Of a stretch of 64,000 nucleotides of DNA, positions 1-64,000 are shown piece after piece. Within the stretch, counting starts at the first letter, position 1; every line of letters begins with the position of its first letter. Origin of the DNA: a virus (lineage: Duplodnaviria; Heunggongvirae; Uroviricota; Caudoviricetes); IMG/VR virus record IMGVR_UViG_2524023210_000007, positions 16,429 to 80,428 of that record. The stretch is one strand, 5' to 3'. The position numbers were made by a program, and so were the translations under genes. The notes under the pieces were generated by a model. The model was given only the letters and a program-made list of their open reading frames with translations, was not told the origin of the DNA and did no database searches.

Positions 1-151
1 GCCTGGTGCCGGCGGTGAACAGGTTCACCCACTTCCGGGTCAGCATGGGCCGATAGCATTCGTTCTCGCCCCAGAACATGACGTCGCCGTGGACGCCGTC
101 CATCAGCGTGAGGCGGGCCTTGCCGCCGGGATTGTGCGCGTGCGCGTTCAT
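1..151 (-). CDS. hypothetical protein (N-terminal part; gene runs off left edge)
   Basis: ATG near 149-151 on minus strand, overlapping stop of exonuclease gene (ATGA coupling); open frame to window edge (MNAHAHNPGGKARLTLMDGVHGDV...). Confidence 0.3.
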   Translation of the reverse strand, partial: MNAHAHNPGGKARLTLMDGVHGDVMFWGENECYRPMLTRKWVNLFTAGTR

Positions 152-1098
152 GTCGCTGCCCCGGGCGGTTCGAACTGGGGCTCGCCGGTGCTGAGCAAGT
201 GTTGCTTCCGGTCGGCGCAGGCGCTGCGCAGCGTCTCGTATTCTTCGGAGCCGACGAGGATGCCGTGCGCTGCCCAATGGTCGGATTGCCCGTGCCACCA
301 GTTCTCGAGATCGCGCACCGACACAGCACCGGGGATGGCGGCGATGGATTGCTCGAGGTATTGCCGGCGGGCGCGCGCGGCTTCCTCAGCCTTGGCGTTG
401 GCGCGCCGCTCGATCTCGCGCCTGGCGTTCCAGCGCCAGTCCTCTCCCAGATTGTGGTCTTTGTTGCCGAGCCAGTCGAGATAGCCGGCGTCAGCGGCCG
501 ACAGCGGCTTGCCCTTGAACTGGCCGAAATCGAATTTGGTGAATACCGGCGGCTCGGCGCTCCACGCGATCAGCGTCTCGAGGGTCTGGTGCTTCAGGAG
601 TTCGAGGACGAGCAGGCCGCAAACATAGGCGTCCGGTTGCGCTCGATGGGGCGGCATGGCCAGCGCCGCGTCGGCCGGCGTCAGCTTCAGGGCATATCGA
701 AGCGCCTGCAGCGAGTGGCTTTCCATGTCCGGCCACTGCCGAAATGAGCATTTCCACGTGCAGATCCATCGCGCCTGGATCAATGGATCGAGGAAGGTCC
801 GCTCGAAATGAGCGGAATGGGCTGCGAAGATCAGTTCTTCGGCGTCGTCATCGCGCTCGACCAGCAGGCGCCAGACCGAATTCCAGGCGGGCGCTTCAGC
901 GACATCTTCGTCGACGATGTGGTGAATTGCCGATGAGCTCGGCGGGATCGGCGCCGCCGGCTTCACGAACGACCGGCGGCCGGTGGTGTAGAGGTGCCCG
1001 TCCCGGATGTCGTGGTAAGCGAGTTCGACCACCTCGGCGGTAGGCTCGAGGCTGGTGGTCTCGAGGTCGCAAATTCGAATGATCATGACGCGCTCCAT
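148..1098 (-). CDS. DnaQ-like DEDDh 3'-5' exonuclease with C-terminal KGKP (DUF3820-like) domain
   Basis: Exo I motif ICDLETTSL, Exo III-like HSAHFERTFL, C-terminal FGQFKGKPL motif; track ORF. Confidence 0.65.
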   Translation of the reverse strand: MERVMIIRICDLETTSLEPTAEVVELAYHDIRDGHLYTTGRRSFVKPAAPIPPSSSAIHHIVDEDVAEAPAWNSVWRLLVERDDDAEELIFAAHSAHFERTFLDPLIQARWICTWKCSFRQWPDMESHSLQALRYALKLTPADAALAMPPHRAQPDAYVCGLLVLELLKHQTLETLIAWSAEPPVFTKFDFGQFKGKPLSAADAGYLDWLGNKDHNLGEDWRWNARREIERRANAKAEEAARARRQYLEQSIAAIPGAVSVRDLENWWHGQSDHWAAHGILVGSEEYETLRSACADRKQHLLSTGEPQFEPPGAAT

Positions 1099-1835
1099 TG
1101 TCCACGTCCGACCCGCACGCCGGCGCCCATCTGGAGCACCTGTCGGATCTTTGCCTGGTAGTTCGGGTTAGCTGCGGCCTTCGGATGTGCCGCGAACGCT
1201 CGGTAGATCTCGGCGAGCGGCACAGGACCCCGCTGCGCGCGCATCCAAGCCACGATTGCCTCACGCCAGGTCGGCTCGATAGCCAGAACAACGACACTCC
1301 GCGGCAGTCGGAGAGGCACGAATGCCCCGTTCAGCCCGCAGAAGGCGAGCATCTCGGCGTCGCGCGGGCCGTAGGCGCAGAGCACCGACGGAGCGCCGGC
1401 GTTTGCGGCGCGGCCTGACTGCCGCTGCGCCGTCCCGCCGTCGACGGTGTGGAAGTCGAGCCGGCCGCGCAGGAAGAGCAGCGCGGATGCCTGTTCCCAG
1501 ACGTACCGGAAGAAGGCCTCGGTTTCGGTCCTGGCGAATATCAGCGCGATGCCACGACCGTGGCCGGACATCCGTGCCAACCACTTGCCAATGACGCTCC
1601 GATGATACGGCGGGTTGAGGAAGACTCGGCCGAACCACGGCAGAAGCAGCCCGTTGTCGCGGATGGTGTAATGGTGTGCGGCGGTCGGCCATGGCCGCAC
1701 AATCGGCGCGCACGGATCCAAATCAAACGGGCCCAGGGCTTTCAGCACCGCGGGCGGCGTCAACCACTCGTCGGTGCGAGTCCGCCGCGGCGTCTGGTGG
1801 GCGCCGATACCGGCAAAGAGCGGAGCGGTCGTCAT
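1083..1835 (-). CDS. phage DNA N6-adenine methyltransferase (Dam-like, pfam05869-type)
   Basis: LTPP...DLDPCA and FLNPPY motifs; ATGA overlap with upstream gene. Confidence 0.75.
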   Translation of the reverse strand: MTTAPLFAGIGAHQTPRRTRTDEWLTPPAVLKALGPFDLDPCAPIVRPWPTAAHHYTIRDNGLLLPWFGRVFLNPPYHRSVIGKWLARMSGHGRGIALIFARTETEAFFRYVWEQASALLFLRGRLDFHTVDGGTAQRQSGRAANAGAPSVLCAYGPRDAEMLAFCGLNGAFVPLRLPRSVVVLAIEPTWREAIVAWMRAQRGPVPLAEIYRAFAAHPKAAANPNYQAKIRQVLQMGAGVRVGRGQWSAS

Positions 1836-2023
1836 GCTGCGTTCCCAGCGTGTATTGCGCGTTGGAGAGCGCGGTTGACGATCTTGATGCGCTCAAGCTG
1901 GTACTTCGCGCTCCAACTCGCCTGAGCCTCGGCGATCTTCTTTGCTTCGGCATCACACTCCCGCATGAATGCGGCTTCGGCTGGCGTGAGGTGCTTCCGC
2001 CAATTCCACTTCTGCCTCTTCAC
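1832..2023 (-). CDS. small hypothetical protein (~63 aa)
   Basis: K/E-rich non-GC-skewed composition; GTG start overlapping kinase stop (GTGA), stop overlaps Dam start (ATGA). Confidence 0.4.
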   Translation of the reverse strand: MKRQKWNWRKHLTPAEAAFMRECDAEAKKIAEAQASWSAKYQLERIKIVNRALQRAIHAGNAA

Positions 2024-3753
2024 GGCGCCATCATCATCTGCCAAACGGCGCCGTCGATCAGGTAGACGATCCGCTCGCCCCAGGTCGCCAACTTCATCGC
2101 TGTGCTGACGCCGGTGTCGCGCACCTTGTTCACGACACCGGTGGTCGGCACAAAGATCGTGATCTCGAAATCATCGGTGATCGTGGCGACGACGCCGCGG
2201 GGCAGGATCGCCATATTGAGCTCGGGGCCGTCAGCCGGGCCGACCCATGCCTGGTAGCGGGTGAACGTCTTGTCGAAGGTGAGTTCGACCCTGCCGTAGA
2301 CACCCTGCTTATCGAGGACGGTGAAGGCCGCGAACTGGCTGCAGGCCTTGCCAGTGACAACGGTGCGGCCATCGAGTTCCGGCACCCGAATTTGTGAGAT
2401 GCCGCCGGCATGCGGCAGCACCACGAAGGCGTTGCCGAACACGTCGGTGACGGCGACGTCATCCAACCAGGTTGTGGCTCCGACCAGAATGTTCCAGCGC
2501 CGGTCCATGATCATCCGCGGTCGGCTGCCGGTATCGTTGAGCTCGAGCTCGATCAGTTCTCGGTCGGTTACTCCGAATAGGGTCTCGCCGGCCCGGAAGA
2601 CGCGCCGGAGCGGCACTGGCTGCGCGATAAACCTGCGACCGCCGGTGCCTCCAAATGGGATATGTGCGAAGTCGGTCGTGGTCGGGAGCGATATCACCCA
2701 GCCTTCCGGGACCTTGATGACCTCGGCATCGGCCGGCACCTGGTGCGCGATCGTGCCTCCGGTCGCCAGGTCGACGACTTCGCCGGACGTCAGCCGGGCG
2801 GCGCCATTCGCCCAGACTCGGGTGACGGGATCGCCGGCGCGTGCGAACAGATTCTCAAACACCAGAGCGCCGCCGGCTGCCGTCGTCACGGCGCGCATGA
2901 TCTGCGCGGCCTTCGCCGGCTTACCCATCGTGGTTGGCGCCGGCGGCGAGCCGCGCTTTCCATGTTGGAACGTCGCCTGGAACCAATCCAGCAGCGGGCC
3001 CGGAATGCAGGAGAAGCCACGGACCGACAGCGGCAGTTTCGCGCGCCGGTCGAAAACTGAGGCATTGTCCTTCATCCGCCGGACGAGATCGCCGGGTTTG
3101 TAGCCTTCAATCCTGCCCTTGTAGGGGTGGATGCCGGTGAAGACCTGGAAAGCGACGACCGCCCAGGCAAACCAATCAGTTTCGGTCGAGAAGGTTTTGG
3201 CGCTCCAGTCCCTGATGGACGGCATGATGACCGTCGCCGGCCAGCGGCCGATCGCCCAGGAGTCGACATCGATCACAGAGGCGGCCGCGGCATCCCCCTT
3301 CGTGAAGTGGACCAGCCAATTCAGTTCGTTGGCGTCGACCAGCAGGGCCTGCTTCGTGTGCGCATAGGCTACGATATCGAACATGCACTGGGTAAGCGCG
3401 ACGGCATCCCATTCACCGAACCCGGTCCGCGTCCGGTAATCCGAGACGAACACCCGCGACATCGGCTCGCCGTCGACGAACGGCATGTAGAAGCCGATCG
3501 GCTTCCCGGAGTCATCCAGCACCAGGCCGTGCGGAGCCACGATGCCGGGATGCTGCAGCCTGGCCAGCATCTTCACCTTCTCCGGCATGCCGTCGCGCGC
3601 CATCTTGTCGGCGTCGGTGTACAGTTTCACCACGGTCTGGCCGGTCCTGTAGATCGAACCTTCTCCGCCCGAGGTGACGTAGTCGCCGTCGCGTAGCGTT
3701 ACCGCACCGCGGCCCTCCAGAACGATCTTCACCGACCCTTTCCTCGAGGTCAT
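2020..3753 (-). CDS. Hanks-type Ser/Thr protein kinase with C-terminal beta-rich domain (TerY-P-type STK)
   Basis: Gly-loop GGEGSIY, VVKLY lysine, LVDANELNW catalytic-loop-like, DVDSW (DFG-like), TDWFAWAVV (APE-like); ATGA coupling upstream. Confidence 0.65.
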   Translation of the reverse strand: MTSRKGSVKIVLEGRGAVTLRDGDYVTSGGEGSIYRTGQTVVKLYTDADKMARDGMPEKVKMLARLQHPGIVAPHGLVLDDSGKPIGFYMPFVDGEPMSRVFVSDYRTRTGFGEWDAVALTQCMFDIVAYAHTKQALLVDANELNWLVHFTKGDAAAASVIDVDSWAIGRWPATVIMPSIRDWSAKTFSTETDWFAWAVVAFQVFTGIHPYKGRIEGYKPGDLVRRMKDNASVFDRRAKLPLSVRGFSCIPGPLLDWFQATFQHGKRGSPPAPTTMGKPAKAAQIMRAVTTAAGGALVFENLFARAGDPVTRVWANGAARLTSGEVVDLATGGTIAHQVPADAEVIKVPEGWVISLPTTTDFAHIPFGGTGGRRFIAQPVPLRRVFRAGETLFGVTDRELIELELNDTGSRPRMIMDRRWNILVGATTWLDDVAVTDVFGNAFVVLPHAGGISQIRVPELDGRTVVTGKACSQFAAFTVLDKQGVYGRVELTFDKTFTRYQAWVGPADGPELNMAILPRGVVATITDDFEITIFVPTTGVVNKVRDTGVSTAMKLATWGERIVYLIDGAVWQMMMAP

Positions 3754-3977
3754 GGCTCGACGACCTCGCGAAGATCCGCGGCGGGGATCGTGAAGCTTGG
3801 CCGACCACCGTTGGGATCAAGGGTGACCGAAACGTGCTCAACTCCGGTCAAACGACTGTCGTCAGAAGCCAAGTCGTAGTCATGCTGTAGGAAATCAAAG
3901 ACGATCGTACCGGCGGCGGCGAAGAGCTTGGCGCCAATAACGCGATCCTTCAGCACATGGAATCTCTTCGGTGCCAT
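3750..3977 (-). CDS. hypothetical protein (75 aa)
   Basis: internal ATG with GGAGGA RBS 9 nt upstream; TGATG overlap with upstream gene and ATGA with kinase. Confidence 0.5.
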   Translation of the reverse strand: MAPKRFHVLKDRVIGAKLFAAAGTIVFDFLQHDYDLASDDSRLTGVEHVSVTLDPNGGRPSFTIPAADLREVVEP

Positions 3978-4360
3978 CAGTAGTATTCCTCCGGCTCGTA
4001 GGGTTCGTAGACGTGGTGCTCGATGAGCCATTCCTCCATGCGCTCGCGCTCGGCTTCCGATAGGGCGGCCGGGAGTTCTCTAAGCCAGATCTCCAATCGC
4101 AGGATCTGAAGCGCCAGCCAGACAAATGGCTTCTTCCAGCCCGGGTGCCGGCTCCAGTGCAGATCGTTCCGGATCCCGCAAATGCGATCGAACTCCGACG
4201 AGTTCGGCCATGACGCTATGATGTAGACGTCGCACGGATCGCCGCCGTCGGCGCCAAACTTCGGCGAATAGGTGGTCTCACTTCCGGGCCGATAGCTGTA
4301 TTCGACCGTCACCTGGAAGCCGTTGTCCTTGCAGAAATTCTGGAAATAGGTCTGCGCCAT
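3977..4360 (-). CDS. hypothetical protein (127 aa)
   Basis: internal ATG (MAQTYFQNF...) with GAGG RBS; stop-start overlap with PP2C gene; natural amino-acid composition. Confidence 0.5.
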   Translation of the reverse strand: MAQTYFQNFCKDNGFQVTVEYSYRPGSETTYSPKFGADGGDPCDVYIIASWPNSSEFDRICGIRNDLHWSRHPGWKKPFVWLALQILRLEIWLRELPAALSEAERERMEEWLIEHHVYEPYEPEEYY

Positions 4361-5184
4361 CACACCGCCTCGTGGTCGATGTGGATGCAGGCCATCGCGA
4401 TGTCGTCGATCGGACCTCTGCCGTGCTGCTGGCAATCCTTGAGGAAGCGGAGCATCCGCCGTTTCACGAAAGTGCCCTCGGTTGACTTGAAAGACATGAG
4501 CTCGGCGACGACGTCGCGCCAGTCCATGCCGTCGACCTGGGTGACGCCGTCGGAGAACACGGCGAGGAATCTGAACATCCGCAAATCGTGGTCGATGCTG
4601 GTTCCGACGAGTCCGTCCTCGACCGTGTGGCGGGCAATAAGTTCGCGGGGATCTTCGTCAGGAGCAAAGATGTGCTGCGAGAAGGCCCTCGTCTCCATCC
4701 CGCCATGTGCCGTGACAAACCCGCGATACTCGTCGGTCCGCCAATAGGCACGGTAGACCGGCATATTGTTGGCCCACTCGATCCGGTTCATCACGAGTTG
4801 GCCATCTCGATCGATGCCGGCTGCGACGCCATCGCCTACAATCCGAGACGTCGCTCTGTTGCCCCAAATGGCAACGTAGGCGCATGTCGCCAGCAGATCA
4901 TCGGGTCGAAGACACAGTGCCGCTCGCGCGCGTTCATCGCGACGATGGCTATAATGATCGACAATGCGCTCATTCAACTCTGGCGCCTCTATCAGAGATG
5001 TCAGTGTGGAATGCGCGACGATTCTGGCTCCGACGTCAGTACGGCCGCCGCTCGAACAGCCGTCTGACACGACCGCGGCTCCGAAGATGCCGTTGGCTTG
5101 CGACAATGCGTAGTCCTGGCACGGCAGGCCGCCGCGGAGATGCTGCGATCCGATGTGAAAGGCGTGGTCGGCTGTGAAGCGCAT
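4360..5184 (-). CDS. PP2C-family Ser/Thr protein phosphatase
   Basis: PP2C motifs CQDY, VVSDGCSSGG, GDGVAAGIDRDG, FSDGVTQVDG, IDDIAM. Confidence 0.7.
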   Translation of the reverse strand: MRFTADHAFHIGSQHLRGGLPCQDYALSQANGIFGAAVVSDGCSSGGRTDVGARIVAHSTLTSLIEAPELNERIVDHYSHRRDERARAALCLRPDDLLATCAYVAIWGNRATSRIVGDGVAAGIDRDGQLVMNRIEWANNMPVYRAYWRTDEYRGFVTAHGGMETRAFSQHIFAPDEDPRELIARHTVEDGLVGTSIDHDLRMFRFLAVFSDGVTQVDGMDWRDVVAELMSFKSTEGTFVKRRMLRFLKDCQQHGRGPIDDIAMACIHIDHEAV

Positions 5185-5208
5185 GGGGTTCTCCGCGGCG
5201 GCCGCTGG

Positions 5209-5958
5209 TCAGATCGTGGCCGCGATGGCTTGGCTCGGGCCACCTGTTCCCAAAGCTTGTGACGTGCTCGAGATCGACTGCGAGACGAACTGCGCCAGCT
5301 TCGCCAGCTTGCCCTTGGTCGCGTCGCCGGCGTCGATGTATTGGGTGATGCCGGCCTCCCGCTGGAAGTCACGGAGCGCGCCGCTGCAGCTTCTGGCGTT
5401 GATCCCGATTAGGATGCTGACGTGGCTCTCCAGCAGTTCCTCACGTTGTGCCAACTCGATCTCGGCCCTGATCTGAGCCGGCCGAATTGTTGAGTCCGTG
5501 TCTTCCCCATCGGTGATGAAGAAGCTGATGGCGTTGGCATTGAACTCCTGGTCGTAGAGCATCTTGGCGTAGGCATTCGACGCGCCGACACCGCTGTAAC
5601 AGGCATCGAACAGCGGCGTGCCGCCGCCGGCACGTAGCGTGTCGTAGGCGGCAGGATCTATGCTGGAGAGCGGGATGAACCCGTGCACCTCATTGAGGCC
5701 TTTATGGTAGGCCGTGCTGAAGGCGGCGACGCGAACCAGCAGGTTCTCGGATCGCGGCGACTTCCGGCAGGCCTCAACGGCCGCCTTCACGGCCTCGATA
5801 AGGTCGGCCCGGAACGGAATGACCGATCCGCTCATGTCGACCTCGATGTCGACGAGAGTGTATTCGGTGGCGCCGAGATCCGTGATGCGTGCGCCGGTAA
5901 ACGAGAAGTTGCCGCCCAAGGTGTGGGTTTCGACATCGGTTCCATCGAGACGGGGCAT
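5209..5958 (-). CDS. von Willebrand factor A (vWA) domain protein, TerY-like
   Basis: MIDAS DxSxS (DIEVDMSGSV) and FFITDGEDTDS; AAGGAG RBS 5 nt before internal ATG; upstream SR-rich extension of the track ORF judged non-coding. Confidence 0.7.
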   Translation of the reverse strand: MPRLDGTDVETHTLGGNFSFTGARITDLGATEYTLVDIEVDMSGSVIPFRADLIEAVKAAVEACRKSPRSENLLVRVAAFSTAYHKGLNEVHGFIPLSSIDPAAYDTLRAGGGTPLFDACYSGVGASNAYAKMLYDQEFNANAISFFITDGEDTDSTIRPAQIRAEIELAQREELLESHVSILIGINARSCSGALRDFQREAGITQYIDAGDATKGKLAKLAQFVSQSISSTSQALGTGGPSQAIAATI

Positions 5959-5995
5959 GAAGTCTCCTTTATGAATTCGGGGTGAGGGGAAGCGA

Positions 5996-6874
5996 TCAGG
6001 ACAGGAAGGCGTCAGAGGTGGTGAGCACCAGGCCGCGGGCTTCCATGTCCTTGAGGAACTGCTGCGCGATCGCCGGGAAGTCGGGGCCGCCGGGCGCCTG
6101 CGGGACCGGTGACATGCAGTCTGCCAGGATGTGGATCTTCCGGAGATGCTCATCGCCGATGTTGTCGACGATCTGCCGGATGGTGGTCGCGACGCAGTGG
6201 GACGAGGCCTCGCCGGCGATGCCGATGACATCGGCCTCCTGGAGCACGCTGAGGAAACTGCCGTTCAATTGCGTGGACGGGTCGGCCGGATCCGGCACCT
6301 CCGCCATCAAGGCCCCGTAGTGCTCCGTGAAGGTGTTGGTCCCCTTGGTGACGAAATCGACGGTTGCGAAGTTCTCGCGCTCCCAGTCGGCGAGGGTGGT
6401 CCGGAGCTCATCGACAACGTTGTGTCCCCAGCTTCCGATCAGGCAGTGCTCCGGCCAGATCATCAGCATGAACTTGCCGGCGGCCTCGAGCGAGGCGGTG
6501 TAGTCGAGCATCCGCTGGCGGTATGCCTGGTTTCTCGGAGACCACATGCCCGACTTGATGTCGGCATTGCTGATAATGGTGAAGGGCGTCGGATGCTTCC
6601 CGTTCTCGCCGCGCCAGAAGCCTGGATGAGCGACGTCGACGACGCGATGCGAATCCAGGGTAACGTGGATATCGTTGAGGCGCCTGCCGACCCGTTTGAT
6701 CAGGGCTGCGACGCGCGCCATGTCGCCGAGCGCGCCCGGGACGGGGAGCGTCGAGCGAAACTTGGCGCCGCCAGGCAGCGCGAAGCCGACGGGATCGCCG
6801 GGGTTGGCGAGGATATCCATGAAATCATTCTGTGGATCGATGATGACGAGATCGGCTTTGATGGTCTTGCGCAT
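5996..6874 (-). CDS. isochorismatase-family cysteine hydrolase (nicotinamidase-like)
   Basis: ADLVIIDPQNDF motif and catalytic-Cys region GEASSHCVATT. Confidence 0.7.
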   Translation of the reverse strand: MRKTIKADLVIIDPQNDFMDILANPGDPVGFALPGGAKFRSTLPVPGALGDMARVAALIKRVGRRLNDIHVTLDSHRVVDVAHPGFWRGENGKHPTPFTIISNADIKSGMWSPRNQAYRQRMLDYTASLEAAGKFMLMIWPEHCLIGSWGHNVVDELRTTLADWERENFATVDFVTKGTNTFTEHYGALMAEVPDPADPSTQLNGSFLSVLQEADVIGIAGEASSHCVATTIRQIVDNIGDEHLRKIHILADCMSPVPQAPGGPDFPAIAQQFLKDMEARGLVLTTSDAFLS

Positions 6875-6898
6875 GCGGTGAACCTCCTTTGATGTTGA

Positions 6899-7459
6899 CT
6901 AGCCGTAGAAAAACCGGACTCGCTTGCCGCAATGGCACGTCGCTCTGATGCCGCGGATCAGCGGCCCAAACGAGTCCTGTTCGATCATGTAGAATGAGAT
7001 GCGGGTGTAGCCGCGCTTTTCCAGCGCTGGCCCGAGAATGTCGCGCTCGCCCTCGTAGTATTCGTCGAAGCTGAACTTGTCGGCGTCTGCGCCGAGGAAC
7101 GACATCAACTCGAGCGCTTCCGCTTCTTCCTGATCTCGCTCGGCCAGACGTTTCTTCCGTTCGGCATGCCTCTCCGCTTCGCCAGGCGGGACCTTGACCG
7201 CGGACTTGCTGAGTTCAATTTCGGCGCTGATGTCATGGCCGTGGCTTGCAAGATATTCGGAGTCGGGCTTGGCGCCGTACGCCGGGTTCGTGTTTGCCGG
7301 ATCGGCGCCGTCGTATTGGAGCACGACCTTGCCGGTGAGGCGATCGGTCCAGACGATGTCGTATGTCCGTTCGTCGGGCTCGAAAGTCGACCGGACATAG
7401 CGCGGGATCATCTGCGAAGGTGCGGCTTCAGACATGAATGCCATCCCGCTGCAATGCAT
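6899..7459 (-). CDS. hypothetical protein
   Basis: track ORF; ATG (M3) with GGAG 7 nt upstream; C-terminal CHCGKRVRFFYG. Confidence 0.45.
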   Translation of the reverse strand: MHCSGMAFMSEAAPSQMIPRYVRSTFEPDERTYDIVWTDRLTGKVVLQYDGADPANTNPAYGAKPDSEYLASHGHDISAEIELSKSAVKVPPGEAERHAERKKRLAERDQEEAEALELMSFLGADADKFSFDEYYEGERDILGPALEKRGYTRISFYMIEQDSFGPLIRGIRATCHCGKRVRFFYG

Positions 7460-7853
7460 CTGCAATCTCCGGTGCGATCGCCCCGCCGGTCATGACGAGG
7501 TAGGCCGACAGAAGAGCTGCGGCCAGTGTCTCGCCCTCGAACCTGCGGTCGACCCAACCGGTGTAGTCACCGCAGGCCTCGATCGCGTTGTTGGGGCCGA
7601 GATTGAAATCTGGGTTATCGCAAACGAGGGTAACGCTGTGACCTTCCTCGGCGCGCAGGGCCTCGATCAGGATCCATGCCGCCGGCGCCGGCTGCAACCG
7701 CGGAACGGACCATGCCTGAATGCTTGCCTCGCAGTGGCAATCCCTGCACTGGACCTTCTTGATCTCCTTCAGTCCGTCGTCGAGCGAAACCCAGTGGCTG
7801 AACCTATTCAGGTTGGTCGAGCGGCAGAGCGGGCAAGGCAACAGATCAGCCAT
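7428..7853 (-). CDS. zinc-ribbon protein (Lar/restriction-alleviation-like N-terminus)
   Basis: N-terminal CPLC...C..C zinc ribbon; track ORF. Confidence 0.4.
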   Translation of the reverse strand: MADLLPCPLCRSTNLNRFSHWVSLDDGLKEIKKVQCRDCHCEASIQAWSVPRLQPAPAAWILIEALRAEEGHSVTLVCDNPDFNLGPNNAIEACGDYTGWVDRRFEGETLAAALLSAYLVMTGGAIAPEIADALQRDGIHV

Positions 7854-8457
7854 TGGCCGGCCTCTTGATGTCGGCGATCACCTGGGCCGCGGCCTTCTCA
7901 ACGGCGAAAGCAAGCCGGTCCGCGTCGCTACCGTTCATGAAGGCACGGAGCTTGCGCTCCGCAGCACGAGCGCGCTCCTCCAGCTTGTTGTTGAATTGGA
8001 GGAGTTCGGTGACACGCGCTTCATGCACCACCTTCGGCACGGTCTCAGGATTGTACTTTCGGGCCCGTTCGGCGGTTTCTTCAGTCGTCATGACGAGTGC
8101 GTCGATCAAGTGTCGCTTCGGCTTCAGCCGCCCGCCGAGCGCTCGTATCCACGAATTTTGAATGGATGCGATCTCGATCAAAAGCTGGTCAGGCGCCTCC
8201 GGCTTTGGCTCAGCCGGCTTCGGACACATGCCGAGTTCAGCAAGCCGGCAATCAATCTCGTAGATCGTCAGACCGACCGCATGTCTCACCGCGGAACGGA
8301 TGAACTCGGTATTGATCGTGCCCAGAACATGGGTCTGGTGGCCTTCGTCCCAGACGGTGAAGTCGATCGTCCCAGTCGTGATGACGTCGGCCAGGCGCTG
8401 CGCGGCTTGGCGCCTATTGCGCAGATGGAGAGCTTCGTCGAGGAAATCGAGTTTCAT
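7846..8457 (-). CDS. hypothetical phage protein
   Basis: internal ATG (MKLDFLDEALHL) with GGAGG RBS; competing plus-strand ORF 7720..8637 is R-rich. Confidence 0.5.
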   Translation of the reverse strand: MKLDFLDEALHLRNRRQAAQRLADVITTGTIDFTVWDEGHQTHVLGTINTEFIRSAVRHAVGLTIYEIDCRLAELGMCPKPAEPKPEAPDQLLIEIASIQNSWIRALGGRLKPKRHLIDALVMTTEETAERARKYNPETVPKVVHEARVTELLQFNNKLEERARAAERKLRAFMNGSDADRLAFAVEKAAAQVIADIKRPANG

Positions 8458-9161
8458 GCCGCGCGCGCCTCCAGTGCGTCGATGTTCGCCTTGATGACTC
8501 GGAAGCTGATCGCGACGACGTCTGGATTGTCGTCCCAGGACTGCTTGCCGTGCAGGGTGCACCAAAGATTGGCGAACGCTGCTCTGGCGCTTGGAAAGCA
8601 GAAGTTGGATCCGAGTGCCGCCTGGTCTGGATTGTGATGCCAACCCTCGGCAAGTTGACCGTCAGCGCGGAAGCCGTGATCGACGTAGACCATACCCTCT
8701 GCGATCGCGTCCGTTTCGCTGATCTCTTGGACTGGTTCGATCTTTGTCGATGTCACAAGCAGCGTGATGCGCGACGCCCAGCGCGGCAGATGCATGCTAG
8801 CGCGTCGTCGGCCTAGCCATGAAGGACGTTCGCCCGCCGGTGGATAAGATCGATCTGGCGCCCAGGTGCCGGTTTTCTGATTTGCGATCGATCCGCCGGC
8901 ATCGAAAACCACCGACATCTTGCGAGGCACGAGTTTGGAAGGCGGCACCGCATCCCATCTATTACTGACGCGCCAGTCCTCACGGACCCAGAGCCGATCG
9001 CCAGGCTTCACCTTGGTCCAGAAGGACGGCCGGTCGACGACGAAACCACCTTCGACAGCCCGCGCGCCGGCAGGAATCTTGGCATCCGGCCGGTAGAACC
9101 GTTCGGTCACGGCCGAGCGCCTCGTCATGGTCTTAAGATCGTCCAGCTCCGCATTGACCAT
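8454..9161 (-). CDS. conserved phage protein (PGDRLWVREDW / MHLPRWASR motifs; ASCH/PUA-like?)
   Basis: track ORF; start set at internal ATG (MVNAELDD). Confidence 0.4.
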   Translation of the reverse strand: MVNAELDDLKTMTRRSAVTERFYRPDAKIPAGARAVEGGFVVDRPSFWTKVKPGDRLWVREDWRVSNRWDAVPPSKLVPRKMSVVFDAGGSIANQKTGTWAPDRSYPPAGERPSWLGRRRASMHLPRWASRITLLVTSTKIEPVQEISETDAIAEGMVYVDHGFRADGQLAEGWHHNPDQAALGSNFCFPSARAAFANLWCTLHGKQSWDDNPDVVAISFRVIKANIDALEARAA

Positions 9162-9190
9162 TGGCGCTGAGAATAGAGCAGGAATGTCGG

Positions 9191-9838
9191 TCACCGCGCG
9201 GCTCCATAAATCGCCTCGCGGACAGCGCGGCATTTCTCGATGTCGAACCGGTCGTCGGTCCGTACGCCGCTCTCCATGTCGATCCAGTACCGGCCGGGCA
9301 TCTGCTCGAGCACGGACATGACGCCACGAATATTCTCAGGGGATATGCCGCCGGCGTATCCGACTAGGCGGTTGCCGCCGGGATGCATGGGCCAGGCGGT
9401 CGGGGTCTCGCCGGTCCCACCAGAGCGGTCAAACAGCCAGTCGACTGAGGTGTCGCTCGGGAATTCGTCACCACGGCATTGCGCGATACCGCGCTTGATG
9501 CCCCAGCCGCTCCGGAAATAATTGATCCGTGCCGGAACCGGAGCGGCATGGTTGATTTGGCAGCGCTTGAAGTACCAGAAGTCGACGGGCGGCCGCTCGA
9601 TGTCGCGCCCTTCCATGATCGCGTCGCTGTAATCGCCGCAGATGTGCGCGGACAGGCGAAGATTGCTCCACATGATGCGGGACAAACCATCGCCACCCGG
9701 ATACCGCGGATCGACACCTTGACGCTTTGGGCTGAAGAGAACGCCCCACTCAATCGGATATAGCGAGGACAGATGTGCCATCGCTCGGACGCAGGTCCAG
9801 TTGTCGACACCGGCGAACGTGATGAATTCTGGCGTCAT
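9191..9838 (-). CDS. phosphoribosylanthranilate isomerase (TrpF)-like TIM-barrel protein
   Basis: TrpF-like motifs DRSGGTGETPTAW, GYAGGISPENI, WIDMESGVRT; ATGA overlap with radical SAM gene. Confidence 0.6.
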   Translation of the reverse strand: MTPEFITFAGVDNWTCVRAMAHLSSLYPIEWGVLFSPKRQGVDPRYPGGDGLSRIMWSNLRLSAHICGDYSDAIMEGRDIERPPVDFWYFKRCQINHAAPVPARINYFRSGWGIKRGIAQCRGDEFPSDTSVDWLFDRSGGTGETPTAWPMHPGGNRLVGYAGGISPENIRGVMSVLEQMPGRYWIDMESGVRTDDRFDIEKCRAVREAIYGAAR

Positions 9839-10674
9839 GCTGGCGCTCCATGATGCTGCTGGACGCGCAACGGGTTGTGGTAGCCCGTTGGCAAGTGTTC
9901 CTGCAGGTCCCGCTTGACGTAGTGCTTCACGCCGAGCGCCTGGCAGACCTCGATGATGCGGAGGGTGTAGTCATGCCAATCAATCGACCTCGCGACCTTC
10001 GGCACGTAATTCACCTTTCCAATTTTGTAGAGGTCGACGAATTCATGGGTCTCCTTGATGATCGCGATCGACGACTCCGCGGACAGCGTCGGCTCGAGCG
10101 ACACCCAGGTGAAGATGCCGGCTTCGTAGAACCGGCGCAGCGTCTCGATACGGTCCCATGGCAGCGCCGCTTTGCGCTCCCATTCCTTCGAGATCGCGCC
10201 GTCCAGAGTCGTCAGCGTGCAAGCGTAGGCGTCGCGGTCGCGGCGGTAGAGGTCGATGAAGGGGAGGGCGCGGCCACCACCTTTCGACAACGTGCAGAAC
10301 GCCATCCCGCCATCAATCAGAGCCCTGATAGTCAGTTCGGTATGCGCCAGGTCCCCGAGATGAAAGGGATCGCTGGAGAAGGTGATGAAGATCTGCTCAT
10401 TCGGTCCGCCAGCAACGCCGGCGGTTCGGTAGCGGACAATGTCGCGGCGAAGACGTTCAAGATAGCCTGGCCGCGGCTCTGCCTTTTCATTGAACGTGTC
10501 ACGAGGGATGTGCGTTGCGAGCGGGACATAGCAGTAGAGACACTCATGACCGCAACCGCGATAAGGATTAGTGGCCAGCGGCGCATATTCGCCGGCGTTA
10601 CCCTTCGGTCGATAGATCACGTCCGCGCCGGGCACGACGGGCTGATCAGCAAAGTATCCATCCGCCGTGATCAT
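9835..10674 (-). CDS. radical SAM protein, SplB/spore-photoproduct-lyase-like (COG1533-type)
   Basis: NPYRGCGHECLYCY (CX3CX2C) near N-terminus; start at internal ATG (MITADGYF) overlapping upstream stop (ATGA). Confidence 0.7.
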   Translation of the reverse strand: MITADGYFADQPVVPGADVIYRPKGNAGEYAPLATNPYRGCGHECLYCYVPLATHIPRDTFNEKAEPRPGYLERLRRDIVRYRTAGVAGGPNEQIFITFSSDPFHLGDLAHTELTIRALIDGGMAFCTLSKGGGRALPFIDLYRRDRDAYACTLTTLDGAISKEWERKAALPWDRIETLRRFYEAGIFTWVSLEPTLSAESSIAIIKETHEFVDLYKIGKVNYVPKVARSIDWHDYTLRIIEVCQALGVKHYVKRDLQEHLPTGYHNPLRVQQHHGAPA

Positions 10675-10676
10675 CA

Positions 10677-10883
10677 GACGTCGTGCCTCGGGCAGCCATG
10701 GACCCAGTCGGCGCCAACCTGCGTCGCCTTCCAGCCTTCGCGTTTCGCCCGCGACCAAAAGACGTTCCAGTCCTCGCCGTGCTCCGCCTGGACGATCTCG
10801 TCGCAGGAGTCGCACTCGACGACATGATGGCCGTGCTGGAAGTCCTTCACTTCGTGGCTCCTTCTGGCGCCGCGTCGGTCCAT
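10677..10883 (-). CDS. small Cys/His-rich (zinc-binding?) protein, 69 aa
   Basis: track ORF; HGHHVVECDSCDE...HGCPRH; stop coupled to radical SAM start. Confidence 0.35.
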
Positions 10884-11146
10884 TCCTTGTCGCGGCGGGT
10901 TTGCTCGAGCTTGGCGAGATAGGCCTCACGGAACTGCGCGAATGTCTCGAATTCACGGGGATCGTCGCGAAGCTTGAAGACGTCCCGCGATTGTCCGGCG
11001 TTTCGTCCGGTGCCGAGCCACGACGACAGCGAACCGATTACCTCGCCGCCTTCGTCGAGAAGGTCGTGACCGTAAGTGGAGCCACCGGTGGCGCGGATAT
11101 GAAGCACCAAGCGCCGTTGGATGATGGGTTTGGCAGAATCCGTCAT
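10847..11146 (-). CDS. hypothetical protein
   Basis: internal ATG (MTDSAKPII); ATGA overlap with upstream gene. Confidence 0.4.
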   Translation of the reverse strand: MTDSAKPIIQRRLVLHIRATGGSTYGHDLLDEGGEVIGSLSSWLGTGRNAGQSRDVFKLRDDPREFETFAQFREAYLAKLEQTRRDKEWTDAAPEGATK

Positions 11147-11727
11147 TCTCGCCCTCCCAGAGAGCAGGACGCGCCGTCGTACATCTCGACCAGGATGTCC
11201 TCGATCAGGGCGCCGACCCGCCGGCGCGCATTCCAGACGCAACTGTGATCGACGCCGAACGCGAGGCCGACAGCGTTTGGGCTATCGGACACGAGGCGGT
11301 GGGCGAGGCAGATCGAGATCAGGCGAATCCGGCAAGACCCGCTCCAGCGGGACTTCTCAAGAACGATGTGTCGGCCAACCTTGAATGCGCTGGCGATCGC
11401 GACCTGCAGCAGCTTCAGCCGAACCTTCATGCCGTAACCAGGCGGCGTATCGGCGGCAATCTCGAAATAGGCAGTGATGGCGCGGCGGATCGCCGTCTGC
11501 TCGGCATCCGCGCTCAGCCGAACAACACGCTCGCGTGGCTCACGCCGCTGATCTGGAACGATGTCGGCCGGCGGCGGCAGCATAATGACGACCGGCTTCG
11601 GCAGGAACGGATTCGGTCGCGGCGCCGGCGGGATGACGCGTGGCAATCGGGACCGGACCGCCGCATAGTGGCGGGCCAGTGCCGAGGCGCTCGAGAACTC
11701 GGGTGCCGTAGCCAGCAATATGCTCAT
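11143..11727 (-). CDS. DnaA C-terminal-domain-like HTH protein
   Basis: RIRLISICLAHRL...VGLAFGVDHSCVWNARRRV resembles DnaA domain IV; ATGA overlap with HNH gene. Confidence 0.45.
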   Translation of the reverse strand: MSILLATAPEFSSASALARHYAAVRSRLPRVIPPAPRPNPFLPKPVVIMLPPPADIVPDQRREPRERVVRLSADAEQTAIRRAITAYFEIAADTPPGYGMKVRLKLLQVAIASAFKVGRHIVLEKSRWSGSCRIRLISICLAHRLVSDSPNAVGLAFGVDHSCVWNARRRVGALIEDILVEMYDGASCSLGGRE

Positions 11728-12140
11728 GCCATTTTCCTGGACTGGAAGCCGCGACCTTTTGGAAATGACGACCGACCCTTGAGCTTGCGCTTTGGCTTGT
11801 CGGGCTTCGGGCTGGTCATGCGCTTGACCTTGGCGCGCCGATGGGAATCGGATCCCGCCGTCGTAGCCCCGTTGCCGTGCGTCCGGACATCGTGGCCCGC
11901 AACGGTGCACGCATCGATGTATCCAGGATCGTTCGCCGCTGGGATCGTGTCCTGCGCAACCGTGTCGAACTTCCGCTCCCAGAGCGCCGGGCGATGGTCA
12001 AACCGGGTATTGGCGAGTGTGCCAAGCTTCTCGCCGGTCTGCTTGCATCTACCCTCCTGGCGAATGACGACGTCGAGTTTCACTCGCGTCGGCATCGCTG
12101 GACGCTTCCATTCCGGTGGCGGACGATCGAGGATCGTCAT
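11724..12140 (-). CDS. HNH endonuclease
   Basis: EGRCKQTGEKLG...RFDHRPALWER HNH-like core; ATGA overlaps on both sides. Confidence 0.55.
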   Translation of the reverse strand: MTILDRPPPEWKRPAMPTRVKLDVVIRQEGRCKQTGEKLGTLANTRFDHRPALWERKFDTVAQDTIPAANDPGYIDACTVAGHDVRTHGNGATTAGSDSHRRAKVKRMTSPKPDKPKRKLKGRSSFPKGRGFQSRKMA

Positions 12141-13600
12141 TTCGCGATGATCCCTTCGACGCGCTTGTTGCAGGCAGCCATGTCGATGGCACCGGTCAGC
12201 CGCTCGACATGCACCGCATAGACCTCGGCGCGCTTCTTCTCCTGGCCGCCGGTGAACTTGCCGTTCTTGTTGATCCAGGAGTCCGACATCCTGCCGAGCT
12301 TCGGCGGTCCGCCGTTCTCAATCGTGGCCAACGTCTTGTGATAGGAAGAGAGGTCGGGAGCGGACCCGGTTGTCCCGCCACGGGAATCCTTGTCCGCTCC
12401 CTCAGCCGATGGTTGGGACTCACTCGGCTGCGCTTTGCTCCCGGCGGGGGGCACCGTACCGGACAGCAAATCAGGTTGGGACGAGCCATTGTCGCTCTGG
12501 CTCGTCCCGGCATCGGCCGGGGCTGGGGAAGCCGATGCCTGGTCTCGGGACTGCGTCGCTCCGCTGGTGCCCTGACCTGAATCCGTGGCCGGCTTCTCAC
12601 CGGCCTGGCCGTTTTGCTGGTCGGCTCCAGATCGATTTTCAGTCTCGGACGCATCGGCCTGATGCGTCTGACCCTGTTGGGATTCGTCGGCTACTTCATT
12701 CGCGCCTCCCGTGGTCCGTTGATCGTTCGCGCCGGTCGTACCCTTGACCAGCGGGTTGTAATTTGGATCGCTGTCGGCCGGTTTCTCCTTTGCAAACATC
12801 TCCTCGACCGTCGCTTCCCCGTTCTTGATCGACATGAACATGCCGCGCAGGGTCGCGATGTGGTCCAGTTTGATGTCGCCTTCGCCCTCGATGCCGAGAG
12901 CCTCGAAGATCTGATCGGGCGTGACGCCGAACGATGCAAAGGCCTTAATCGCCTTTTCCCGGTTCTCGGACAGGGTGGCCGTGGTGCCGGCCACGATGGC
13001 ACGCGCGGCATAGTAAGCTTGTCGGGTCACGCCGCGCGGAATGCCGGCGAGGATCGCGTTACGCTTCGCGATCGCAGCGGCCGCATTGCCGGTCACCGTG
13101 ATCATGTCATTGGAGAAGACATGCCCTCCCGACGTCAGGATATTGCGCCGGATCGTGGCTTCCGATGCCATGTTCGTTTCGAGATCGTGGAACACGCCGA
13201 GCGCCTCGACCCAACCGTCCTTCTTATTGACGGTGATGACTCGAGCCTTGATGCGATTGTTGCCCCAACACTGCGCGGCAATCTCGGCCAGGCGGATGCT
13301 CGGTCCTTCGATCGGCTTGTTCTCGGTATCGTCGGTCGGGCCGTTCCGACCGCGTTGCTTCTTCTTACGAACAAGCGCGTAGAGACACTCCGCAGCGGTC
13401 TCCTCGTCGAGGGTCGCCAGCGTGCAGATATTCTCGATCGCCTTATGGATGCTCCGCGGGAATGCCTTCGCCGTTGCGATCTGGCTGTCGATCTCTGCCT
13501 TGAGGATTGCAGGCAGTGCAGAATCCATCATGTGGTCCGGCACAAGTCCGGTCGCCTCCATCCGGATTGCATCTGCGGGTGAAATGATCTGTTGTTGCAT
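12137..13600 (-). CDS. single-strand annealing protein (RecT/Redbeta-like) with ~140-aa low-complexity linker
   Basis: N-terminal domain sits next to an exonuclease gene; long S/G/Q/D-rich disordered segment; track ORF. Confidence 0.4.
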   Translation of the reverse strand: MQQQIISPADAIRMEATGLVPDHMMDSALPAILKAEIDSQIATAKAFPRSIHKAIENICTLATLDEETAAECLYALVRKKKQRGRNGPTDDTENKPIEGPSIRLAEIAAQCWGNNRIKARVITVNKKDGWVEALGVFHDLETNMASEATIRRNILTSGGHVFSNDMITVTGNAAAAIAKRNAILAGIPRGVTRQAYYAARAIVAGTTATLSENREKAIKAFASFGVTPDQIFEALGIEGEGDIKLDHIATLRGMFMSIKNGEATVEEMFAKEKPADSDPNYNPLVKGTTGANDQRTTGGANEVADESQQGQTHQADASETENRSGADQQNGQAGEKPATDSGQGTSGATQSRDQASASPAPADAGTSQSDNGSSQPDLLSGTVPPAGSKAQPSESQPSAEGADKDSRGGTTGSAPDLSSYHKTLATIENGGPPKLGRMSDSWINKNGKFTGGQEKKRAEVYAVHVERLTGAIDMAACNKRVEGIIAK

Positions 13601-13618
13601 GTCGGTTCCTCAAGGTGA

Positions 13619-14728
13619 TCAGATGAAAGAGTAGGGCGACCAGTCCGTATCGCCCCATTTCTGGGCCGGCAGGTCCGGCACCCATTCCTGGTCCGGGCCG
13701 AATTTCTCCACGAGCTCGCGATAGGTCACGATCGCGCTCTCGACGTCCGCGACGGCCGTCTTGAAGATCATGCTGCTGAGATCGAATTCACCGACGACGG
13801 GTTGCGGCGCGCCGCTCGCCTTGATCATGACCCAGACCCACTTCATGGCATCGTCGGAGTCCGGATCGGTCTCCGTGATGGCAAGCGCCTGAAATACTGC
13901 GTCCAGGAATTCTTTCGGGTATGGGTTGTTGAAGACCCGGCCCTCGGCATAGAGCTTCGCCGCGGCGCGTAGCGCCTTGATGTAGGAACCGGTCTGGAGA
14001 TCGTAGCGCATGAGCGAGACGGCCTTCTTCGCCGCATCGATCGCGCGCACTTTGAAGATGGGGCGGAACGATTTGAGGTCGATGACGGCGTGAGATAACA
14101 GATGATCAATCCGCGCCTTCAGCCTGACGCCGTTCTCCGTGTAGAAGATGCTGACTTCGCTGGCGCCGGCAACGAACGTGCCGTCCTGCATGACGGGAGC
14201 CAGTTTTCGCTCCCGCTGCATCCAGCGTACCGCCATTTCGATGTGATCGAGAGCGCCGCGTGGAATGATAGTCCTGCCGACATTCTCGGCTTCAAACTTC
14301 GCGATGATCTCGTCCCAGATCAGGACGTCCTTATCGAACTCGCGAATTGCCGCGATCGCCTCTTCTTTCTTCTTGCCTGGCTTCACTCCGATCAGTTTGC
14401 AGTGGCGCCGGAGGTCATCCATCGTCACCAAGGCACCGACGTAATCGGTCACCGCCGGCGCGATGGCGAACCGTTCCGCGAGGGAGAGCCGCCCTTCCAA
14501 GGCACGGCAATGAATCGCATGGCCCCATTTGAGCGCCATGGTTTCTTTCTCATTCCCCGGGTAGAGCCGGTCATACTGGTATTCGATTGGATCGAGCACG
14601 AGTTCCTTGATTGAAGTCGACCCGAGCGCTTCGTCGGCGTGATAGGCGGTCTCGCCGAGGCCAAAGTATATGCCGTCCTCATGGCGGACAGTGTTGTTGC
14701 TGCGTGGAGCGGAGACGAGCGCGTTCAT
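13619..14728 (-). CDS. PD-(D/E)XK recombination exonuclease (YqaJ/RecE-like)
   Basis: YHADEALGSTSIKEL motif typical of RecE-like PDDEXK domain; start at internal ATG. Confidence 0.55.
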   Translation of the reverse strand: MNALVSAPRSNNTVRHEDGIYFGLGETAYHADEALGSTSIKELVLDPIEYQYDRLYPGNEKETMALKWGHAIHCRALEGRLSLAERFAIAPAVTDYVGALVTMDDLRRHCKLIGVKPGKKKEEAIAAIREFDKDVLIWDEIIAKFEAENVGRTIIPRGALDHIEMAVRWMQRERKLAPVMQDGTFVAGASEVSIFYTENGVRLKARIDHLLSHAVIDLKSFRPIFKVRAIDAAKKAVSLMRYDLQTGSYIKALRAAAKLYAEGRVFNNPYPKEFLDAVFQALAITETDPDSDDAMKWVWVMIKASGAPQPVVGEFDLSSMIFKTAVADVESAIVTYRELVEKFGPDQEWVPDLPAQKWGDTDWSPYSFI

Positions 14729-14780
14729 GGGCGAACCTTGGGCAGGACGTGGATTTCGACTTTGACGTTCGACACGGTCG

Positions 14781-16130
14781 TTACTCCGCCGCCTGGCGCA
14801 CAGCGCCCTTGACGTGACCATCTTCGATGTGAACGGCGGTCGGTCGATTACTGTTGACCGTCTCAGCTATAATGAGCAGATCCTGCTGCTCGGCGAGATT
14901 GACGAGGGCTTTCCAGCTATCGTCATCAAGCAGCGCCGCATTCTTCGTCGTGATGAATCGGAGCTTCGGTTGCAACGCCACGGCAATCGCGATCGCGGTG
15001 CTCAGCTTCTGGGCCTGGCTCGCTTGGCCGAGAGGGTGACCGTCGAGGAGAACGACGCCGTCGCCGAAGGTGATGCCGGCGATCGGCATCTTGGCTTCTG
15101 CGATCGCATCCTGCTTGGCCTTCTCCCGGTCCTCCATCGCCTTGGTCAGGGCGGCGGACTGGCGCTCGAGAACCGTTGCCTCCTGGATGAGGCGTTCCTT
15201 TTCGGTCCGCATGCGCTCGGCGGCATCGAACTTGGCGTTCGCGTCCCGTGCCGCCGTGATCTTGGCTTGGAGATCGCCGGTATCGACAAGCGTCGGCTCG
15301 TCGCCGGCGTCGGCGATCTCCATGCGGACATCGGCTGCGGCAGCTTCGTCCTCCTGTTCGCCGAGTTCCAACCGGTCGATCTCGGCACGCAGTTCCTGTA
15401 TGCGCTTCCGTTTCTGCTCGGCGGAGGCGTCGAGGCCGTCGGCGCGCTGCCGGCGCGCTGCCTGGGCTGCGCGGAAGCGCTCCACCTCGGCGTTTTTCTT
15501 GCCGGCTGCGGCGAGCTCGGCGACCAGAGCCGCCTCATCGAGGCGGGCCGCCGGTGCATTTTCGTCAATTGTGATGGCGTCCGCACGGGTCCTTTTCGAT
15601 TTCGCATCCCGATTCACGTCGGTGCGATCGTCGAAGTCCTTCTGGTAGGCCGCAGCGATCGCATCGAAATCGACCCCGGGGACAAAGCGCTTCAGGAGGT
15701 CGAATTGATCCTTCGGCTTCATCGCGATGAATTCGAGAGGATCGCAACTCAGGGCGCCGATCAGGCCATTCAGCAGTTTCTGTGGATTCGAAAATTTCTC
15801 ACCGTCTGCACCTTCGATGATCAGGCTGGTGTTATAGCCTTTCTCGTTATCGGCCTTCTTGATCCGGCGCGTGACCTTGTATTTCAAGCCGGAGTCATTG
15901 CCGATGTCGACAACGATACGTCCCGCATCCTCCCCATCATGAATTGGGTCCGATGGAATGAATTTCTCGCCACCCAACGCGGCCCAGAGCGCTTCGATGA
16001 TGCTGGACTTGCCCTGACGATTCTTCCCGGTCAGTTCGAGCACGCGGCCGTCTGGCTTGATATGCACCGCGACGACGCGGAGAATTCCTTCAACGGCGAA
16101 TGACAAAATTCGGTACGAGGTATCGGTCAT
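14781..16130 (-). CDS. SMC/SbcC/RecF-like AAA ATPase
   Basis: Walker A LTGKNRQGKSSIIEAL, long coiled coil, Walker B DLLIIAETV. Confidence 0.6.
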   Translation of the reverse strand: MTDTSYRILSFAVEGILRVVAVHIKPDGRVLELTGKNRQGKSSIIEALWAALGGEKFIPSDPIHDGEDAGRIVVDIGNDSGLKYKVTRRIKKADNEKGYNTSLIIEGADGEKFSNPQKLLNGLIGALSCDPLEFIAMKPKDQFDLLKRFVPGVDFDAIAAAYQKDFDDRTDVNRDAKSKRTRADAITIDENAPAARLDEAALVAELAAAGKKNAEVERFRAAQAARRQRADGLDASAEQKRKRIQELRAEIDRLELGEQEDEAAAADVRMEIADAGDEPTLVDTGDLQAKITAARDANAKFDAAERMRTEKERLIQEATVLERQSAALTKAMEDREKAKQDAIAEAKMPIAGITFGDGVVLLDGHPLGQASQAQKLSTAIAIAVALQPKLRFITTKNAALLDDDSWKALVNLAEQQDLLIIAETVNSNRPTAVHIEDGHVKGAVRQAAE

Positions 16131-16139
16131 CTGAGGTCT

Positions 16140-16766
16140 CTACTTGCTGGCCTGGCCCGGGTAGCCGAGCGCGGCCGCCAGATTCGGGCGAAGAAATGCT
16201 GGTGGACCTGGGGGAAGCCCGGTGCCGTCGTCCTGCTCCTGTTCGCGTCGAACATCTTCCAAGGTGCGCGGTGCCGGCCGCGCCGACGCGCGAGGAGGTG
16301 CGGACTGCTGGGGACGGGAGGCAAACGCTTCGTCCAATTGCTCTCGTGCCAATTGAGCAGACACAAATTGACGTTGCTCCGGCCGTGGCGCGGTGGTGCC
16401 GTCAGCACGGACCGGTGGTGCCTTCGCCGCCGGCGCGACCCGCGCACCTTCAGAGGCTAGGTTGACGAGAGAGGCGAGGGTGTCACGCGCGCTGAGCGAC
16501 GATTGCACCAGCGCGCGCATCTGCGCCTCGAGGTCGGCATTGCGGCGGACCAGATCCTCGTTTCGCTCGCGCTCGGAGTGCAGGTCGCCCTGCAGCCCGC
16601 TGGCGCGGTCGACCGCTGCATTGAGCTCGCGCATCAAGGCCTCGACTTGGCCGTTCGCTGCAGCAAGGGCATCGACGTCGCGCTGCCAGGCTTCGCTGAC
16701 TTTGTGCATGCTCTCGCCGAGCCGGAGCATGACGGCCGGATCCAATGTGACGCGGTGCTCAGCCAT
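16140..16766 (-). CDS. coiled-coil hypothetical protein
   Basis: track ORF; heptad-rich sequence. Confidence 0.4.
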   Translation of the reverse strand: MAEHRVTLDPAVMLRLGESMHKVSEAWQRDVDALAAANGQVEALMRELNAAVDRASGLQGDLHSERERNEDLVRRNADLEAQMRALVQSSLSARDTLASLVNLASEGARVAPAAKAPPVRADGTTAPRPEQRQFVSAQLAREQLDEAFASRPQQSAPPRASARPAPRTLEDVRREQEQDDGTGLPPGPPAFLRPNLAAALGYPGQASK

Positions 16767-16871
16767 GGCCGACCCCCAATGCTGGCGCGGCGGAAACCAC
16801 TAGGCCGAAGATCAACCCAGCGGTGGCAACGAACGCCAAAAGTTCACGACAAAATGTGCGCGCAAAATCAG

Positions 16872-17039
16872 TCACGCCTCTGAAGCCCTCTCACCGAAGC
16901 AAAATGCGACGCCGACCAGGACGCCGAGAATGAGACCCAATACGAGTCCGATGCCGAAACCCTCGAGCGAGTCACCGCCGATCAACAGGCCGGCGATGGC
17001 CAACAGAAGCAGCACTATGACGATGCGCTCTATCTTCAT
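16872..17039 (-). CDS. small hydrophobic membrane peptide (55 aa)
   Basis: MKIERIVIVLLLLAIAGLLIGG...; ATG overlaps stop of upstream gene (ATGA); coordinates approximate. Confidence 0.3.
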   Translation of the reverse strand: MKIERIVIVLLLLAIAGLLIGGDSLEGFGIGLVLGLILGVLVGVAFCFGERASEA

Positions 17040-17287
17040 GCCGCCGTTCCCGCATTCAGATCGATGGGACCGAGCACGCGCGCGCGATCAATCGCGGCCA
17101 AAAGGCGCGGCTTGATCTGGGCATAGGTGTAGCCCCCAGTCGCCGGCCCCCACAGGATGGTGAAGGCGCGGTTTACGATGCGCTCGACCGGCCCGTCGAA
17201 CGACAGGTTGTTCACGCGCAGCACCGTCGCCATCGCTTCGGTGAGGTCGAGATCCTGTGTCGGCGGCACGAAGCGGGGATCGCTCAT
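17036..17287 (-). CDS. hypothetical protein (83 aa)
   Basis: track ORF; ATGA overlap with upstream gene. Confidence 0.45.
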   Translation of the reverse strand: MSDPRFVPPTQDLDLTEAMATVLRVNNLSFDGPVERIVNRAFTILWGPATGGYTYAQIKPRLLAAIDRARVLGPIDLNAGTAA

Positions 17288-17514
17288 GGCGCACCCCAGT
17301 CATCATTGAGGCCGGCGAGGGCGCGGTCCACCGCATAGTCTTCGGCCAGATCGGCCCCACTCTCGCGGCGAAAGCCGTATTCCTCGGGATGAGCGAGCAG
17401 GTCGCTGACGATGCGGTAATAGGCTTCGCGCTCATCGGATGGCGCCGCCTCGATCTCGGCACGAGACGCAAAGAGAAGGCTGATGCCTGGCGGCGGCTGA
17501 TAGCCGTCGCTCAC
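17284..17514 (-). CDS. hypothetical protein (76 aa, GTG start)
   Basis: GTG overlaps stop of 17511..17747 (GTGA); remainder of track ORF 17284..18186 overlaps the tRNA and is not coding. Confidence 0.4.
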   Translation of the reverse strand: MSDGYQPPPGISLLFASRAEIEAAPSDEREAYYRIVSDLLAHPEEYGFRRESGADLAEDYAVDRALAGLNDDWGAP

Positions 17515-17747
17515 CGAATAGGGGCCGGCTTGTCGAAGCCAGGCGTCCACCCGTTGTCCAACGTAATGACCTCGTTCCCAACCCGCTCGAGGCGCTGCAC
17601 GTCGAACCAGTGCGATTCCTTGTATGCGCCGTTCTCGCCGACCTTCGGCACCAGCAGGGCCTGGTTGCAACCGCTGATGTATTGGCAGTGACCGACGACC
17701 ACTCCCTGGAAGCCGGTGATCTTGTCCCTCTGTGTCGTACCGAGCAT
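17511..17747 (-). CDS. hypothetical protein (78 aa)
   Basis: track ORF; AAGGGA RBS 8 nt upstream; non-skewed composition. Confidence 0.5.
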   Translation of the reverse strand: MLGTTQRDKITGFQGVVVGHCQYISGCNQALLVPKVGENGAYKESHWFDVQRLERVGNEVITLDNGWTPGFDKPAPIR

Positions 17748-17947
17748 GTATCGAATCCCTTATGACTGTGATGGAAACTGCTTCTCGCGGGCCGAGCGCT
17801 ACTTCGGCGACCACGCCGCCGCGAGAATGGTCTCGGGTGACGGCGGGGCACTTAGCGGTTTCAACCGCCCTTCCCGATGGAGCCGTCATCGCTTCGCGAC
17901 CGCCCCATGTCATTGACCCGGGCTCATGGATGCCAAGGCCGTCACCC

Positions 17948-18024
17948 GAACTGAAATTGGTTGCGGAGACAGGATTCGAACCTGTGACCTTCTGGTTATG
18001 AGCCAGACGAGCTACCGTGCTGCT
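17948..18024 (-). tRNA. tRNA-Met (anticodon CAT; could instead be the lysidine-type Ile2)
   Basis: Cloverleaf read directly from sequence: acceptor TGCGGGG/CTCCGCA, D-stem GAGC/GCTC, anticodon stem TCTGG/CCAGA with loop CTCATAA, T-stem ACAGG/CCTGT, T-loop TTCGAAT. Discriminator A followed by an encoded CCA. Confidence 0.75.
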
Positions 18025-18056
18025 CCACCCCGCAAAACTGGTTGCCGCTGCCGACA

Positions 18057-18353
18057 TCACGAAACCGCCTTCGGTTGCGAGTGCCCGACGCAGGGCGGCG
18101 AAAATTGCAAAATCTTGGCCGGTGCCCGCTGCTGGACGAGCAGGCGCTCGACGGCTTTGGTCTGCAGTTCCAAATACTGGTTGCACGTATCGTCGTGCAG
18201 ATCCTGAACGGCCTGGCGCAACTGCTCCGCCGTCGCACCGCTCCTCGCAAGAGCATGCAGCCGATGAATGTTCAGTTGGACGATCTTTTCGAGCTCGGCG
18301 GCACGGAAGCCGAGATCGTCGACAATCAGGTTAGGGTCCCGAGGAGCGGTCAT
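18057..18353 (-). CDS. hypothetical protein (98 aa)
   Basis: track ORF; ATGA overlap with upstream gene. Confidence 0.45.
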   Translation of the reverse strand: MTAPRDPNLIVDDLGFRAAELEKIVQLNIHRLHALARSGATAEQLRQAVQDLHDDTCNQYLELQTKAVERLLVQQRAPAKILQFSPPCVGHSQPKAVS

Positions 18354-18640
18354 GCCGGCGCTCCCTCGACGATCACCGGCGCAACCTCGAAGATCTCGAA
18401 CGTCGCTTCATCCTTCCGCAGATGTGACGTGCTGGTGCACATCGCCTTGAGCGCGTGCCTCTCGCTCTTGGTCGAGAAGCCGTACATCTGCCAGGCCTTA
18501 CCGCTCTTGAGACGGCCGCGGGCAAGCCAACCATGAGTCACGGGAATGTTCCGCACGGACTCGGTCTGGATCCTGCCGTCGGCGAATTTGGCGACATAGC
18601 GGGATCGCGCAGGGCGCCCGGACGGAGCGTCCAGGTTCAC
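18350..18640 (-). CDS. hypothetical protein (start uncertain: GTG near 18640 or ATG at 18487)
   Basis: track ORF 18350..18814, but its first ~58 codons translate the AT-rich operator region and are unlikely to be coding. Confidence 0.3.
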   Translation of the reverse strand: MNLDAPSGRPARSRYVAKFADGRIQTESVRNIPVTHGWLARGRLKSGKAWQMYGFSTKSERHALKAMCTSTSHLRKDEATFEIFEVAPVIVEGAPA

Positions 18641-18695
18641 TAGGCTGGTTGTGGAGGGGGTGTCGAGCAAGTCCAGATCTCCCGTGGCAGGGAGA

Positions 18696-18714
18696 TTGAA
18701 AGCATAGCTTACAA
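18696..18714. promoter_or_regulatory. putative repressor operator OL-a (TTGAAAGCATAGCTTaCAA)
   Basis: near-perfect copy of the 19-bp palindrome found between repressor and cro; lies in AT-rich divergent intergenic region. Confidence 0.45.
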
Positions 18715-18731
18715 AACGATGCAAGCAGAAA

Positions 18732-18750
18732 ATGAAAGTATTGCTTTCAA
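18732..18750. promoter_or_regulatory. putative repressor operator OL-b (aTGAAAGtATTGCTTTCAA)
   Basis: degenerate copy of same palindrome, 36 bp centre-to-centre from OL-a. Confidence 0.35.
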
Positions 18751-18828
18751 AATGTTTGGCGAGGTAGGCTGAGGCCTCATCGGCGCCTTTAAGGCCCGAA
18801 TCGTCGCCCTCCAACTTTTCGGCTCGGG

Positions 18829-19734
18829 ATGCCTGATCGCGGCTACATCAAGCTCTACCGCTCAATCTGGGATCACCCAGCATTTCCGAACGAACCGTAC
18901 ACGCGTCGTGAGGCATGGACCTGGCTAATCAGCAAGGCTGCGTGGAGGGCGACACGTGTCAGAGCAGGCGAACACATCGTCGACCTAGATCGCGGTGAAG
19001 TGCCCGGCGCCGTGCGCTATCTCGCGGCGAAATGGCAATGGAGCAAAGGCAAAGTGGAGCGCTTTCTTGAGTCGCTCAAAAACGAGCACATGATCGAGAC
19101 GCGATCCGGGACAGGGATCACGGTCATAACAATATGCAATTACAACAGTTATCAGGGTGGGGATGATGATGACGGGACGCCGGCGTTCCCGGAAGCGGGA
19201 CGCGATCGGGACGCGACCGGGACAGGATCGGGACAGAGGCGGGACGCAGGCGAGGACAATAGAAAAGAAATAAAACATTCAAGAAAGGAAGAAGGGGAAG
19301 AAGGGAATAGTGCGCTCGGCCGAACGGCCGAGCTTCAGTCCGAGCAGCCATCCTTGCTACAGGACGATGGCATCCCCCCCAATGCCGTACCGGCCAAGCG
19401 AAAGCGCCGGCGGCGGATGACCGAGCCGCTTACGCCGCTAGATCCGACCTGGCGATTGTCTGAGAAAGACCGGCAGTACGCGCGCGACCGCGGCTGGTCG
19501 GATCGCGAAATCGATTTTCAGTTCGAGAAATTCCAGAACCATCACATTGGGAAGGGCAATCTTTGGGCGAAATGGTCTCGAGCCTGGATGACCTGGGTCG
19601 GCAACGGCTACGATTTCCGTGGCAGCCGACCGCATGGCGGTCCCGGCACCCCAATACCGAACCGGGCGGATACAGCGATCGAGGGGATGATGCGAGGCCT
19701 AACGGAAGAGGATTATTTTGCGCGAGATCGATAA
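18829..19734 (+). CDS. phage replication/replisome-organizer-like protein (N-terminal winged helix)
   Basis: N-terminus (YTRREAWTWL...RYLAAKWQWSKGKVERFLESL) resembles phage O/replisome-organizer winged helix; acidic/basic low-complexity middle; W-rich C-terminus. Confidence 0.4.
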   Translation: MPDRGYIKLYRSIWDHPAFPNEPYTRREAWTWLISKAAWRATRVRAGEHIVDLDRGEVPGAVRYLAAKWQWSKGKVERFLESLKNEHMIETRSGTGITVITICNYNSYQGGDDDDGTPAFPEAGRDRDATGTGSGQRRDAGEDNRKEIKHSRKEEGEEGNSALGRTAELQSEQPSLLQDDGIPPNAVPAKRKRRRRMTEPLTPLDPTWRLSEKDRQYARDRGWSDREIDFQFEKFQNHHIGKGNLWAKWSRAWMTWVGNGYDFRGSRPHGGPGTPIPNRADTAIEGMMRGLTEEDYFARDR

Positions 19735-20233
19735 GAGGCCGGCGCGGGCAGGGGAGGTATCCGTGCCAACATTCGGAGAACTGGATCCGCTGTTGCGCGA
19801 GCTGGCCGCCGCCCGCGAAGCGGCAGCCGTGGCGCAGTCCCCCACACCGGAACTGCTCGTCATGCTCGACGCCGCCATCGCCATCTCGGCTCAGCATGCG
19901 GATCGGTTGGCGGAGGCCACAAGAGCAATCCCGCGGGCCGGTGTCGTGGCCTATCTCGGATTGCTGCTCAAGGCCTATCCCAACCCGGGAAGCCAGGATG
20001 CGGCGATCTTCGGCGGGTTCATGAGGGATGACGTGATGTCGCTTGAACCGTCATTCGGCGCGGTCGAGATGGCGTGCCGGCGCTGGCGACGGAAGTCGAA
20101 GTTTCTGCCCGCGATCGCTGAAATGATGCTCGAGGTGAAGGTGGCCAATGACGAACTCAACGGCGCGGCCGATTTCGTCCGGAGGCTGCCAAGACTACGC
20201 GCGGCCTGCGCGGCCACCCTCAGTTCGTCTTGA
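19718..20233 (+). CDS. hypothetical protein
   Basis: track ORF, overlaps the end of the preceding gene. Confidence 0.4.
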   Translation: MREIDKRPARAGEVSVPTFGELDPLLRELAAAREAAAVAQSPTPELLVMLDAAIAISAQHADRLAEATRAIPRAGVVAYLGLLLKAYPNPGSQDAAIFGGFMRDDVMSLEPSFGAVEMACRRWRRKSKFLPAIAEMMLEVKVANDELNGAADFVRRLPRLRAACAATLSSS

Positions 20234-20621
20234 TCGGTAGCGGCAACGCGCCGAAGGTCCCGTAATTCGGGAGTAGGGTGCACATCCAGCCACCGGCGTC
20301 GAGGCGCAGGCAGGACGCCAGGATCTGGAGCGAAGGGTTTGGATCCGGCACGCGGATGTAGAATAGCTTACGATCGCCCGTCGTTTTCGACCCAATGAGC
20401 GTCGTCTTGTGGTGTGCGAAGTACGACGCGTACTTGGCGTTCATCGCCCGTTTGACAGTTTCGAAGCTGAGACCCTGATCGGTCTCCTTCGGCTTCTCGG
20501 CGTTGGCCTTGTCGAAGCAGGCCAGGCGGGCCGACGCGTCGGAGATTTCCTTGCAACTCTCGCCGCGCGCGCCGGCGCCAAGACTGATCAGGATGACGCC
20601 AACGAGGAATGATCTCGACAT
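20220..20621 (-). CDS. small secreted Cys-containing protein (signal peptide)
   Basis: internal ATG gives MSRSFLVGVILISLGAGARG signal peptide; upstream part of track ORF is AT-rich intergenic. Confidence 0.5.
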   Translation of the reverse strand: MSRSFLVGVILISLGAGARGESCKEISDASARLACFDKANAEKPKETDQGLSFETVKRAMNAKYASYFAHHKTTLIGSKTTGDRKLFYIRVPDPNPSLQILASCLRLDAGGWMCTLLPNYGTFGALPLPIKTN

Positions 20622-20907
20622 TGAAGCCGTGGCCGCCCTGGCTCCTGCAGTGCGAGCAGAAGAGGTGAGACCCGAGCATGTCGATCGTCGTGTCTGGAGA
20701 GATCCCGTAATATTCAACATCGTCTTCGGTCCAGACCGTACCGTGACCACAATCGCTGCATGAAATTTCGAGAAAAGGCTGCGAGACAACGGTTTTCGCA
20801 GTATTGCCGCCCATGAACGCCCCGGTATCGACTGGTTGTTTTGGGGCATGATTAAATCGTTTTGGGCGAGAGTCGAATCGATTCTTGGGCGACTATCTTT
20901 GGTAGAG

Positions 20908-21630
20908 TCAGCCCTCACCGGTGCCCACGATCTTGTGGACTGAAACCACGCTCGAGCGACGGAAACGCATCTCGCGATCTTCGCCTTCCGGTGGGTTCAA
21001 TTGCTCCACGACTAATTCCGTAGCGCTATACCGCTTGAACCGCTTAACGTATCCTGAGAACTCGCCGTCGTCTTCGCGGATCTTGATAACGACATCATCG
21101 CCAGGAGCGACGGGCCGGTGCGGATTGACGTGGAGTATCTCTCCAGGCCTGAACCGCTCAAGCATGGAGTCGCCATGCGCGTAAACGGCGTAGGCATCGT
21201 TGACAGCTTCCAAGCTCGGCGGAGCGAAAATCTCACCGACCTGGTGCTCGTTGAGGATGAATCGCCCGTTCCCGATGTCGCCCATCACAGCCTGTCCCCG
21301 GATAGGTATTCTTTGCCGCGTTTGCCTCGGAAGCGGCGGAGCAGATGAAGCATTGGGGGCGGCCCGTCCCGGTCGTTGCGTCGGAGCGGAGAGTGGCGGA
21401 GCGGCCTGCGCGCTGCCTTCGCCGTCGGCAATGAACTCGACCGTCGAGTTAAGCACTTTGGCCAATGCGACCAGGTTCTTGCTGTCGATCCCCTTGTTGA
21501 GCTCCCAGTTACCGACTGCTCCGCGCGTGATCTTGGTCCTGGTCTCGCGCGAAATCTCGTCGGCGAGCTCTTCCTGCGTGAGCTTCGCCACCTTCCTTAA
21601 GTGTTTGATCCGAGAGCCAATAGTGTTCAT
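20908..21630 (-). CDS. CI/LexA-like phage repressor (HTH_XRE + S24 peptidase)
   Basis: HTH IKHLRKVAKLTQEELADEI, S24 motifs GDSM and VKRF; divergent from cro-like gene. Confidence 0.8.
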   Translation of the reverse strand: MNTIGSRIKHLRKVAKLTQEELADEISRETRTKITRGAVGNWELNKGIDSKNLVALAKVLNSTVEFIADGEGSAQAAPPLSAPTQRPGRAAPNASSAPPLPRQTRQRIPIRGQAVMGDIGNGRFILNEHQVGEIFAPPSLEAVNDAYAVYAHGDSMLERFRPGEILHVNPHRPVAPGDDVVIKIREDDGEFSGYVKRFKRYSATELVVEQLNPPEGEDREMRFRRSSVVSVHKIVGTGEG

Positions 21631-21688
21631 TCCCGGACCTTTGCATGGAAAGGGAGATGCAATCACTGACAGAGATGCTTGCATTGTA

Positions 21689-21707
21689 TTGAAAGCTATG
21701 CTTTCAA
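21689..21707. promoter_or_regulatory. putative repressor operator OR (TTGAAAGCTATGCTTTCAA, perfect 8-N3-8 palindrome)
   Basis: located in the 84-bp gap between repressor and cro-like gene. Confidence 0.5.
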
Positions 21708-21713
21708 TTCGAG

Positions 21714-22010
21714 ATGGCCGACACGCACCGAAAATCCGCCGACGAGATCAAAACCGCCGCTCTCCGAAAGGTGAAATCCGCCTTCCGGGGCGCCACGGGC
21801 CTGTCTCGCGCGCTTGCGGAGCGCGGTACCAAGCGGCCACCCAGCCCCCAGGCTATCTCGCAGTGGGAGCAAGTGCCGGTCGAGCGCGTCGCCGACGTTG
21901 AATCGGCCACGGGAATCTCTCGTCACCTGCTTCGGCCTGACATCTACGGCCTGCCGAATGACCCCAGCCTCGTGGACTCGCTCTTCGAAGAAGCCGGGGC
22001 GGAGGGCTGA
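21714..22010 (+). CDS. Cro/YdaS-like HTH regulator
   Basis: GATGLSRALAERG...ISQWEQVPVERV...TGISRHLLRPDIY matches YdaS/Cro-type HTH. Confidence 0.65.
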   Translation: MADTHRKSADEIKTAALRKVKSAFRGATGLSRALAERGTKRPPSPQAISQWEQVPVERVADVESATGISRHLLRPDIYGLPNDPSLVDSLFEEAGAEG

Positions 22011-22013
22011 TGC

Positions 22014-22553
22014 ATGTCCCGCCCGCTTGTTTACTTCGCGCAGGCCGGTGACGGCGGCCCTATCAAGATAGGATTCACCTCTGCTGATCCGAGCGATCGG
22101 ATCGCTGCGCTGCAGACGGGATGTCCAACAAGGATATCGCTGCTCGGCTATTTGGCTGGAAGTAAGCGTGACGAAGCTGGCCTCCACCGCCGCTACTCGT
22201 ATCTTCATCTGAGCGGCGAATGGTTTCGCGCAGACGAGAGCCTTATCGAGGCGATTGGCGCAATGCTCCAGCCTGAATTTCAGTGGCCGCCGGAGGAGAG
22301 AGTCGTTTGCGCACGGGCCCTGCCGCTGGAACCGACGATATCCGACATCATCTGGGCAGCAGGCGGCCCATCGAGAATAGCCGAAGCATCGAAAGGTGAG
22401 ATCAGCGTTGATGCCATTCACAAATGGCGCCGCAACGGCATTCGCGATTGGCACTGGGCTCTGTTGATGAGCCTGTGCGACGTTTCCGTCGATCAACTCT
22501 ATCGCGCCAATCTCACTGCGGCGGACTTCAACCGCATGTTGGAGGTCGCATAG
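22014..22553 (+). CDS. T5orf172 (GIY-YIG-like) domain protein
   Basis: N-terminus VYF...GPIKIGFT...RI..LQTGCP..I.LLGY; GGAGGG RBS. Confidence 0.45.
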   Translation: MSRPLVYFAQAGDGGPIKIGFTSADPSDRIAALQTGCPTRISLLGYLAGSKRDEAGLHRRYSYLHLSGEWFRADESLIEAIGAMLQPEFQWPPEERVVCARALPLEPTISDIIWAAGGPSRIAEASKGEISVDAIHKWRRNGIRDWHWALLMSLCDVSVDQLYRANLTAADFNRMLEVA

Positions 22554-22555
22554 CG

Positions 22556-22900
22556 TCATGATGGTTGCTGTCCGTACAACACGCGCAGGGACGCCGCCTT
22601 CGTCGCCAGCCTCGTCGCCTGGTCGATCAGTTCCGGTGCCCGGATTGCCCAATGCGTGTCGGTTCGGCCGCTGGCGTGCATCAACAGGCGTGCCGAAAGG
22701 CGGTCGAGCATGACCGCGGCGCAACTCTTCGGCACCAGCCCGCCATCGATCAGCATCTGCAGCATCGCGTCGAAGGATTCCTCCGCGATCAGCATCCGTG
22801 TTCCGGCCAGGGCGGCGCGCGCCCAGTCATCGTCTTTGATGTCGATCGCCACCGGCGCGGCAATCTCGTTTTTCCTCGGGAAATAGGGGGTGTTCATCAT
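22556..22900 (-). CDS. hypothetical protein (antisense to operon; start uncertain)
   Basis: track ORF 22556..23014 has natural composition, whereas the overlapping plus ORF is R-rich; no clear SD. Confidence 0.3.
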   Translation of the reverse strand: MMNTPYFPRKNEIAAPVAIDIKDDDWARAALAGTRMLIAEESFDAMLQMLIDGGLVPKSCAAVMLDRLSARLLMHASGRTDTHWAIRAPELIDQATRLATKAASLRVLYGQQPS

Positions 22901-23330
22901 GGGAACAACATCGCTCAGCATCGGTCCCGGAGCAAGGAACCACGCTGCAGCTTCCCGCAGTGCCGATTGCAGGAAGCTGCAGTCAGGCAAATTAACCGCT
23001 GAAATCATTCGCATTTCTCAGAACGCGATAAAGGGCGGCAGCTTTCGAAAGATCCTTGCCGACCGCGCGAAGTGCTCGCTGCGTACGATCGATGCGTGGA
23101 TATCGCGCGAGAGCCCCATGGGCTTAGAGCATGTGTTCAATGTGCTCGATGGGCCGGATGGTGTCGCTTGCCTCGAAGCCTTCTGGGAGCAAGTGCCGGA
23201 GCACGTTCGCGATCGATTCCTGGAGCGCCAGATCCTCGAACGAGAACTTCGCGAGGCCGAAGAGAAGATCCGTCGGGTGCGGCGCCAGAGCGAAGACCTC
23301 CAGATCACCATGGACTTGAAGCGGCGTTGA
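22899..23330 (+). CDS. hypothetical regulatory protein
   Basis: AGGGGG RBS 8 nt before ATG; possible HTH KILADRAKCSLRTIDAWI; coiled-coil C-terminus. Confidence 0.45.
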   Translation: MGTTSLSIGPGARNHAAASRSADCRKLQSGKLTAEIIRISQNAIKGGSFRKILADRAKCSLRTIDAWISRESPMGLEHVFNVLDGPDGVACLEAFWEQVPEHVRDRFLERQILERELREAEEKIRRVRRQSEDLQITMDLKRR

Positions 23331-23575
23331 CTGTGTACGCGCCGCGCGGCTCGCGGCAATCGAGTTTCTACAGGTTCACCGTGTTCGACACTCTTGCCGC
23401 GATCGCTGCCATCATCGCGGGTTTCTGCAAGCAGCGGACAGACCGCCATGCCGAGCGCGGCGAATTGTGGTCGGCGCGCGCCTGGCTTTGGCTAGATATC
23501 GAACGCTGGCTTCGCCTTCGCTGCGTGAAGACGCTCGCGGAAATTCGCGCCAACCGCGAGGCCATGAAGCGATGA
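23327..23575 (+). CDS. small membrane protein (TTG/GTG start)
   Basis: TTG overlaps preceding stop; TM segment FTVFDTLAAIAAIIAGF; N-terminal part of track ORF 23072..23575 is R-rich and rejected. Confidence 0.3.
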   Translation: MTVYAPRGSRQSSFYRFTVFDTLAAIAAIIAGFCKQRTDRHAERGELWSARAWLWLDIERWLRLRCVKTLAEIRANREAMKR

Positions 23576-24168
23576 CGGAATTGACCTGGACCGACGAACG
23601 CGTCGAACAACTGAAGAATCTTTTCGCGGCCGGACTTTCCTCGAGCCAGATCGCTGCCGAACTCGGCGGAGGCATCAGCCGCAATGCCGTAATCGGCAAG
23701 GTTCATCGGCTTGGGCTCAATGGCCTCCCGCGGAAAGAGCCGTCGCCGGCGCCACGCGCTGGAAGGCGGCCATCCACCAAACGGTTTATTCGCATCGAGC
23801 GACCAGAGCCCAAGAAAGAAATCATTGTCGATGAGCATGCCGCGAACATGCCCGATGTGATCAATCCGGATGCGGTCAGCGCATTCGATGCCACGATTCC
23901 GGTCGCGCGTCGCAAGGGTCTCATGGATCTGCGGAAGTGTGATTGTCGGTGGCCGGTCGGAGATCCTGCGTCCCCGGATTTCTTCTTCTGCGGTGGCCCT
24001 ACCAAGAGCGGTTTGCCGTACTGCGAGCCTCATTGCCGCGTCGCATATAAGGATGCGGCCCAGCGGCGCCAGGAGCGGGGGCTACTTTCATCCGAGGAGA
24101 AGGCTCGTCGCGTCATGCAAGGAAAGGCACGCGCCGAGCGGATGCGCAGACAGGCGGCCGCAGAATGA
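23572..24168 (+). CDS. gcrA: GcrA-family cell-cycle regulator
   Basis: WTDERVEQLKNLFAAGLSSSQIAAELGGGISRNAVIGKVHRLGL and C-terminal C.W..GDP...FFFCG...GLPYC GcrA signature. Confidence 0.8.
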   Translation: MTELTWTDERVEQLKNLFAAGLSSSQIAAELGGGISRNAVIGKVHRLGLNGLPRKEPSPAPRAGRRPSTKRFIRIERPEPKKEIIVDEHAANMPDVINPDAVSAFDATIPVARRKGLMDLRKCDCRWPVGDPASPDFFFCGGPTKSGLPYCEPHCRVAYKDAAQRRQERGLLSSEEKARRVMQGKARAERMRRQAAAE

Positions 24169-24401
24169 CCGCCCCGACCATCATGCAGGACTATGCCCGC
24201 AAGGAGTGCATTGTATCGCTTATGGTGGTCGAGCATGCCGGTGGCAAGGCCGCGGCCAACTTGGTCGTCGAAGCTCACCTTCAAGCAATCGCAACCTACC
24301 TCAAGGGTTCGATCGGCCCGCGCGCGGCCTACGACGTTTTCAGCAGGCATGCCGACGAGATCATTCGGCCGACCCTTGATAACTCGAGGGCGGCACCATG
24401 A
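24165..24401 (+). CDS. hypothetical protein (78 aa)
   Basis: track ORF; ATGA overlap with gcrA stop. Confidence 0.4.
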   Translation: MTAPTIMQDYARKECIVSLMVVEHAGGKAAANLVVEAHLQAIATYLKGSIGPRAAYDVFSRHADEIIRPTLDNSRAAP

Positions 24402-24754
24402 TGGGTCTTACCGCGGTCCAATCACGCTGCTTGGTGTTCGTGCGCGACCGGATTGCGGAGCGCGGCGTGTCACCTTCGTACCGGGAAATCGCCGATCACC
24501 TCGGTATCAAGAGCAAGGGACAGGTCTCGAAGATCGTCGACGAGCTCGCCACGCGAGGCGCCCTGGTCCGGATCCGCAACAAGGCCAGGACGCTGGCGCT
24601 GCCTGAGCCCGTCGCCGGATCTGGTCTCCTCGTCAAGCCGCATCCGGAAGTTCGCCGGGCAATCGAGGCCTACGCGCGCCAGCACCACATCAGCGTCCGG
24701 ACGGCAGCCGAAGAGGCCCTCCATGTCTATTTTGTGGATGCGGCCGCCCAATGA
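24398..24754 (+). CDS. LexA N-terminal DNA-binding-domain-like protein (no peptidase domain)
   Basis: LTAVQSRCLVFVRDRIAERGVSPSYREIADHLGIKSKGQVSKIVDELATRGALVR resembles LexA_DNA_bind winged helix. Confidence 0.55.
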   Translation: MMGLTAVQSRCLVFVRDRIAERGVSPSYREIADHLGIKSKGQVSKIVDELATRGALVRIRNKARTLALPEPVAGSGLLVKPHPEVRRAIEAYARQHHISVRTAAEEALHVYFVDAAAQ

Positions 24755-25125
24755 GCGCGATCATCCAAAAGCTGCGCGATCGCATCGCCGACCTCGAGGA
24801 GGAAGTCCGCCAACTCCGCGAAGAGTTGTCGGGCGATAGGTTTAGCTTCCCCGCGGAGTGGAAGCTGGCGCGCCAGGAACGGCTGGCATTGAGCTCGCTC
24901 TATGCATCACGCGCAGGATATCGCTCGACGAACGCCCTCCATAGCGTGATCTCGCGATCGAGCGCGGATACCCAGCCGCAAATGGTGATCACGATCGTCT
25001 ACCGGCTTCGCCATAAGGTTGAGCCGTTCGGCGTATCGATCGAGGCCCGCCGGGGCGCCGGCTACGCCTTGACGGCGGCCGGCCGGAAGAACCTCAGCAA
25101 GTTCGTGATCGAGGCGAGGCGCTGA
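24751..25125 (+). CDS. winged-helix protein (OmpR-C-like)
   Basis: VYRLRHKVEPFGVSIEARRGAGYAL resembles OmpR/PhoB C-terminal wing. Confidence 0.35.
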   Translation: MSAIIQKLRDRIADLEEEVRQLREELSGDRFSFPAEWKLARQERLALSSLYASRAGYRSTNALHSVISRSSADTQPQMVITIVYRLRHKVEPFGVSIEARRGAGYALTAAGRKNLSKFVIEARR

Positions 25126-25127
25126 GC

Positions 25128-25796
25128 ATGATCATCAACATCGATCACTTGAAGCGTTTGGCTGCAGACCCTAGCCACGCACTCGAACTCGGTAAGGCCG
25201 CCGAGCACATCGTATGTGCCGATTTGATCCTGAAGGGGTATCGCTGCTACCTGAGTGATCAGGGCCTCCCATATGATCTCGTCGTCGACCTCAAAATCCG
25301 GCTTATTCGGGTCCAGGTAAAGGCCTGCTGCTTTGCGCGCGGACGCAATGCCGGCCGTAAAGAACTGAGGTTCGCCTACTCGTGGAGTATCCGCCAGCGC
25401 GGGCGAGGTCGAAAGGGAGCGCGCCTGAGCGCCGAGCACTGTGATGTTGTGGCGCTCGTCGCGCTCGACATCGGCGTCACCGCATATCTTCCACTCGAAC
25501 TCTGTGGGCAAGGACTACGGCTCGAGCCGCCTGGTTCGCCGCTAAGCGCTTCGTTCACCTCTGGATCGCGATGGGCTCGAAATGTAGACCAATTTCCTTT
25601 CGAGGAAGCGATCGGAGGTGATCTGTCAAGCTACAAGGCAAGCCGCGGCGCGCACACGCATTGCATCCATGGGCACGAACTGACAGCCGATAACATCTAT
25701 GTTGACGCTCGCGGCAACCGCCTGTGCCGCAAATGCATCAGCGCGCGTAGCAAGTCCTATCTGGAGCGAAAGCGAGCCAAGGGAGCTCAAGAATGA
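25128..25796 (+). CDS. nuclease fusion: PD-(D/E)XK-like N-domain + HNH C-domain
   Basis: GKAAEHIVCADLILKGY...YDLVVDL...IRVQVKA (Hjc-like) and CIHGHELTADNIYVDARGNRLCRKC (HNH). Confidence 0.5.
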   Translation: MIINIDHLKRLAADPSHALELGKAAEHIVCADLILKGYRCYLSDQGLPYDLVVDLKIRLIRVQVKACCFARGRNAGRKELRFAYSWSIRQRGRGRKGARLSAEHCDVVALVALDIGVTAYLPLELCGQGLRLEPPGSPLSASFTSGSRWARNVDQFPFEEAIGGDLSSYKASRGAHTHCIHGHELTADNIYVDARGNRLCRKCISARSKSYLERKRAKGAQE

Positions 25797-26473
25797 GCAC
25801 CTGGTATTTCGACCCGCTCCCGATGTTCGGATTTGACGTAGTGGACGTTGACCCTCCGACGCACTTCCAACTTTATTCCGAGAAGGGCAACAGAAAGTCG
25901 GCATCGGCACAGTACGACATCATGTCGTGGGATGATCTGGCAAAGATGCCGGTTGGCCATCTCGTGCGCGGCAACGGCATCATCACGCTTTGGGCTTGCC
26001 CACCGACGCTCGAGCAATCGCTTTGGCTGTTGAGACAGTGGGGCGCCCGCTTCAAGACTGAGCTCGTGTGGCCAAAGGGGCGCATGACGACGGGCTATCG
26101 GTCGCGCGGCATGCACGAGTCCGTTTTGCTCGGCGTGTTCGGCGACGAGCACCAGATCCACGACGCGCTTTACGGCGTGATCAAGGGTAAAGCGCGCGGT
26201 CATTCCCAAAAGCCGCGCGAGTGGTACGCGCACCTCCGCAAGAAGACGCCGGGCCTCAGCCGGTTGTGCCTTTTTTCGCGTGAAAGCCATGAGGGATACA
26301 CGCACTGGGGCAACGAGGTCGGCCTACTCGACAACGATGTGAAGCTCGCTCGTCAGCAGAAAGAGAAAGTAATCGCGCCGACGCCTCTCTTCGATCGATT
26401 GGGAGAGGCGGCCCCGACCAGCGGATGCATCGAGCCTATCGAATTCGCGCGAGCGAATGAACTGCTGTTGTAA
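25793..26473 (+). CDS. MT-A70-family adenine methyltransferase
   Basis: VVDVDPPT (DPPW-like), ELVWPKGRMTTGYRSRGMHESVLLGVFG, SQKPREWY. Confidence 0.65.
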   Translation: MSTWYFDPLPMFGFDVVDVDPPTHFQLYSEKGNRKSASAQYDIMSWDDLAKMPVGHLVRGNGIITLWACPPTLEQSLWLLRQWGARFKTELVWPKGRMTTGYRSRGMHESVLLGVFGDEHQIHDALYGVIKGKARGHSQKPREWYAHLRKKTPGLSRLCLFSRESHEGYTHWGNEVGLLDNDVKLARQQKEKVIAPTPLFDRLGEAAPTSGCIEPIEFARANELLL

Positions 26474-26492
26474 CCCCAACCGGAGGACTGCT

Positions 26493-27032
26493 ATGACCAC
26501 TGAGCCGCCCAAAAATGAATATCCGCAACTCTCAATCGATGCCGTGAGCATCGCGCTGATCCGTGAGGCAAAACGGGTCAAGGACAAGAAGCAGGGCGAG
26601 TTGCGCGCCGCCTACACCACCGCTGATCTCCGCGGGCTTGACACCGAGGCGGCGAAGGTCGCGATAAAGCTCGTCGAGGACGGCAGCGAAGCTATCGATG
26701 CCTACTTCAATCAATTCAAGAAGGTCGGCGAGTACATCGGCGTGATGGGCAAGGTGTTGGCGCCTGCCCAGTACGAGATGTTCGGGCCCAAGATTGGACC
26801 GGTCCCAGAGGACGAGCGCGCGAAGCGTGAAGGACGTGCCGCCGGCTTCTCCCTTGACCCGGAAACTTCCGACAAGAGCAACCCTTACGACATCGGCTCC
26901 ATCAAAGGCCAGCAGTGGCTCAGGGCCTTCGACGACGCCCGACAGGAGCGCGATAGCATCATGTCAATGCAACCGCCGGCGCCGGAAGGGGCTGCGGCAA
27001 AGAGCGACGGCGAAGAGGACGGCGGGGCCTGA
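26493..27032 (+). CDS. hypothetical protein
   Basis: GGAGG RBS before internal ATG (MTTEPPKN). Confidence 0.45.
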   Translation: MTTEPPKNEYPQLSIDAVSIALIREAKRVKDKKQGELRAAYTTADLRGLDTEAAKVAIKLVEDGSEAIDAYFNQFKKVGEYIGVMGKVLAPAQYEMFGPKIGPVPEDERAKREGRAAGFSLDPETSDKSNPYDIGSIKGQQWLRAFDDARQERDSIMSMQPPAPEGAAAKSDGEEDGGA

Positions 27033-27038
27033 CCCTAA

Positions 27039-27611
27039 ATGCGCATCCTGGGCATGGACATCGCGACGACCACCGGCCTCTGCATGCTGGACGGTGATCG
27101 CTATGTCTTTGCCCGGGCGTTCCACTGGGAAGGGAAATACTCCGGCCAGGTTTTCAGGCACTTCAGAAAGACGCTCTACAAGATCGTCGAGGACAACCGC
27201 ATCGAGTATGGCGCCGCCGAAGAGCCACTGCGCACGGATATCGAGATCAAGGGTAAACCAACCGAGGACAAGCCAGAGCCGGAGTCGACGCGCCCTCCTA
27301 TGAAGACGTTCCAGCGCATTTACGGTCTGTGCGCAATCGCGGAGGAGGTCTTTGAGGCGCACAAGGTCCCGTTCAAATATGTCAACCAGGGAACATGGCG
27401 AAAGGCCTTCACCGGAAACGGCCGCGCAACGAAGAATGACTCGCTCGCCTACGCCCAACTGATCGACAAGACGATCACCTCACTCGACGCCGCCGAGAGC
27501 CTCGGCGTGGCGTGGTGGCTTCGTGGCCATCTCGATCCGCGCTTCGCATCACCGCGCGGCGATCTCTTCGAACCGACGCTCATACCGACACGAAAGGAGA
27601 CGCCATTTTGA
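27039..27611 (+). CDS. RuvC-like Holliday junction resolvase
   Basis: MRILGMDIATTTGL N-terminal RuvC motif. Confidence 0.7.
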   Translation: MRILGMDIATTTGLCMLDGDRYVFARAFHWEGKYSGQVFRHFRKTLYKIVEDNRIEYGAAEEPLRTDIEIKGKPTEDKPEPESTRPPMKTFQRIYGLCAIAEEVFEAHKVPFKYVNQGTWRKAFTGNGRATKNDSLAYAQLIDKTITSLDAAESLGVAWWLRGHLDPRFASPRGDLFEPTLIPTRKETPF

Positions 27612-28726
27612 AAGCCACGTTAGAACACGCCGCACTGTTGAAGGTGCTCGGCAGGGTGCACCGAATTCTGGAACGCCGCAACACCATTCCGATTCTATCG
27701 AACGTCCTTATCGAGGTCGACCAGGACGTCATCAACGTTCGCGCTACGGACCTGGATATTCTCATAGCCGACCGGATGAAGGCCGAAGTTGCGCGGAAGG
27801 GGGCCACCACTGTCCCCGGGCATATGCTGCATGAGATTGTTCGAAAGATGCCGACCGGCAGCCAGGTCTCAATCGAGGTCGATGAATCGAAGTCGCCGTC
27901 GATGATCGTAAAGTCGGGCCGGTCGCGGTTCACTTTGCAGACCTTACCTGTTTCGGATTTCCCCGATCTGTCGGCGGATGATCTGTCGACATCGTTCTCG
28001 ATGCCGGGCAAAGATCTGTTGCACCTTGTCGAGAAGGCGCAGTTCGCGATCTCGACCGAGGAAACTCGCTTCTATCTGAATGGCATCTTCTTCCATTGTG
28101 CTGGCGGCCATAACGCGCCGACGCTCCGTGCGGTCGCCACAGATGGCCACCGGTTGGCGCAGGTTGAAATTCAACTGCCCGACGGCGCTAAGGACATGCC
28201 TGGGGTCATCATTCCGCGGAAGACGGTGGGCGAGTTGTCGCGCCTGTTCGGTGCCGACGACACCATTCAGATCGAGGTATCGAGAGGGAAGATTCGGTTC
28301 TCGGCAGGCGACATCGTCCTGACTTCCAAGCTGATCGATGGAACCTTTCCGGATTATCAGCGTGTCATCCCCGTCAACAACGACAAGGTGTTGAAGGTCA
28401 TTTGCAAGGACATTCGGTCGGCGGTGGATCGCGTCGCCACCGTCTCCTCCGACAAGGGAAGATCGGTCAAGGTTTCGTTAGAGTACGGCAAGGTCACCCT
28501 GTCGTGCCAGAATCCCGATGCTGGCACCGCTACGGACGAGTTGGAAGCGGAGTTCGAAGGCGCCTCGCTCGAGATCGGCTTCAACAGCCGGTACATCGGC
28601 GACATTCTGGGGGAGATCGACGGCGATGTTCTGACCGTCAAGCTGGCTGATCCCGGATCTCCGACCATCTTCACCGGCAGCGACGCCGGTTCGCTCTACG
28701 TCCTCATGCCGATGAGGGTGTCGTAG
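27608..28726 (+). CDS. dnaN: DNA polymerase III beta subunit (sliding clamp)
   Basis: TTG start after AAGGAG RBS; LKATLEHAALLKVLGRV...TIPILSNVLIE, three-domain beta-clamp-length protein. Confidence 0.8.
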   Translation: MKATLEHAALLKVLGRVHRILERRNTIPILSNVLIEVDQDVINVRATDLDILIADRMKAEVARKGATTVPGHMLHEIVRKMPTGSQVSIEVDESKSPSMIVKSGRSRFTLQTLPVSDFPDLSADDLSTSFSMPGKDLLHLVEKAQFAISTEETRFYLNGIFFHCAGGHNAPTLRAVATDGHRLAQVEIQLPDGAKDMPGVIIPRKTVGELSRLFGADDTIQIEVSRGKIRFSAGDIVLTSKLIDGTFPDYQRVIPVNNDKVLKVICKDIRSAVDRVATVSSDKGRSVKVSLEYGKVTLSCQNPDAGTATDELEAEFEGASLEIGFNSRYIGDILGEIDGDVLTVKLADPGSPTIFTGSDAGSLYVLMPMRVS

Positions 28727-28730
28727 CGTC

Positions 28731-28961
28731 ATGGCAGATTGGCGGAAGATCGAGACGGCGATCGAGGATTACTTTCGTCGCCAAGGCACGCCAGCCGCAC
28801 GAGCGGGCGGTGACCTCTTCGTTGGCGCGATCACCCCAGAGGTCACTCATCGAAGTGCCGACGATGGCCACGCGACGACCGTCCTCACTATCGACGAGGA
28901 AGAAGAGATCGCGTTCGTTTCGTTGAGCGATCTCGCGCGCGAATTGGAGGCGCTGAAGTGA
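28731..28961 (+). CDS. hypothetical protein (76 aa)
   Basis: track ORF; stop overlaps GTG start of C5-MTase. Confidence 0.4.
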   Translation: MADWRKIETAIEDYFRRQGTPAARAGGDLFVGAITPEVTHRSADDGHATTVLTIDEEEEIAFVSLSDLARELEALK

Positions 28962-31327
28962 CAGCGCTTTTTCAGGTCGACATTAACCATGCTCATCTTT
29001 TCTGCGGAGTCGGTGGCGGTGCAAAAGGATTTAACAAGGGCCGTGCAAAGGTCGGAAATCTCGTCGCTCGATTCAGATGCCTTGGCGGGATCGACAGTGA
29101 TCCGGCGGCATGCCGCGACTTCGAGTCGCTGGTCGGTGCCAAAGCTTCCTGCCGCGATCTTTTCTCCCGGGAGCAATATCGGGACTTTCACGGCCACGAG
29201 CCACCCGCTGGCTGGGTCGAGTCGCAGCCGGATGATGTTCGCCGTGATTTCGGCAACGAGCATCCGCATATCTGCTTCCTGTCTGCACCCTGTAAGGGCT
29301 TCTCGGGACTGCTGTCTGAGAAGATGTCCGGGACACGCAAGTACCAGGCGCTGAACGGTCTCACGCTGCGCGGCATCTGGCTTGTGCTCGAGGCGTATAA
29401 GGACGATCCGGTCGAGCTCATCGTGTTTGAGAACGTGCCGCGGATCGCGACGCGGGGTCGCTATCTCCTTGATCAGATCGTCGCGCTGCTGCGTGCGTAC
29501 GGACGCCTCGGACAGAGCCGCAAGCGGTTCCTCCTTGTGGCGCGATACGCCGCAAAGGTTCCGCCATTCGTCTACACGCCGGTCAAACACCCGCTGCGCG
29601 GCGTCGGCGAGATCCTCGAGAAGCTTCCGATCCCCGGCATCATCCCGGGCCTCGGCGGTCCGATGCATAGGATGCCGGCGCTGCAATGGAAGACGTGGGT
29701 CCGGTTGGCGTTCGTTCGCGCCGGCGCCGACTGGCGCTCGCTGAACGATCTTGCGGTGCGGGACGGCCATCTCCGTGACTTCGGGATAGTCCCGGACGAG
29801 GATTGGCACAGAGGCGTGCTCGGCGTTCGTCGATGGGATGACACATCCGGCACAGTGACGGCGCGAGCCAATCCGACGACGGGGGCATTCAGCGTGGCGG
29901 ACCCCCGCGAGATCCGCGCCCAGGACTTCCACGGTCTTAGGGTGAATAACTGGAAGGGCACGGCCGCCGCGGTGCCGACACAGCGTAGCCCTGGCTCAAG
30001 CGCTCAATCCGTCGCCGATCCCCGGATCGACGGTCACGAGAAAAGCGTGCAACTCGGCGTTGGTCACTGGGACCAGCCGTCGGCGGTGGTGAAGGGGGAT
30101 GTCTCGGTCGGTACCGGCCGATATGCCGTGGCGGATCCTCGACTCGAGCGCGAGGTCTTCAACTCGACGTTCCGCATCGTCTCCTGGCCGGAGACATCGC
30201 CAGCGATCGCCGGGCCTGGTGGTGCTGGTGGCGGGCTCGCCGTCGCGGACCCGCGTCCGGCGCAGCGGGATGACTACAAGCAAACCAAATATCGGGTGAC
30301 TGGCTTCGATGAGGCCTCCGGCGCGGTCATCGGCGCCTCGACCACCGGCACCGGAGCTTTCGCTGTCGCGGATCCCCGCCACCACAACTGGCATCCCGGC
30401 GCGTCGAGTTCGAAAGAGCGCGTCACGGCATGGGATGAAACGGCGCGTCCGATCACCGGATCTCAGCAGGTGGCGTCGGGTGCCGGAGCCGTTGCTGATC
30501 CCCGGCCAGGCTTTGGGAAGGGAACGCATCACCACGTCTTGAAGGTGACCGGTTGGGATCAGCATGGCGGCACCGTAACGGCGTCAACGCATCCATCTGG
30601 CGGCGCGCTCTCCGTGGCCGATCCGCGTCTCGCCGACGGCACCCGCAATTCCGCGCTGGGAGTCCAGGGCTGGCATGATCACTCCGGTGTTGTAGCCGGC
30701 GAGAGTCATCCGACCAACGGCGCCTTTGCCGTTGCCGACCCACGGCCGGAAGCGCTCTCGGACGAGAAGCGCGATGCCTATCTCACCGGTGGTCACTACG
30801 GTGTCGTGCCTTGGGATGAGCACAGTGGCGCGGTGCCGGCGCACGCTAAAAACAACAACGGGCCATGGTCGGTCGCCGACCCACGCGAGACCGGAGACGG
30901 TCCGACGGACGAGACGGCACCATGGGACAAACTCCCGGCCGCCAATGACAAATTGGTGTGCGTCATCCGTGCCCTGGACGGGACATGGCACAGGCCATTC
31001 ACGACGCTCGAGCTCGCCGCGCTGCAAGGCCTCGTCGACCTCGACGACGAAGAGGAGAGGGCGGCGCTTTCGCTGGATGCGCGCGACCCGGAATGGGTCG
31101 CCCACATCGAGCGGATGAACAACGTGCTGGTGCTGGACGGTGCGTCAGATAGCGCCTGGCGCGAGCGCATCGGAAACATGGTCCCGCCGCCTGCGGCGCA
31201 GGCGATCGCCGGCGTCTTCGGCACCACGCTGCTCGGCGCCTGGTCGGGCCAGACCTTCATGATGGGATCAACACCGATTTGGGTGCGGCCGGTCGCGGTC
31301 GCGCTCATGGCTGCTCAATCCACCTAA
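28958..31327 (+). CDS. DNA cytosine-5 methyltransferase with large tandem-repeat insertion
   Basis: motif I DLFCGVGG, motif IV SAPCKGFS, motif VI FENVP, C-terminal GNMVPPPAAQAIA (motif X); GTG start overlapping previous stop. Confidence 0.75.
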   Translation: MTALFQVDINHAHLFCGVGGGAKGFNKGRAKVGNLVARFRCLGGIDSDPAACRDFESLVGAKASCRDLFSREQYRDFHGHEPPAGWVESQPDDVRRDFGNEHPHICFLSAPCKGFSGLLSEKMSGTRKYQALNGLTLRGIWLVLEAYKDDPVELIVFENVPRIATRGRYLLDQIVALLRAYGRLGQSRKRFLLVARYAAKVPPFVYTPVKHPLRGVGEILEKLPIPGIIPGLGGPMHRMPALQWKTWVRLAFVRAGADWRSLNDLAVRDGHLRDFGIVPDEDWHRGVLGVRRWDDTSGTVTARANPTTGAFSVADPREIRAQDFHGLRVNNWKGTAAAVPTQRSPGSSAQSVADPRIDGHEKSVQLGVGHWDQPSAVVKGDVSVGTGRYAVADPRLEREVFNSTFRIVSWPETSPAIAGPGGAGGGLAVADPRPAQRDDYKQTKYRVTGFDEASGAVIGASTTGTGAFAVADPRHHNWHPGASSSKERVTAWDETARPITGSQQVASGAGAVADPRPGFGKGTHHHVLKVTGWDQHGGTVTASTHPSGGALSVADPRLADGTRNSALGVQGWHDHSGVVAGESHPTNGAFAVADPRPEALSDEKRDAYLTGGHYGVVPWDEHSGAVPAHAKNNNGPWSVADPRETGDGPTDETAPWDKLPAANDKLVCVIRALDGTWHRPFTTLELAALQGLVDLDDEEERAALSLDARDPEWVAHIERMNNVLVLDGASDSAWRERIGNMVPPPAAQAIAGVFGTTLLGAWSGQTFMMGSTPIWVRPVAVALMAAQST
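29820..30910 (+). repeat. intragenic tandem array, 9 units of ~38-40 aa (W-D/H-x-(H)SG-x-V ... G-A-F/L-A/S-VADPR), in the TRD position of the C5-MTase
   Basis: nine occurrences of the VADPR peptide at ~115-120 nt spacing, each encoded GTSGCSGAYCCSCG. Confidence 0.7.
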
Positions 31328-31338
31328 AGGAGAAATCG

Positions 31339-31440
31339 ATGAGCGAGTTTGCCCAATTCGTTGCCACGGTCGCGCTGCTGGCGCCTGTCGCCGCATATGC
31401 GGTCTACCGCCGGTGGTCGAAGTTGAAAGGCAGCACCTGA
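31339..31440 (+). CDS. micro-ORF, 33-aa hydrophobic peptide
   Basis: AAAGGAG RBS 5 nt before ATG; MSEFAQFVATVALLAPVAAYAVYRRWSKLKGST. Confidence 0.35.
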   Translation: MSEFAQFVATVALLAPVAAYAVYRRWSKLKGST

Positions 31441-31450
31441 AGGAAAACAC

Positions 31451-31555
31451 ATGCAGGTCATCGCGGAAATCGTCGGTGGATTGGTCCTGATCGGACTCGT
31501 CCTCGTCGGCGCGGACATCGTCGTCAAACGCCTAACCACCAAGCAGAGGAGATAA
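31451..31555 (+). CDS. micro-ORF, 34-aa hydrophobic peptide
   Basis: AAGGAAA RBS; MQVIAEIVGGLVLIGLVLVGADIVVKRLTTKQRR. Confidence 0.35.
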   Translation: MQVIAEIVGGLVLIGLVLVGADIVVKRLTTKQRR

Positions 31556-31562
31556 TAGGAAA

Positions 31563-32468
31563 ATGCCACAGATAAGATACCGGGACGAAGAGATTTCAGT
31601 TCAGAGCCGAATTGGAGGCTACGTCATCCTTGTCGGGATTGCCGCGTGCGTATTGCTTGGCATGACCGTTCTATTTGGTAGCTGGTACACCGTAGATCAG
31701 ACCGAGCGCGGGGTGCTTTTGCGCAACGGAGCCGTCGTCGGAGTTGCACAGCCTGGACTCGGCTTCAAACTCCCGATGATCGATGGTGTGACGAAGATCA
31801 GCGTCAAGACGTCGACGTACACCTGGGACAAGATGAACTCCTACTCCTTCGATCAGCAGCCTGCTGATCTCAAGGTGAGCGTTACCTTCCGCATATCCCC
31901 CGAGAAGGTATCCGATCTCTACGGGAGGTTTGGAAGTATCGAGACGGCGCTCAACCAAGTCGTCAGCCCGGTCGTGAACCAACAGGTCAAGGTGGTCTTC
32001 GGGCGGTACACCGCGGTGCGGGCGATCCAGGAGCGCGGGGCGCTGAATACGTCGATCAAGGACGCAATCACCGCGACCTTGAAGGACGATCCGATGATCA
32101 TCATCGAGAGTGTGCAGCTCGAGAACATCGACTTCAGCCAGAACTACCTGCACTCGATCGAGCAGCGGATGCTTGCGGAAGTCGAAGTGCAGAAGCTGCA
32201 GCAGAACGCCGAGCGCGAGAAGGTGCAGGCCCAGATCACGGTGACGCAGGCGACGGCGAAGGCCAACGCGATTCGCGCCGAGGCTGAAGCGCAGGCCGAC
32301 GCCATCAAGCTGAGGGGCGAGGCTGAAGCCTCCGCCATCCGGGCACGGGGCGGAGCGCTCGGCGATAACCCTCGTCTCGTCGAACTCGTCCAGGCGGAAA
32401 AGTGGGATGGGAAACTGCCGGTCACGATGGTCCCCGGCGGGGCGACCCCGTTCGTATCCGTGAAGTAG
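31563..32468 (+). CDS. SPFH/band-7 (prohibitin/HflC-like) membrane protein
   Basis: N-terminal TM helix then TVDQTERGVLLRNGAV... band-7 core and coiled-coil tail; AGGAGA RBS. Confidence 0.75.
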   Translation: MPQIRYRDEEISVQSRIGGYVILVGIAACVLLGMTVLFGSWYTVDQTERGVLLRNGAVVGVAQPGLGFKLPMIDGVTKISVKTSTYTWDKMNSYSFDQQPADLKVSVTFRISPEKVSDLYGRFGSIETALNQVVSPVVNQQVKVVFGRYTAVRAIQERGALNTSIKDAITATLKDDPMIIIESVQLENIDFSQNYLHSIEQRMLAEVEVQKLQQNAEREKVQAQITVTQATAKANAIRAEAEAQADAIKLRGEAEASAIRARGGALGDNPRLVELVQAEKWDGKLPVTMVPGGATPFVSVK

Positions 32469-32470
32469 CG

Positions 32471-32551
32471 ATGTCGACGGAAGTCATTCTCGGGCTCTTG
32501 ATGCTGGCGGTCGCTGCCGGCGGCATCATCGCCTGGATCAAACTGTCATAG
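32471..32551 (+). CDS. micro-ORF, 26-aa hydrophobic peptide
   Basis: ATG 3 nt after SPFH stop; MSTEVILGLLMLAVAAGGIIAWIKLS; weak RBS. Confidence 0.25.
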   Translation: MSTEVILGLLMLAVAAGGIIAWIKLS

Positions 32552-32557
32552 GTCGAC

Positions 32558-33364
32558 ATGGCGAAGACACCGAAACCGTTCGAGACAGAAGCCGCTCTTT
32601 GTGCGCGGTTTCTCTCGGCATTGCCAGATGGGTGGACGGCCTATCCGGAGACGGCGGGATGGGACATATTGCTTGCGCGCAATGCTGATGGCTTCCAGAT
32701 CGGCATCGAAGCCAAACTTCGGCTCAACACCGAGGTCATCTCGCAGGCGATTGAGGAATACGGAGCGTTCTCCGCCACCCGACCGGGCCCCGATTGCAGA
32801 GCTGTCTTGGTGCCGGCGTGCGAGCCTGGCGGCTTCGGTCGCATCTGCGAGTACATCGGCCTGACCATTATCTATGTGAGGTCGGAAGCCGAGATCGAGC
32901 AGACGAGAAAGCGGCACTACTATAAGCCGAAAGTCTTTGAGCCCGGCCTGCCGGAGTTGCTTCACGGGCGCAACGAGCAAGAATGGTACGAGTGGGCGCC
33001 AGCGTCTCGCCATAAATTGCCAGACTACGTCCCCGACGTCGTCGCCGGTTCGCCGTCACCGATCCAGCTAACGTCGTGGAAGATCGGCGCGATCAAGATC
33101 GCGATCATTCTGGAGAAGCGTGGCTTTCTGCTTCGCTCCGACTTCAAGCACATCAACATCGACCATCGCCGCTGGCTTCCGTCGGGTAACGGCTGGCTGG
33201 TGCTGGATAGAGGGGCGTATCGAGCCTCGATGGGCTTCCCAGACTTCAAGGCGCAACATCCTCGCGTTTACGGTGAGATCGCCGCGGACTACGACAAATG
33301 GAAGCCCGCTGATCCCGTCGGTCCGTTGCTGCTTCCCGAGCCGAAGCAGGAGCCGTTGATATGA
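32558..33364 (+). CDS. hypothetical protein, possible PD-(D/E)XK fold
   Basis: GWDILLARNADGFQIGIEAKL (D...E.K arrangement). Confidence 0.4.
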   Translation: MAKTPKPFETEAALCARFLSALPDGWTAYPETAGWDILLARNADGFQIGIEAKLRLNTEVISQAIEEYGAFSATRPGPDCRAVLVPACEPGGFGRICEYIGLTIIYVRSEAEIEQTRKRHYYKPKVFEPGLPELLHGRNEQEWYEWAPASRHKLPDYVPDVVAGSPSPIQLTSWKIGAIKIAIILEKRGFLLRSDFKHINIDHRRWLPSGNGWLVLDRGAYRASMGFPDFKAQHPRVYGEIAADYDKWKPADPVGPLLLPEPKQEPLI

Positions 33365-33717
33365 CCGATCGGATCGGCTGCTGCATCTCCGGTTGTGGTC
33401 GCACCTTCAAGCGAGAGCCGGGCGAATCCGAGACGACCGTCGTGATGTGCGGCAGGCATTGGCGCATGGGCGATGACGGCATGCGAAAGCGACACAAACA
33501 ACTGCGGAAGCGGGTGCGTTGGTTCGAGCGAAAGTGGAAGACACGCCGGAACGCGATCGAGCGGGCGCCGAAGGTTTGGGCGAAGTTTCATCGTGCCTGG
33601 GAGAGGGCGTGCGCGGCCGATCATGCGCTGTGGCACCGCATCAAGGAAGACGTCACGATTAAGGTCGCCTTCGGCGCCGAGGATGCGCCGCGTCGGCGCA
33701 GGAAGGAATTGGCGTGA
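33361..33717 (+). CDS. Cys/His zinc-finger protein
   Basis: CCISGC...MCGRHW; basic C-terminus. Confidence 0.45.
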   Translation: MTDRIGCCISGCGRTFKREPGESETTVVMCGRHWRMGDDGMRKRHKQLRKRVRWFERKWKTRRNAIERAPKVWAKFHRAWERACAADHALWHRIKEDVTIKVAFGAEDAPRRRRKELA

Positions 33718-34397
33718 CGATTCACTACCACGGCACGCCGCTGTCTCCGCGCTCCGAGCTCATGAAGATGGCTGGGAAATGCTTCTGCGTCCCGTTCTCG
33801 GATGCGCGGGATGCGGAGACATGCGTTTCGCTCGGTCAGTCCGTGATGTTCGACAACGGCAAGTTCGCGGCCCACACCCGAGGAGCTGTCATCGACACCG
33901 CGAAGCTTTACGCCTGGCTTGAACGCTTTCTGGCTCACCCCCATTGGGCAGTTGTAGAGGATGAGATTGACGGAACAGTCGAACAGCAGCGAGCGATGAC
34001 CGCGCGCTGGCCTTTTCCTCGGGCGTTGTCGGCGCCGGTTTGGCATATGGCGCTCCCGATTGATTATCTGCTTGAACTCGCAGACGAATGGCCGCGCGTC
34101 TGCTTCGGCTCGACAATGCAGTATTGGCAGGTCGGCTCCGGCGCGTGGTGCCGGCGCGCCGACGAGGCATTCAACGCTTTGGCGAAGCGCCACCGTTACC
34201 TGCCTTGGATTCACATGCTGCGAGGGATGTCGCTCGCCGGCGATCGCTGGCCATTTGCGTCGGTGGACTCGGTCAACGTCGCTCGCAACTTCAAGGATTT
34301 CAACCTGGACCCTGAGCGCATGGCGCGGCGCCTCGACGCCGTCCAGTGCAATGGCGTTTGGATCGTTCAACCCGAGCAACAGGATATGTTCACATGA
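33714..34397 (+). CDS. hypothetical protein; candidate TGT/DpdA-like transglycosylase (tentative)
   Basis: translationally coupled to queD; C-terminal ...KRHRYLPWIHMLRG loosely recalls TGT ...RAYLHHL...IHNLRY segment; no firm motif match. Confidence 0.3.
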   Translation: MTIHYHGTPLSPRSELMKMAGKCFCVPFSDARDAETCVSLGQSVMFDNGKFAAHTRGAVIDTAKLYAWLERFLAHPHWAVVEDEIDGTVEQQRAMTARWPFPRALSAPVWHMALPIDYLLELADEWPRVCFGSTMQYWQVGSGAWCRRADEAFNALAKRHRYLPWIHMLRGMSLAGDRWPFASVDSVNVARNFKDFNLDPERMARRLDAVQCNGVWIVQPEQQDMFT

Positions 34398-34771
34398 TGC
34401 CACAAACCATGAAGATCGCCGCCACGTACGGTTTCGAAGCGGCCCACCGGCTGCCTTTGCTGCCGAAGGAACATAAGTGCCACAACCTCCACGGCCACAA
34501 CTATCGCATCGAGGTCGTGGTTGAAGGGCCGGTAGACGAGCGTGGCTTCGTAATGGACTACGCCGAGCTCGATGGGATCGTAAAGCCGGTCGTCGATTTG
34601 CTGGACCACAAGTACCTGAATGACATTCCGGGTCTTGAAAATCCAACCAGCGAGGTGCTGGCCATCTGGTTAAAGACGCGAATCTGTCGGGAGTTTGAGA
34701 CAAATGGCGTAGTCAACAAGAATCTGACCATCCGGATTTTCGAAACGCCGAGGTATTGGGTCGAGGCCTGA
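34394..34771 (+). CDS. queD: 6-carboxy-5,6,7,8-tetrahydropterin synthase QueD (PTPS family)
   Basis: AAHRL...KCHNLHGHNYRIEVVVEG... Cys-x3-His-Gly-His zinc motif and PTPS-length. Confidence 0.8.
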   Translation: MMPQTMKIAATYGFEAAHRLPLLPKEHKCHNLHGHNYRIEVVVEGPVDERGFVMDYAELDGIVKPVVDLLDHKYLNDIPGLENPTSEVLAIWLKTRICREFETNGVVNKNLTIRIFETPRYWVEA

Positions 34772-35883
34772 TGACGCGCAACGACACCGCCGAGATCAAG
34801 AAGCGGCTCAACGAGAAACTGGAAGAAGTCTTGAAGCACTTCTGGCCTGGCTTCGTCACGCGCGGGAAGATGGCGTATTGCGCGCCGGCATCAAAGGCCG
34901 ATCTCGGCTCTTTCATGGTTTACCTCGCTCGAGTCGGTAAGCACGACCGGGGAAGCTGGATCCGCTATTCGGCTGGTATCGGTGGAGACGAGATCAACCT
35001 CTTTGCATATGGTCTGACGGGCAATCATCGCGCGACATCGGAGGACGTCTTTGACCGCGCGCGCGAATTTGTTGGTCTTGAGCGCGGGCGAGAGGAGACA
35101 CCGGAGGAGCGCAAGAAGCGGGAGGACCGTGCTGCTGAGGCCGCCGCGAAGCGGGCCGACGATGATCGCCGCGCGCAGGAGCAGGACCGCGCCAGGACCA
35201 CTACTGCAGGCGGCATCTGGGTGGAGTGCGTCGCGATCACCGGTACGTTGGCAGAGGCCTATCTCGTCGACGCCCGTGGAATCCCCGTTCCGCCGCGCGG
35301 CTGGTACGACTGCCTTCGCTTCCACCCGCGACTTCTGCTTCAGCCTGACGAACCGCCATCGCAATTCAACCAGGCATTTCCTTGCTTGGTTTGCCGAGTC
35401 GACGACGTCTTCGGTGATCTGACGGCGATCTGGCGCATCTATCTCGACCCGAAGAAGCCGGCCAAGGCCTCAATACGCGAGGCGAAGATGGGGTTCGGGC
35501 CAGCTGCCGGCGGAGCGATCAGGCTCGGCGGCCTTGCCGAACATATCGGCGCTGCCGAAGGTACGGAGTCCGCTCTCGGGGCAAACGCGCTGATCAAATA
35601 TCGGTACCCGGTGTGGGCGATGATGTCGACGAGCGGTCTAATCGGCTTCGAGGTGCCGATGGAGGTCGACTGGATCACTGGATTCCCGGACGGGGACAAG
35701 CCCTGGAAGAAGGAAGGGAACGACATCGTCCTCGCCGAGCCGGCGGGACGCGCGGCTATGCGACGGCTAGGCGAGCGGGTGCGCGCACTCGACAAGCGGT
35801 TTGATTGCCAACCGGAGCCGCCAATCCGGACAGACTATCTCGACCTTTATGCTGGACGCCGAAGGCTGATCGAATGCAGTTGA
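34771..35883 (+). CDS. primase-like protein (N-terminal zinc-binding-like region + Toprim)
   Basis: AYCAPASKADLGSFMV (CHC2-like, degenerate) and Toprim-like IWVECVAITGT ... DWITGFPDGD. Confidence 0.5.
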   Translation: MTRNDTAEIKKRLNEKLEEVLKHFWPGFVTRGKMAYCAPASKADLGSFMVYLARVGKHDRGSWIRYSAGIGGDEINLFAYGLTGNHRATSEDVFDRAREFVGLERGREETPEERKKREDRAAEAAAKRADDDRRAQEQDRARTTTAGGIWVECVAITGTLAEAYLVDARGIPVPPRGWYDCLRFHPRLLLQPDEPPSQFNQAFPCLVCRVDDVFGDLTAIWRIYLDPKKPAKASIREAKMGFGPAAGGAIRLGGLAEHIGAAEGTESALGANALIKYRYPVWAMMSTSGLIGFEVPMEVDWITGFPDGDKPWKKEGNDIVLAEPAGRAAMRRLGERVRALDKRFDCQPEPPIRTDYLDLYAGRRRLIECS

Positions 35884-36524
35884 TCACGCGAAAGGAGGCG
35901 GCGCAGGCGAACCTCAAACGCTTCTTTACCGGGAAACCTTGTCGCAATGGGCACGTTGCCGAGCGATTTGTCTCATGCAGCAAATGCGTCGCCTGCGGCA
36001 CTGATCAGAATCGCCGCAACGTGCAGTATCGAAAGGACCGATACGCGCGGCTGCGCGATACGCTGATCGTCAACAGCCGAGCTTATTACGCGGCCAACGC
36101 TGAGCGCCTTCGGGCGTATCGCCGGGACTATTTCACAAGGAACAAGGAAGCCTGCTATCGCTCAGCGATCGATTGGCGCGCCCGTAACCGGCGTCGTCTC
36201 CGTCAATACTACCGCGAATACAAGCGGAACCATCCGCTCCACACCAGGACGGTTTGGCACAACCGACGCGCCAGAAAGGTCGGCAATGGTGGCACGCACA
36301 CCAATGCCGACATCCTGCTGATAGTACGAGAGCAGAAAAACAAGTGCGCCTACTGCCGGCGTGCGCTGACAGGACTGCGCTGGCATCGCGATCATATCAT
36401 CCCGCTCGCGTTGGGCGGGACAAACGATCGGATAAATATTCAGGTGCTTTGCCCGCCGTGCAATTGGCGGAAGGGGGCAAAAGACCCGATCGAATTTGCT
36501 CAATCCATGGGGCTCTTGCTTTGA
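35874..36524 (+). CDS. HNH endonuclease with N-terminal zinc finger
   Basis: CAYCRR...HRDHIIPLALGGTNDRINIQVLCPPCNWRKG. Confidence 0.7.
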   Translation: MQLITRKEAAQANLKRFFTGKPCRNGHVAERFVSCSKCVACGTDQNRRNVQYRKDRYARLRDTLIVNSRAYYAANAERLRAYRRDYFTRNKEACYRSAIDWRARNRRRLRQYYREYKRNHPLHTRTVWHNRRARKVGNGGTHTNADILLIVREQKNKCAYCRRALTGLRWHRDHIIPLALGGTNDRINIQVLCPPCNWRKGAKDPIEFAQSMGLLL

Positions 36525-37837
36525 CAGTTCGGATTATCAATGGGGACAGCAGGTCGGTGGTGCGCGGTCTTGAGCCAGGCTCGATCCATGCCTGCGTTTG
36601 CTCGCCGCCGTATTTTCGGCTTCGCGACTACCAAATGCCCGGACAGATCGGGCTCGAGTCATCGCCCGAGGCCTACGTCTCCGAGCTCGTCTCGCTCTTC
36701 CGCGACGTCCGCCGCGCGCTGCGCGACGACGGCTCGCTCTGGATAAACATCGGCGATTGCTATGCTGGCTCCGGACGCGGCGGCAATCCCGCAGCCGGCT
36801 CGTCGACGCTGCTCGGCACGCTCCAATCACAAGAGGCCTCCATGATCGTGCGCGAGCGCTGGGAGATCGGTGCCAGCTCGAGGAAGGCGGCCAACACGGA
36901 GCGGGGCAGCCGCTTGCCGGCCGGCCTTCAGGAGAGGGCGCGCCAGAATAGTGCGATCGGTCGGGCCTGGGAGCCGCCGCCCGCTGGGCTCAAGCAGAAG
37001 GATCTCATCGGCATTCCATGGATGTTGGCATTTGCGCTGCGCGCCGACGGCTGGTGGCTGCGCAAGGACAATATCTGGGCCAAGCCGAACGGGATGCCGG
37101 AGTCTACCCGCGATCGGTCGACCAGCGCCCACGAATACGTTTTTCACCTAACGAAGTCGGAACAATACTACTACGGCTATGAGGACGTGAGGCTGCCGCC
37201 CGCGCCGGAGTCAGTCTCCCGGCTAGCGCGCGCGATGCGCGGCCGCCTTGAAGAAGGCGGTCTCGTGGTCAGCGGCGGCGGGTACGCGCCGGCTGGACAG
37301 CCACCGCACACCGGCGCCCGGCGGCGCGATCGCCAGCGGGGACACAGCCGACGTCATGCGGGATTCAATGACCGCTGGGATGGAATGTCGGTGGCGGAAC
37401 AGCGGGCGAAGGGCGCCGCGCTGCGCTCGGTCTGGTGGGTGGCGCCGGGCGGCTTCAATGACGAATTCTGCACGAAGTGCCGAGCGTTCTACCCGAGCGC
37501 GGAGGTAGGCGACCTAAGAACCGAGAAGGTTGAGCGCGACGGCCGGAAACTGACGCTGCGGTACTGCCGATGCGGGGCGTGCGATAGCTGGCTGAACCAT
37601 TTCGCCGTGATGCCGCCGGAGGTCGCGGCGACGTGCATCCTGGCTGGCGTCCCGGAAGGAGGCTCGGTCTTGGATCCGTTCGCCGGCGCCGGCACCACCG
37701 GCCTGGTGGCCGACCAGCTTCAGCGTAACGCTGTTCTTATCGAACTGAACGGAGACTACGCAGAGATGGCAGCGCGCCGATTCGGCGCGCTGCATCCGAT
37801 GCTGACGAAGGTTGAGCTCGAGCGAGCACCAGCATGA
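36521..37837 (+). CDS. beta-class N6-adenine (or N4-cytosine) DNA methyltransferase, CcrM/HinfI-like, with Zn-finger insertion
   Basis: motif IV CSPPYF near N-terminus and motif I VLDPFAGAGTTG near C-terminus; TTG start overlapping HNH stop. Confidence 0.7.
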   Translation: MTVRIINGDSRSVVRGLEPGSIHACVCSPPYFRLRDYQMPGQIGLESSPEAYVSELVSLFRDVRRALRDDGSLWINIGDCYAGSGRGGNPAAGSSTLLGTLQSQEASMIVRERWEIGASSRKAANTERGSRLPAGLQERARQNSAIGRAWEPPPAGLKQKDLIGIPWMLAFALRADGWWLRKDNIWAKPNGMPESTRDRSTSAHEYVFHLTKSEQYYYGYEDVRLPPAPESVSRLARAMRGRLEEGGLVVSGGGYAPAGQPPHTGARRRDRQRGHSRRHAGFNDRWDGMSVAEQRAKGAALRSVWWVAPGGFNDEFCTKCRAFYPSAEVGDLRTEKVERDGRKLTLRYCRCGACDSWLNHFAVMPPEVAATCILAGVPEGGSVLDPFAGAGTTGLVADQLQRNAVLIELNGDYAEMAARRFGALHPMLTKVELERAPA

Positions 37838-39261
37838 GCAAGAAGCCTGCAGCACACGCTAATAGGCCGACCCAAAACATCCGGGCCGAGGAAGCCGTCA
37901 TCGGAAAAATTTTGGGGTCGGCCGAGACTTTTTGGGCGGTCTCAGACCGGCTGACCGGGGATCAGTTCTCGGTGCCGCACCACCGCGCCATCTTCAAGGC
38001 AGTCCAGGAGTGCTGCGAGCAGGGACCGGGCCCGAGCCTATCGCTGCTCGAGGCAAAACTGCCGACGGAATTCGAGGGTGAGGGCGCCGTCGAGGCGGTT
38101 CTCCAGATCCTGATCGAGAAGGCCTCGGACGTCACCAACGCACTCGATTTCGTCGACGACATCATCCTGGCATGGCGGGAGCGGGCACGTATCGAACTGG
38201 GGAAGGTGGCCACCGCCGCCGGCAAGACCTTCGATGACACCCGCGAAGATATCGACGCGTTGCTGCGTGTAGTCGACGACCACGACCGAGTTCGGCATGC
38301 CGTCCGGGTTGGCGATGCCGCGCGGGCCGCCACCGAGAAGGCCGCAGAAGCCTTCCAACACAAGGGGCGGCGCGCCGTCGGCGTCCTGACCAGGATCGAA
38401 GAGATTGACCTTGCGATCGGACCCCAGATCGGCGGTACCGCCATCACGCTCGCCGGCGCGTCCGGTCATGGCAAGTCGGGCTTGCTGGCGCAGATATTCC
38501 GGAACGGTGCTGCGGCATCGCTTGACCCGTCGAGCGTATTCCCGTCGCTGCTGATCAGCATGGAGATGTCGCAGATCCAGAATGCTTACCGAAACCTGGC
38601 ATCAATGACTGGGATCTCGGTGAGGAAGCAGATCAGCGGCGACTTCAACCAGAAGGAATTCATGGACCTGCAGTCCGCAAAGACATCTCTGGATGCTATG
38701 CCGATCTACGTCCAGGACCGCGGGCGCCTGACGATCGACGAGATCGAGAAGGAAATTCGCATCGCTGTCCGCCGTTACGGGATCAAGCAAGCCGGGATCG
38801 ACAACCTCAAACTGATCAGGCCATCTCGCGACAATTGGAGCCTGGTGCAGACGATCGAGGAGGCGACGGCACGCACCAAAGCGTTGGCGAAGGAACTCGA
38901 TATCGTGATCTGGCAATTGGCGCAACTCACGCGCGATGGCCAGAAGACCGGAAACTGGCGATTCCGCGCCGCCGACATCTACGGCGGCGGTCTCGTCGTC
39001 GAGAACAGCGATCTCGTCCTTGGCGTCGCGGTCCCCATCGTGTGGCTGCGCGAAAACAAGCCGGAGCCGCCATCTGAAGCGAACCCGCGTGGGCGCGAAG
39101 TCTTTGACAAATGGCTCAAGGACATGGAGGTGTTGAAGCACAAGGCTGAATTCGCCGCCTTCAAGGTGCGCGACGGCCGCGGCGAGACCTGGAAGGAAAT
39201 GGACTTCGACGGACCGCGGATGCTGTTCGGTGGTATAGATCGAGAGCCAATTCCGTTTTGA
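37834..39261 (+). CDS. dnaB: replicative DNA helicase DnaB-like
   Basis: N-terminal AEEAVIGKIL DnaB domain, Walker A GASGHGKSGL, RecA-like core. Confidence 0.8.
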   Translation: MSKKPAAHANRPTQNIRAEEAVIGKILGSAETFWAVSDRLTGDQFSVPHHRAIFKAVQECCEQGPGPSLSLLEAKLPTEFEGEGAVEAVLQILIEKASDVTNALDFVDDIILAWRERARIELGKVATAAGKTFDDTREDIDALLRVVDDHDRVRHAVRVGDAARAATEKAAEAFQHKGRRAVGVLTRIEEIDLAIGPQIGGTAITLAGASGHGKSGLLAQIFRNGAAASLDPSSVFPSLLISMEMSQIQNAYRNLASMTGISVRKQISGDFNQKEFMDLQSAKTSLDAMPIYVQDRGRLTIDEIEKEIRIAVRRYGIKQAGIDNLKLIRPSRDNWSLVQTIEEATARTKALAKELDIVIWQLAQLTRDGQKTGNWRFRAADIYGGGLVVENSDLVLGVAVPIVWLRENKPEPPSEANPRGREVFDKWLKDMEVLKHKAEFAAFKVRDGRGETWKEMDFDGPRMLFGGIDREPIPF

Positions 39262-39474
39262 CCAAAGAACTGGTCCGACGCAGTCGTGACAGTGCCCAGC
39301 CGGGCGGCTGTAAGATCCGGTGCTTGGAGTATAATTTCTCCTTAAAGATCACTCGACGCGGATTGAAAAAGGTTGACTCGCTCAAGGTTCGCAGCATGTG
39401 AAGTGGACCACACTTATTTGTAGGCCACGGCAGTAAATTGATGCCCGATCCATTCCCCGGGGAGGGCTACGAAC

Positions 39475-41046
39475 ATGCAAAGCGCGGCGTGTTTGAAAAG
39501 GATACATCCTTGGCAGAAGTGCGCTGCGCTTCTTGCGTTCGCCGGCTGGTGCGGTGGCTGCTTGATCGCAGCACCTAGCGTCTGTGTCGCCCAGAGCGGC
39601 AGCGAACCTGAGTCTCCCCTCAACGACACGCGATCGATGACTCCCGTCGTAATCGTCGCCGCAAGAGAATGTAGGTCCTTTGCCCGCGAGCGCCCAAATT
39701 GGTCCGCTCCCGAGCAATGGGCGTGGGCAAAAATCTGCGATCATCTCAACATCGATTTTGACGAATTGGAAGCGAATCGCACCGTCGATAGGCTGACGAA
39801 TGCCGCCGCCGATAAGCTGACAGCGCAGAGGCAGGATCTCTACGAACGGACTGTTGACGAGATTAGAACGAGGAACCAACATGATCCCGAACGGCTAGCC
39901 GGCGATTTCTCGCGGCGGCTTAGGTACGAGTTTTTTGCGGAGATTTTCGGCGCCGCGGAACTAAGGAATTTTACCTGGAACGCGCCACTCGTATTTTCAG
40001 GGTTCAACACCGACCGTCTTATCATCGACACCGCAGCCCTGAAATCGTTAGACATACGAAATGCACACATCGGACATTTTTCAATCCAGAACTCGACGAT
40101 TGACGGTGGTCTCAGATTGGAGAACGTGCGCTTGGCCAGCGCCAAAGTACACTTGGTTACGGCCAAGCACCTCCTGCTGAACAATGTATCAGTTGCTGCG
40201 AGCAATTTCGGACCCGTCCGTCGCGACGACGGTCGGCCGCCCTTCAGGCCAGCGGAGCGAAATGGAGAACTGAAGATCAATACAGCATCGATCGCGGATA
40301 GGCTTTCGATCATACAGGGGGACTTCGACTCCATCGACCTGAACTTCGTTAAAGTTGACGATCTTTTCATCGATAGTCCGGCTTGGAACCTCTGCGGGCA
40401 ATCCGATAAACCAGAGCTGAGCATTCGCGAGTCGCTGCACAAAGGGCGCTTCACGCTCATGCTCGACCCCGGCGGAAGGTGCTTGCCTCGGCGCATCAAA
40501 GTCGACCAGTCTATTTTTGCCAATACTTATCTCGGCCCAGACCCGCTACCGGTCATCCGCGCCATGGAGATGGGTGAGATGATGTCCCGCAGCGGTCCAG
40601 AATTAGCCTATGCGCTGATCGCTAAGTCCTATGCAGACCGAGGTCAAACCGCCATTTCCGACCGCGTCCTGATTGCGAAGAATAACCAAGACTGGCACTT
40701 GGCGAAGCCCCTGACACTGGATTTTATCGGCCTCACCTTCACATGGCTTGTAGCCGACTACGGCTTCCATCCTGAATGGGGGCTGGTGTGGATCGCCGGG
40801 TTCGTAGTGCTTGGCTGGATTATTTTCAGGCGCGCCTCCGGTCGTTTGGCAGCAGGCTCGTATAGGCCGAGAAGCACCTTGCTCTTGGCATTGGATTCAG
40901 TGATCCCGGGAATCCAATTGGACAAGAATCACCAGGAGGTGCGTTACGATGGATGGCCACAGATCATGCTCTATCTGCTCCGAGTCCTCGGCGCCGTGCT
41001 GGTCTTCGTTGCCTTGAGCTATCTGCAGAAGAGGCTGTTCGGCTGA
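39475..41046 (+). CDS. membrane-anchored protein: lipoprotein-like signal peptide, pentapeptide-repeat-like region, 2 C-terminal TM helices
   Basis: LLAFAGWCGGCLIAAPSVCVAQ signal; repeats ...LKSLDIRNAHIGHFSIQNSTIDGGLRLENVRLASAKV...; lower local GC. Confidence 0.5.
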   Translation: MQSAACLKRIHPWQKCAALLAFAGWCGGCLIAAPSVCVAQSGSEPESPLNDTRSMTPVVIVAARECRSFARERPNWSAPEQWAWAKICDHLNIDFDELEANRTVDRLTNAAADKLTAQRQDLYERTVDEIRTRNQHDPERLAGDFSRRLRYEFFAEIFGAAELRNFTWNAPLVFSGFNTDRLIIDTAALKSLDIRNAHIGHFSIQNSTIDGGLRLENVRLASAKVHLVTAKHLLLNNVSVAASNFGPVRRDDGRPPFRPAERNGELKINTASIADRLSIIQGDFDSIDLNFVKVDDLFIDSPAWNLCGQSDKPELSIRESLHKGRFTLMLDPGGRCLPRRIKVDQSIFANTYLGPDPLPVIRAMEMGEMMSRSGPELAYALIAKSYADRGQTAISDRVLIAKNNQDWHLAKPLTLDFIGLTFTWLVADYGFHPEWGLVWIAGFVVLGWIIFRRASGRLAAGSYRPRSTLLLALDSVIPGIQLDKNHQEVRYDGWPQIMLYLLRVLGAVLVFVALSYLQKRLFG

Positions 41047-41229
41047 GCATCCCGCGGTTGCGGTTGGTGCAAGATGAGCCCAACGAAGCTATTGTTGCCG
41101 TCAAAGGTCCGAGTTTGGACGGCGAATTGTTGCACCGTTGATAGGACTGCCATTTTCAGCTTGCATTCGTAGACAAATCACCTAGCGATTTTCTATTCGT
41201 GATTCGAGACAAGGATCTCGAGGCACGGA

Positions 41230-42213
41230 ATGGCAGAAGGCCAGCGCCGCAAGCGCCGATCGAAACGGACGATTCAGCGAGAGCGCCCGCAGAAGGCGGA
41301 GGCTCGAGCCGCGCGCGAGCAGCAGCGTGTCGAGAGGCGAGCCGCAGCCGCCGCGGCATGGGAAGCCGGCTATCCGGAGCGCGCGAAACGATACCAGGCT
41401 GAGCACGACCGTCGGCTAGCGCACGACCGCGCCCGCGAAGGGCAGCGGAAGCTGATGTACGCCTATCTCGAATATGCGCATGGCTACGACACGCCCGAGG
41501 CCCGCATGGTCGCCGCATATGTTCGGCACAACGAGACCGTTGCGAAGGACAAGCGCCGGAATCTTCTGAAGGGCGGAGATCCGCTGGGACTGCTTGAGCC
41601 CAAGGTCAAGAAGACCAGGAAGCAGGTCAAAGAAGAGAAGCGGCAGCAGGAGGCTGCGCGGCTGGCGCGGGGCGAGCGCTTCGAGCGGATCGCGGATCTC
41701 GATAACCCGGACCAAAATGTCATCGTCACGACCAAGGCGCATTCTTTGCGCCGGAAGTCGCTCGTCCGAACGCACCACCTGCCGGGGGTGGAAGCCTTCC
41801 TGCGCGACATCGAGGCGGTCCAGGGCGGCATCCGTGCTGCCAGCCTGGGAGACAAGATCGACCGCTCCGGCGTGCCGAACATCATTCCGGGCGCGATCCC
41901 GGCGGCACAGCGCATCGAGATCTGCGAGACCAGGCTCGGTCAGATCCATTGGTACTGGGCCTGCGGCTACCTGCTGTTCGACATGACGCCGACCGAGGTG
42001 CACCGCCGCGGCGGCAGCCAGCACACCACGGCAAGCGCGAAGGTCGGCGATGCGCTCGACGCGCTGTGCGATTTCTACGACCCCAATTTCCTACGTCAGA
42101 ACCGGGATCTCAACATCCTGATGGATGTCGTGAGCCGCGGCATGGAGGTGATCTTGCAAGGTGAGCGTCTTCTCAACTGGCCGCATCAGCAGAAGAAACA
42201 CACGGCACGCTGA
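41230..42213 (+). CDS. hypothetical protein (basic N-terminus)
   Basis: track ORF. Confidence 0.45.
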   Translation: MAEGQRRKRRSKRTIQRERPQKAEARAAREQQRVERRAAAAAAWEAGYPERAKRYQAEHDRRLAHDRAREGQRKLMYAYLEYAHGYDTPEARMVAAYVRHNETVAKDKRRNLLKGGDPLGLLEPKVKKTRKQVKEEKRQQEAARLARGERFERIADLDNPDQNVIVTTKAHSLRRKSLVRTHHLPGVEAFLRDIEAVQGGIRAASLGDKIDRSGVPNIIPGAIPAAQRIEICETRLGQIHWYWACGYLLFDMTPTEVHRRGGSQHTTASAKVGDALDALCDFYDPNFLRQNRDLNILMDVVSRGMEVILQGERLLNWPHQQKKHTAR

Positions 42214-42398
42214 TGTCACTCGGCAGGTTCGCTCCAAATAGTCGGGAGACGCCGCTCGAGACCAAGGCGCGGGTCTGGCGGGAATACGGTCTGCTCTTGG
42301 TTGACGTCGACAAGGATCAGTTGACCTGGGACCAGCGCGAGATGCTCAGGGCGATTGGGCGCCGCATGTTTGGTCCAAGGCGAGGGGAACGACAATGA
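42213..42398 (+). CDS. hypothetical protein (61 aa)
   Basis: ATGA-type overlap with preceding stop. Confidence 0.35.
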   Translation: MSLGRFAPNSRETPLETKARVWREYGLLLVDVDKDQLTWDQREMLRAIGRRMFGPRRGERQ

Positions 42399-42676
42399 AG
42401 CGGAGTGCGAAGGTCTTGTTGTTGGCGCCGTTGTTGTCTGGCTGCGGTGATCGACCAGCGGCCGGCCCCCCATACGCCTCGGCTACGGAATGTCGCGCGC
42501 AGACGAAACAGGAATGCCAGGCTGCGCCAAATCCGGCCGGTCATGGCGGAGTCGTATTCGTTCCGAACACCTATGCTCCTGTGGTCGCCTCTCGCAATCC
42601 GATGCTCGTGGCGCGGGCGACGCGCGGCGGCTTTGGTTTTTCGGCCAGAGCTATGTCCGTCGGGGCTGCATCGTGA
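42395..42676 (+). CDS. small lipoprotein
   Basis: lipobox LLLAPLLSGC. Confidence 0.45.
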   Translation: MKRSAKVLLLAPLLSGCGDRPAAGPPYASATECRAQTKQECQAAPNPAGHGGVVFVPNTYAPVVASRNPMLVARATRGGFGFSARAMSVGAAS

Positions 42677-43023
42677 AGCGGGCCCGTATTCCCACCCTCG
42701 GCTCCAGGATCGCTACCCTCGACACCCGGAAGGCCAAGCCGCTGCCGAAGAAGGCAGATCCTCACTATCAGAGCGCCGAGCACGAGAATTGGGCACGGCA
42801 GGTCAAGCAGCGCGCCGGTTGGCGGTGCGAACATGTCGACGAGCGCACTGGCCGGCGGTGTGAGCGTAGCAAGGCGAATGGTGACCAGATCTACGCCGAC
42901 CACATCGAAACCATCCGTGATCGCCCAGATCTCGCGCTTGATCTGAACAATGGGCGCGCAGCATGCAATTCGCACAACACCCGAGCAGGCATTCAGGCTC
43001 GAGCCCGGCGCATGAAATCGTAG
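42673..43023 (+). CDS. HNH endonuclease (terminase-associated type)
   Basis: GTG start overlapping stop (GTGA); CEHVDERTGRRC...ADHIETI...NGRAACNSHN. Confidence 0.65.
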   Translation: MKRARIPTLGSRIATLDTRKAKPLPKKADPHYQSAEHENWARQVKQRAGWRCEHVDERTGRRCERSKANGDQIYADHIETIRDRPDLALDLNNGRAACNSHNTRAGIQARARRMKS

Positions 43024-43032
43024 GAGGGGAGA

Positions 43033-43224
43033 ATGTCGAGTTGGCCGCCAGCGCCACCGGACCGAGACGCCTTTGGCGTGGCCGAACTCGGGCGGGTGCG
43101 ATTCAAACAAGGACTGCTCGGGATACGGGCCGAGCGGCTGTGCGAGCGCGCGGATGGATCGCGATTTTGGCGGCGGCTCCGGATCGGGGAAATCATCGAA
43201 ACCGCATTGGAGGATACATCATGA
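43033..43224 (+). CDS. hypothetical protein (63 aa)
   Basis: strong GGAGGGGAG RBS. Confidence 0.45.
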   Translation: MSSWPPAPPDRDAFGVAELGRVRFKQGLLGIRAERLCERADGSRFWRRLRIGEIIETALEDTS

Positions 43225-43433
43225 AGGAACCATCACCTCGCGCCGACCAGCTTAGGGCCTTGCGAGAAGCCAGATACGCGCGCAATCAGGCCCTGAAAAG
43301 CGAGCTCGACGCGCGGGATGCTGCGGCCGCGGCGAAGGAAGCGCCGCCGGCGCCGACAGCAAAGCGACCGCCGGCGAAGAAACGGCGCGCCAAGAAAGGA
43401 AGGCGCAGCCGGGGGAAGGACAATCGGTCGTAG
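43221..43433 (+). CDS. small basic protein (70 aa)
   Basis: GGAGGA RBS; ATGA overlap with previous gene. Confidence 0.4.
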   Translation: MKEPSPRADQLRALREARYARNQALKSELDARDAAAAAKEAPPAPTAKRPPAKKRRAKKGRRSRGKDNRS

Positions 43434-43435
43434 CG

Positions 43436-43771
43436 TCAGTCCTCGACGTCGGCATCAGCCGGCATCTGCCTCAGCTTCTGGTAGGGGAATTCGCCGAGTT
43501 CGGGATGGAGTCGGTCCGCCTGGATCATTGCCGCGGCGGCCATGCGCGCGGTCCCGAGCGCATTCGGGACCGTCAGGAGCGTCAGTGCGATCGGCACCCA
43601 GGTCGGAATATCCTGGACCTGGCCATCCTTCTCGCGGCCCCATCGGTTCACAGTTACCAGGTTCTGGCAGAACACGCGCGCGAAGGACTTCCGGGTCAGG
43701 CCCTGCCGTGCCAACTCGGTATCGAAATCTGCGCCCGAGATCTTGCGGTGAATAAATCGAGGTGGGGCCAT
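43436..43771 (-). CDS. HTH (XRE-like) regulator
   Basis: LTRKSFARVFCQNLVTVNRWGREKDGQ; GGAAAGGA RBS; first gene of leftward island. Confidence 0.5.
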   Translation of the reverse strand: MAPPRFIHRKISGADFDTELARQGLTRKSFARVFCQNLVTVNRWGREKDGQVQDIPTWVPIALTLLTVPNALGTARMAAAAMIQADRLHPELGEFPYQKLRQMPADADVED

Positions 43772-43804
43772 CTGAGGATCCTTTCCAATTGGGCACGGTT
43801 GCCC

Positions 43805-43857
43805 GGAATCGGCCGTAGCCGAGGGGTTAGCACAAAATCGATCGTAGCCGGGAGTCC
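43805..43857 (-). repeat. boundary repeat family 1, two direct copies (sense CYCCCGGCTACGRYCGATTTY)
   Basis: immediately 3' of the stop at 43865 and 5' of the RBS of gene 43436..43771. Confidence 0.6.
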
Positions 43858-43864
43858 CCGTCGG

Positions 43865-44239
43865 CTAGCTGAAGTCCAGCGGGGATACCAGGTGCCTGCC
43901 GACCGTCATCACCGGCGGGATGACGCCGCCGCGCTCGATCGCCGCCAGCCATTCCTTTTCGGTTCCGGTAAAGCCAGGTCCCGCCTCGACGTGATGGTCG
44001 GCCAGCCATTTGGCGAGCTCGCAAGTCGAAGCGCAGGGCGGCGATACCGGTGTCCCGGCGCTGGTGGTCTCGTACATCTGCCAGTGCGTCCGCTCCATCG
44101 CCGGCCACGCCGGCATATAGCTGGCGGCAGGATAAGGCGCGGGCGCATCCGGGAGGGCCTCGGCCAGCGGGATATAGCGGCCGGCGGAGTTGCGCGGGTG
44201 CTTCCAGTCGGCGGGCACGCGCCTAACGGTTCTGCTCAT
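43865..44239 (-). CDS. hypothetical protein
   Basis: internal ATG (MSRTVRRVPADWKHPR). Confidence 0.4.
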   Translation of the reverse strand: MSRTVRRVPADWKHPRNSAGRYIPLAEALPDAPAPYPAASYMPAWPAMERTHWQMYETTSAGTPVSPPCASTCELAKWLADHHVEAGPGFTGTEKEWLAAIERGGVIPPVMTVGRHLVSPLDFS

Positions 44240-44805
44240 GACGCCATTCCCTGACGCGCGAAGGGCCAAAGCCATTGGTCGATCCACGCGATAGTGGTTC
44301 GGTTGGCTTTGGTGGTGCGGCGCTGGTGGAGGCTGACCAGCCAGTGATATCCGTCCGCGAGGTCATCGGCGTGCTGCCCTTCGCCAAGTCCGATTAGGAC
44401 GTCACCCCACGACGCAACCATTCGGCGGCCGTCGCGGTCAGGCATGCCGTAGAGATAGAGCGAGCCGCCACCGCCGATCATCGGAGCGACGATCCAGGTA
44501 TAGAACTTGCCAGAACGGATTGCCGTCTTGAGATCGACAGCGAAGTCCTCTCCCATCGCTGATAAGAGCCGATGGAAAGGCACCTTCATCTCTTCGTCAT
44601 TCGGATCGACGCCGGCGCCATGCCACTCAGCCCAGCCATGGCTTTGGAAAATGTGCCGGCACTTTGATTCGTAATGCTGCCGCTGGCGGCAAACGAGGCA
44701 GTAGACCGTGTTGCTGTCGCAGTCGTCGCAAAGCATATTGTCGCGAAACACTTCGCCCACAGTCTCGCACCACTTACAGGTCCCAAGTTTGTAGTCGGTT
44801 GGCAT
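44236..44805 (-). CDS. Cys-rich hypothetical protein
   Basis: GAAGGAGG RBS; CKWC...CDDC...CLVC N-terminus. Confidence 0.5.
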   Translation of the reverse strand: MPTDYKLGTCKWCETVGEVFRDNMLCDDCDSNTVYCLVCRQRQHYESKCRHIFQSHGWAEWHGAGVDPNDEEMKVPFHRLLSAMGEDFAVDLKTAIRSGKFYTWIVAPMIGGGGSLYLYGMPDRDGRRMVASWGDVLIGLGEGQHADDLADGYHWLVSLHQRRTTKANRTTIAWIDQWLWPFARQGMAS

Positions 44806-44817
44806 CTATATCCTCCT

Positions 44818-45264
44818 TCACCTGGTCGGATGGAAGTTCAATTCGACCGATTGCTCGTGAGCGTCGTAAAGCGCCCTGATGTTGAGCCAATCGGTGGAGC
44901 GACCGTCGTTAGGACGCAGCCCAACCATGAGTCCGCCTTCCGGCGCCGGTTCAGAGAACAGCGCGCCAGAACCGAGAACAATGATCTGGCCGATCTCCGG
45001 TGTGCGCGGCGAAACACCGCGGAAGAGATCGCCAATATGCGTGCTCTCGCGAGTCTCTTTGACGACCGCGACCAGATCGCCTCTGTGGCCATCGAAGATG
45101 CGAGCCGTCTCGCGATCGATCAGCGAAGGCGACGGGATCGTGGTGAGCGAGGTCTGGCCGTCCTGGATCAAATAGACCGTGCCGTAACGATCGCTGCGGC
45201 GCTCCGACCCGCACCAGGTCAGGGTACCGACACCCAACAGGCGATTGATGACTTGATGTTGCAT
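44818..45264 (-). CDS. hypothetical protein
   Basis: AAAGGAGG RBS. Confidence 0.5.
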   Translation of the reverse strand: MQHQVINRLLGVGTLTWCGSERRSDRYGTVYLIQDGQTSLTTIPSPSLIDRETARIFDGHRGDLVAVVKETRESTHIGDLFRGVSPRTPEIGQIIVLGSGALFSEPAPEGGLMVGLRPNDGRSTDWLNIRALYDAHEQSVELNFHPTR

Positions 45265-45284
45265 GCATTCCTCCTTTCGGTTTG

Positions 45285-45304
45285 AAAATCGATCGTATCC
45301 GGGG
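45285..45304 (-). repeat. boundary repeat family 1, single copy
   Basis: plus-strand AAAATCGATCGTATCCGGGG; starts right after the stop of gene 45306..45617 and ~17 nt before next ATG. Confidence 0.6.
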
Positions 45305-45305
45305 A

Positions 45306-45617
45306 TCAGGATTGACCGGCTGTCTCAAGAACTCGTTTCAGGTCGAAGAATTCGACCATGGCAGGCACGCCCGTGCCGTCCCATTCCCAGATGACCCCAG
45401 TGAAGATCATCCGGTTTGCATCGCTGTGCTTGGTCGAGATATACGCCTGGGCCTCCTCCAGTGTCGGATAGCCATCGGAGTGGTGACCGATCGACTTGTA
45501 GCGCTAAGCGGTCATCTCGGCATCGGCGTTGCCAGGCATCGGGTAGGCACGGAACGGAATCGGGTGAAAGCGCCCAGTGGCGGTGTTCTTCAAAATGCCG
45601 GTGGGAAAGACGTTCAT
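45306..45617 (-). pseudogene. gene interrupted by in-frame amber codon (TAG at 45504..45506); possible RNase-H1-N/caulimovirus-VI-like fold
   Basis: GAAAGGAGA RBS + ATG at 45617; 37 codons, TAG, then 66 further in-frame codons to TGA abutting the family-1 repeat. Confidence 0.4.
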
Positions 45618-45636
45618 TGCGGGTCTCCTTTCTTCT

Positions 45637-45659
45637 GAAAATTGATCGTATCCGGGAGG
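45637..45659 (-). repeat. boundary repeat family 1, single copy
   Basis: plus-strand GAAAATTGATCGTATCCGGGAGG between stop of 45661..45939 and RBS of 45306..45617. Confidence 0.6.
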
Positions 45660-45660
45660 A

Positions 45661-45939
45661 TCAGAACAGTGAGCCTTGCGCCACATCTTCTAGCGGCGCC
45701 GCCGGCGTCCGACCGAGATGCTCGACCGTTTCGCCTATGATCTGGTCGCGGTCGTCGTCGATGAGAAGCCAACCGCGATCGCCGCCGGCAGGATCGTAAA
45801 CGACGAAGTCGCCGCCCCAGCGCTTGAAGATTCGTTCAGCAACGAGGCGCATGCCGGCGGGCACGTCGGTTGTGGCCTCGAACTCGGCGCGCGTAACGAT
45901 CTTGAAGCCCGCATTGATCAGGGTCTGTTCTCCGTTCAT
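45661..45939 (-). CDS. hypothetical protein (92 aa)
   Basis: internal ATG; coupled to upstream stop. Confidence 0.4.
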   Translation of the reverse strand: MNGEQTLINAGFKIVTRAEFEATTDVPAGMRLVAERIFKRWGGDFVVYDPAGGDRGWLLIDDDRDQIIGETVEHLGRTPAAPLEDVAQGSLF

Positions 45940-45940
45940 G

Positions 45941-46498
45941 TCAATAAACCTCGGCACCGATGCAAGCCGCGACGGCCGCGCGATACTCGCCGCCCGCGCG
46001 GTCCATGCGCTGCCAGACCTCCTTGCCGCCGAGCTTGTCGGCCAGCCATGCGAAGTCGGTCACGTAGAGGATGGCGTGCAGCAAGACCCGCTCGCCCGAA
46101 CTGCAGACGCCGTCGCATTGCTTGGCGAGTTTCACGAAACGCCCTTTGTCAGGATCGTTGAACTGCACGATAGAACTTCGGAGATGCCGCCAACTCTGCG
46201 CCGACTCGAGGTATTCGAGAAGACCCATCTTCCGAAAGATGCTGCGCGCCGGCTCACTAGCCTTGAAGCGCTCGAATCTGTGAACGTTCGCGCGTGCGTG
46301 GCCGAGTTCTTCGGCGACGTCGGGCATCCTTGCCCAGGTCCGTCCCGCATTCGTGATCTCGATCATACCGGGGTCGACACGTCGAGCCATCCCGGTATTG
46401 ACGAGAACACGCTCGGGGATGCGGTCGTGATCGGTGCGCGGTCCTTTCATGAGTTCATTGAGCAGCATCTGTTCCTCAGACGTCAGTTGGGTCGACAT
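45941..46498 (-). CDS. hypothetical protein (185 aa)
   Basis: GAGGAGA RBS. Confidence 0.5.
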   Translation of the reverse strand: MSTQLTSEEQMLLNELMKGPRTDHDRIPERVLVNTGMARRVDPGMIEITNAGRTWARMPDVAEELGHARANVHRFERFKASEPARSIFRKMGLLEYLESAQSWRHLRSSIVQFNDPDKGRFVKLAKQCDGVCSSGERVLLHAILYVTDFAWLADKLGGKEVWQRMDRAGGEYRAAVAACIGAEVY

Positions 46499-46515
46499 GG
46501 GTAAATCTCCTCTTC

Positions 46516-46566
46516 AAAATCGGCCGTAGCCGAGGGGAACGGGAAATCGGTCGTAAGCGGGAGGGC
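46516..46566 (-). repeat. boundary repeat family 1, two direct copies
   Basis: between stop of 46577..48877 and RBS of 45941..46498. Confidence 0.6.
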
Positions 46567-46576
46567 GCAGCCGGGG

Positions 46577-48877
46577 CTATCCCGGCGGCCCGTCGATCAC
46601 CACCAGCGCGGTATTCACCATCGTGCCGGCAGACTTGAACGAGCCGGCGGGCAGCGGCCTATATTCGAGAGCGATCGGCTCAAGGCGCGCGCGCTGCCGC
46701 GGGCCGTCGGCGCAGATCGCGACGAGCCGGCCGCCAGGCCGCAAGAACGTGCGGGCGTGCTCAATATGCCGGATATCGTCGCCATCCTTGAATGGCGGGT
46801 TCATCAAGACGCGATCGAACTTGCCGAGCTCGTCCGTGCTGCACTTGAGGAAGTTAGCGCAGTGAATGCGCAGGCCGCTAACTGGCGCACTGGCCAGGGC
46901 CTGCACCAATTGCGGGTTGATCTCGACCGCCACCTTATCGGGCGCTGGACCAATCGCCCGGAGGAGGGCGCCGGTTCCAGCGCTCGGCTCCAGGACACGA
47001 TGATCGGGCTCGATCTCGGCGAACTCGACGACGTCAGCGGCCAGCCTCGGCGGCGTTTCGAACAATTGCGGTGCGACGACAACTTGCACGCCGCCGCCGC
47101 GCAGCACCGCCCGCATGGCCTCAAAATCAGCCGTAGGCGAGGGAGGCGGCAAATCGGCCGTATCCGGGAGAGGGTCGAGCGCGGGCGCATCCGGCAGGCT
47201 GCAATCCAACGCGCTGCGCAACTCGTCGATCTTAACCCATCTCCACCCTTTGCTGCCATTAAGGCAGGCGGTTTTCAGCTCAACAAAACCATCCTCGGTT
47301 CGAAGCACTTCGCAAGACTCGCCTTGAAAAGTGAAGCGGTCGCCTTTGGTGAAAGCGAGCGCGGCCGCATCCAGGGTCATCGCCCGCGGGACAGGGTGCG
47401 GCTCGGCCATGATCTCGCCGACCGTCGCCAGCATGTCGTCAAGATCGACCGCGGGCGGCGCGACATACACCGCCACGAATTCGGCCGGCTCCTTCGGCTC
47501 CGCGGGCCGCGCGATCTTGGGCGGGTCGACGCGCTTTGCATCCGTGATGAAAACTTGCTGTTTCTTCCAGAACTCGCCAGGCACCGGCATTTGGCGGACA
47601 CGGTGCGCGCCGTGGGTCTCGGTCTCCTTCACCTTGCCGATATACGGGAAATCAGAGAACTGCCGGCGCGCCTTCCATTCGGCTTCCGTCATCTCGCGGA
47701 ATCCCTCGCCAGGATAGTTGCAGATCGGCGGGAGCTTGGCGGCGGCCTTCGCCGCGGCGACGTTCTCCGCGCTCGGTGCCCGATAATCGCGGATGCTTTC
47801 CACGCTCCAGCGCGCTTGCTTGGAGCGCGATCCGGCCGGCGCGGTCGTCGTCATGCTGGAAACCGAACCGTTGGCGCCCCTGTTGACCTTCAGCACCGTA
47901 AGCCATTCGTCGCCGCGGCGGGTCTGCACCTGACCGCCGACCGCGAAGGCGAAGCGGTCCGCAAGCGGGTTGGCAGTCGCCTCCGTGCCGATCTGCTCGG
48001 CCAACATCGCCCGTTCATAGGCCAGCCGGTTGTCATAGTGCGCCATCCAACGGTCCCGCCGAGGCCCTGAGCGTTCCAGGCTCGGAATCGCAATGGCGGC
48101 AGCCTGCGCGGCGGTGATGACGTTCCCGTCAATCGCCGACCAAAGGCCCATCGGTCCCTCATACTGCGAGGCCGGCGGGTCGCGCGGATAGTCGGCCAGC
48201 GGAAACGACATCGACCAATAACCGCCGATGTTGGCCACGGCCAAACCGGCGGCGCGCTGCCTCCCGGGGTCCGTGATGCCGGCGACGATCTGCCAGCCCT
48301 TCAGCTGCCTTTCGGTCTCCGCCTGCTGCTTCTCCAGCTTCCGCTTGTCGGACTCAATGCCCTTGATGCGGCGATGACGCACCGCCGGCAACTCCTTATA
48401 CTTCGCATGAGCGAGGGCGCCGGCGGCTCGCGCCGTCCAATAATTCGAGGTGTCCCAGAGTTTCAGCGCCTTCCGCATGCCGTTGTCCATGCGTTCTTTG
48501 TCTTTTCGCGCGCTCTTCTCCGAGTGATGGCCGACGAGGATGGGCTGCCCAAACGCGAAGCGTTCGGCGATTTGGTCGACCGCGTCGCGGGCGCGGTTGG
48601 CTTCGGCCAAGCGCTTGTCGCTGTACTCCTCGAAGCGGTCGGCGCGCTGCTCGGCGCGATCTACAAGGCTTGTGTCCTCGTCGCCGATCTCACCGCAGAG
48701 CTCAATCAGCAAATCTTCCCGGCTTGGCGTCCAGGTCGGCGCGACGAAAAGCCCCTGTTTCGGCGCCCACTTGAAGCCGGCGGCTTTCACGCGCGCGTAT
48801 GTCTCGGGATCGAGGCGCGAGACGGAATAGAGGCGAAGGCGGTTGTCGTCAGGGCAATAAGTAGCAGTCATGGTCAT
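46577..48877 (-). CDS. large fusion protein: ~600-aa conserved N-terminal region (ICE/plasmid-type, DUF3560-like?) + C-terminal gamma-class N6-adenine MTase
   Basis: C-terminus: motif I VLEPSAGTGALL, motif IV NPPF; AAAGGAG RBS 8 nt before ATG (MTMTATY); family-1 repeat pair encoded in-frame as linker. Confidence 0.6.
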   Translation of the reverse strand: MTMTATYCPDDNRLRLYSVSRLDPETYARVKAAGFKWAPKQGLFVAPTWTPSREDLLIELCGEIGDEDTSLVDRAEQRADRFEEYSDKRLAEANRARDAVDQIAERFAFGQPILVGHHSEKSARKDKERMDNGMRKALKLWDTSNYWTARAAGALAHAKYKELPAVRHRRIKGIESDKRKLEKQQAETERQLKGWQIVAGITDPGRQRAAGLAVANIGGYWSMSFPLADYPRDPPASQYEGPMGLWSAIDGNVITAAQAAAIAIPSLERSGPRRDRWMAHYDNRLAYERAMLAEQIGTEATANPLADRFAFAVGGQVQTRRGDEWLTVLKVNRGANGSVSSMTTTAPAGSRSKQARWSVESIRDYRAPSAENVAAAKAAAKLPPICNYPGEGFREMTEAEWKARRQFSDFPYIGKVKETETHGAHRVRQMPVPGEFWKKQQVFITDAKRVDPPKIARPAEPKEPAEFVAVYVAPPAVDLDDMLATVGEIMAEPHPVPRAMTLDAAALAFTKGDRFTFQGESCEVLRTEDGFVELKTACLNGSKGWRWVKIDELRSALDCSLPDAPALDPLPDTADLPPPSPTADFEAMRAVLRGGGVQVVVAPQLFETPPRLAADVVEFAEIEPDHRVLEPSAGTGALLRAIGPAPDKVAVEINPQLVQALASAPVSGLRIHCANFLKCSTDELGKFDRVLMNPPFKDGDDIRHIEHARTFLRPGGRLVAICADGPRQRARLEPIALEYRPLPAGSFKSAGTMVNTALVVIDGPPG
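47123..47174 (-). repeat. boundary repeat family 1 pair embedded in-frame inside the fusion ORF
   Basis: encodes ...LDPLPDTADLPPPSPTADFEAMRAV... just upstream of the MTase domain; coordinates approximate. Confidence 0.5.
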
Positions 48878-48896
48878 AGTGGTTGCTCCTTTCATC

Positions 48897-48912
48897 TTGC
48901 GCACAATCGCGC
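48897..48912 (-). repeat. palindromic repeat family 2 (TTGCGCACAATCGCGC) upstream of RBS
   Basis: 12-28 nt upstream of the 46577..48877 start, directly 5' of its SD. Confidence 0.55.
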
Positions 48913-48919
48913 TTTTCGG

Positions 48920-48977
48920 GAATCAGCCGTGACCGGGAGTCGCGGCTATCAACGGGAAATCAGCCGTAGCGGAGGCC
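48920..48977 (-). repeat. boundary repeat family 1, two direct copies
   Basis: begin immediately after the TAG of micro-ORF 48978..49085. Confidence 0.6.
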
Positions 48978-49085
48978 CTAGCGCAGGGCCTCGCACTGTT
49001 CGATATGGCGGACGATCAAATAGAACGGCCGCAACTGGTGACAGTGGGGACAACGCAATTTGCGTGGTTGCGGTTTGCGCGTCAT
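48978..49085 (-). CDS. micro-ORF, 35-aa zinc-ribbon-like peptide
   Basis: MTRKPQPRKLRCPHCHQLRPFYLIVRHIEQCEALR; stop abuts a family-1 repeat as at other gene boundaries; no clear SD. Confidence 0.3.
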   Translation of the reverse strand: MTRKPQPRKLRCPHCHQLRPFYLIVRHIEQCEALR

Positions 49086-49103
49086 GGCAGCGGCACCGGA
49101 CCG

Positions 49104-49442
49104 TCAAGACGTGAGGCGCGTGCGAAGTCCCTCGCGAATTGAACGCGGCCATTCCGGAGGCCCCGCAGATACATGAATCGGTGGTGCGCGATCATGTTGA
49201 CGAGGCCGAACGGGGTGAGGGCCGTTGTAGCAATTCATCCCGCCCCATGTCGCTTCAAGGTAGATACGGCGCCGGAAGGTTCCGCATTCGATATAGATCG
49301 TTCGGCCGACGCGCGAGGGGTGGCGCCGGGCCAGGCGCATTGCTGTTGAGGCCGCGCGCCATTCCGATTGTGAGCGCGGCGCCGGCCTCGACTTCAAAGC
49401 GTCGCACATTTCCGAGAACGTCGATTCAGGTTTACGTTTCAT
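49104..49442 (-). CDS. hypothetical protein (112 aa)
   Basis: internal ATG 12 nt after stop of upstream gene; R-rich, so uncertain. Confidence 0.3.
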   Translation of the reverse strand: MKRKPESTFSEMCDALKSRPAPRSQSEWRAASTAMRLARRHPSRVGRTIYIECGTFRRRIYLEATWGGMNCYNGPHPVRPRQHDRAPPIHVSAGPPEWPRSIREGLRTRLTS

Positions 49443-49453
49443 CGGCGCCACCG

Positions 49454-50017
49454 TCAGGCCGCAAGCCGAATTGCGCAGGAAGGCGCAACCGGGACACGCG
49501 CCATAACGGGCACAAGGCAAGACGTGCGCAGGATCCTGCCCGGGATCTTGAGAGAAGGCGCAACCGGGACCGGTACCGCTTCCGGAATTATCTCCTCAAC
49601 CGGTTCGGCGGGCTGCCAATCCCAATTGGGAATCTCGATCCGCGACACGACGTCCCAATGGTGCGTTGTGCAGGCGGTGCGGCCGTAGCCGCTGGACGTG
49701 GTCCGACGCTTGCCGAATTCGACCGCACGGACACGCTTTTGCAACTTGCCATTTGGGCCGGTCACGCTGGACCAATCCACCACATACTCAAGCCCCGCCG
49801 GAATCTCGATTGCATCGCGGCGCGCCAGCCAATGCGCGTACGCGACCGCATGCCGCGCGTTCAAGTCATCGGCGGAAACGCCGCCGGTGCTGCGCGTGAC
49901 TTTCGAGCTATGCCGGACCTTGTGCCGCTTGTCGTTAGCGGAAGGCACCCAACGCTTTTCCGGAAGCGGGCCGTGAATCGTCGGATGGTCGAAAAAATCA
50001 TAGAACAGCCATGCCAT
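49454..50017 (-). CDS. hypothetical protein (187 aa) with internal VPVAPS direct repeat
   Basis: AAAGAGGAG RBS preceded by family-2 palindrome. Confidence 0.45.
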   Translation of the reverse strand: MAWLFYDFFDHPTIHGPLPEKRWVPSANDKRHKVRHSSKVTRSTGGVSADDLNARHAVAYAHWLARRDAIEIPAGLEYVVDWSSVTGPNGKLQKRVRAVEFGKRRTTSSGYGRTACTTHHWDVVSRIEIPNWDWQPAEPVEEIIPEAVPVPVAPSLKIPGRILRTSCLVPVMARVPVAPSCAIRLAA

Positions 50018-50038
50018 GCTAGATTGCTCCTCTTTCAG

Positions 50039-50055
50039 TTGCGCACAATCGCGCG
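50039..50055 (-). repeat. palindromic repeat family 2
   Basis: TTGCGCACAATCGCGCG immediately 5' of the SD of gene 49454..50017. Confidence 0.55.
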
Positions 50056-50079
50056 GTTTGAATCGTCGAAACGGTGCGG

Positions 50080-50283
50080 CTAGGCTGCCAACTCAACCGG
50101 CCGATAAGCCGTGCACCAATGCGGCCCGACGATGTAACCGCAGTGCACGGCGCTACCGTCCGGCTTGTCGCGGTACATTTTCGCGACCCGTCCGCCGCCG
50201 ATCTTGCTACGCAGCTCCGCAATGGTGCTGGCGCCCCAGCGGTTGCCGAATTGGTCTACGTAGAGAGTCCAAATTCCGCGCAT
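50080..50283 (-). CDS. small hypothetical protein (67 aa)
   Basis: AAAGGA RBS after family-2 palindrome; MRGIWTLYVDQFGNRWG... Confidence 0.45.
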   Translation of the reverse strand: MRGIWTLYVDQFGNRWGASTIAELRSKIGGGRVAKMYRDKPDGSAVHCGYIVGPHWCTAYRPVELAA

Positions 50284-50300
50284 GTCAGTATCCTTTCGAG

Positions 50301-50317
50301 TTGCGCACAATCGCGCG
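50301..50317 (-). repeat. palindromic repeat family 2
   Basis: TTGCGCACAATCGCGCG 5' of the SD of gene 50080..50283. Confidence 0.55.
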
Positions 50318-50374
50318 TTGGCCCGCTTTGGCGTTCCGTGCTGCGCTGGGCCAGGCCAGCGCAGTATCGCAACG

Positions 50375-50827
50375 TCAAGACATGGGAAGGCGGGAAATGT
50401 CGCGGAGTTGCGAGGCCGCGCATTCCGCTGCATCGCGAGTTGTGCAGTCTGTGATTGCTTGCGCCTCGCCGGAATGATGGCGAGCGTAAATCGTCCAGAA
50501 TTCGGCTTCACTGTTGGACTTCCCGCCGATGGTGAACGTGTCGCCATTTTCTTCCGTCTCGGTGACGCATCCGCCGATTTCCAGCGACTTGAATTGCGAC
50601 CAATCGGGCGCAATCTGGCCAGAGCAGCAATTGTAAAGAAACGAATTCGGCCGCGCCAAATAGATGCCGGCGGCGCCCTGCCATGTTGTCTCGCCGTTAT
50701 CCCATTTGACTTGAAGCGGTCCGTTCGCATTGTCGCGGACATCGACAACGATTCCCAAATCGCGGTCATCGGTGCCATTCGTGACGCGTGCGCCTATCGG
50801 CGGAAGGTGGGAGTTCTGCAGGTCCAT
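50375..50827 (-). CDS. hypothetical protein (150 aa), N/D/T-rich
   Basis: track ORF; GGGGA SD-like; natural composition. Confidence 0.5.
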   Translation of the reverse strand: MDLQNSHLPPIGARVTNGTDDRDLGIVVDVRDNANGPLQVKWDNGETTWQGAAGIYLARPNSFLYNCCSGQIAPDWSQFKSLEIGGCVTETEENGDTFTIGGKSNSEAEFWTIYARHHSGEAQAITDCTTRDAAECAASQLRDISRLPMS

Positions 50828-50932
50828 TTAGCGTCCCCTATGGGATGAATAGAATCCGGATCATGAGCAGCGCAAGGCCAGCGTCACTAACGATGTAGAG
50901 AAGGCGTGCCAGCCTTGCGAGGTGATAGGCCT

Positions 50933-51037
50933 TCACAGGCACGAATTCAGAAACGCGCGCTTACCGTGGCTCAATGCGGCGCGGCGAGTCCGCTTATCAA
51001 TCGGCTTGCGGTCGGAATCGTGGCGACGATACTTCAT
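50933..51037 (-). CDS. micro-ORF, 34-aa basic peptide
   Basis: AAAGGGAAA RBS after family-2 palindrome; MKYRRHDSDRKPIDKRTRRAALSHGKRAFLNSCL. Confidence 0.35.
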   Translation of the reverse strand: MKYRRHDSDRKPIDKRTRRAALSHGKRAFLNSCL

Positions 51038-51056
51038 AGCGGTTTCCCTTTCATGG

Positions 51057-51071
51057 TTGCGCAATTGCGCG
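51057..51071 (-). repeat. palindromic repeat family 2 (perfect GCGCAATTGCGC core)
   Basis: 5' of the SD of micro-ORF 50933..51037. Confidence 0.55.
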
Positions 51072-51125
51072 GTTCGGCGGTTGCCGATCATGCCCGGGAC
51101 AAGCCCGGGCATGGGCTGCAATCGC

Positions 51126-52004
51126 TTAGGCCGCGAGCGGAGCGGCGCCCTTGAGCTCCGCCATTTTCGCCGCGAGAGTGAAAAGAGCGCGGTTCAGTTT
51201 CACGTCTTGATCGATACCATTGACGGCGCGCGTGGTGACGCGGCGAGGGCGATTGTTAGCGTCACGGCCGCGCGCTGTGAGTCCGCCGCGAATGACGTTT
51301 TCCTGAACGACGTTAAACGTGGTCCAAAGGTCCGACGCGGTGTCATCACGGCGCCGCGGGCGGAGCAGTTGCGCGGGCTGAATCGGCGTATTGGTTTCGC
51401 CTTCCGCGTCGCCAAACCGCAGAACGTGCGCGGACTCCGCCAGCACTTGCTTTTCGTCGCTGTTGAGGGCCAGGCGCGCCCAGTCCTGCGGCGCCGCAAG
51501 CGCCTTCTGTGCTTCGCCCAAAACCCGATACGTGCCCTCGATCACCTTGTGCGAAACGTCCTGCGCGGTGCCGGTATGGCGGACCTTCACGGAATCGATG
51601 GTGCCGACTTGTGCCACAAGGCTGTTGAGGCAACGGACGCGGAAAAGTCCCGCGATCAGGTCATAGGCTGACGTTCCGTCATTCGCGTTCTTGAGGAGGA
51701 TTTCGCAGACGGTGTCACCGACGCTATACGCCGCGGCGTTGTCGAGACGGCGGAGACGGATAAGATGCTTCGTGAAGTCGCGGCGATCATCGATCCGCGC
51801 GACGCTCTGCTTTGCGCCGACAGGCTGGAAGCCCTCCGCCATCAGCGCGCGCAGCACGTCGAAAGTCGGGATTGGCTGAAAACGGTCAGAACGCGAGTGG
51901 TGCGCGTCAACCGCGAAAACGGACGGCGCCAGCTTGCGCAATTCGGTTTCGGTCAGGGCGCGGGCGGAGTCATCGAAGCGGGCGGTTGAGGTGTAGACGG
52001 TCAT
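51126..52004 (-). CDS. conserved phage/plasmid-associated protein (DUF932-like?)
   Basis: track ORF (292 aa); AAAAGGAAG RBS after family-2 palindrome; family assignment from memory only. Confidence 0.5.
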   Translation of the reverse strand: MTVYTSTARFDDSARALTETELRKLAPSVFAVDAHHSRSDRFQPIPTFDVLRALMAEGFQPVGAKQSVARIDDRRDFTKHLIRLRRLDNAAAYSVGDTVCEILLKNANDGTSAYDLIAGLFRVRCLNSLVAQVGTIDSVKVRHTGTAQDVSHKVIEGTYRVLGEAQKALAAPQDWARLALNSDEKQVLAESAHVLRFGDAEGETNTPIQPAQLLRPRRRDDTASDLWTTFNVVQENVIRGGLTARGRDANNRPRRVTTRAVNGIDQDVKLNRALFTLAAKMAELKGAAPLAA

Positions 52005-52023
52005 TGCAGATACTTCCTTTTCA

Positions 52024-52041
52024 GGTGCGCACTATTGCGCG
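52024..52041 (-). repeat. palindromic repeat family 2
   Basis: GGTGCGCACTATTGCGCG 5' of the SD of gene 51126..52004. Confidence 0.55.
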
Positions 52042-52095
52042 GTTTCGGCGATTTGCCGGTTATGCCGTGGCGTGCACGGCATAGGCTGCAAATCG

Positions 52096-52167
52096 TCAGA
52101 TACAGCACGCCACGATGACGAATGTGCCGACGCTGGCGAAGAGGAGAAAAAGCAAAAAGTCTTTCAT
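52096..52167 (-). CDS. micro-ORF, 23-aa hydrophobic peptide
   Basis: MKDFLLFLLFASVGTFVIVACCI; AAAGGTAAG SD after family-2 palindrome; coordinates approximate. Confidence 0.3.
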   Translation of the reverse strand: MKDFLLFLLFASVGTFVIVACCI

Positions 52168-52182
52168 GATCTTACCTTTCGA

Positions 52183-52200
52183 ATTGCGCACTATTGCGCG
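52183..52200 (-). repeat. palindromic repeat family 2
   Basis: ATTGCGCACTATTGCGCG 5' of micro-ORF 52096..52167. Confidence 0.5.
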
Positions 52201-52209
52201 GGTCGAAGC

Positions 52210-52377
52210 TTAGCGGCGGGAACGGCGCGCGCGGTGGCGGATCGCCCGGCGGCGCCGCGGTAGCGGTTCACTGTACTCGAAAACAAAAAGGACGATTAGG
52301 CCCAACGCGGCCAGGATGAGCAGGACGAAAACCGGAAACATCGGGTTGGCGATGCAGAAGGAAATGAGAGCGTTCAT
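52210..52377 (-). CDS. small membrane protein (55 aa) with poly-Arg tail
   Basis: MNALISFCIANPMFPVFVLLILAALGLIVLFVF...RRRRAIRHRARRSRR; family-2 palindrome upstream. Confidence 0.4.
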   Translation of the reverse strand: MNALISFCIANPMFPVFVLLILAALGLIVLFVFEYSEPLPRRRRAIRHRARRSRR

Positions 52378-52395
52378 TTCGCCGGGCCTTTGGAG

Positions 52396-52411
52396 TTGCG
52401 CACAATCGCGC
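52396..52411 (-). repeat. palindromic repeat family 2
   Basis: TTGCGCACAATCGCGC 5' of gene 52210..52377. Confidence 0.55.
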
Positions 52412-52451
52412 TTGAGAGAGTGGCGCGGCCGATTGACCGCGCCGGTAGTCC

Positions 52452-52631
52452 TTACTTGATTCCGAAAATCCAGAACGGGTTGGTTTCCGTCTGGGCGGGT
52501 TGCAGAGCGGCCGGCTTGCTCTTCTGTTCCTCCTCGATGTTGCGGCAGAGCATTTCGAGATAGCCGATGGTGCCAAGGCCTTGAGTGAAGTCGGGGCAGG
52601 GCGGAAGGTCTTTGGTCTTGATGACGGCCAT
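52452..52631 (-). CDS. small hypothetical protein (59 aa)
   Basis: AAAAAGGGAAAA RBS after family-2 palindrome; MAVIKTKDLPPCPDFTQGLGTIGYLEMLCRNIEEEQ... Confidence 0.45.
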   Translation of the reverse strand: MAVIKTKDLPPCPDFTQGLGTIGYLEMLCRNIEEEQKSKPAALQPAQTETNPFWIFGIK

Positions 52632-52651
52632 AGTCGTTTTCCCTTTTTCGG

Positions 52652-52668
52652 TTGCGCACAATTGCGCG
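52652..52668 (-). repeat. palindromic repeat family 2
   Basis: TTGCGCACAATTGCGCG 5' of gene 52452..52631. Confidence 0.55.
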
Positions 52669-52765
52669 TTCAGTGAAAGCACCATACAGGACCGGCCGGC
52701 CGTGTCAACAGGCAAAACGCAAAAAAGTGACGTTCGGCCGAAAAAAGTTAGTTCGGCGTCACAGA

Positions 52766-53086
52766 TCAGGGATGCAGCGCGCGGTACTGCGCCAGCAATT
52801 TGCCTGCCCGCTCAATGAATTGCCAGCTGTCGCCGGCCGAGATGCCGAGCTCCACCGCCCTGCAGCGCAGCGCGACGTCAGGGCCGGCGCCCATGGCGCG
52901 GTAGATCGCTATCGAGTTCGGCGAGGCGAAAATGGCGCGCGCCGCGGCGTTATTGGACAGGCCTAGCCGGTCCTGCCAGGCCACGAAGTCGGCCGCGCTG
53001 ATTCGCAGTGACGCGTCACCAGATGCAAAATCGCGCTTTTGCGGCGCTCGGACGTCGGCCGACTTTGTCGCGCTTTTCCTCGCCAT
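52766..53086 (-). CDS. putative HTH DNA-binding protein (first gene of leftward island)
   Basis: LGLSNNAAARAIFASPNSIAIYRAM HTH-like; track ORF. Confidence 0.4.
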   Translation of the reverse strand: MARKSATKSADVRAPQKRDFASGDASLRISAADFVAWQDRLGLSNNAAARAIFASPNSIAIYRAMGAGPDVALRCRAVELGISAGDSWQFIERAGKLLAQYRALHP

Positions 53087-54083
53087 GCCATCTCACTCCG
53101 TAGTGACGTTTCCGGGTTAACCCACACTAGGCGGACCTATCACAGATTTGAGTCGCAGCAACCCGGCGGAGCGCGCCTATCAACGGGCAAGCGCCGCCGC
53201 GTCGGTTTGACAGCCGACTCATTTTCCGATTCAGAGCGGGAACAGTGAAGGATTGTCACCACGGGCAACCCGCCAGGCCGAAAGGTCTCGGCGGGTTTCG
53301 CATGTCAACGGTGCACCATGGCCAACCCGACCAATGCAGCTGCGCCGATTGCTGGAACGTGGCGCCCAACCGGCAACGCGCGGTTGCGGTGCGGTTGGTT
53401 CGGCCGGCCGATAATCGAGATTGAGGAGTCCGCCACGGTGCTGACTGGCGATCCTGCGCCAGGCCAAGCCATCGGGACATGGCGAGTAGCGAAGCGTTGG
53501 CGCCGCGCTCGGCGCGGCCAAGTCGTGGCGCTCGGTACCGTTGCAGCCATGGTCGCCTTTGCCCGTGGCAAGGCGGAGCGGTAGCGCCCATGGGTGACGT
53601 CGTCGCGTTCGCTGTCCCTGCCGGCGGCGCCGCCGCGCGTGCAGTCCCTGCCAGCGATGAATCCGCAACCGTTGTTATCTTGCCCGTCATCCGCCTAGAG
53701 CGCTGCAGCCCCGACCCATGGGACGGGTTGCCGAGCGATAGCGCTCCGCCGCATGCGGCCACGTTCCCGGATGACGGCGCGTAGTCCGCCACGTCAACTG
53801 GTCACCACCTAACGCACACGCCAGCCAGGTAACGCCAGCACGTTGCGGCGGGGCGGCGCCGGGTGCCATGGGCGCCGCCGGACATGGTCGGGCAACCCGA
53901 CCCGCGACGCTCGCAACAGCCAAGCCGGGCCAGCCAACCGCCAACCCGCCCCCCGTCGGCGGACCTCGAGCAAGGGGGGCAGGGGGGGGCAAATTCCCGA
54001 AAGACGGCAGGACCCGGGACCGCTTGGGGTCGCATCCGCACAATTTTTTTGAGGCGGCCGAAATTTTTGGCCGAGATCGCAAA

Positions 54084-54593
54084 ATGACCGAAAAACCGGC
54101 AGAGCCGAAAAAGCGGAAGACGCGGAAGCGAGCAACGCGGAAACGGAATGCCGGCGGGCGGCCATCCTGGAAGCCGACCCTCGACGATCGGACCACGATC
54201 GAGCGGATGAAGTTCTGCGGCGAGTCCGACGCCACGATTGCGCGGTCGCTTGGTGTCGACGTCGACACGATGCGGAAACATTGCCCGGAAGAACTCGCGA
54301 ACGGGTACGCGAACCGCCGGCGCGAGGTGGTCAACCTGCTCTTCGAGGCGGCGAAAGCCAAGAACACCTCGGCGATCAAGCGGCTCGACGACATGGGGCG
54401 GGTTGCCGGTGCGGCCGCAGCGGTAAACGGTCGCGGCGGGAAAATGCCGAAGCCGGAGAAAGCGCCGGTCGCCGAAAAGCCTGGCAAAAAGGAACTGCGG
54501 AAACAGGCGGCTGCCCAGGTAAGCGGGGTCTACGCGCCGCCGCCGCCGCCGAGGCTGGCTGTCGATAACACCAAGGCCGCGGGCGGCGAGTGA
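54084..54593 (+). CDS. terminase small subunit (HTH-containing)
   Basis: position immediately 5' of terL; DDRTTIERMKFCGESDATIARSLGVDVDTMRKH HTH; basic N-terminus. Confidence 0.5.
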   Translation: MTEKPAEPKKRKTRKRATRKRNAGGRPSWKPTLDDRTTIERMKFCGESDATIARSLGVDVDTMRKHCPEELANGYANRRREVVNLLFEAAKAKNTSAIKRLDDMGRVAGAAAAVNGRGGKMPKPEKAPVAEKPGKKELRKQAAAQVSGVYAPPPPPRLAVDNTKAAGGE

Positions 54594-56335
54594 CCCTTCA
54601 CTGGTCGACGGCGTGTATCGACTGGGAGAGGAGAATCGTCGCCGGCGAGACGCTCGTCCCGTTTGAGCCCCTCTTCCCGGAAGAGGCTTACGCGGCGCTA
54701 GATGTTTTCAAATCGCTGAAGATCGTCGATGCCACTTTCATCGAGGATCCCGAGACAGGCGAGATGCGTCCGCCGACGTTCGGCGAGGCCAGCGAGCCGT
54801 GGGTCTTCGATTTCGTTCTGGCAATCTTCGGGGCATACGATCACGCCAGCGCCAAACGACTGATCCGGGAATTCTTTCTGCTGATCAGCAAGAAGAACGG
54901 AAAGTCGACGATCGCTGCGGCGATCATGATCACCGCGCTGATCCGGAATTGGAGGCATTCCGCCGAGCTCCTTATCTTGGCGCCTACGCTCGAGGTCGCA
55001 AAAAACGCCTTTGAGCCGGCGCGCGACATGGTGCTCTACGATGAGCAACTGAAGGATCTCCTGCACATTCAGGAGAACTTCCGCCAGATCAAACACCTCG
55101 TAACGAACGCGGTCTTGAAGGTCGTCGCAGCCGACACCGATACCGTTTCCGGCAAGAAGGCCGCTTTCGTTCTCGTCGACGAATTGTGGGTTTTCGGCAA
55201 GCGCGCCGGCGCCAGCGCCATGTTGCGCGAGGCAACCGGTGGCCTTGTCTCGAAGAAGGAAGGCTTCGTCATCTTCCTGTCCACGCATTCGGACGAAGAG
55301 CCGGCGGGCGTGTTCAAGGAGAAACTCGAATACTACCGCGACATCCGGGACGGACGGATCACGGATCCAAAGAGCTTCGGCATTCTTTTCGAATGGCCCG
55401 AACCCATGCTCGAGTCTGAGGCCTACCTGGACCCGGCGAATTGGCGCATTACGAACCCAAACCTCGAAAAGTCAGTCTTCACCGATTGGCTTTTGGAGGA
55501 ACTCGCCAAGGCGCAGCGCGGCGACAAGGCCGATCTGAACGTCTTCCTCGCGAAGCACCTGAATGTACCGATTGGACAGCGGTTGCGCGCGAACCGCTGG
55601 GCTGGCGCTGATTTCTGGGCCGAATCCACCGAACGTGTAACCTCCCTGCAGGATCTGCTGCGGCGTTGCGAGGTTGTGGTTGTCGGCATCGACGGCGGAG
55701 GCCTCGACGATCTCCTAGGGCTGGTGGTTCTCGGCCGGCTAAAGCGGCCGTCAGGCGCCGCAGAAGACCTGACGAAGCGGAAATGGTTGTGCTGGGCCAG
55801 AGCGTGGGCGCACAAGATCGTGCTGAAGCGTCGGCAGCAAATCGCGACCGAACTCCAGGAACTCGTGAAGGAAAACACGCTCACGATTGTGGAAAATCCG
55901 GGCGATGACGTCACCGCCGTCGCTGACATCGTGATGACGATCGAGGAATCCGGAAAGCTTGCCGAAGACGCAGCGATCGCAGTCGACGCCGCCGGCATTG
56001 GCTCCATTGTCGACGAACTCACCAGCGAGGCGCGTGGTCTCGAGAAGGAGCGCATCGTCGGTATCTCCCAAGGCTGGAAGCTCAACGGCGCCATCAAGGA
56101 TGCCGAGCGCAGGGTCGCCGCTGGCACCCTAATCCACGAGGGATCTCGGCTTATGTCCTGGTCGGTCGGGAACGCTAAGGCGGAGCAGCGCGGCAATGCG
56201 ACGCTCGTCACGAAGCAGATCAGCGGCATGGCAAAAATCGACCCTCTGATGGCGATGTTCAATGCGGTGTCGCTGATGTCGATGAATCCAGAACCGGCAG
56301 GATCAGCTTACGAGGACGAAGACGTCCTGGTGTGA
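54590..56335 (+). CDS. terminase large subunit
   Basis: Walker A KKNGKSTIAAA, ATPase + nuclease domain length; GTG start overlapping terS stop. Confidence 0.8.
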   Translation: MTLHWSTACIDWERRIVAGETLVPFEPLFPEEAYAALDVFKSLKIVDATFIEDPETGEMRPPTFGEASEPWVFDFVLAIFGAYDHASAKRLIREFFLLISKKNGKSTIAAAIMITALIRNWRHSAELLILAPTLEVAKNAFEPARDMVLYDEQLKDLLHIQENFRQIKHLVTNAVLKVVAADTDTVSGKKAAFVLVDELWVFGKRAGASAMLREATGGLVSKKEGFVIFLSTHSDEEPAGVFKEKLEYYRDIRDGRITDPKSFGILFEWPEPMLESEAYLDPANWRITNPNLEKSVFTDWLLEELAKAQRGDKADLNVFLAKHLNVPIGQRLRANRWAGADFWAESTERVTSLQDLLRRCEVVVVGIDGGGLDDLLGLVVLGRLKRPSGAAEDLTKRKWLCWARAWAHKIVLKRRQQIATELQELVKENTLTIVENPGDDVTAVADIVMTIEESGKLAEDAAIAVDAAGIGSIVDELTSEARGLEKERIVGISQGWKLNGAIKDAERRVAAGTLIHEGSRLMSWSVGNAKAEQRGNATLVTKQISGMAKIDPLMAMFNAVSLMSMNPEPAGSAYEDEDVLV

Positions 56336-56398
56336 TGCCGGCGGCCGCGGTCGCTGCCCGTTGGTCTCCCCCGCAACTCATCAGGACAAAAATCGCCC

Positions 56399-58039
56399 AT
56401 GGGTTGGATAAACAACGCCGCTGCAGCAGTCTGGTCGCTTGGCCGTCGGGCCGACGATTCCGACCAGGACCGCTACTATGGCGACGACGCTGATTTTTAC
56501 TACGAGTCGGTAGGAAAGCGCTCGACCGCTGGCGTTCGCATCACACCAATGGCGGCGATGCGCCTCTCGGCGTTCGCGGCATGCGCGAAGGTGTTGGCCG
56601 AGACCATCGCCAGCCTTCCGGTCTCGATCAACAAGATCATGCCGGATGATGGCCGTCAGCCATGGCCGAGCCATCCGATTGCGGAACTGATCCGGTATCA
56701 GCCCAACCGGACGCAGACCGCTGTCGAGTTCTGGGAATCGATCATCTTTCATACCGTGCTGTTCGGCACCGGCTACGCCGAGATCGTGCCTGGTCCGCGC
56801 GGCGCCGTCGATCAGTTGAAGTTCCTGCGCAGCGATCGCGTCGTTCAAGATCAGCTTCGCGATGAAACACTGCGTTTCACGGTATCGAACCCGAATTCAG
56901 GAGGATCTCGGGTTCTGTTGCAGGATGAGGTCTTGCGCATTCCGAGCCTGTCGCTGGACGGCGTCAACGGCCTCAGCATGATCGACCTCGCCGCGGAAGC
57001 GATAGGTCTCGGCGTTGCTGCCGATCAGTATGCCTCGCGCATTTTTTCGAACAACCTCAACATGGGTGGTTTCATCACCACCCAGAAGAGGATGAGCCGC
57101 GAGGCAATCCGCAATCTGATTGCCAGGTTGATGGAGAAGTACGCCAGTCCGGAGAATTTCCACCGGCCGGCGATCCTCCAGGACGGAGCAAAGTTCGAGC
57201 CCGCCGCCATGAAGGCGAGCGAGGCCCAACTGTTGGAAGCCCGGAAGTGGCAGATCGCGGAACTCGCGCGCTACTTCCGGATTCCGCTGCACATGCTTGG
57301 CGTCGACGACCAGACGAATCGGTCGACCGTCGAAGAGCAGTCCATCAACTTCGTGAAGTACACGATCCGGCCATGGGCGCGCCGGATCGAACAGGCCGTT
57401 CGTCGCGATCTCATCATCGCGACGGGGCTGTATGAGATCAAATTTAACCTCGATGCGCTCGAGCGCGGCAATCTCGAGGCCCGTCGGAACTATTGGTCGT
57501 CGGCGCTTGGAAGCGGTGGTGCACCTGGCTGGATGACCGTCAACGAGGTGCGGGTCGCCGAAGGGATGAACCGCATCAATGAACCCTGGGCCGACCAAGT
57601 GTCCCGCGGCGGGTACGAAAAGGCGTCGCCGACGCCCGCCGGGCAACAGCGCCAAGGTTCGGACGATGAGACGGATGCGATCGCGGCGCCGGCGCCGAAG
57701 ATCGAGGACAACACGCCGGAAGCAGTCGCCGCTCGAGTCGCCAACAAGGAGAACGCAACCCTCCGCAAGGCGTCGCAGCGGTTCGCCGCGGATCCCGATG
57801 GGCTGCGCGAGTTCATCAAGGCTTTCTACGGCGGTCACGTCAGCTTCGTGATGTCGCAACTCGGCATATCGAGGCCGGACGCGAAACGATACTGCGCGCA
57901 TCAGCGCGATGAGGCGCTGAAGGCGAACGATTTCTTGGCGTTGCTCGATCACCGGGAAGAGAAGCTTGCCGGCCTGATTGCCGCCGTTCTCAAGCAACAC
58001 GGAGCCCGAAATGGGGAAGATGCAGCAGTTCAAGCGTGA
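56399..58039 (+). CDS. portal protein (HK97 family)
   Basis: portal-family core (YWESIIFHTVLFGTGYAEIV...); size and gene order. Confidence 0.75.
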   Translation: MGWINNAAAAVWSLGRRADDSDQDRYYGDDADFYYESVGKRSTAGVRITPMAAMRLSAFAACAKVLAETIASLPVSINKIMPDDGRQPWPSHPIAELIRYQPNRTQTAVEFWESIIFHTVLFGTGYAEIVPGPRGAVDQLKFLRSDRVVQDQLRDETLRFTVSNPNSGGSRVLLQDEVLRIPSLSLDGVNGLSMIDLAAEAIGLGVAADQYASRIFSNNLNMGGFITTQKRMSREAIRNLIARLMEKYASPENFHRPAILQDGAKFEPAAMKASEAQLLEARKWQIAELARYFRIPLHMLGVDDQTNRSTVEEQSINFVKYTIRPWARRIEQAVRRDLIIATGLYEIKFNLDALERGNLEARRNYWSSALGSGGAPGWMTVNEVRVAEGMNRINEPWADQVSRGGYEKASPTPAGQQRQGSDDETDAIAAPAPKIEDNTPEAVAARVANKENATLRKASQRFAADPDGLREFIKAFYGGHVSFVMSQLGISRPDAKRYCAHQRDEALKANDFLALLDHREEKLAGLIAAVLKQHGARNGEDAAVQA

Positions 58040-59387
58040 GATCCGGAGCTCAAACGGCCGGGTCTTCGCCTTTGACCTGCGGAACGGCTTCGGCGCCGTC
58101 CTGGGCGGCCTGTTCGAGAAGATTGCGCGCGGCAAGGTCCATGACCAGGAAATCCGCGAGATTTATGGACTCGAGGACGAGGGCGATCGCGAACCGATGC
58201 ATGTGCGGATCGCCGCCGGCCCGCAGATGACGCCGAGCTCGAAGCCCGGCAAGTACACCGCGCTTGTCTCGATGCACGGCGTTGCGCTCTACGATCTGGA
58301 ATTCCAGCCGTACTGCTTCTCGACGTTGCTGTTGTCCCAGATCATGGATCAACTCGCGAATGATCCCACTGTCGACACCATCGTTCTCGACATCAACACG
58401 CCTGGTGGCCACGTCACTGGCACCCAGGAAGCCGCCGATGCCGTGTTCAAGGCCGCAAAGAAGAAGACCGTGGTTGGTATCATCAACCCGCTCTGCGCCA
58501 GCGCCGGCTATTGGATCGGCTCGCAGTGCACCCGGCTCGTCGCGGTGCCGTCGGCCGATATCGGCTCGATCGGTGTCTTCATGTGCCACTATGACTGCTC
58601 CGCGATGCTGGCGGATTTCGGCTTGAAGCCGACCTTCATCTACGCCGGCGAGTACAAGACCGAAGGCAATTCGATGGAGCCGCTCAGCGACGAGGCGCGG
58701 GCGTTCTATCAGTCCGAGGTCGACCAGACCTATGACGACTTCCTCACCGCAGTAGCGCGCGGCCGCGGCGTCTCAAAGGATGTCGTGCTGCAGAAGTTCG
58801 GCAAGGGTCGGTGCTACGGCGCGCCGATGGCGAAGCGGCTCGGCATGGTCGACGAGGTCGCCACGATCAAGCTGGCGCTTCAGAGCGTCGGTCTGACCAT
58901 GGAGATGCCGGAGGACGGCCGCCGGCGTCGCGGCGAGGACCAGGCGCCTGCCGAGGACGCCCAGGCACCTGAAGGCCAGATCGCGCCTGCTGCCGCCGAA
59001 ACTGAAGAAGCCGCCGTGACGGACCAGGTCGTCGAACTCGAGGGCTGCGAGCCGTTCGCGGTGCGGCGGGATCGGGATGGCGACGCCATCAAGGCGTACG
59101 TACTGGAGCCGTGGCCGGCGAAAGTAGTCATGGCACCGGAGTTGTTCCACAGCCAGTCCAGCTACGTGACCGTAACCGGTACCACGGTGACCATCGCGGT
59201 CGACAATGGCGCTGCTGTCTACAGCAAGATCGGCATCTCGAGGCAAGGCGACTGGGTCTGCGTGCTCGCCGAAGGCAGCAGTTTCTCGCCGCCGCCTCCG
59301 TCACAAGCCCAGATCGACGCCGAGGCGGCGGAGCGGCAGCACCGCGCCCATGTGCTTCGCCGGCGGCTCGCGCTCCTCAGCGTCTAA
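58011..59387 (+). CDS. prohead protease, S49 (SppA/ClpP-like) family, with C-terminal extension
   Basis: IVLDINTPGGHVTG S49 motif; GGAG RBS. Confidence 0.7.
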   Translation: MGKMQQFKREIRSSNGRVFAFDLRNGFGAVLGGLFEKIARGKVHDQEIREIYGLEDEGDREPMHVRIAAGPQMTPSSKPGKYTALVSMHGVALYDLEFQPYCFSTLLLSQIMDQLANDPTVDTIVLDINTPGGHVTGTQEAADAVFKAAKKKTVVGIINPLCASAGYWIGSQCTRLVAVPSADIGSIGVFMCHYDCSAMLADFGLKPTFIYAGEYKTEGNSMEPLSDEARAFYQSEVDQTYDDFLTAVARGRGVSKDVVLQKFGKGRCYGAPMAKRLGMVDEVATIKLALQSVGLTMEMPEDGRRRRGEDQAPAEDAQAPEGQIAPAAAETEEAAVTDQVVELEGCEPFAVRRDRDGDAIKAYVLEPWPAKVVMAPELFHSQSSYVTVTGTTVTIAVDNGAAVYSKIGISRQGDWVCVLAEGSSFSPPPPSQAQIDAEAAERQHRAHVLRRRLALLSV

Positions 59388-59405
59388 TCGAAATAGCGGG
59401 GAACC

Positions 59406-60455
59406 ATGAACAAGGTCCAGGCGCAGCAGTTCGAGAGCTTCGTCCACTTCATCGCGGCAGTGATGTCGGCCGAGGCGAATGATCGAGCGGATCCACGTCT
59501 CGTCTATCAGGCTGCGGCGACCGGCCTGAACGAGGCGGGCGGCGCCGCCGGCGGCTTCCTCGTCCCTTCGCAGTTCGCGGAACAGCTTTGGTCGCGGGTT
59601 TACGCGACCGGACGCATCTTGGCCCGCTGCGACGGTCAACCGGTTTCGCGGGGTGATCGGGTCGTGATCCCGATGGTTGCCGAGAAGGACCGTATCGACG
59701 GCGAACAGCCAACCGGATCGCGGTTCGGTGGTGCCCAGTTGTATTGGACCGATGAGGCCGGCGCGGACAACGACTCGCCCATTCGATTTGAACTCCTAAC
59801 CCTGCACCTCAAGAAGTTGCTCGGCATGTTCTTCGCGACTGACGAACTCATTGAGGACGTGCCGGCACTTGTTGCTGCTCTTCGGCGGATTTTCGGGCTC
59901 GAGGCCTCCTTCTCCATCGAGAACGCGATTGTGTCGGGGAGCGGCGTCGGGAAGCCGCTGGGCGTCCTGCAGTCCGGGGCCCTGATTACGGTGCCAAAGG
60001 AATCGGGCCAAGCCGCTGGCACGGTTCTGTATCCGAACCTCGTGCGCATGATCGAGCGGCTCTGGGGGCCATCGCACAATTCCGCCATCTGGCTGATGAG
60101 CAACGAGGTGCTCGGGATTGTCCTCCAATTGGCGGCGGACTCGGATGAGAAGTTGCTCACCACGGACGCGGACGGAACGCGTCGGCTCCTGACCTATCCC
60201 ATTGAGGTCTGCGAATACACTCCTGCGCTGAGCTCGGCCGGCGATATTCTGCTGGGCGACTTCAGCCAGTACATTCTCGCCCAAAAGGACGAGAACCCGG
60301 ATTTCCTGAGCTCGATACACGTCAAGTTTTCGACCGACGAAAGCGCGTTCAAGCTGCGCTATCGCGTCGATGGTGCGCCGGGCTGGAAGACGCCGATCAC
60401 GCCCAAGAACTCGACGCTGACGGTATCGCCGTTCGTGGCGCTCGGCGCCCGCTGA
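59406..60455 (+). CDS. major capsid protein, HK97 fold (paralog 1, no delta domain)
   Basis: HK97-family MCP-like sequence; position after protease. Confidence 0.7.
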   Translation: MNKVQAQQFESFVHFIAAVMSAEANDRADPRLVYQAAATGLNEAGGAAGGFLVPSQFAEQLWSRVYATGRILARCDGQPVSRGDRVVIPMVAEKDRIDGEQPTGSRFGGAQLYWTDEAGADNDSPIRFELLTLHLKKLLGMFFATDELIEDVPALVAALRRIFGLEASFSIENAIVSGSGVGKPLGVLQSGALITVPKESGQAAGTVLYPNLVRMIERLWGPSHNSAIWLMSNEVLGIVLQLAADSDEKLLTTDADGTRRLLTYPIEVCEYTPALSSAGDILLGDFSQYILAQKDENPDFLSSIHVKFSTDESAFKLRYRVDGAPGWKTPITPKNSTLTVSPFVALGAR

Positions 60456-60568
60456 TCTTCGTCTCAATTCGAATTCGCGGAGTAGGGGCGCTGAAGCGAC
60501 CCTGATCTCTGCGTTTCTATGCGGGCTCGGTCGAGACCGCACGTCTCCACCTGAGTCCACCAGCAACC

Positions 60569-60598
60569 AAGGCGCTCCTTCGCGGGCGCCTTTTTTAT
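60569..60598 (+). terminator. rho-independent terminator
   Basis: AAGGCGC-(10-nt loop)-GCGCCTT stem followed by TTTTTTATT, 115 nt after the MCP1 stop. Confidence 0.6.
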
Positions 60599-60613
60599 TG
60601 AAGGAGAGATCGA

Positions 60614-61951
60614 ATGTCGATCAAGGCACTGCGCGACAAGAAGGTCGCGTTGATCGCTGAGGCCGGCGCGCTGACGGCCAAGGTGGCCGACGGCTCCATC
60701 ACCGATGCCGAGCAGGCCCGCCTGTCCGCGATTGTGGACGACCGTGCCGCGGAAGGTGACAAGCCGGCGTATGTCAGCGAACTGACCCGCGTCAACCAGG
60801 CGATCGCGGCCGCGGAGCGTCTCATGGATGAGAAGCGCGCCATGACGCCGGCCACGGGCGAGAACGCCGAGACCACCGCCGAACGCACGGAGCGGACCAC
60901 GCCCACTGTTGCCGCGGAACCGAAGAAGAAGTTCGGAACGCTCGGCGAGCAGATGGTGGCGATCGTCAACGCCGGCCGTCGGATCGCAGTCGACGACCGT
61001 CTGGAGTGGCAGGCGGCCGCCGGCATGAACGAGGGCGGCGGCCAGGATGGTGGCTACCTCATCCAGCAGGACTTCGTCGCGGAGCTCATGATGCGGGCCT
61101 ACGACCGGTCCGACCTGCTGTCGCGGACTCGGCAACTGCCCGTCGGCGCGAACTCCAACGGCGTGAAGATCAACGCCCTGAAGGACTCAAGCCGCGCCAA
61201 TGGCACCCGCTTCGGCGGCGTCCAGGCGTTCTGGACCGGCGAGGGTCAGCAGAAGGTTGGCACGACGTTGCAGTTCCGCCAGATGGATCTGCGCCTGCAC
61301 AAGCTGACCGGCTTGCTGTACGCCACCGACGAACTGCTCGAGGACGCCGTCTTCTTGAACAGCTTCATCCCGGATGTTTTCGGCGATGAGTTCTCGTTCA
61401 AGATCGACGACGCGATCTTCGAGGGCAACGGCGCCGGCATGCCACTCGGCTTCATCAAGTCGCCGTCGCTGGTCACGATCAACCCCGAAGGTAGCCAAGG
61501 CGCCGATACCGTGATCGTCGAGAACATCGTCAAGATGTGGGCCCGGCTGTGGCTGCGTAGCCGGAAGACGGCGATTTGGACGATCAACCAGCAGATCGAG
61601 CCGCAACTCATGACGATGAAGATTGGCGACAAGCCGATCTATCTGCCGCAGGGCACGATCGAGGGCGAGCCCTTCGCGCGTCTGCTCGGTCGTCCGATCG
61701 TCCCGACCGAGTTCAACTCGGCTCTGGGCGACAAGGGCGACATCGCGCTGGTCGACCTCGCCCAGTACCTCACCATCCAGAAGGGAGGTTTCAAGCAGGA
61801 CGTCTCGATCCATGCTCGGTTCATCAATGACGAAACCACGTTCCGGTTCGTCACTCGGATGGACGGTCAGCCGATCTGGGATGCGCCGCTGACCCCCTTC
61901 AAGGGTTCGGACACCCTGAGCCCGTTCGTCACGCTCGCCGACCGCGCGTAA
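60614..61951 (+). CDS. major capsid protein, HK97 fold (paralog 2, with ~130-aa N-terminal coiled-coil delta/scaffold domain)
   Basis: clear homology to 59406..60455 over ~300 aa (e.g. GGAQLYWTDEAG / GGVQAFWTGEGQ; LLGMFFATDELIEDV / LTGLLYATDELLEDA); GAAGGAGAG RBS. Confidence 0.7.
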   Translation: MSIKALRDKKVALIAEAGALTAKVADGSITDAEQARLSAIVDDRAAEGDKPAYVSELTRVNQAIAAAERLMDEKRAMTPATGENAETTAERTERTTPTVAAEPKKKFGTLGEQMVAIVNAGRRIAVDDRLEWQAAAGMNEGGGQDGGYLIQQDFVAELMMRAYDRSDLLSRTRQLPVGANSNGVKINALKDSSRANGTRFGGVQAFWTGEGQQKVGTTLQFRQMDLRLHKLTGLLYATDELLEDAVFLNSFIPDVFGDEFSFKIDDAIFEGNGAGMPLGFIKSPSLVTINPEGSQGADTVIVENIVKMWARLWLRSRKTAIWTINQQIEPQLMTMKIGDKPIYLPQGTIEGEPFARLLGRPIVPTEFNSALGDKGDIALVDLAQYLTIQKGGFKQDVSIHARFINDETTFRFVTRMDGQPIWDAPLTPFKGSDTLSPFVTLADRA

Positions 61952-62043
61952 TCCGCGATCGCTGGCCTGGTCGGCGGGGACACCATCTCCGCCGCTCAGA
62001 TCCCTGGCGGTCATCCTTCAACTTCGAAACGGAGAATCCTCCA

Positions 62044-62487
62044 ATGACTTCTCTCATGAGCGAGAAGGTGCAGTTGGTCGGCATCATCGATCCCGATGCA
62101 AATACGGCTGGCACCTTGACCACTGGTTGGGTTTCGATGGCGGCTTTCGAGGAATTGCTCGCTATCGTTCTGGCCGGCGACCTCGGCGTCAACGCCACGA
62201 TCGACGCCAAGCTGCAGCAGGCGCAGGACTCGAGCGGCACCGGCGCCAAGGACGTCACCGGCAAGGCCATCACCCAGATGACCCAGGCCGGCACCGACAA
62301 GTCGAACAAGCAGGCGCAGATCAACGTCCGCGCCGAGGAGCTCGATCGCACGAACAGCTTCACGCACGTTCGTTTGTCCATGACAACGGCGGTCGCGACC
62401 AGCGATTCCGGTGCCGTTCTGCTAGGCATGTGCCCCCGCTACGCGCCTGGCACGCCGGCGACGTCTGTCATCGAAACCATCAAGTGA
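62044..62487 (+). CDS. hypothetical head protein (decoration/accessory?)
   Basis: GGAGAA RBS; position after capsid genes. Confidence 0.4.
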   Translation: MTSLMSEKVQLVGIIDPDANTAGTLTTGWVSMAAFEELLAIVLAGDLGVNATIDAKLQQAQDSSGTGAKDVTGKAITQMTQAGTDKSNKQAQINVRAEELDRTNSFTHVRLSMTTAVATSDSGAVLLGMCPRYAPGTPATSVIETIK

Positions 62488-62582
62488 TCCTCGCGTTGGG
62501 CTGAACTCAGTTCAGCGTGAGCGACGGATCGGGGCAGCCCTTTCGAGGGCTGCCAAACCCATTCTTGGCGGAGTCAGCGAAG

Positions 62583-63161
62583 ATGAGCGACACGGCAAAC
62601 ATTACGTTCGATGAGATGCGAGTCGTCGACGACAACCGGAAGGGCACCCCGGATGAAGTGCGCTTCGAGGATGGCAAGTCCTACGACCTTCCATTGCGAT
62701 CGGCCGATCGGTGGGTGAAGCGGGGCGCGGCGCATTTCACGTCGCCGGAAGATGCTGCGAAAGCGAGGGGCGCCTCCTCGGATGTTGCCCTCAATCTCCA
62801 GGATAGGGATCGGCGCGATCCCAGCGGTACCCGTCGGCAGCCCGAGGCGACCGGCGGCAAGGAAGCCAATGGCAACGGCGGCAGCGATCTCGGCAAGAAG
62901 ACCGTGGCGGAGCTGAAGGCTCTCGCCGCCAATCTTGGCGTCGACCTCACTGGCCTGACCACAAAGGCCGAGATCGTGGCCGCCATCGAGCGTGACGTCC
63001 AGATCAAGACGGCAGTCGCCGAAGGCAATTTCGATGACCTCACGGTGGCTGAGCTCCAGAAGGTGGCCGCCGACCAGAACATCGACCTGACCGGTAAGGC
63101 GGAAAAGGCCGATATCATCGAAGCGGTGAAGGCCGGTTACAGCCCGGTTGTCGCTGGCTGA
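62583..63161 (+). CDS. protein with two tandem HeH/Rho-N-like motifs
   Basis: KTVAELKALAANLGVDLTGLTTKAEIVAAIER and LTVAELQKVAADQNIDLTGKAEKADIIEAVKA. Confidence 0.45.
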   Translation: MSDTANITFDEMRVVDDNRKGTPDEVRFEDGKSYDLPLRSADRWVKRGAAHFTSPEDAAKARGASSDVALNLQDRDRRDPSGTRRQPEATGGKEANGNGGSDLGKKTVAELKALAANLGVDLTGLTTKAEIVAAIERDVQIKTAVAEGNFDDLTVAELQKVAADQNIDLTGKAEKADIIEAVKAGYSPVVAG

Positions 63162-63227
63162 GCCGACCAAGCGAGCATGCCTGGGGCTTTCTGCCCCGGG
63201 CCTTTCTATCCATAGGAGGTCTCGCGT

Positions 63228-63893
63228 ATGTTTTCGGTCGTGACGGCCGCCACGGACCGGAAATTGACGACGCGAGACAACGTCAAGACCGAACTCGGCA
63301 TCACCGGAAGCGCCGAAGACGCCAAAATCGATCGCTTGATCAATCGGCTTTCGGCGATGGTCTGCGACTATATCGACGTGCCGATGGCCTCAGACGGATC
63401 GAAGACGTTGGGCCTCGAGACGCTCGATGAGTATTTCGACCACAGCCCGTGGTATCGGCGCCGTCGCCGGCAAATCGTCATGGCCCGGCGCCCGGTGACC
63501 GAGATTGTGTCGGTGACGATCGGATCTGTCACGGTCGATCCTTCGGATTACGATTTTGACGGTGCGCGCGGCGAGATGAGGCGGACGGGCGTCCTGCCGC
63601 CGCCCAGCCTCGGCTACGCACCTGGTGTCCGAACCGTGGTCCGCTACAAGGCGGGTTGGACGCTGCCGGCGACGGCCAATTTCACGTTGCCGCTACCGAT
63701 CGAGGGCGCGGTCATTGGGCTGCTCAGGGCCGCGCGGTTCGCCGCGGATCGAGATCCGATGGTCAAGTCGGAATGGACGACTGACATCGAGAAAATCGAC
63801 TACTGGGTCGGCCAAATCGGGGAGAACGGCGCTTTCCCGCCCGATATCGCCTCGATGCTGGAGATCTATTGCTACGAGCCGGAGTTCGGATAG
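63228..63893 (+). CDS. head-tail connector protein (gp6-like)
   Basis: N-terminal LTTRDNVKTELGITGSAEDAKIDRLINRLSAMVCDYI typical of gp6-like connector; gene order. Confidence 0.5.
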   Translation: MFSVVTAATDRKLTTRDNVKTELGITGSAEDAKIDRLINRLSAMVCDYIDVPMASDGSKTLGLETLDEYFDHSPWYRRRRRQIVMARRPVTEIVSVTIGSVTVDPSDYDFDGARGEMRRTGVLPPPSLGYAPGVRTVVRYKAGWTLPATANFTLPLPIEGAVIGLLRAARFAADRDPMVKSEWTTDIEKIDYWVGQIGENGAFPPDIASMLEIYCYEPEFG

Positions 63894-64000
63894 TGGACAC
63901 GGCAGGTGCAGCTCGTGCGCGGCGAGGCATCCAGCGCCGAGGGCACGTCGTCAGTTTTCGGCGCATGACAAAGACGACGCCGCAAACCGTTGCAAATCGT

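Follow-up and report, generated by a model that had tools for sequence, protein, structure and literature searches.

The question raised by this locus is whether a queD gene and the 227-aa open reading frame that it overlaps together form a system that places 7-deazaguanine bases in phage DNA. An earlier note on this DNA had proposed such a system from the coupling of the two genes. Throughout, the window denotes the whole stretch of DNA analysed, 64,000 nucleotides long, to which all coordinates refer.

Layout of the locus

The 227-aa product is listed in RefSeq as WP_027578447.1, where it carries the label 'hypothetical protein' (Bradyrhizobium sp. Ai1a-2). The ATGA overlap between queD and this open reading frame, on which the proposal was built, was confirmed from the DNA, and the features that define the locus are as follows.

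33714..34397, plus strand: dpdA-like gene, 227 aa, GTG start, N-terminus MTIHYHGTPL; zinc-less TGT-fold protein placed in the short 'singleton' phage DpdA family
34394..34771, plus strand: queD (6-carboxy-5,6,7,8-tetrahydropterin synthase), 125 aa, from the ATG at 34394 to the TGA ending at 34771
34394..34397, plus strand: ATGA overlap of the dpdA stop and queD start (translational coupling), read from the DNA
34769..34773, plus strand: TGATG shared by the queD stop and the primase start codon (ATG 34771, the true start), from alignment with three sister prophages
33714..33717, plus strand: GTGA overlap of the stop of a 118-aa open reading frame (33361-33717) and the dpdA start, read from the DNA

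Coupling by overlap therefore extends to both sides of the pair, through GTGA to the 118-aa open reading frame and through TGATG to the primase gene. Four-nucleotide overlaps are commonplace in phage operons and are unremarkable on their own. No terminator-like or promoter-like signal above background breaks the region from 32.5 to 39.3 kb. The neighbours of the dpdA-queD module are genes for a C5 methyltransferase, the primase, an N4/N6 methyltransferase and DnaB, and the phage encodes at least five DNA methyltransferases. A tRNA-Met gene is also present in the window. The overlapping 268-aa and 118-aa genes upstream were considered as partners in the system and rejected: apart from the sister prophages, where they are syntenic, they accompany dpdA at just two other loci.

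The 227-aa protein is related to phage DpdA

The 227-aa protein has a TGT-like (beta/alpha)8 barrel fold, and sequence comparison supports its assignment as a short 'singleton' member of the phage DpdA family, a group of DpdA/TGT-type transglycosylases. PHROG 887, 'queuine tRNA-ribosyltransferase', matches it with an E-value of 5e-30. Comparison by hhalign of a 279-sequence family alignment with the DpdA1 family of phage 9g gave a probability of 95.6% (E 1e-8, 150 columns), with the motif pairs DNGxF/DSGAF, PVWH/PCFH, HMLRG/VHGFG and SxDS/SCDS (family/9g DpdA1) in register, and 9g DpdA1 used as a tblastn query matched several family members directly (E about 1e-5). With the 227-aa protein as tblastn query we found homologues in 96 phage genomes, among them Pantoea phage MED16 (33% identity over 94% of the query); several of these genomes label the homologue a queuine tRNA-ribosyltransferase or transglycosylase. 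BFVD returned 21 matches at E ≤ 1e-3, of which the named ones are nearly all phage queuine tRNA-ribosyltransferases. Together with the gene neighbourhoods described below, the PHROG and 9g DpdA1 matches bear out the TGT/DpdA likeness that had been suspected for this unassigned protein.

Model libraries and solved structures gave no comparable match. For the 227-aa protein, Pfam returned nothing at E ≤ 0.1, PF01702 (TGT) included, NCBIfam gave no match, and the PADLOC models, the one for DpdA included, returned nothing at E ≤ 1; 9g DpdA1 itself matches the PADLOC DpdA model weakly (E 0.02). Against all PDB sequences, both phmmer with the protein and a 36-sequence profile yielded chance matches only. 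Foldseek, which the earlier note had suggested, retrieved from the PDB generic TIM barrels alone (all E > 1e-3). For the MED16 homologue, a 99.2% probability of a match to 2ASH is given in PMC8306585. The AF2 model of the protein is poor over residues 170-227, a stretch that includes the predicted nucleophile. When the 227-aa family and the DpdA1 family were each aligned by hhalign to E. coli TGT, a weak template as a single sequence, the probability was 1.5-2%, with the DxGxF motifs aligned.

Predicted active site and the zinc question

Alignment to 9g DpdA1 and E. coli TGT, with the roles of the Asp and Phe residues taken from bacterial DpdA (PMC10164549), places the candidate catalytic positions as follows.

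33852..33854, plus strand: Asp47 codon in the motif FDNGKF, predicted general acid/base; equivalent to Asp95 of bacterial DpdA (Phe51 to Phe99)
33960..33971, plus strand: Asp83-Glu-Ile-Asp86 codons (family consensus PDVIDG), candidates for the base-recognising Asp (bacterial DpdA Asp130)
34044..34046, plus strand: His111 codon in the motif PVWH, candidate for the DpdA active-site histidine; aligned to 'PCFH' of 9g DpdA1
34185..34226, plus strand: KRHRYLPWIHMLRG, barrel beta-strand with conserved His167, Arg170 and Gly171; equivalents are 'VHGFG' of DpdA1 and 'KPRYLMGVG' of TGT
34260..34271, plus strand: Ser183-Val-Asp185-Ser186 codons, with Asp185 the predicted nucleophile; aligned to 'SCDSS' of 9g DpdA1; equivalent to bacterial DpdA Asp256

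The Asp47 site was aligned by hhalign to 'LDSGAFS' of 9g DpdA1 and to 'TDSGGFQ' of E. coli TGT, the latter in an alignment that does not reach significance by itself. Across the 279 family sequences D47, D83, H111, H167 and D185 are each at least 97% conserved, and all are present in the 227-aa protein; S183 and S186 reach the same level of conservation (at least 97%). D86 is kept in at least 90% of close relatives (A1) and pairs in hhalign with the 'LDG' Asp of DpdA1. Residue 82, which adjoins the conserved Asp83, is Glu in the Bradyrhizobium clade and Pro in 97% of the family. From these alignments we predict that D47 and D185 are the catalytic aspartate pair and that D83, D86 and H111 are candidates for the base-recognising Asp and His.

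The KRHRYLPWIHMLRG segment had previously been read as resembling the TGT/DpdA zinc subdomain. That reading is wrong, as the segment corresponds to the beta-strand motif of TGT that comes directly ahead of the nucleophile Asp and holds no CxCxxC; the AF2 model has a strand within it, at residues 165-168. The zinc motif of TGT and bacterial DpdA is defined as CxCxxC...H (PMC10164549), and no such site occurs in the 227-aa protein, whose six cysteines lie at positions 23, 25, 37, 130, 146 and 212; the lack of CxCxxC likewise speaks against a zinc site elsewhere in the protein. Only 42 residues follow D185 before the C-terminus. The CxCxxC motif is absent from 9g DpdA1 too.

The 125-aa protein is a QueD enzyme

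Sequence comparisons confirm the identification of the second gene as queD. The Pfam PTPS family matches the 125-aa protein with an E-value of 9e-31, and the equivalog model TIGR03367 (queuosine_QueD) scores it at 98.0 bits against a cut-off of 89.25, while its score with the generic 6PTHBS subfamily model falls below the cut-off of that model. Among solved structures it comes closest to QueD enzymes of bacteria, with E. coli QueD (4ntm) matched by phmmer at E 1e-28 and collinear over residues 10-96, and the product is 100% identical to 'QueD [Bradyrhizobium sp. Ai1a-2]' at NCBI. The QueD signature is intact, as read from the sequence.

34478..34498, plus strand: Cys29-His-Asn-Leu-His33-Gly-His35 (CxxxHGH)

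Further QueD residues present are H18, D71-H72 and E117, the last equivalent by position only. The CxxxHGH motif separates QueD from the DpdL decarboxylase, which has LxxxHRHxF (PMC10516641). QueD of phage 9g, which complements E. coli (PMC6884629), shares 30% local identity with the protein described here. We therefore assign the 125-aa protein, above the equivalog cut-off, as a QueD of the PTPS-I type, predicted to convert H2NTP to CPH4. A Bradyrhizobium 'MULTISPECIES QueD' (P0275, 61% identity) was considered as a host housekeeping copy with a neighbouring DpdA and set aside; it sits among transposases, and the 228-aa protein nearby is unrelated.

Other pathway genes in the window

The absence of queC, queE and folE from the window, as previously stated, held in two surveys: none of the 83 called genes matches the corresponding Pfam families, and six-frame tblastn of the window with FolE, QueE and Gat-QueC of phage 9g, together with two phage VUT/YhhQ proteins, returned nothing. 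QueF and ArcS had no matches in the window either. A radical SAM gene on the minus strand (9835-10674) was considered as a hidden QueE and rejected, being of the PA0069/Rv2578c/'mobile pair B' type. We found no PADLOC match to the DpdB ATPase or other dpd genes among the neighbouring genes and no Dpd-like cluster in the window by Pfam. A CD-NTase, a Cap9 (QueC-like) protein and an effector of type IV CBASS were likewise absent from the window, with no PADLOC match.

Gene neighbourhoods of relatives and sister prophages

The family is large and, clustered at 90% identity, numbers more than 2,600 clusters. We surveyed the neighbourhoods of 160 independently retrieved related loci. A preQ0-supply gene lies within 1.5 kb, the distance limit used, of the dpdA-like gene in 103 of the 160. 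The supply gene belongs to the preQ0 transporter family YhhQ/VUT in 98 loci, three of the 160 combine a queC-like gene with VUT, and queD is present in five, one of them also with queE. In Caulobacter phage DMCA queD directly abuts the dpdA homologue, and the closest relative of the QueD described here (68% identity), in another prophage, overlaps a DpdA-like gene 52% identical to ours. Adjacency of queD and dpdA recurs in DMCA, L025, L029, L035, L051, L066 and L172, which represent distant lineages and both gene orders.

Three sister Bradyrhizobium prophages carry dpdA (78-89% identical) without queD. DNA homology with them reaches as far as the dpdA stop and picks up again where the primase gene starts, and a different, AP2-like open reading frame of about 200 nt lies between. 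The ATGA and TGATG overlaps are thus the two ends of an optional queD cassette, and because the sister prophages carry dpdA alone, the pairing of dpdA with queD is dispensable.

Proposed function and alternatives

We consider it probable that the two genes form a module for 7-deazaguanine modification of DNA, placed in the early/replication operon of a temperate Bradyrhizobium phage. The homology, fold, conservation of catalytic residues, gene linkage and intact QueD signature are what the analysis shows directly. Host FolE would make dihydroneopterin triphosphate, which phage QueD would convert to CPH4; the extra CPH4 would increase flux through host QueE and QueC and enlarge the pool of 7-deazaguanine (preQ0 or its amide ADG) during lytic growth. 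FolE, QueE and QueC would presumably all be supplied by the host. The 227-aa protein would then be a DNA-guanine transglycosylase reduced to the TGT fold without a zinc site. It is predicted to work by double displacement, as TGT and DpdA do, with Asp185 as the predicted nucleophile and Asp47 as the general acid/base, and may insert the 7-deazaguanine base into DNA. Guanine would be exchanged post-replicatively, probably only at a rare sequence motif, and the likely purpose would be to label the phage DNA or shield it from nucleases of the host. Which base is used, that DNA is the target, how much of it is modified and at what motif, the supply of FolE, QueE and QueC by the host and the protective role are all inferred.

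Auxiliary tRNA metabolism would be a different use of the same enzymes, in which QueD, alone or together with the TGT-like protein, increases or redirects queuosine modification of host or phage tRNA in favour of phage translation and DNA is not the target. QueD is a genuine queuosine-pathway enzyme, the fold family is that of the tRNA-guanine transglycosylases, the window holds a tRNA-Met gene, and DNA modification is very low in characterised singleton-DpdA phages (PMC8306585, PMC6884629). We nevertheless think it unlikely, since the 227-aa protein has neither the zinc subdomain nor any of the C-terminal tRNA-binding parts of TGT/arcTGT, its nearest function-tested relative is the DNA enzyme 9g DpdA1, which did not rescue an E. 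coli strain deleted for tgt (PMC6884629), and dADG is present in the DNA of MED16 and 7-11. A tRNA-Met is no queuosine substrate; queuosine occurs in the GUN-anticodon tRNAs for Asn, Asp, His and Tyr. The target might also be no nucleic acid at all, with the protein handling a 7-deazaguanine-protein conjugate as Cap10 does, counteracting type IV CBASS or a Dpd system, or depleting or tying up the deazaguanine pool of the host. The Cap10 score, at 9% identity, is indistinguishable from the DpdA and arcTGT scores, no PADLOC model matches, relatives give dADG in DNA, and the linkage of the family to supply genes (transporter, QueD, QueE, QueC) fits insertion of a free base rather than removal of a conjugate, all of which make such an anti-defence role very improbable. 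A variant in which the TGT-fold protein serves as a counter-defence or regulatory tool with a QueD-boosted pool, acting on deazaguanylated proteins (compare Cap10 and Rhizobiales type IV CBASS) or setting a few site-specific dADG marks that control replication or packaging, has some room because modification in MED16 and 7-11 is trace-level and protection from restriction is weak; we regard it as distinctly unlikely.

It is also conceivable that the genes are unrelated passengers, with queD a stray moron in a variable slot, the dpdA-like gene inactive or serving another role, and the coupling functionally meaningless. The slot between dpdA and primase is indeed filled by the unrelated AP2-like open reading frame in the three sister prophages, an HNH endonuclease was acquired in a neighbouring slot, and pairing with queD is limited to five of the 160 related loci. 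However, about 0.1-0.2 queD genes per 160 neighbourhoods would be expected by chance (a rough estimate, taking one queD per several thousand genes), the adjacency recurs in distant lineages and both orders, the closest QueD relatives are phage-borne and adjoin dpdA, and all conserved residues of the dpdA family are intact, so that chance association appears improbable. Finally, QueD could be a pterin or folate enzyme of the PTPS-II/III type supporting folate or biopterin metabolism instead of preQ0 synthesis, as the Pfam match is to the generic PTPS family and the COG0720/PTPS family is functionally promiscuous. Scores above the QueD-specific and below the generic 6PTHBS cut-off, the CxxxHGH motif, the bacterial QueD enzymes as best solved relatives and the linkage to dpdA render this exceedingly unlikely. 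The DNA-modification module remains the reading that we favour.

Significance

The locus adds a further case to a phage DNA-modification strategy that is already known and is not a new kind of system, the biology having been established in other phages. If confirmed, it would add temperate phages of rhizobia (Bradyrhizobium) to those with 7-deazaguanine in their DNA and allow different ways of supplying one enzyme family to be compared in nature: most relatives have the YhhQ/VUT salvage transporter, a few have genes of the de novo pathway (QueD, sometimes QueE or a QueC-like gene), and the sister prophages have neither. Family members are listed as hypothetical in genomes because they are invisible to Pfam, NCBIfam and PADLOC, and a family model would mend thousands of annotations. 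For applications, the points of interest are how phages resist restriction and the sequencing-based reading of modified phage DNA.

Comparison with known systems

Among enzymes of the wider fold, TGT and arcTGT differ from the 227-aa protein in having a zinc subdomain, an N-terminal lid and tRNA-binding domains, and neither gives a significant sequence match; Cap10 of type IV CBASS resembles it at the level of fold only, and the operon partners of Cap10 are absent from the window. Bacterial DpdA of the Salmonella Montevideo Dpd system (7UI4) is a 413-aa protein with four insertions and a CxCx2Cx22H zinc site and requires the DpdB ATPase (PMC10164549). None of the insertions, zinc site or DpdB is found here, and the PADLOC DpdA model is unmatched.

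DpdA1 of Enterobacteria phage 9g and Escherichia phage CAjan (Queuovirinae) is homologous by profile, and both proteins are without CxCxxC, although direct identity is only about 17-25%. The predicted chemistry, exchange of guanine in dsDNA for preQ0, would be common to the two; the 9g enzyme inserts preQ0 into DNA (PMC6884629, PMC8306585), and DpdA1 modifies 25-32% of G (PMC6884629). DpdA1 is longer, at about 310 aa, and is accompanied by a complete FolE/QueD/QueE/(Gat-)QueC set, whereas the window holds QueD only. The QueD-DpdA pairs of DMCA and the metagenomic prophages L172, L029, L035 and L066 comprise the same two genes, adjacent or overlapping on the same strand, with DpdA 38-52% identical; QueD identity is 56-68% for L029, L066 and L172, with a lower value for L035. 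Their order is often reversed, with queD first; L066 adds queE, and DMCA labels its DpdA hypothetical.

The singleton DpdA proteins of MED16 (gp38), Salmonella phages SEN1, SW9 and 7-11 and Shigella phage SfI (gp34) are 32-34% identical over 84-94% of the query. They share with the 227-aa protein the same PHROG, the lack of a zinc motif and the conserved D/D/H/D residues, and differ in length, at about 250-260 aa with a C-terminal extension that is missing here. Their genes lie in the early region of phages that are mostly temperate or lambdoid. The earlier note had spoken of phages that replace G, wording that overstates the case for the characterised short-DpdA phages: DNA of MED16 and 7-11 contains dADG at only about 0.02-0.13% of G, restriction in vitro is little affected, with MED16 DNA remaining open to cleavage by the majority of the enzymes tried, and in Mycobacterium phage Orion, which has DpdA only, modification is absent altogether (PMC8306585, PMC6884629). 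These singleton-DpdA phages of gamma-proteobacteria encode no preQ0-pathway gene, whereas the phage of Bradyrhizobium, an alpha-proteobacterium, adds queD.

Gene layout at the dpdA-queD locus

Features of the dpdA-queD locus
33361-33717: 118-aa ORF 5' of dpdA, overlapping it as GTGA
33714-34397, plus strand: dpdA-like ORF, GTG start, 227 aa, N-terminus MTIHYHGTPL
34394-34771, plus strand: queD, ATG start at 34394, 125 aa
34769-34773: overlap of the queD stop with the primase start, TGATG

The sequence bears out the earlier note's description of the queD start overlapping the stop of the 227-aa gene as ATGA (ATG at 34394). The GTG start of the 227-aa ORF is preceded by a Shine-Dalgarno-like GGAAGGAA and is supported by an N-terminus common to homologues, and the TGATG overlap indicates that the primase starts at ATG 34771 rather than at TTG 34756 of the longest ORF. 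No promoter-like or terminator-like signals above shuffled background interrupt 31.2-39.4 kb. RefSeq holds both proteins for Bradyrhizobium sp. Ai1a-2 (214-kb contig), annotating the 125-aa protein as QueD and the 227-aa protein (WP_027578447.1) as hypothetical.

The 125-aa gene is queD, as first read: its product matches Pfam PTPS (E 9e-31), scores 98 bits against the QueD equivalog model TIGR03367 (cut-off 89.25), and aligns (E 1e-28) to 4ntm, a crystal structure of E. coli QueD. The CxxxHGH signature (C29, H33, H35), which tells QueD apart from DpdL, a decarboxylase reported in phages (PMC10516641), is intact, and H18, D71-H72 and E117 are also present.

The 227-aa protein belongs to the phage DpdA/TGT superfamily

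Although the 227-aa protein has no match in Pfam, NCBIfam or PADLOC and no sequence match in the PDB, five independent lines (family profile, phage relatives, profile-profile comparison, fold and conserved residues) place it in the phage DpdA/TGT superfamily. Residues 1-194 match PHROG 887, 'queuine tRNA-ribosyltransferase' (E 5e-30), and tblastn found relatives in 96 phage genomes, including Pantoea phage MED16 and Salmonella phages SEN1 and SW9; several of these relatives carry the annotation queuine tRNA-ribosyltransferase or transglycosylase. Profile-profile comparison of the family alignment (279 sequences) with the family of phage 9g DpdA1, an experimentally validated enzyme, gave 95.6% probability (E 1e-8, 150 columns), pairing FDNGKF with LDSGAFS, PVWH with PCFH, IHMLRG with VHGFG and SVDS with SCDS. 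The AlphaFold model is a beta/alpha barrel (pLDDT 78.9, pTM 0.78; poor after residue 170). Outside its own family, its neighbors in a viral structure library are phage 'queuine tRNA-ribosyltransferases' at E 5e-7 to 1e-3, from actinophages, an archaeal virus and a roseophage; a Foldseek search of the PDB was not informative. The TGT/DpdA likeness first suspected for this protein is thus upheld by the DpdA1, PHROG and viral structure matches. Its family comprises more than 2,600 unannotated protein clusters. One 354-aa relative on a single 2.2-kb Logan contig carries a DpdA-like domain (68% identity) fused to nucleoside 2-deoxyribosyltransferase domains (PF05014/PF15891), potentially an assembly artefact because we found only one instance.

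D47, D83, H111, H167, S183, D185 and S186 are among the residues that at least 97% of the broad family share, and all are present in the 227-aa protein. By the alignments, the counterparts in bacterial DpdA would be the general acid/base Asp95 for D47 (and Phe99 for F51) and the nucleophile Asp256 for D185 (PMC10164549). The C-terminal segment KRHRYLPWIHMLRG, likened in the earlier note to the zinc subdomain of TGT/DpdA, proved to be something else: it is a modelled beta-strand (residues 165-168) carrying conserved H167/R170/G171, lies 17 residues N-terminal of D185, and is the counterpart of E. coli TGT 'KPRYLMGVG ... DMFDC'. Only 42 residues run from D185 to the C-terminal end, and the CxCxxC...H zinc motif is absent from the 227-aa protein. 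Phage 9g DpdA1 likewise lacks this motif, so the 227-aa protein is missing a hallmark that defines TGT and bacterial DpdA but does not define phage DpdA.

Gene neighborhood across relatives

We examined 160 related loci, retrieved from both genomes and viral contigs regardless of their neighbors, and counted genes within 1.5 kb. A gene of the VUT/YhhQ family, a preQ0 transporter family (PMC6884629), was a neighbor in 98 of the 160; with few exceptions it shared the strand of dpdA, and it often abutted that gene. QueD was a neighbor in five loci (one also with queE), a queC-like gene together with VUT in three, and 57 loci had no VUT/YhhQ, queD, queE or queC-like neighbor. Among named phages, Rhizobium phage RHph_X2_30 and Pseudanabaena phage Pam5 carry a DUF165/VUT gene one or two small ORFs from dpdA, Escherichia phage Opt-719 has VUT immediately upstream of its dpdA homologue, and in Caulobacter phage DMCA queD abuts a homologue of the 227-aa gene. 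The three queC-like loci (viral contigs L116, L124 and L161) encode a QueC-like protein of about 180 aa, with 24-25% identity to the QueC portion of 9g Gat-QueC, directly upstream of the DpdA-like gene with the VUT gene nearby, a variant that could bear on the origin of dADG rather than dPreQ0.

The nearest relative of the 125-aa QueD (68% identity) lies in another prophage, overlapping a DpdA-like gene (52% identity). In three sister Bradyrhizobium prophages dpdA is 78-89% identical and synteny is the same, and the queD slot holds an AP2-like ORF of about 200 nt (about 68 aa, signature GYRGV...W...AYD...NF; 10684-10890 in L004 and at the equivalent position in L005 and L085) that overlaps its neighbors in the same way, GTGA with dpdA and stop/start with primase. 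The dpdA-queD pairing is therefore not obligatory, and queD is a swapped-in cassette.

Phage setting and other DNA modification genes

The window (GC about 0.62) is a temperate phage integrated in the Bradyrhizobium sp. Ai1a-2 genome. A Pfam survey of its 83 called genes placed genes for a CI-like repressor and a Cro/YdaS-like protein at about 20.9-22.0 kb and found a leftward arm with exonuclease, Dam, PP2C, PD-(D/E)XK nuclease and SbcC-like ATPase. The rightward replication arm has a DnaD-like loader (assigned by PHROG), MT-A70 methylase, beta clamp, C5 methylase, SPFH protein, dpdA-queD, primase, HNH endonuclease, N4/N6 methylase and DnaB, and the window also contains terminase, portal, S49 protease and capsid genes. 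No integrase was found in the window. The phage encodes at least five DNA methyltransferases, which beside dpdA represent a heavy investment in DNA modification.

DNA modification and nuclease genes
1083-1835, minus strand: Dam DNA methyltransferase
25793-26473, plus strand: MT-A70 DNA methyltransferase
28958-31327, plus strand: C5-type DNA methyltransferase, 789 aa (phrog_116 / phrog_32684)
35805-36524, plus strand: HNH/endonuclease VII-like gene between primase and N4/N6 methylase, overlapping both ORFs
~36524-37837, plus strand: N4/N6 methyltransferase
46577-48904, minus strand: DUF3560-methylase fusion, 775 aa

The HNH gene is probably a homing-endonuclease insertion, since it is missing in all three sister prophages. 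In the central part of the C5 methyltransferase a '...G-A/L-F/S-A/S-V-A-D-P-R' motif occurs about nine times, at intervals of about 40-50 residues; a sister prophage's counterpart has only 641 aa.

The Pfam survey detected no QueC, QueE, FolE, QueF or VUT/YhhQ family members, and six-frame tblastn of the window with the enzymes of phage 9g and with two VUT proteins from phages gave no match, in agreement with the earlier note that queC, queE and folE are absent from the window. The window's sole radical SAM gene (9835-10674, minus strand) was rejected as QueE, since it belongs to the PA0069/Rv2578c/'radical SAM mobile pair B' type; it has a 4-nt overlap with the gene for a 215-aa protein (9191-9838, same strand) that is only faintly similar to phosphoribosylanthranilate isomerase.

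Elsewhere, a tRNA-Met gene (CAT; 17958-18034, minus strand), flanked by the leftward early genes on one side and the DnaD-like loader on the other, could be phage-borne or mark the element boundary. A PP2C-type phosphatase gene (4360-5184, minus strand) lies close to that of a 577-aa protein (2020-3753, minus strand) that has no Pfam or PHROG match and an N-terminus kinase-like by eye. After the genes for portal and S49 protease come two adjacent HK97-type Phage_capsid paralogues (59406-60455 and 60614-61951, plus strand; E 5e-33 and 3e-40). A minus-strand island (~43400-53100) between the replication and packaging modules encodes many ORFs without family match together with the DUF3560-methyltransferase protein and one with DUF932, both characteristic of anti-restriction regions in conjugative elements.

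Proposed role and comparison with known systems

The core interpretation, a DpdA-type transglycosylase paired with QueD, holds on family profile, profile-profile comparison, fold, conserved residues and neighborhood linkage. The best-supported reading is a three-step path from QueD to DNA modification by DpdA; the analysis demonstrates homology, fold, residue conservation and linkage, and we infer substrate, target, extent of modification and benefit. QueD would increase flux from host H2NTP towards CDG and preQ0 via host QueE and QueC, and the minimal DpdA would then replace guanine in the phage's dsDNA with preQ0 or its amide, using the Asp/Asp double displacement known from TGT and DpdA, with base exchange following replication, probably at a rare motif. 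Less well supported are the readings that the genes act on tRNA or boost translation, that QueD serves pterin/folate metabolism, and that the dpdA-like gene and queD are unrelated passengers.

Beyond this pairing, the analysis yielded a corrected active-site assignment, a strong YhhQ/QueD linkage for an unannotated family, and the cassette nature of queD. The 227-aa protein is a further member of the already described phage 'singleton DpdA' family. Wholesale replacement of G in the DNA of the dpdA-queD phage is unlikely, because phages of this short group show trace or no modification: dADG is about 0.13% of G in MED16, whose DNA most restriction enzymes tested still cut, and about 0.02% in Salmonella phage 7-11, and there is none in Mycobacterium phage Orion (PMC8306585, PMC6884629). 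The dpdA-queD phage combines this family with a rare QueD add-on in an alpha-proteobacterial host.

Follow-up and report, generated by a model that had tools for sequence, protein, structure and literature searches.

The analysed window, a stretch of 64,000 nucleotides of tailed-phage DNA, raises the question of why a block of minus-strand genes (43436-53086) lies between a terminase-associated HNH endonuclease and the small terminase gene, and what role this block plays. The HNH gene (42673..43023, plus strand) gives a weak Pfam match (E = 0.0095) and belongs to a jackhmmer family of approximately 100 HNH proteins adjoining related terL genes. On the same strand, terS, most likely starting at the ATG at 54085, and terL (54590) occupy 54024..56335, with the Pfam domains TerL_ATPase and TerL_nuclease present in terL and both genes syntenic with portal and head genes. 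HK97-type HNH-terminase cos packaging modules consist of the same components, i.e., HNH, terS, a TerL of the PF03354/PF20441 type, portal and head genes, and they share with the window a conserved cos-proximal motif directly upstream of terS. However, HNH is adjacent to cos and terS in the HK97-type modules, whereas it is 11 kb away from them in the window. The end of HNH and terL are separated by only 0.25-2.2 kb in approximately 90 loci with related terminases and by 11.3-13.4 kb in the lineage of the window only, showing that the neighborhood of HNH and terS assumed in an earlier note on this DNA is indeed the rule and that the block interrupts the ancestral layout.

Our codon-usage gene calls and independent calls on the identical Logan contig L164 resulted in 15 confident minus-strand genes in the block, and reading of the sequence adds about six micro-ORFs, each backed by a stem-loop, an RBS and an ATG of its own, bearing out the many micro-ORFs described before. 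The earlier note had counted 19-20 minus-strand genes between HNH and terS; the block stands with its boundaries, but the interval also holds four small plus-strand ORFs, two after HNH (43033-43224 and 43221-43433) and two before terS (53318-53584 and 53590-53784). At the left edge of the block the convergent junction is tight, with stop codons at 43433 and 43436. The gene at the opposite edge (52766..53086, minus strand) encodes a 106-residue XRE/Cro-type HTH protein, for which an AlphaFold model (pLDDT 79.9) retrieved XRE-family HTH proteins as all top Foldseek PDB matches. It is transcribed as a unit of its own upstream of the main promoter, is followed by a terminator-like hairpin with a T-run and probably encodes the regulator of that promoter. 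The last gene of the block (43436..43771, minus strand; 111 residues), found in both gene calls, comes with a GGGC/GCCC variant of the stem-loop described below (43791-43804), is conserved in the related prophages L141, L081 and L082 and shows a weak likeness to the proximal HTH protein (pairwise E = 0.008). A Pfam match to HTH was found for neither end protein. Of the HTH regulators claimed for both ends, the proximal one thus holds by its predicted structure, while the distal one is supported by this weak likeness.

The main promoter, TTGACA-16-TATGGT (52681..52708, minus strand), is the sole 10/12 match to sigma-70 within 42.6-54.3 kb and has an A/T-rich TTTTGCGTTTTGCC element upstream. The -35 hexamer and the A/T-rich element are kept in six of six related blocks; the TATGGT -10 hexamer is kept in the window, L141, L083 and L085, and the -10 region of L081 and L082 differs and is unclear. 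A strong constitutive promoter would also fit expression from the prophage.

Downstream of the promoter follow three genes with stem-loop and RBS, encoding proteins of 59 residues (52452-52631), 55 residues (membrane-like; 52210-52377) and 23 residues (hydrophobic; 52096-52167). The first of two anchor genes (51126..52004, minus strand) encodes a 292-residue protein, whose tentative assignment to DUF932 was confirmed (Pfam PF06067, 4.2e-34; phrog_12094, 1.6e-102); two homologous hairpins with 22-bp stems bracket the gene (51077-51125 and 52049-52095). A basic 34-residue micro-ORF (50933..51037), with a palindrome variant and RBS upstream, keeps its MKYRRH start in L141, L081 and L082. The proximal cargo comprises genes at 50375-50827, 50080-50283 and 49454-50017, a possible ORF of 116 residues (49104-49452) and a CxxC micro-ORF of 35 residues (48978-49085), all on the minus strand; a Pfam search of 48978..50827 gave no matches. 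The second anchor (46577..48877, minus strand) is a 766-residue fusion of DUF3560 (PF12083, 5.9e-33, residues 71-188) and a C-terminal class-I SAM methyltransferase domain of the N6-adenine type (PF05175; motif I VLEPSAGTG, motif IV NPPF). No restriction enzyme partner was found in Pfam and PADLOC searches, in agreement with the orphan methyltransferase noticed before. Two genes 3′ of it (45661-45939 and 45941-46498) are kept in relatives and have no family matches; the 185-residue protein of this pair has essentially no plasmid homologues, and an assignment as KleA-like was rejected on comparison. The amber-interrupted gene of the earlier note was found as a 103-codon ORF (45306-45617), whose TAG at 45504-45506 aligns with a conserved Gln of uninterrupted homologues of 85-118 residues; judged by this alignment it is a recent pseudogene. 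Three distal cargo genes (43865-44218, the Cys-rich 44236-44805, and 44818-45264) differ in presence and absence among L141, L081 and L082 and gave no match in Pfam, PHROG, NCBIfam and PADLOC.

Nearly all cistrons are preceded by a stem-loop of 4-5 bp with a conserved RAYWGU loop and then a strong RBS. In DNA this family A reads NNNN-R-A-N-N-G-T-N'N'N'N' on the minus strand, and its members lie 2-10 nt upstream of the RBS (52652-52668, 52396-52412, 52184-52200, 52025-52041, 50301-50317, 50039-50055 and 48897-48913, with a variant one nucleotide shorter at 51055-51066). Approximately 45 copies of the covarying stem-loop precede RBSs. When sites were ascertained blind to the stem, complete pairing was seen at 44 of the 50 in the six blocks compared to two of 61 in a 2.3-Mb control. 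In the alignment 95.5% of the cells are paired and both partners have changed in four of five pairs; the covariation score of 0.391 (0.156 in shuffles) was reached by none of 500 shuffles. As closing pair, 26 copies have G.U and 23 have A-U, which fits an RNA of the sense strand. Thermodynamically, the hairpin is unremarkable (z-scores near 0). A second family B, (C)CGGCTACGGCCGATTtt, is found by repeat search at 43411..49163 (minus strand), often as tandem pairs approximately 27-37 nt apart before the RBSs of the distal half; two copies (47125-47167) lie inside the ORF of the 766-residue protein, in its linker. The block thus has two repeat families of its own, as proposed earlier, and within the window both are confined to it.

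The position of the block relative to the packaged DNA ends can be predicted from the motif CGCATCCGCACAATTTTTTT (54031..54050, plus strand), which is unique in the window and lies 54 nt before the terS ATG. It is kept in relatives and lies between HNH and terS in the cultured Burkholderia phage vB_PR2a, and at least 11 independent metagenomic contigs of the same terL family begin exactly at the homologous motif. Contig L164 stops at 53853, some 180 nt short of the predicted cos motif. The enrichment of contig ends could in part stem from a loss of coverage in G-rich sequence. The motif is predicted to mark the left end of the packaged DNA, which would place the block at the extreme right end, transcribed inward, with its main promoter approximately 1.3 kb from the predicted DNA end.

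Moreover, the anchors have the plasmid affinity that had been suspected. The DUF3560-methyltransferase protein has matches in at least 5000 plasmid records, including 3880 conjugative ones, and DUF932 is 43% identical to its counterpart on plasmid pBCJ2315. The order of DUF932, small genes and DUF3560-methyltransferase equals that of MOBF/MPF_F plasmid leading regions. Leading regions harbor anti-defence islands and orphan methyltransferases (Samuel et al., 2024, PMC11541004; Fomenkov et al., 2020, PMC7736820) and are tuned for fast translation (PMC13478746). As examples, DUF932 is followed by DUF3560 and methyltransferase in Denitratisoma pI and Alicycliphilus pALIDE201; in IncF pK204_KPC the DUF3560-methyltransferase homologue occurs alone with DUF932 not annotated, and in pBCJ2315 DUF932 is followed by an unrelated methyltransferase. 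The block methyltransferase is also unrelated to M.BceJIII. Uniform gene direction, an orphan methyltransferase, many small genes without known function and a predicted place on the first-entering DNA are common to block and leading regions. However, only two of the approximately 20 block genes are shared with the plasmids, the small genes being unrelated; SSB, Psi, Ard or Frpo-type elements were not found in the block, and it differs from leading regions in having no ssb, psiB, ardA, klcA, kleA or radC. Its carrier is a tailed phage without oriT, relaxase and T4SS, and transcription runs away from the end, whereas that of a plasmid leading region runs toward oriT. Since phage DNA enters double-stranded, a normal sigma-70 promoter would take the place of the Frpo ssDNA promoters.

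The block belongs to a temperate phage of the cos type, a prophage of a Bradyrhizobium-like host, in which it forms a resident accessory operon. We infer that it is an immediate-early establishment or anti-restriction operon, corresponding in the phage to the leading region of a plasmid, a reading to which we give an even chance. In cos phages the terminase-distal end is packaged last and ejected first, so that the operon would be the first DNA in the cell, where host RNA polymerase would transcribe it at once on entry. Its early products may serve establishment or anti-restriction, including methylation of the incoming or replicating genome, next to cargo functions. A putative anti-defence role is plausible; the methyltransferase is the only recognizable activity among the block proteins, and profile searches of Pfam, PHROG, NCBIfam and PADLOC gave no match to a known defence or anti-defence family beyond it. 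The T7 class I genes with 0.3/Ocr and the first-step-transfer region in the terminal repeat of T5 are first-entering early regions of virulent phages, and in the polycistronic mRNA of T7 intercistronic hairpins are RNase III sites. The block resembles these regions as an inward operon at a genome end, with intercistronic hairpins, a predicted transcription by host RNA polymerase and putative counter-restriction functions. It differs in belonging to a temperate cos phage, in an entry order and early timing that are predicted from position, and in proteins without homology to Ocr or T5 A1/A2. Furthermore, RNase III would need longer hairpins than its small ones, leaving the two 22-bp hairpins flanking DUF932 as the only candidate sites.

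The location of DUF932 in other viral elements bears on whether proximity to cos matters. Among 79 other viral DUF932 loci, a contig end lies within 2 kb upstream in 20 and downstream in three (p = 0.0005), and divergent contigs begin at homologous positions. Where a large divergent ORF lies upstream (40 loci), it is a large terminase in 16, representing four Pfam types, and mostly a portal or capsid gene in the remainder; in the jumbo phage CBB, the 22.5-kb terminal repeat contains DUF932. If the block were an ordinary early accessory region (nin or ORFan type), with cos proximity incidental, entry order irrelevant and DUF932 and DUF3560 serving DNA metabolism (start-up of replication or recombination) and not counter-defence, this association with contig ends and packaging genes across four terminase types, the jumbo-phage repeat and the inward orientation opposite to all neighbors would be left unexplained. 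This account is rather doubtful, although the block sits at the junction of early-right and late operons, a common site for accessory genes, shares the codon usage of early genes, consists mostly of proteins without assigned function and carries a DUF932 whose plasmid neighbors are ssb and radC.

Alternatively, the operon might be expressed from the prophage and protect the lysogen by superinfection exclusion or host methylation, as a lysogenic-conversion or defence hotspot likened to the variable cargo loci beside cos in P2-like phages. The strong sigma-70 promoter would work without a phage activator, the cargo varies in the manner of cassettes, small membrane peptides are present, the best PADLOC match of the methyltransferase domain is the MADS defence methyltransferase mad2 (9e-17), and, according to a preprint, a DUF932 gene on an integrated plasmid came under strong selection following phage challenge (10.1101/2025.06.20.660599). 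However, we consider this unlikely: PADLOC matches the methyltransferase domain only, a nuclease or effector partner being absent, the plasmid homologues reside in leading regions alongside ssb, psiB, ardA or klcA-type genes serving the incoming element, and the adjoining XRE-type regulator suggests that the promoter is controlled rather than constitutive.

Finally, the earlier note had considered a mobile or satellite-like element. The approximately 90 other loci are without the 11-kb gap. Five related prophages hold the block too; its position, anchors, flanks and promoter are the same there, and its internal cassettes are swapped. In L081 and L082 the similarity tract spans HNH and the block as a single unit, a pattern of phage mosaicism and not of a site-specific insertion between HNH and terS. 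Compositional contrast is not seen either: GC (0.619), GC3 (0.749) and codon usage match the rest of the phage and equal those of its early genes, and the tetranucleotide distance exceeds the mean by only about 1.6 sd. An autonomous island, ICE fragment or satellite that invaded the HNH-terS gap and moves by its own recombination or hijack functions is thus highly improbable, because, next to these data and the tight convergent left boundary, no integrase, recombinase, relaxase, replication or capsid-hijacking gene was found in the block in any profile library (including Pfam, PHROG, NCBIfam and PADLOC) and no flanking direct or att repeats were found, even though the broken HNH-terS adjacency, the plasmid-type anchors, the own repeat families and the uniform opposite orientation would suit it.

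The stem-loops might act on the mRNA, with RBS insulation, transcript stabilization or regulator binding as candidate roles, and as repeated linkers they may also favor cassette exchange. In L141, L083 and L085, unrelated genes stand in place of the cassettes at 48978..50827, and short conserved islands (48887-48970 and 50294-50376) lie between the swapped genes. In T4-type phages, PeSL cassettes (Arbiol et al., 2010, PMC2839356; Comeau et al., 2014, PMC4122927) consist of an early promoter together with a terminator-like stem-loop. The block differs from them in sequence and phage group, in its single operon promoter and in the location of the stem-loop a few to approximately ten nucleotides before each RBS. 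Common to both are a repeated stem-loop regulatory motif between small ORFans of an early, hyperplastic region and the gain, loss and replacement of cassettes with breakpoints at the repeats.

The window has a G+C content of about 62% and the layout of a single large temperate-phage region. Early and recombination genes occupy the minus strand at 1-18814, including an RNase_T exonuclease, a DUF3799 PDDEXK nuclease, an AAA_23 ATPase and a radical-SAM protein. They are followed by the plus-strand early and replication arm (18829-43023) with an N6_N4 methyltransferase, a DnaB-like helicase (from sequence only) and the HNH gene (42673-43023), by the minus-strand block at 43436-53086 and by terS (54085), terL (54590), the portal and the head genes. 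The flanks of the block are phage genes (HNH, terS, terL, portal, DnaB, recombination genes), and no relaxase or T4SS family was matched among the proteins scanned, so that the conjugative-element context of a leading region is missing. The closest public proteins are from Bradyrhizobium: the DUF932 protein of the block shares 95% identity with a B. sp. Leo170 protein, and its HTH protein 98% with one of B. cenepequi. Moreover, a Logan contig from run SRR896542 shows 100% identity to window positions 41126-53853, and megablast against 50,697 phage records gave no close phage relative of the block.

The earlier note regarded the HNH gene as a normal neighbour of terS, which is correct for the terminase family of the window. 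An iterative search with the HNH protein yielded homologues in about 100 loci, and in the approximately 90 loci carrying both HNH and a relative of the window's terL, both genes share a strand and 250-2200 nt separate the end of HNH from the downstream terL. In the window this distance amounts to 11.6 kb and in its lineage (prophages L141, L081, L082 and L085) to 11.3-13.4 kb; all components of an HK97-type HNH-assisted cos terminase module are present, but the HNH gene is not immediately upstream of cos/terS. The terL scan with one genome per species returned no close relative (best 60% identity) and was used as block-less comparison set, and none of the 38 genomic terL relatives has block genes upstream of terL; the viral and genomic scans were seeded with peptides and were not exhaustive. 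As HNH adjoins the terminase in about 90 loci and in none of the block lineage, the block is derived. At the same time it is a shared and stable feature of the lineage: five IMG/VR prophages carry HNH, block, terS and terL in this order, with the same anchors in the same order and the same promoter. In L141, the DNA flanking the block on either side and the block's conserved portions are 82-87% identical to the window, and the genes between the anchors differ. L081 and L082 show 72-82% identity from 42212 to ~52400; outside this tract they have diverged (terminase 55% identical, portal ~30%). The identity tract spans HNH and block, which argues for phage mosaicism of an HNH-containing module and not for a precise insertion between HNH and terS. 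In some other phages (L127, L110, L111, L155) the block lies just left of HNH instead of between HNH and cos.

Each of the elements that the earlier note had listed for the block was found. The block comprises 15 confident minus-strand genes and about six micro-ORFs with their own stem-loop, RBS and ATG signals, and the gap between HNH and terS is mostly minus-strand as described, apart from two small plus-strand ORFs following HNH and two preceding terS. The 292-aa protein (51126-52004, minus strand) suspected to be DUF932-like matches PF06067 at 4.2e-34 (118.7 bits versus a cut-off of 23; match to positions 1-226 of the 227-position profile) and phrog_12094 at 1.6e-102; its structure gave no lead. 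In the literature no paper was found describing DUF932 function or the block arrangement, DUF932 and DUF3560 being mentioned in passing only; according to one preprint, a DUF932 gene of a plasmid came under selection following phage challenge (10.1101/2025.06.20.660599). The large protein with the orphan C-terminal methyltransferase domain (46577-48877, minus strand, 766 aa, no restriction partner) is a predicted class-I SAM methyltransferase with DUF3560 (PF12083, 114 bits versus a cut-off of 27.2; MTS, 24.6 bits versus 23), and the motifs I (VLEPSAGTG) and IV (NPPF) can be read directly from its sequence. All other block proteins have at most 190 aa; the small ones had no match in Pfam, PHROG, NCBIfam or PADLOC, PADLOC matches within the block being limited to the methyltransferase domain, and ten cargo proteins scanned from the relatives had no Pfam match. 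HTH regulators had been placed at both ends of the block. For the proximal one (52766-53086) this holds, as its model folds as an XRE/Cro-type HTH with no Pfam match, and the distal one (43436-43771) is weakly similar to the proximal. The amber-interrupted gene (45306-45617, TAG at 45504-45506) carries a recent nonsense mutation, because Gln occupies the stop position in its homologues without an interruption (85-118 aa).

The proposed plasmid affinity of the block proteins is borne out for the DUF3560-methyltransferase, which matches at least 5000 PLSDB records, 3880 of them conjugative, with the best matches (51-56% identity) on MOBF/MPF_F plasmids of Betaproteobacteria. The genes there run from ssb through DUF932, two small genes, a gap, DUF3560/MTase, kleA and some others to radC, after which come those for coupling protein and relaxase. 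The homologue of an IncF plasmid lies between antirestriction/DUF1380 genes and ssb-psiB-psiA, i.e., in a textbook leading region. In pBCJ2315 a DUF932 gene, whose product is 43% identical to that of the window, heads a run upstream of T4CP and MobF in which an M.BceJIII-type methyltransferase and a protein of the ParB family are encoded. Leading regions are described to contain orphan methyltransferases and many small unknown genes in a single orientation (PMC11541004, PMC7736820). Judged by sequence, this picture fits the two anchors of the block, DUF932 and an orphan methyltransferase with DUF3560, colinear with the plasmids and in uniform orientation, and the resemblance stops there. Profile search of the block revealed no SSB, Psi, Ard or KlcA, the small genes next to the anchors do not match their positional counterparts on the plasmids (KleA and two small ORFs), and a 185-aa block protein has essentially no plasmid homologue. 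An assignment of the methyltransferase to the single-strand-specific M.BceJIII/M.EcoGIX type was rejected, as it is unrelated to M.BceJIII. Block and plasmid leading-region islands share two homologous anchors, whereas host element and promoter logic differ: no Frpo/ssi single-strand promoter was matched in Rfam, and the block has a normal duplex promoter.

This main promoter (TTGACA-16-TATGGT, 52708-52681, minus strand) is the sole strong sigma-70-type site in 42.6-54.3 kb. It has an A/T-rich element upstream and is preceded by a terminator-like hairpin located after the HTH gene. All six blocks share the -35 hexamer and the upstream element. TATGGT is the -10 of four blocks, those of the window, L141, L083 and L085; the -10 of L081 and L082 is different and unclear.

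Contig ends may indicate where the packaged DNA ends. At least 11 independent metagenomic contigs with terL relatives begin exactly at C-N-C-A-Y-N-N-G-N-A-C-A-A followed by an A/T run. In the window this motif (CGCATCCGCACAATTTTTTT) occurs once, at 54031, 54 nt before the ATG of terS, and it is kept in all five relatives. The Burkholderia phage vB_PR2a has it between its HNH gene and terS; this last gene before the motif (L205 7304-7642, record positions 43303-43641) is annotated as 'holin', carries a C-terminal HNH-like motif (…CKPHH…) and sits in the HNH position, and from its sequence the label is probably a mis-annotation. The motif at 54031 is taken as the predicted left end, or a cos-proximal element, of the packaged DNA, in which case the block would end the chromosome on the right, with the start of the HTH gene ~0.95 kb and the main promoter ~1.3 kb from the predicted DNA end. 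The 59,440-bp Logan contig L164, identical to the window, ends at 53853 in a G/C-rich stretch, ~180 nt short of the predicted cos motif, which reflects either a physical DNA end nearby or a coverage drop-out and is weak evidence for an end.

Other viral DUF932 genes support this position independently. Of 79 viral DUF932 loci, 20 have a contig end at most 2 kb upstream of the gene and three have one at most 2 kb downstream (binomial p = 0.0005), a count that includes some mutually related contigs, and contigs 76-88% identical start at homologous positions, with the caveat that G-rich tracts nearby can also break short-read assemblies. In 40 DUF932 loci with a large divergent upstream ORF, this ORF encodes a large terminase in 16 (four Pfam types) and in most others a portal or capsid protein. 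Furthermore, jumbo phages of ~350 kb have an inward-facing DUF932 at a distance of 10-23 kb from the beginning of their records; the terminal 'redundant repeat' of 22,456 bp annotated in Pectobacterium phage CBB (record 1-22456) includes the DUF932 gene CBB_45, whose neighbours are dozens of small inward-facing unknown genes. In another locus (L117, 12047-18600) DUF932 is directly followed by homologues of the window's minus-strand genes at 12137-16130 (AAA_23 ATPase, DUF3799 nuclease and a 487-aa protein), showing that in other phages DUF932 can head a recombination operon.

In lambda, SPP1 and T7, packaging starts at the terminase-proximal site and the DNA packaged last leaves the capsid first. 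If this rule holds here, the block would be the first DNA to enter the cell. Its promoter should be usable by the host polymerase unaided, and the predicted methyltransferase could protect the genome. Taken together, these three points would make the block an immediate-early establishment or anti-restriction operon, analogous and partly homologous to the plasmid leading region, a reading to which we assign roughly an even chance. The first-entering early regions of T7 and T5 follow the same logic and have no homology to the block. Rather unlikely is that the block represents an ordinary early accessory region, its position near cos being incidental. A prophage-expressed conversion or defence hotspot appears slightly less likely still. 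Finally, the suggestion of the earlier note that a mobile island or satellite-like element had invaded this position is highly improbable, since the block occupies the same position in five relatives, contains no integrase or recombinase family (Pfam, PHROG, NCBIfam) as would mark an ICE, IME or genomic island, shows none of the satellite hallmarks of P4-like elements, PICIs or PLEs in the profile libraries (own integrase, replication/primase module, capsid or packaging redirection), has no detectable relaxase family, and is not flanked by credible att direct repeats, the matches being GC-rich and at chance level or belonging to the internal repeat families. The compositional contrast anticipated for such an element is lacking as well: GC (0.619), GC3 (0.749) and codon usage are those of the early genes, and the tetranucleotide distance, ~1.6 sd above the window mean, peaks over the repeat-rich, non-coding right part, so that no convincing foreign signature was obtained.

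Within the block, almost every cistron is preceded by a stem-loop of the form NNNN-R-A-N-N-G-T-N'N'N'N', followed by A[AC], a few to ~10 nt, a GAAAGG/GGAG-type RBS and the ATG. When sites were picked by loop, RBS and start codon only, ignoring the stem, 44 of the 50 sites in the six blocks were fully paired compared to 2 of 61 in 2.3 Mb of control sequence. The stems vary between copies and lineages (GCGC/GCGC, GGGC/GCCC, GGCC/GGCC, GGTC/GACC, TGGC/GCCA, CGGC/GCCG); 95.5% of the alignment cells are paired, both sides are changed in four of the five pairs (23 cells), and the covariation score is 0.391 versus 0.156 in shuffles (0/500 reach it). In 26 copies the stem is closed by G.U and in 23 by A-U, which, as read from these copies, is tolerated in the sense-strand RNA and not on the complementary strand. 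The minimum-energy fold contains the small hairpin in 7/8 leaders and leaves the RBS mostly unpaired; energies are unremarkable and z-scores near zero, so that the case for the stem-loop rests on covariation. With other stems it recurs in the distant DUF932 loci L094, L090, L116, L096 and L148, and it was not found in plasmids nor in loci holding terL only. A search of 42500-54300 against the covariance models of Rfam 15 was negative up to E = 1.

The stem-loop linkers coincide with short islands of conserved DNA (e.g., 48887-48970 and 50294-50376), and the genes lying between these islands are not the same in the window and in L141, as is expected if the repeats mediate cassette exchange. The PeSL cassettes of T4-type phages likewise have a repeated regulatory motif between shuffled ORFans (PMC2839356, PMC4122927), but their architecture differs: they combine an early promoter and a stem-loop at each cassette, whereas here the stem-loop precedes most cistrons and a single promoter-like site serves the operon. 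A second repeat, family B ((C)CGGCTACGGCCGATTtt), precedes RBSs in the distal half, often as tandem pairs. Two in-frame copies (47125-47167, minus strand) lie in the linker before the methyltransferase domain of the 46577-48877 ORF, and several enterobacterial plasmids annotate DUF3560 and methyltransferase as separate genes; the location of the copies suggests that the two parts were fused from formerly separate genes. Finally, DUF932 is flanked by two hairpins (51077-51125 and 52049-52095, minus strand) that are homologous to each other, each having a 22-bp stem and an internal loop. Their inner stem covaries among the relatives (CCGTG/CACGG, CCCGGG/CCCGGG, CCGCG/CGCGG), and they may be RNA processing or attenuation sites. 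They were considered as Frpo-like and rejected by geometry, as -35-like and -10-like hexamers lie on opposite arms.

More generally, it is possible, although doubtful, that DUF932-led blocks mark the first-entering DNA across elements, i.e., plasmid leading regions, right ends of temperate cos phages (four or more terminase types) and the terminal repeats found in jumbo phages, and that in phages the covarying stem-loop before the RBSs coordinates rapid expression and shuffling of cassettes serving as anti-defence reservoir. If true, temperate phages of soil alphaproteobacteria would share a strategy and some genes with conjugative plasmids for the first minutes in a new host, and an inward-facing DUF932 block adjoining cos would provide a positional rule for new anti-defence genes. 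It would moreover give a first functional context to two widespread domains, DUF932 and DUF3560, and add a compact, previously undescribed cis-regulatory RNA element with covariation support that is testable by reporters.

Outside the block, the lowest GC content of the window (0.559 versus ~0.62) is found at 39000-41050 and coincides with a plus-strand ORF (39475/39766-41046, 426-523 aa) with a hydrophobic C-terminus and no Pfam match, which, judged by composition, would qualify better than the block as a candidate moron of recent acquisition. A 570-aa protein of the leftward early genes (2020-3732, minus strand) has a weak protein-kinase-domain match (E = 3.9e-4, below cut-off). Besides the block's methyltransferase, the phage may encode several DNA-modification functions, with a second DNA methyltransferase (N6_N4_Mtase, 36557-37837, plus strand, 2.4e-38) in the early-right operon and the radical-SAM protein (9835-10674, minus strand) in the leftward arm. 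A tRNA-Met (CAT) gene (17958-18034, minus strand) lies within phage-like DNA between the leftward and rightward early arms and could be phage-encoded or the remnant of an old attachment site.

Follow-up and report, generated by a model that had tools for sequence, protein, structure and literature searches.

A lineage-specific boundary element, locked in orientation, at gene junctions in an accessory operon of Bradyrhizobium prophages

Why does a short direct repeat recur between the genes of one leftward prophage operon, and is it read as DNA or as RNA? The window that we analysed comprises 64,000 nt (IMGVR_UViG_2524023210_000007:16429-80428; coordinates are counted from its first letter) and carries a hyperplastic leftward accessory operon with DUF932, DUF3560-methyltransferase and many ORFans, for which family searches of the island ORFs returned matches to DUF932, DUF3560 and methyltransferase only. 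A protein 100% identical to the XRE-type helix-turn-helix (HTH) protein at its distal end (family F1) is recorded from Bradyrhizobium sp. Ai1a-2. Rfam 15 covariance models gave no match at E ≤ 1 in 43000-53300, and only a tRNA in the whole window. A first-pass annotation had described a family of about 22-bp direct repeats at gene boundaries of this operon and had offered three roles for it: module-boundary sequences that promote cassette exchange, regulatory sites for a phage-encoded factor, or RNA-processing sites in a polycistronic mRNA.

The repeat, here called element A, is 21-23 nt long and is made up, in this order, of a run rich in C, 4-5 variable bases and TACG-RYY-GATT. Ten strong copies and one degenerate copy were found in the window between 43419 and 48977, every one on the minus strand and confined to the distal half of the operon (Table 1). 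The family proved to be real: the first-pass consensus with up to 3 mismatches matched 6 times in the window (0.00 expected), a looser pattern matched 11 times (2.56 expected; 11 was reached in 0/100 shuffles), and a weight matrix built from the copies themselves and scanned over the 64 kb placed 10 copies at 24-33 bits, on the minus strand only, with just two weak matches elsewhere (16.4 bits at 2667 and 13.6 bits at 63662). The site is asymmetric, lacks dyad symmetry and has an information content of about 28 bits. An 11-nt contiguous block is invariant; several variable positions (3, 5, 14-16, 21-22) are restricted to Y or R, variation at positions 3, 5, 14, 15 and 16 is almost only by transitions, transversions are seen at positions 2, 8 and 9, and the bases 3' of the motif show no conservation. 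Eight of the copies lie at the five loci listed at first pass, which had missed the pair at 47122-47171 inside an ORF. Start-to-start spacing within pairs is 27, 27, 29 and 37 nt, against 27-34 bp in the first description, and the repeat follows the stop codon by 0-13 nt, close to the 0-10 nt first given. The statement that repeats end 10-20 nt before the SD/ATG has to be amended for the pairs beginning at 43804 and 48918, which end 33-41 nt before the ATG because a hairpin, B, intervenes.

Composite junctions consist of a stop codon, 0-21 nt, one or two A copies, hairpin B, 3-6 nt, the SD and the start codon, with B at internal junctions beginning 1-7 nt past the 3' end of A; in a variant, the SD comes directly after A without B. 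The 5-bp stem of B is supported by covariation (86.9% of cells pair vs 68.5% in shuffles; 0/500 shuffles reach this value), with compensatory changes in four of the five pairs; the fifth pair is split evenly, 13 sequences having A-U and 13 G-U. At junctions with a -35-like TTGACA block, A still adjoins the stop codon and B still adjoins the SD; the supposed internal promoters, with their perfect -35, failed the -10 criterion of the promoter scan. In the promoter-proximal half of the operon, strong hairpins (z = -4) occupy the corresponding junction position instead of A, and no A copy reaching 10 bits was found near the promoter at 52681-52708. Evidence for RNA-level action of the junction comes from the covarying sister element B, from the placement of B after the promoter and after A, from the attachment of A to stop codons and to the operon end, from the poor folding of single A copies, and from the hairpins found in place of A in the promoter-proximal half.

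Table 1. Features of the leftward operon, in the direction of its transcription.
Feature	Position	Strand	Remarks
Sigma-70-like promoter of leftward operon	52681..52708	-	TTGACA-16-TATGGT, 10/12 matches
First hairpin B	52654-52667	-	Begins 14 nt past the promoter's -10 hexamer
Zinc-ribbon-like ORF, 35 aa	48978-49086	-	Immediately upstream of A pair
A copy, first of pair	48955..48977	-	Sense GGCCTCCGCTACGGCTGATTTCC; 1 nt after stop of 35-aa ORF
A copy, second of pair	48918..48940	-	ACTCCCGGTCACGGCTGATTCCC; hairpin B 5 nt further on
Hairpin B	48899..48912	-	GCGCGAUUGUGCGC, then SD GAAAGGAG, then ATG at 48877
DUF3560 + methyltransferase fusion gene, 766 aa	46577..48877	-	Conserved anchor of repeat-bearing region
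In-ORF A copy	47149..47171	-	Reads LPDTADL; boundary of DUF3560 part and methyltransferase domain
Second in-ORF A copy	47122..47144	-	Reads SPTADFE; GAGGCC-ATG next
A half-copy CCCCGGCTGCGCC	46564..46576	-	5' half of A, A11 to G; directly 3' of methyltransferase gene stop
A copy, stop-proximal subtype A1	46542..46564	-	CCTCCCGCTTACGACCGATTTCC
A copy, start-proximal subtype A2	46515..46537	-	CCCCTCGGCTACGGCCGATTTTG; SD (GAGGAG) and ATG at 46498 directly after
Single A copy	45637..45659	-	Between stop 45661-45663 and SD/ATG at 45617; left boundary of g14 cassette
g14 cassette	45306..45617	-	Pseudogene, in-frame TAG 45504-45506; A copy on either side
Single A copy	45284..45306	-	1-nt overlap with g14 stop (45306-45308); SD and ATG at 45264 next; right boundary of g14
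A1 copy	43833..43855	-	9 nt past stop 43865-43867; identical in 8 relatives
A2 copy, same junction as A1 at 43833..43855	43804..43826	-	
B-variant hairpin GGGCAACCGUGCCC	43791..43804	-	Compensated stem; SD and ATG at 43771 follow
XRE-type HTH gene, family F1, 111 aa	43436..43771	-	Conserved distal anchor of operon
Degenerate A copy	43419..43441	-	Overlaps HTH gene stop (GAC-TGA-CGCTACGACCGATTGTC); good copy here in relatives

Each of about nine related Bradyrhizobium prophages, and of two metagenomic lineages further removed, bears 6-18 A copies, and all copies in the related loci (160/160) lie on the gene strand. A survey of 75 distinct junction groups with 117 A copies showed that the motif marks gene junctions in relatives too, the first copy lying 0-21 nt past the stop codon in 41 of the 55 groups with a callable upstream ORF (about 75%). 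Repeat-to-start distances in relatives form three classes (14-22, 30-42 and 64-87 nt), and pair spacing ranges over 21-37 bp. The operon of lineages L106 and L109 ends, past its last gene, with an A pair, which in L106 has no gene behind it; this indicates that A behaves as a gene-end and not a gene-start element. Lineage L105 has lost A, which is therefore dispensable. Three lineages with protein-level differences of 25-40% share the 11-mer and C-run without any change. All clusters of A in a scan of a genome collection lay in prophage-like loci, from three Bradyrhizobium genomes, and a search of GenBank phages and plasmids gave no match. A host repeat of the REP/BIME type, which the first-pass annotation had named as the finding that would speak against it, is ruled out over the 64-kb window and the cluster scan of the genome collection, since A is not palindromic and occurs in a single operon of a single prophage group only. 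A is a lineage-specific, orientation-locked boundary element in the accessory operon of this group of Bradyrhizobium prophages.

As had been suspected from the window, the sequence of A is conserved rather than a hairpin. A covariation test with 99 distinct copies gave 66.5% pairing cells vs 67.9% in shuffles; junction RNA folds no better than shuffles (z -1.1 to +1.3), single A copies folding less well (z = +1.1 and +1.3); and the distant lineages retain only ACCCC-N4-TACGRCTGATT. A 5-bp stem is possible only in subtype A2 of the Bradyrhizobium lineage and is gone in lineages L068 and L109. An intrinsic terminator was rejected, the terminator scan finding no G+C-rich hairpin with a U tract at A and the A2-only stem being lost in these two lineages. 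At the in-ORF copy at 47149..47171, third codon positions are invariant across 8 relatives (mean pairwise difference 0.000 vs 0.41 over the next 50 codons), and the sole changes are non-synonymous and fall at motif-variable positions. The distant L109 lineage has the second in-ORF copy, at 47122..47144, unchanged, and in some close relatives this copy has decayed. In addition, one orthologous junction is nearly invariant in 8 relatives, in which the flanking genes share 70-86% identity. A is kept as a nucleotide sequence, neither as a fold nor as a peptide; its strong conservation could be partly caused by gene conversion among copies instead of purifying selection.

Comparison of relatives also bore out the idea of module boundaries in cassette exchange: the ends of mosaic blocks coincide with A copies, and cassette insertions and deletions have their end points inside A copies. 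For instance, the g14 cassette and one A copy are present in the window and missing from relative L025, and A-flanked blocks are permuted in L020 with respect to L030 or the window. Since some breakpoints fall at gene boundaries without A (window vs L004), A is not the sole place of exchange. A is a new example of a phage "linker" where genes are swapped, with gains and losses of cassettes falling exactly at its copies.

As to what A does in the operon, our best guess, a tentative one, is that the polycistronic mRNA is recognised or processed at A as a single strand, and the last of the three roles offered at first pass is now slightly favoured. A would be recognised in the transcript as a single strand and would mark where each translational block ends on its 3' side; in the most specific version, which we purely infer, it would be an endonucleolytic processing site. 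RNase E prefers R-N↓W-U-U, which the invariant 3' end of A, G-A-U-U-U, would fit, and this end is A/U-rich, in contrast to the GC-rich remainder of the junction. Cleavage there would leave a downstream cistron starting a few nt before hairpin B, and the transcript made from the promoter at the operon start would have the same geometry. The conserved upstream part of A (UACG and the C-run) may be the binding platform of a putative factor; our search found none for this long conserved part. As a by-product, identity over at least 20 nt at each junction would provide a safe, portable crossover point for homologous recombination, by which cassette shuffling would be explained. Several points stand against a processing site: 20 conserved nucleotides are more than an RNase E site requires, an efficient cut at the in-ORF copy would be harmful, A occupies only the distal operon half in the window and is dispensable given L105, and a DNA-level view accounts equally for orientation, asymmetry, copy number and the in-ORF copy.

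The main rival to a processing site is of this DNA-level kind. A phage protein on an asymmetric 20-bp double-stranded site would block or pause RNA polymerase at gene ends in the manner of stoperators, and the accessory operon would be silenced in the lysogen or late in infection; we consider this possible, if somewhat unlikely. Asymmetry, about 28 bits, 10-18 copies per phage, short intergenic sites and strict co-orientation with transcription favour it and are published hallmarks of cluster A stoperators (PMC9283540), and the in-ORF copy, situated in the longest gene, would be harmless as a DNA site and would even out site density. Restriction of A to one lineage would be expected from co-evolution with a phage protein. 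However, A is absent at or near the sigma-70-like promoter and elsewhere in 46 kb of prophage, whereas repressors of the L5 type use the identical sequence as operator, and the ending of A 1-7 nt before an RNA hairpin would be left unexplained. Nor does a binder suggest itself: no two-domain repressor was identified as a candidate, and F1 (the 43436-43771 protein, with an XRE/Aca1-like, Aca1/HigA-like fold and a single HTH in 111 aa) belongs to a fold class that normally binds palindromes and has a homologue persisting in a lineage where A has decayed. Cooperative binding on one helix face is argued against by a pair spacing that varies over 21-37 bp.

It is improbable that A is a recombination linker only, without a regulatory role, its cassettes being exchanged among co-infecting relatives and its copies homogenised by gene conversion. 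The indel and permutation end points in A, an order of A1 then A2 that fits cassettes carrying their own ends, and the dispensability of A in L105 would suit this, but the 11-mer and C-run are invariant across the three lineages differing by 25-40% in protein, the in-ORF copy is maintained in the absence of visible exchange at that place, second-order selection for evolvability is weak, and A-less junctions also exchange. Very improbably, A would be a promoter comparable to the 23-bp T7-type ones, used by an RNA polymerase or sigma factor specific to the phage, and transcripts would begin at its 3' end: its size, asymmetry, orientation and place upstream of the SD resemble phage polymerase promoters and B would again sit at the transcript 5' end, but the scanned prophage ORFs yielded neither an RNA polymerase nor a sigma gene, A pairs close the L106 operon with no gene behind, conservation is absent after the motif, and A adjoins the stop codon even with a long spacer. 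Least probable of all is that an antisense RNA acting in trans targets A, as with seqA/seqC of satellite phage P4. The 11-nt contiguous invariant block would fit base pairing and the Y/R-limited positions would be wobble-tolerant, five of them varying almost only by transitions; against this, positions 2, 8 and 9 show transversions, no complementary copy was found on the transcribed strand or in non-coding regions of the window, and the only high-scoring complement (2669-2686) lies antisense in a kinase-like ORF and is favoured by a G/U scoring bias.

Among known systems, the RNase III sites of T7 early mRNA are intercistronic signals, in a polycistronic transcript that also carries an anti-restriction function, and are hairpins with an internal loop. 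They are a model for reading A as punctuation, but A, unlike them, is unstructured, and the long C hairpins of the proximal operon half resemble them more than A does. Integron attC sites are imperfect inverted repeats of 57-141 bp recombined by IntI as folded single strands; as in integrons, the cassettes of the operon all point one way, mostly lack promoters and have a recognisable sequence at every boundary, whereas A is a direct repeat of 21 nt that has no dyad symmetry. Identity with attC is ruled out by this lack of a dyad, and no integrase match was found among the island and prophage ORFs scanned. SAS/ESAS of cluster K mycobacteriophages (PMC3203893) are likewise conserved asymmetric intergenic repeats associated with the translation signals of some genes, but SAS lie 3-8 bp upstream of start codons and include SD-like bases, while A is tied to stop codons; the start-associated element in the Bradyrhizobium prophage system is hairpin B. 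Stoperators of cluster A mycobacteriophages (L5 gp71; PMC9283540, PMC6550527) resemble A in being many, asymmetric, oriented with transcription and located in short intergenic spaces. They differ in being 13 bp long, genome-wide and common in sequence with the early-promoter operator, whereas A measures about 21 bp, occupies only part of one operon, frequently stands in tandem and is missing from the promoter; their cognate is a monomeric repressor with two DNA-binding domains, whereas F1 has a single XRE-type HTH. Closest to A in behaviour are the PeSL cassettes of T4-type phages (PMC2839356, PMC4122927). A PeSL combines a sigma-70-like early promoter with a stem-loop terminator and A has neither, the promoter scan of every copy finding no sigma-70-like promoter overlapping A on the gene strand; here, separate elements (A, B and long hairpins) are placed serially in one temperate-phage operon. 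PeSLs are also defined by circular cassette intermediates arising by motif-by-motif recombination; exchange at A is known from sequence comparison. Common to both are short conserved composite intergenic motifs around ORFan genes in a hyperplastic early region, indels between close relatives that end in the motifs, and linkers that direct exchange to gene boundaries.

Repeat A, the 21–23 nt sequence found at gene boundaries, withstood formal scoring: the consensus proposed in the first-pass annotation gave 6 matches at ≤3 mismatches against 0.00 expected, and a looser pattern gave 11 matches against 2.56 expected, a number reached in 0 of 100 shuffles. When a weight matrix was built from the copies, 10 sites scored 24–33 bits, all of them on the minus strand at 43804-48977, and the rest of the 64 kb contained only two weak matches (16.4 and 13.6 bits). 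Eight of these 10 sites had been listed by that annotation; the pair at 47122-47171, which lies within a 766-aa ORF, had been missed. The window also contained a degenerate copy that overlaps the HTH gene's stop codon, and two half-copies (CCCCGGCTGCGCC). The 16.4-bit sequence is read as LPTTTDF, in the same phase as the in-ORF copy, and its complement would wobble-pair with every copy of A; this match is probably due to chance, because the scoring favours G/U-rich sequence. Among 105 distinct contexts, the information content of A was located at C4, C6–G8, T10–G13 and G17–T21, and nearly all variation at positions 3, 5, 14, 15 and 16 consisted of transitions. The start-to-start spacings between neighbouring copies in related loci were odd in 42 of 42 cases (21, 23, 25, 27, 29, 37, 65).

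The window is largely prophage, and the leftward operon that bears A (~52700 to 43250) is situated between two rightward modules, the right-hand one encoding the terminase large subunit, portal protein and S49 protease, and the left-hand one encoding a DnaB-like helicase, a primase-like protein, a DNA polymerase III beta subunit and several DNA methyltransferases. Recognisable domains were found in only three operon genes (DUF932; DUF3560-methyltransferase fusion), these gene types being common on conjugative plasmids, and all other operon ORFs had no family match. The last conserved gene of the operon, the HTH gene F1, encodes a protein 100% identical to one of Bradyrhizobium sp. Ai1a-2 and has 28 homologues, every one at least 55% identical; the structure predicted for it (pLDDT 88.6) is similar to those of XRE-type HTH proteins, among them Aca1 and HigA2, with weak fold-search scores. 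Near the operon in a related contig, L106, a gene carries the Pfam Acb3 (anti-CBASS) domain (9884-10750). This gene and the Aca1-like fold of F1 suggest that the leftward operon is an anti-defence island and has an Aca-type regulator. For one element, the prophage has an unusually large number of DNA-methyltransferase-like proteins, namely four. Positions 1-17900, to the left of the tRNA-Met gene, contain RNase_T-like, kinase-like, PP2C and DUF3799 (PD-(D/E)XK-like) genes and may not be plain host chromosome but DNA that is itself mobile or related to defence.

Positions in the window of the junction elements and of the genes discussed
Feature	Position	Strand	Remark
Weak A-like sequence	2667-2689	minus	16.4 bits; inside kinase-like ORF 2023-3753
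tRNA-Met gene	17958-18034
Methyltransferase-like protein	25793-26470		MT-A70
Methyltransferase-like protein	28958-31324		789-aa PHROG methyltransferase
Methyltransferase-like protein	36254-37834		N6_N4_Mtase
Methyltransferase-like protein (F2)	46577-48877		DUF3560 fusion
HTH gene (F1)	43436-43771
Degenerate A copy	43419-43441		over stop codon of HTH gene
Cassette ORF g14	45306-45617	minus	in-frame TAG 45504-45506
Operon promoter	52681-52708		sigma-70-like
B	52654-52667	minus
B	52398-52411	minus
B	52186-52199	minus
B	52027-52040	minus
B	51059-51070	minus
B	50303-50316	minus
B	50041-50054	minus
B	48899-48912	minus
B	43791-43804	minus
~47-nt bipartite stem-loop	52049-52095	minus	after stop, before B
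~47-nt bipartite stem-loop	51077-51125	minus	after stop, before B
Further junction hairpin	~50341-50364	minus

The earlier claim that A is conserved as a sequence and not as a hairpin was borne out, since 66.5% of cells pair in 99 distinct copies compared with 67.9% in column shuffles, and no excess of double changes was observed in the same comparison. Junction RNAs folded no better than shuffles, and the two single-copy junctions folded worse. Distant lineages keep of A just ACCCC, four variable bases and TACGRCTGATT; therefore the small UCGGC-UACG-GCCGA hairpin that some Bradyrhizobium copies could form, and that these lineages do not have, is not the conserved feature.

Several conventional identities of A were tried and rejected. 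A mini-hairpin or intrinsic terminator (CGGC-UACG-GCCG) showed no covariation, loses its stem in the distant lineages and gave no terminator call, and SD sequestration by the C-rich 5′ end of A was predicted only from weak folds that were no better than shuffles. No sigma-70 promoter was found in A or A pairs, and spacings judged by eye did not fit sigma-54 or ECF promoters. An antisense promoter with AAAATC as the −10 hexamer gave one match (46492-46520, plus strand), the other junctions being without a consistent −35. A showed no similarity to the tRNA-Met gene or an att site and no Rfam match to a known RNA family. Its resemblance of 7 + 5 nt to the 16S rRNA 3′ region/helix 45 is one that we take to be within chance. 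Mimicry of a CRISPR repeat has a low prior, because A is only 21–23 nt long and no arrays appeared in the scans.

In relatives as well, A was located at gene ends, as the first-pass annotation had described for the window: of the 55 groups whose upstream ORF could be called with a crude gene caller, 41 have a first copy starting 0–21 nt past a stop codon, and given that caller most of the others probably reflect small ORFs that it overlooked. Counted from the end of the last copy, distances to the following start codon fell into three classes, namely 14–22 nt, with A followed by the SD only, 30–42 nt, with a second element, B, between A and the start, and 64–87 nt, with an extra block containing a perfect TTGACA and then B. 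At A-less junctions the stop and start codons overlap or nearly abut, indicating that the blocks set apart by A consist of one to three genes coupled in translation.

B (sense GCGCRANNGUGCGC) has a 5-bp stem and a 4-nt ANNG loop, is located 3–6 nt before the SD, precedes the majority of genes in the half of the operon nearer the promoter, and in relatives often comes right after an A pair. When B copies were chosen only by loop and SD proximity, 86.9% of cells paired compared with 68.5% in shuffles (0 of 500 shuffles reached 86.9%), with compensatory changes in four of the five pairs (GCGC/GCGC, GGGC/GCCC, CGGC/GCCG, GCGA/UCGC). As the fifth, closing pair, 13 sequences have A-U and 13 have G-U, and the G-U pairs point to RNA. 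Because of the compensatory stem changes and this evenly divided closing pair, B is probably a 5′-proximal mRNA hairpin. The first B begins 14 nt past the −10 hexamer of the only good sigma-70-like promoter, that of the operon, and the distant relative L105 shows the same geometry; internal junctions have B starting 1–7 nt past the 3′ end of A.

Just after stop codons in the proximal half of the operon, A is replaced by long bipartite hairpins of ~47 nt (z about −4), than which 0 of 200 shuffles folded as well; their inner stems vary between copies with compensation, and their shape is like that of RNase III-type intercistronic sites. They also occur in the related loci L004, L008 and L032, as does a further conserved junction hairpin (CTGCGCTGGCC/GGCCCAGCGCAG), whose flanks (TTGACGTTGCGA and CACGGAACGCC) are conserved and whose stem differs among relatives with pairing kept. 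Where the TTGACA block is present, A keeps to the stop codon and B to the SD, and the operons of L106 and of the distant lineage L109 have an A pair behind their last gene; this arrangement argues that A is tied to the ends of genes and B to their starts.

The junction before the HTH gene comprises ~100 nt that are almost invariant in eight relatives, in which the flanking genes are 70–86% identical. The strongest evidence for selection on A came from the copy within the DUF3560-methyltransferase gene, which is always in the same frame (LPDTADL). Among eight relatives, 0 of its 7 third-codon positions differ, compared with a rate of 0.41 in the next 50 codons, and the three changes seen are all non-synonymous and fall at motif-variable positions. 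Since the third position is invariant in ~24% of flanking codons, 7 of 7 would arise by chance at ~5e-5, a figure that is only a rough guide because the sequences are related. The in-ORF pair is also present in L109, with a nearly identical second copy. This constancy and the occurrence in L109 argue that it is the nucleotides of A, rather than the peptide, on which selection, or gene conversion, acts.

A scan of viral contigs for the exact pattern found about nine genome-derived prophages with 6–18 copies each, in every case clustered and all on the one strand. In a scan of one genome per species, A pairs occurred only in Bradyrhizobium embrapense, B. sp. C9 and B. sp. Leo170, and ~12 more isolated matches in unrelated taxa were at the estimated chance level. 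A was also found in two more distant metagenomic lineages, L068/L121 and L109/L061 (55–56% G+C). Nothing A-like was seen in GenBank phages or plasmids; the window had no DNA homology to GenBank phages, and plasmid DNA matched only the DUF3560 gene, the A pair itself matching nothing. A is specific to the Bradyrhizobium prophage group and the two metagenomic sister lineages. In the A-less locus L105, decayed remnants of A follow two stop codons at 2030-2075 and 2895-2925 (TGATCTCCCAAAAGGGATACC and GCCCCGGCTACGATCCCACG), and the stem of every B hairpin has changed to CGGC/GCCG.

The proposal that A marks module boundaries was also upheld, in that blocks of homology to the window begin or end at A copies. 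Between the DUF3560-methyltransferase and HTH genes, relatives carry differing assortments of ~15 gene families together with unique ORFs, and most block boundaries carry A. Where the window has A-g14-A, the related locus L025 has a single A, whose left flank is that of the left g14 junction and whose right flank is that of the right one; relative to the window, this arrangement is what A-by-A recombination would be expected to produce. The g14 ORF is a pseudogene, a decaying cassette absent in L025. Compared with L030 or the window, L020 has two distinguishable variants of A in permuted order, along with the blocks that they enclose. Exchange is not limited to A, since the window carries, relative to L004, a 1.7-kb insertion with both ends at A-less gene boundaries.

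The first-pass interpretation is partly supported, in the conserved sequence and the module boundaries. Judging from its modelled palindrome-type HTH fold (XRE/Aca1-like) and its presence in L105, where A exists only as decayed remnants, F1 is unlikely to bind A. F2 was rejected as well, a 47%-identical homologue being present in contig L130 with neither A nor B. Punctuation at the RNA level is slightly favoured, as a tentative reading, because A is always transcribed and in one sense, is predicted to be single-stranded, is accompanied at junctions by RNA structures (B and the long hairpins), and ends 1–7 nt before a hairpin otherwise found at the 5′ end of the primary transcript. RNase E prefers R-N↓W-U-U, which fits the invariant G-A-U-U-U end of A, and a cut there would give the downstream cistron a 5′ end like that of a promoter-made transcript; T7 early mRNA, cut between cistrons by RNase III, offers a precedent. 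However, RNase E needs no 20 conserved bases, no factor was found for the UACG and C-run part, and frequent cutting within an ORF would come at a cost.

The main rival, in which A is a stoperator-type roadblock site on DNA, is only slightly less probable and would explain equally well the asymmetry, the orientation, the number of copies and the in-ORF copy; against it, no copy of A is found at any promoter in 46 kb of prophage, no repressor was identified and the pair spacing is variable. It is less likely that A is a promoter for a phage RNA polymerase (no polymerase was found among the prophage ORFs scanned, and the 789-aa ORF is a DNA methyltransferase), the target of a trans-acting antisense RNA (the window holds no credible complement) or a pure linker. 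That A, B and the long hairpins together form a sequence-addressed cassette system, in which the factor at A would be an RNA-processing enzyme or a recombination protein, seems improbable.

Such a cassette system, if true, would make each accessory or anti-defence gene block self-contained and plug-and-play through the factor, and would amount in function to an integron-like shuffling platform that lacks an integrase, giving Botstein's linker hypothesis a direct molecular form. How phages exchange genes at gene boundaries and yet leave the adjacent genes intact is an old question, for which Botstein's modular theory reportedly proposed linker sequences; to our knowledge, the promoter/early stem-loops (PeSLs) of lytic T4-type phages are the sole well-documented linker elements. 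A sits in a readable junction grammar, in an operon rich in ORFans and anti-restriction-type genes; it is short, the predictions of RNA and DNA mechanisms are clearly separable, and the host of this temperate phage group is a soil and nodule bacterium with culturable strains, so that the system is open to experiment. A factor reading A, if found, could be a tool to insulate or process synthetic operons in GC-rich alphaproteobacteria.

No mention of A motif strings was found in the literature searched, and A is a so far undescribed, conserved phage junction element associated with modular shuffling. Neither a REP element, an attC site, a terminator nor an Rfam family fits it. It shares three features with the stoperators of cluster A mycobacteriophages (PMC9283540) but does not occur as an operator at the promoter. 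The closest in behaviour are the PeSL cassettes of T4-type phages (PMC2839356, PMC4122927); A lacks both the promoter and the stem-loop that define them, and is an unrelated, unstructured 21-nt element of temperate phages with the same evolutionary behaviour.
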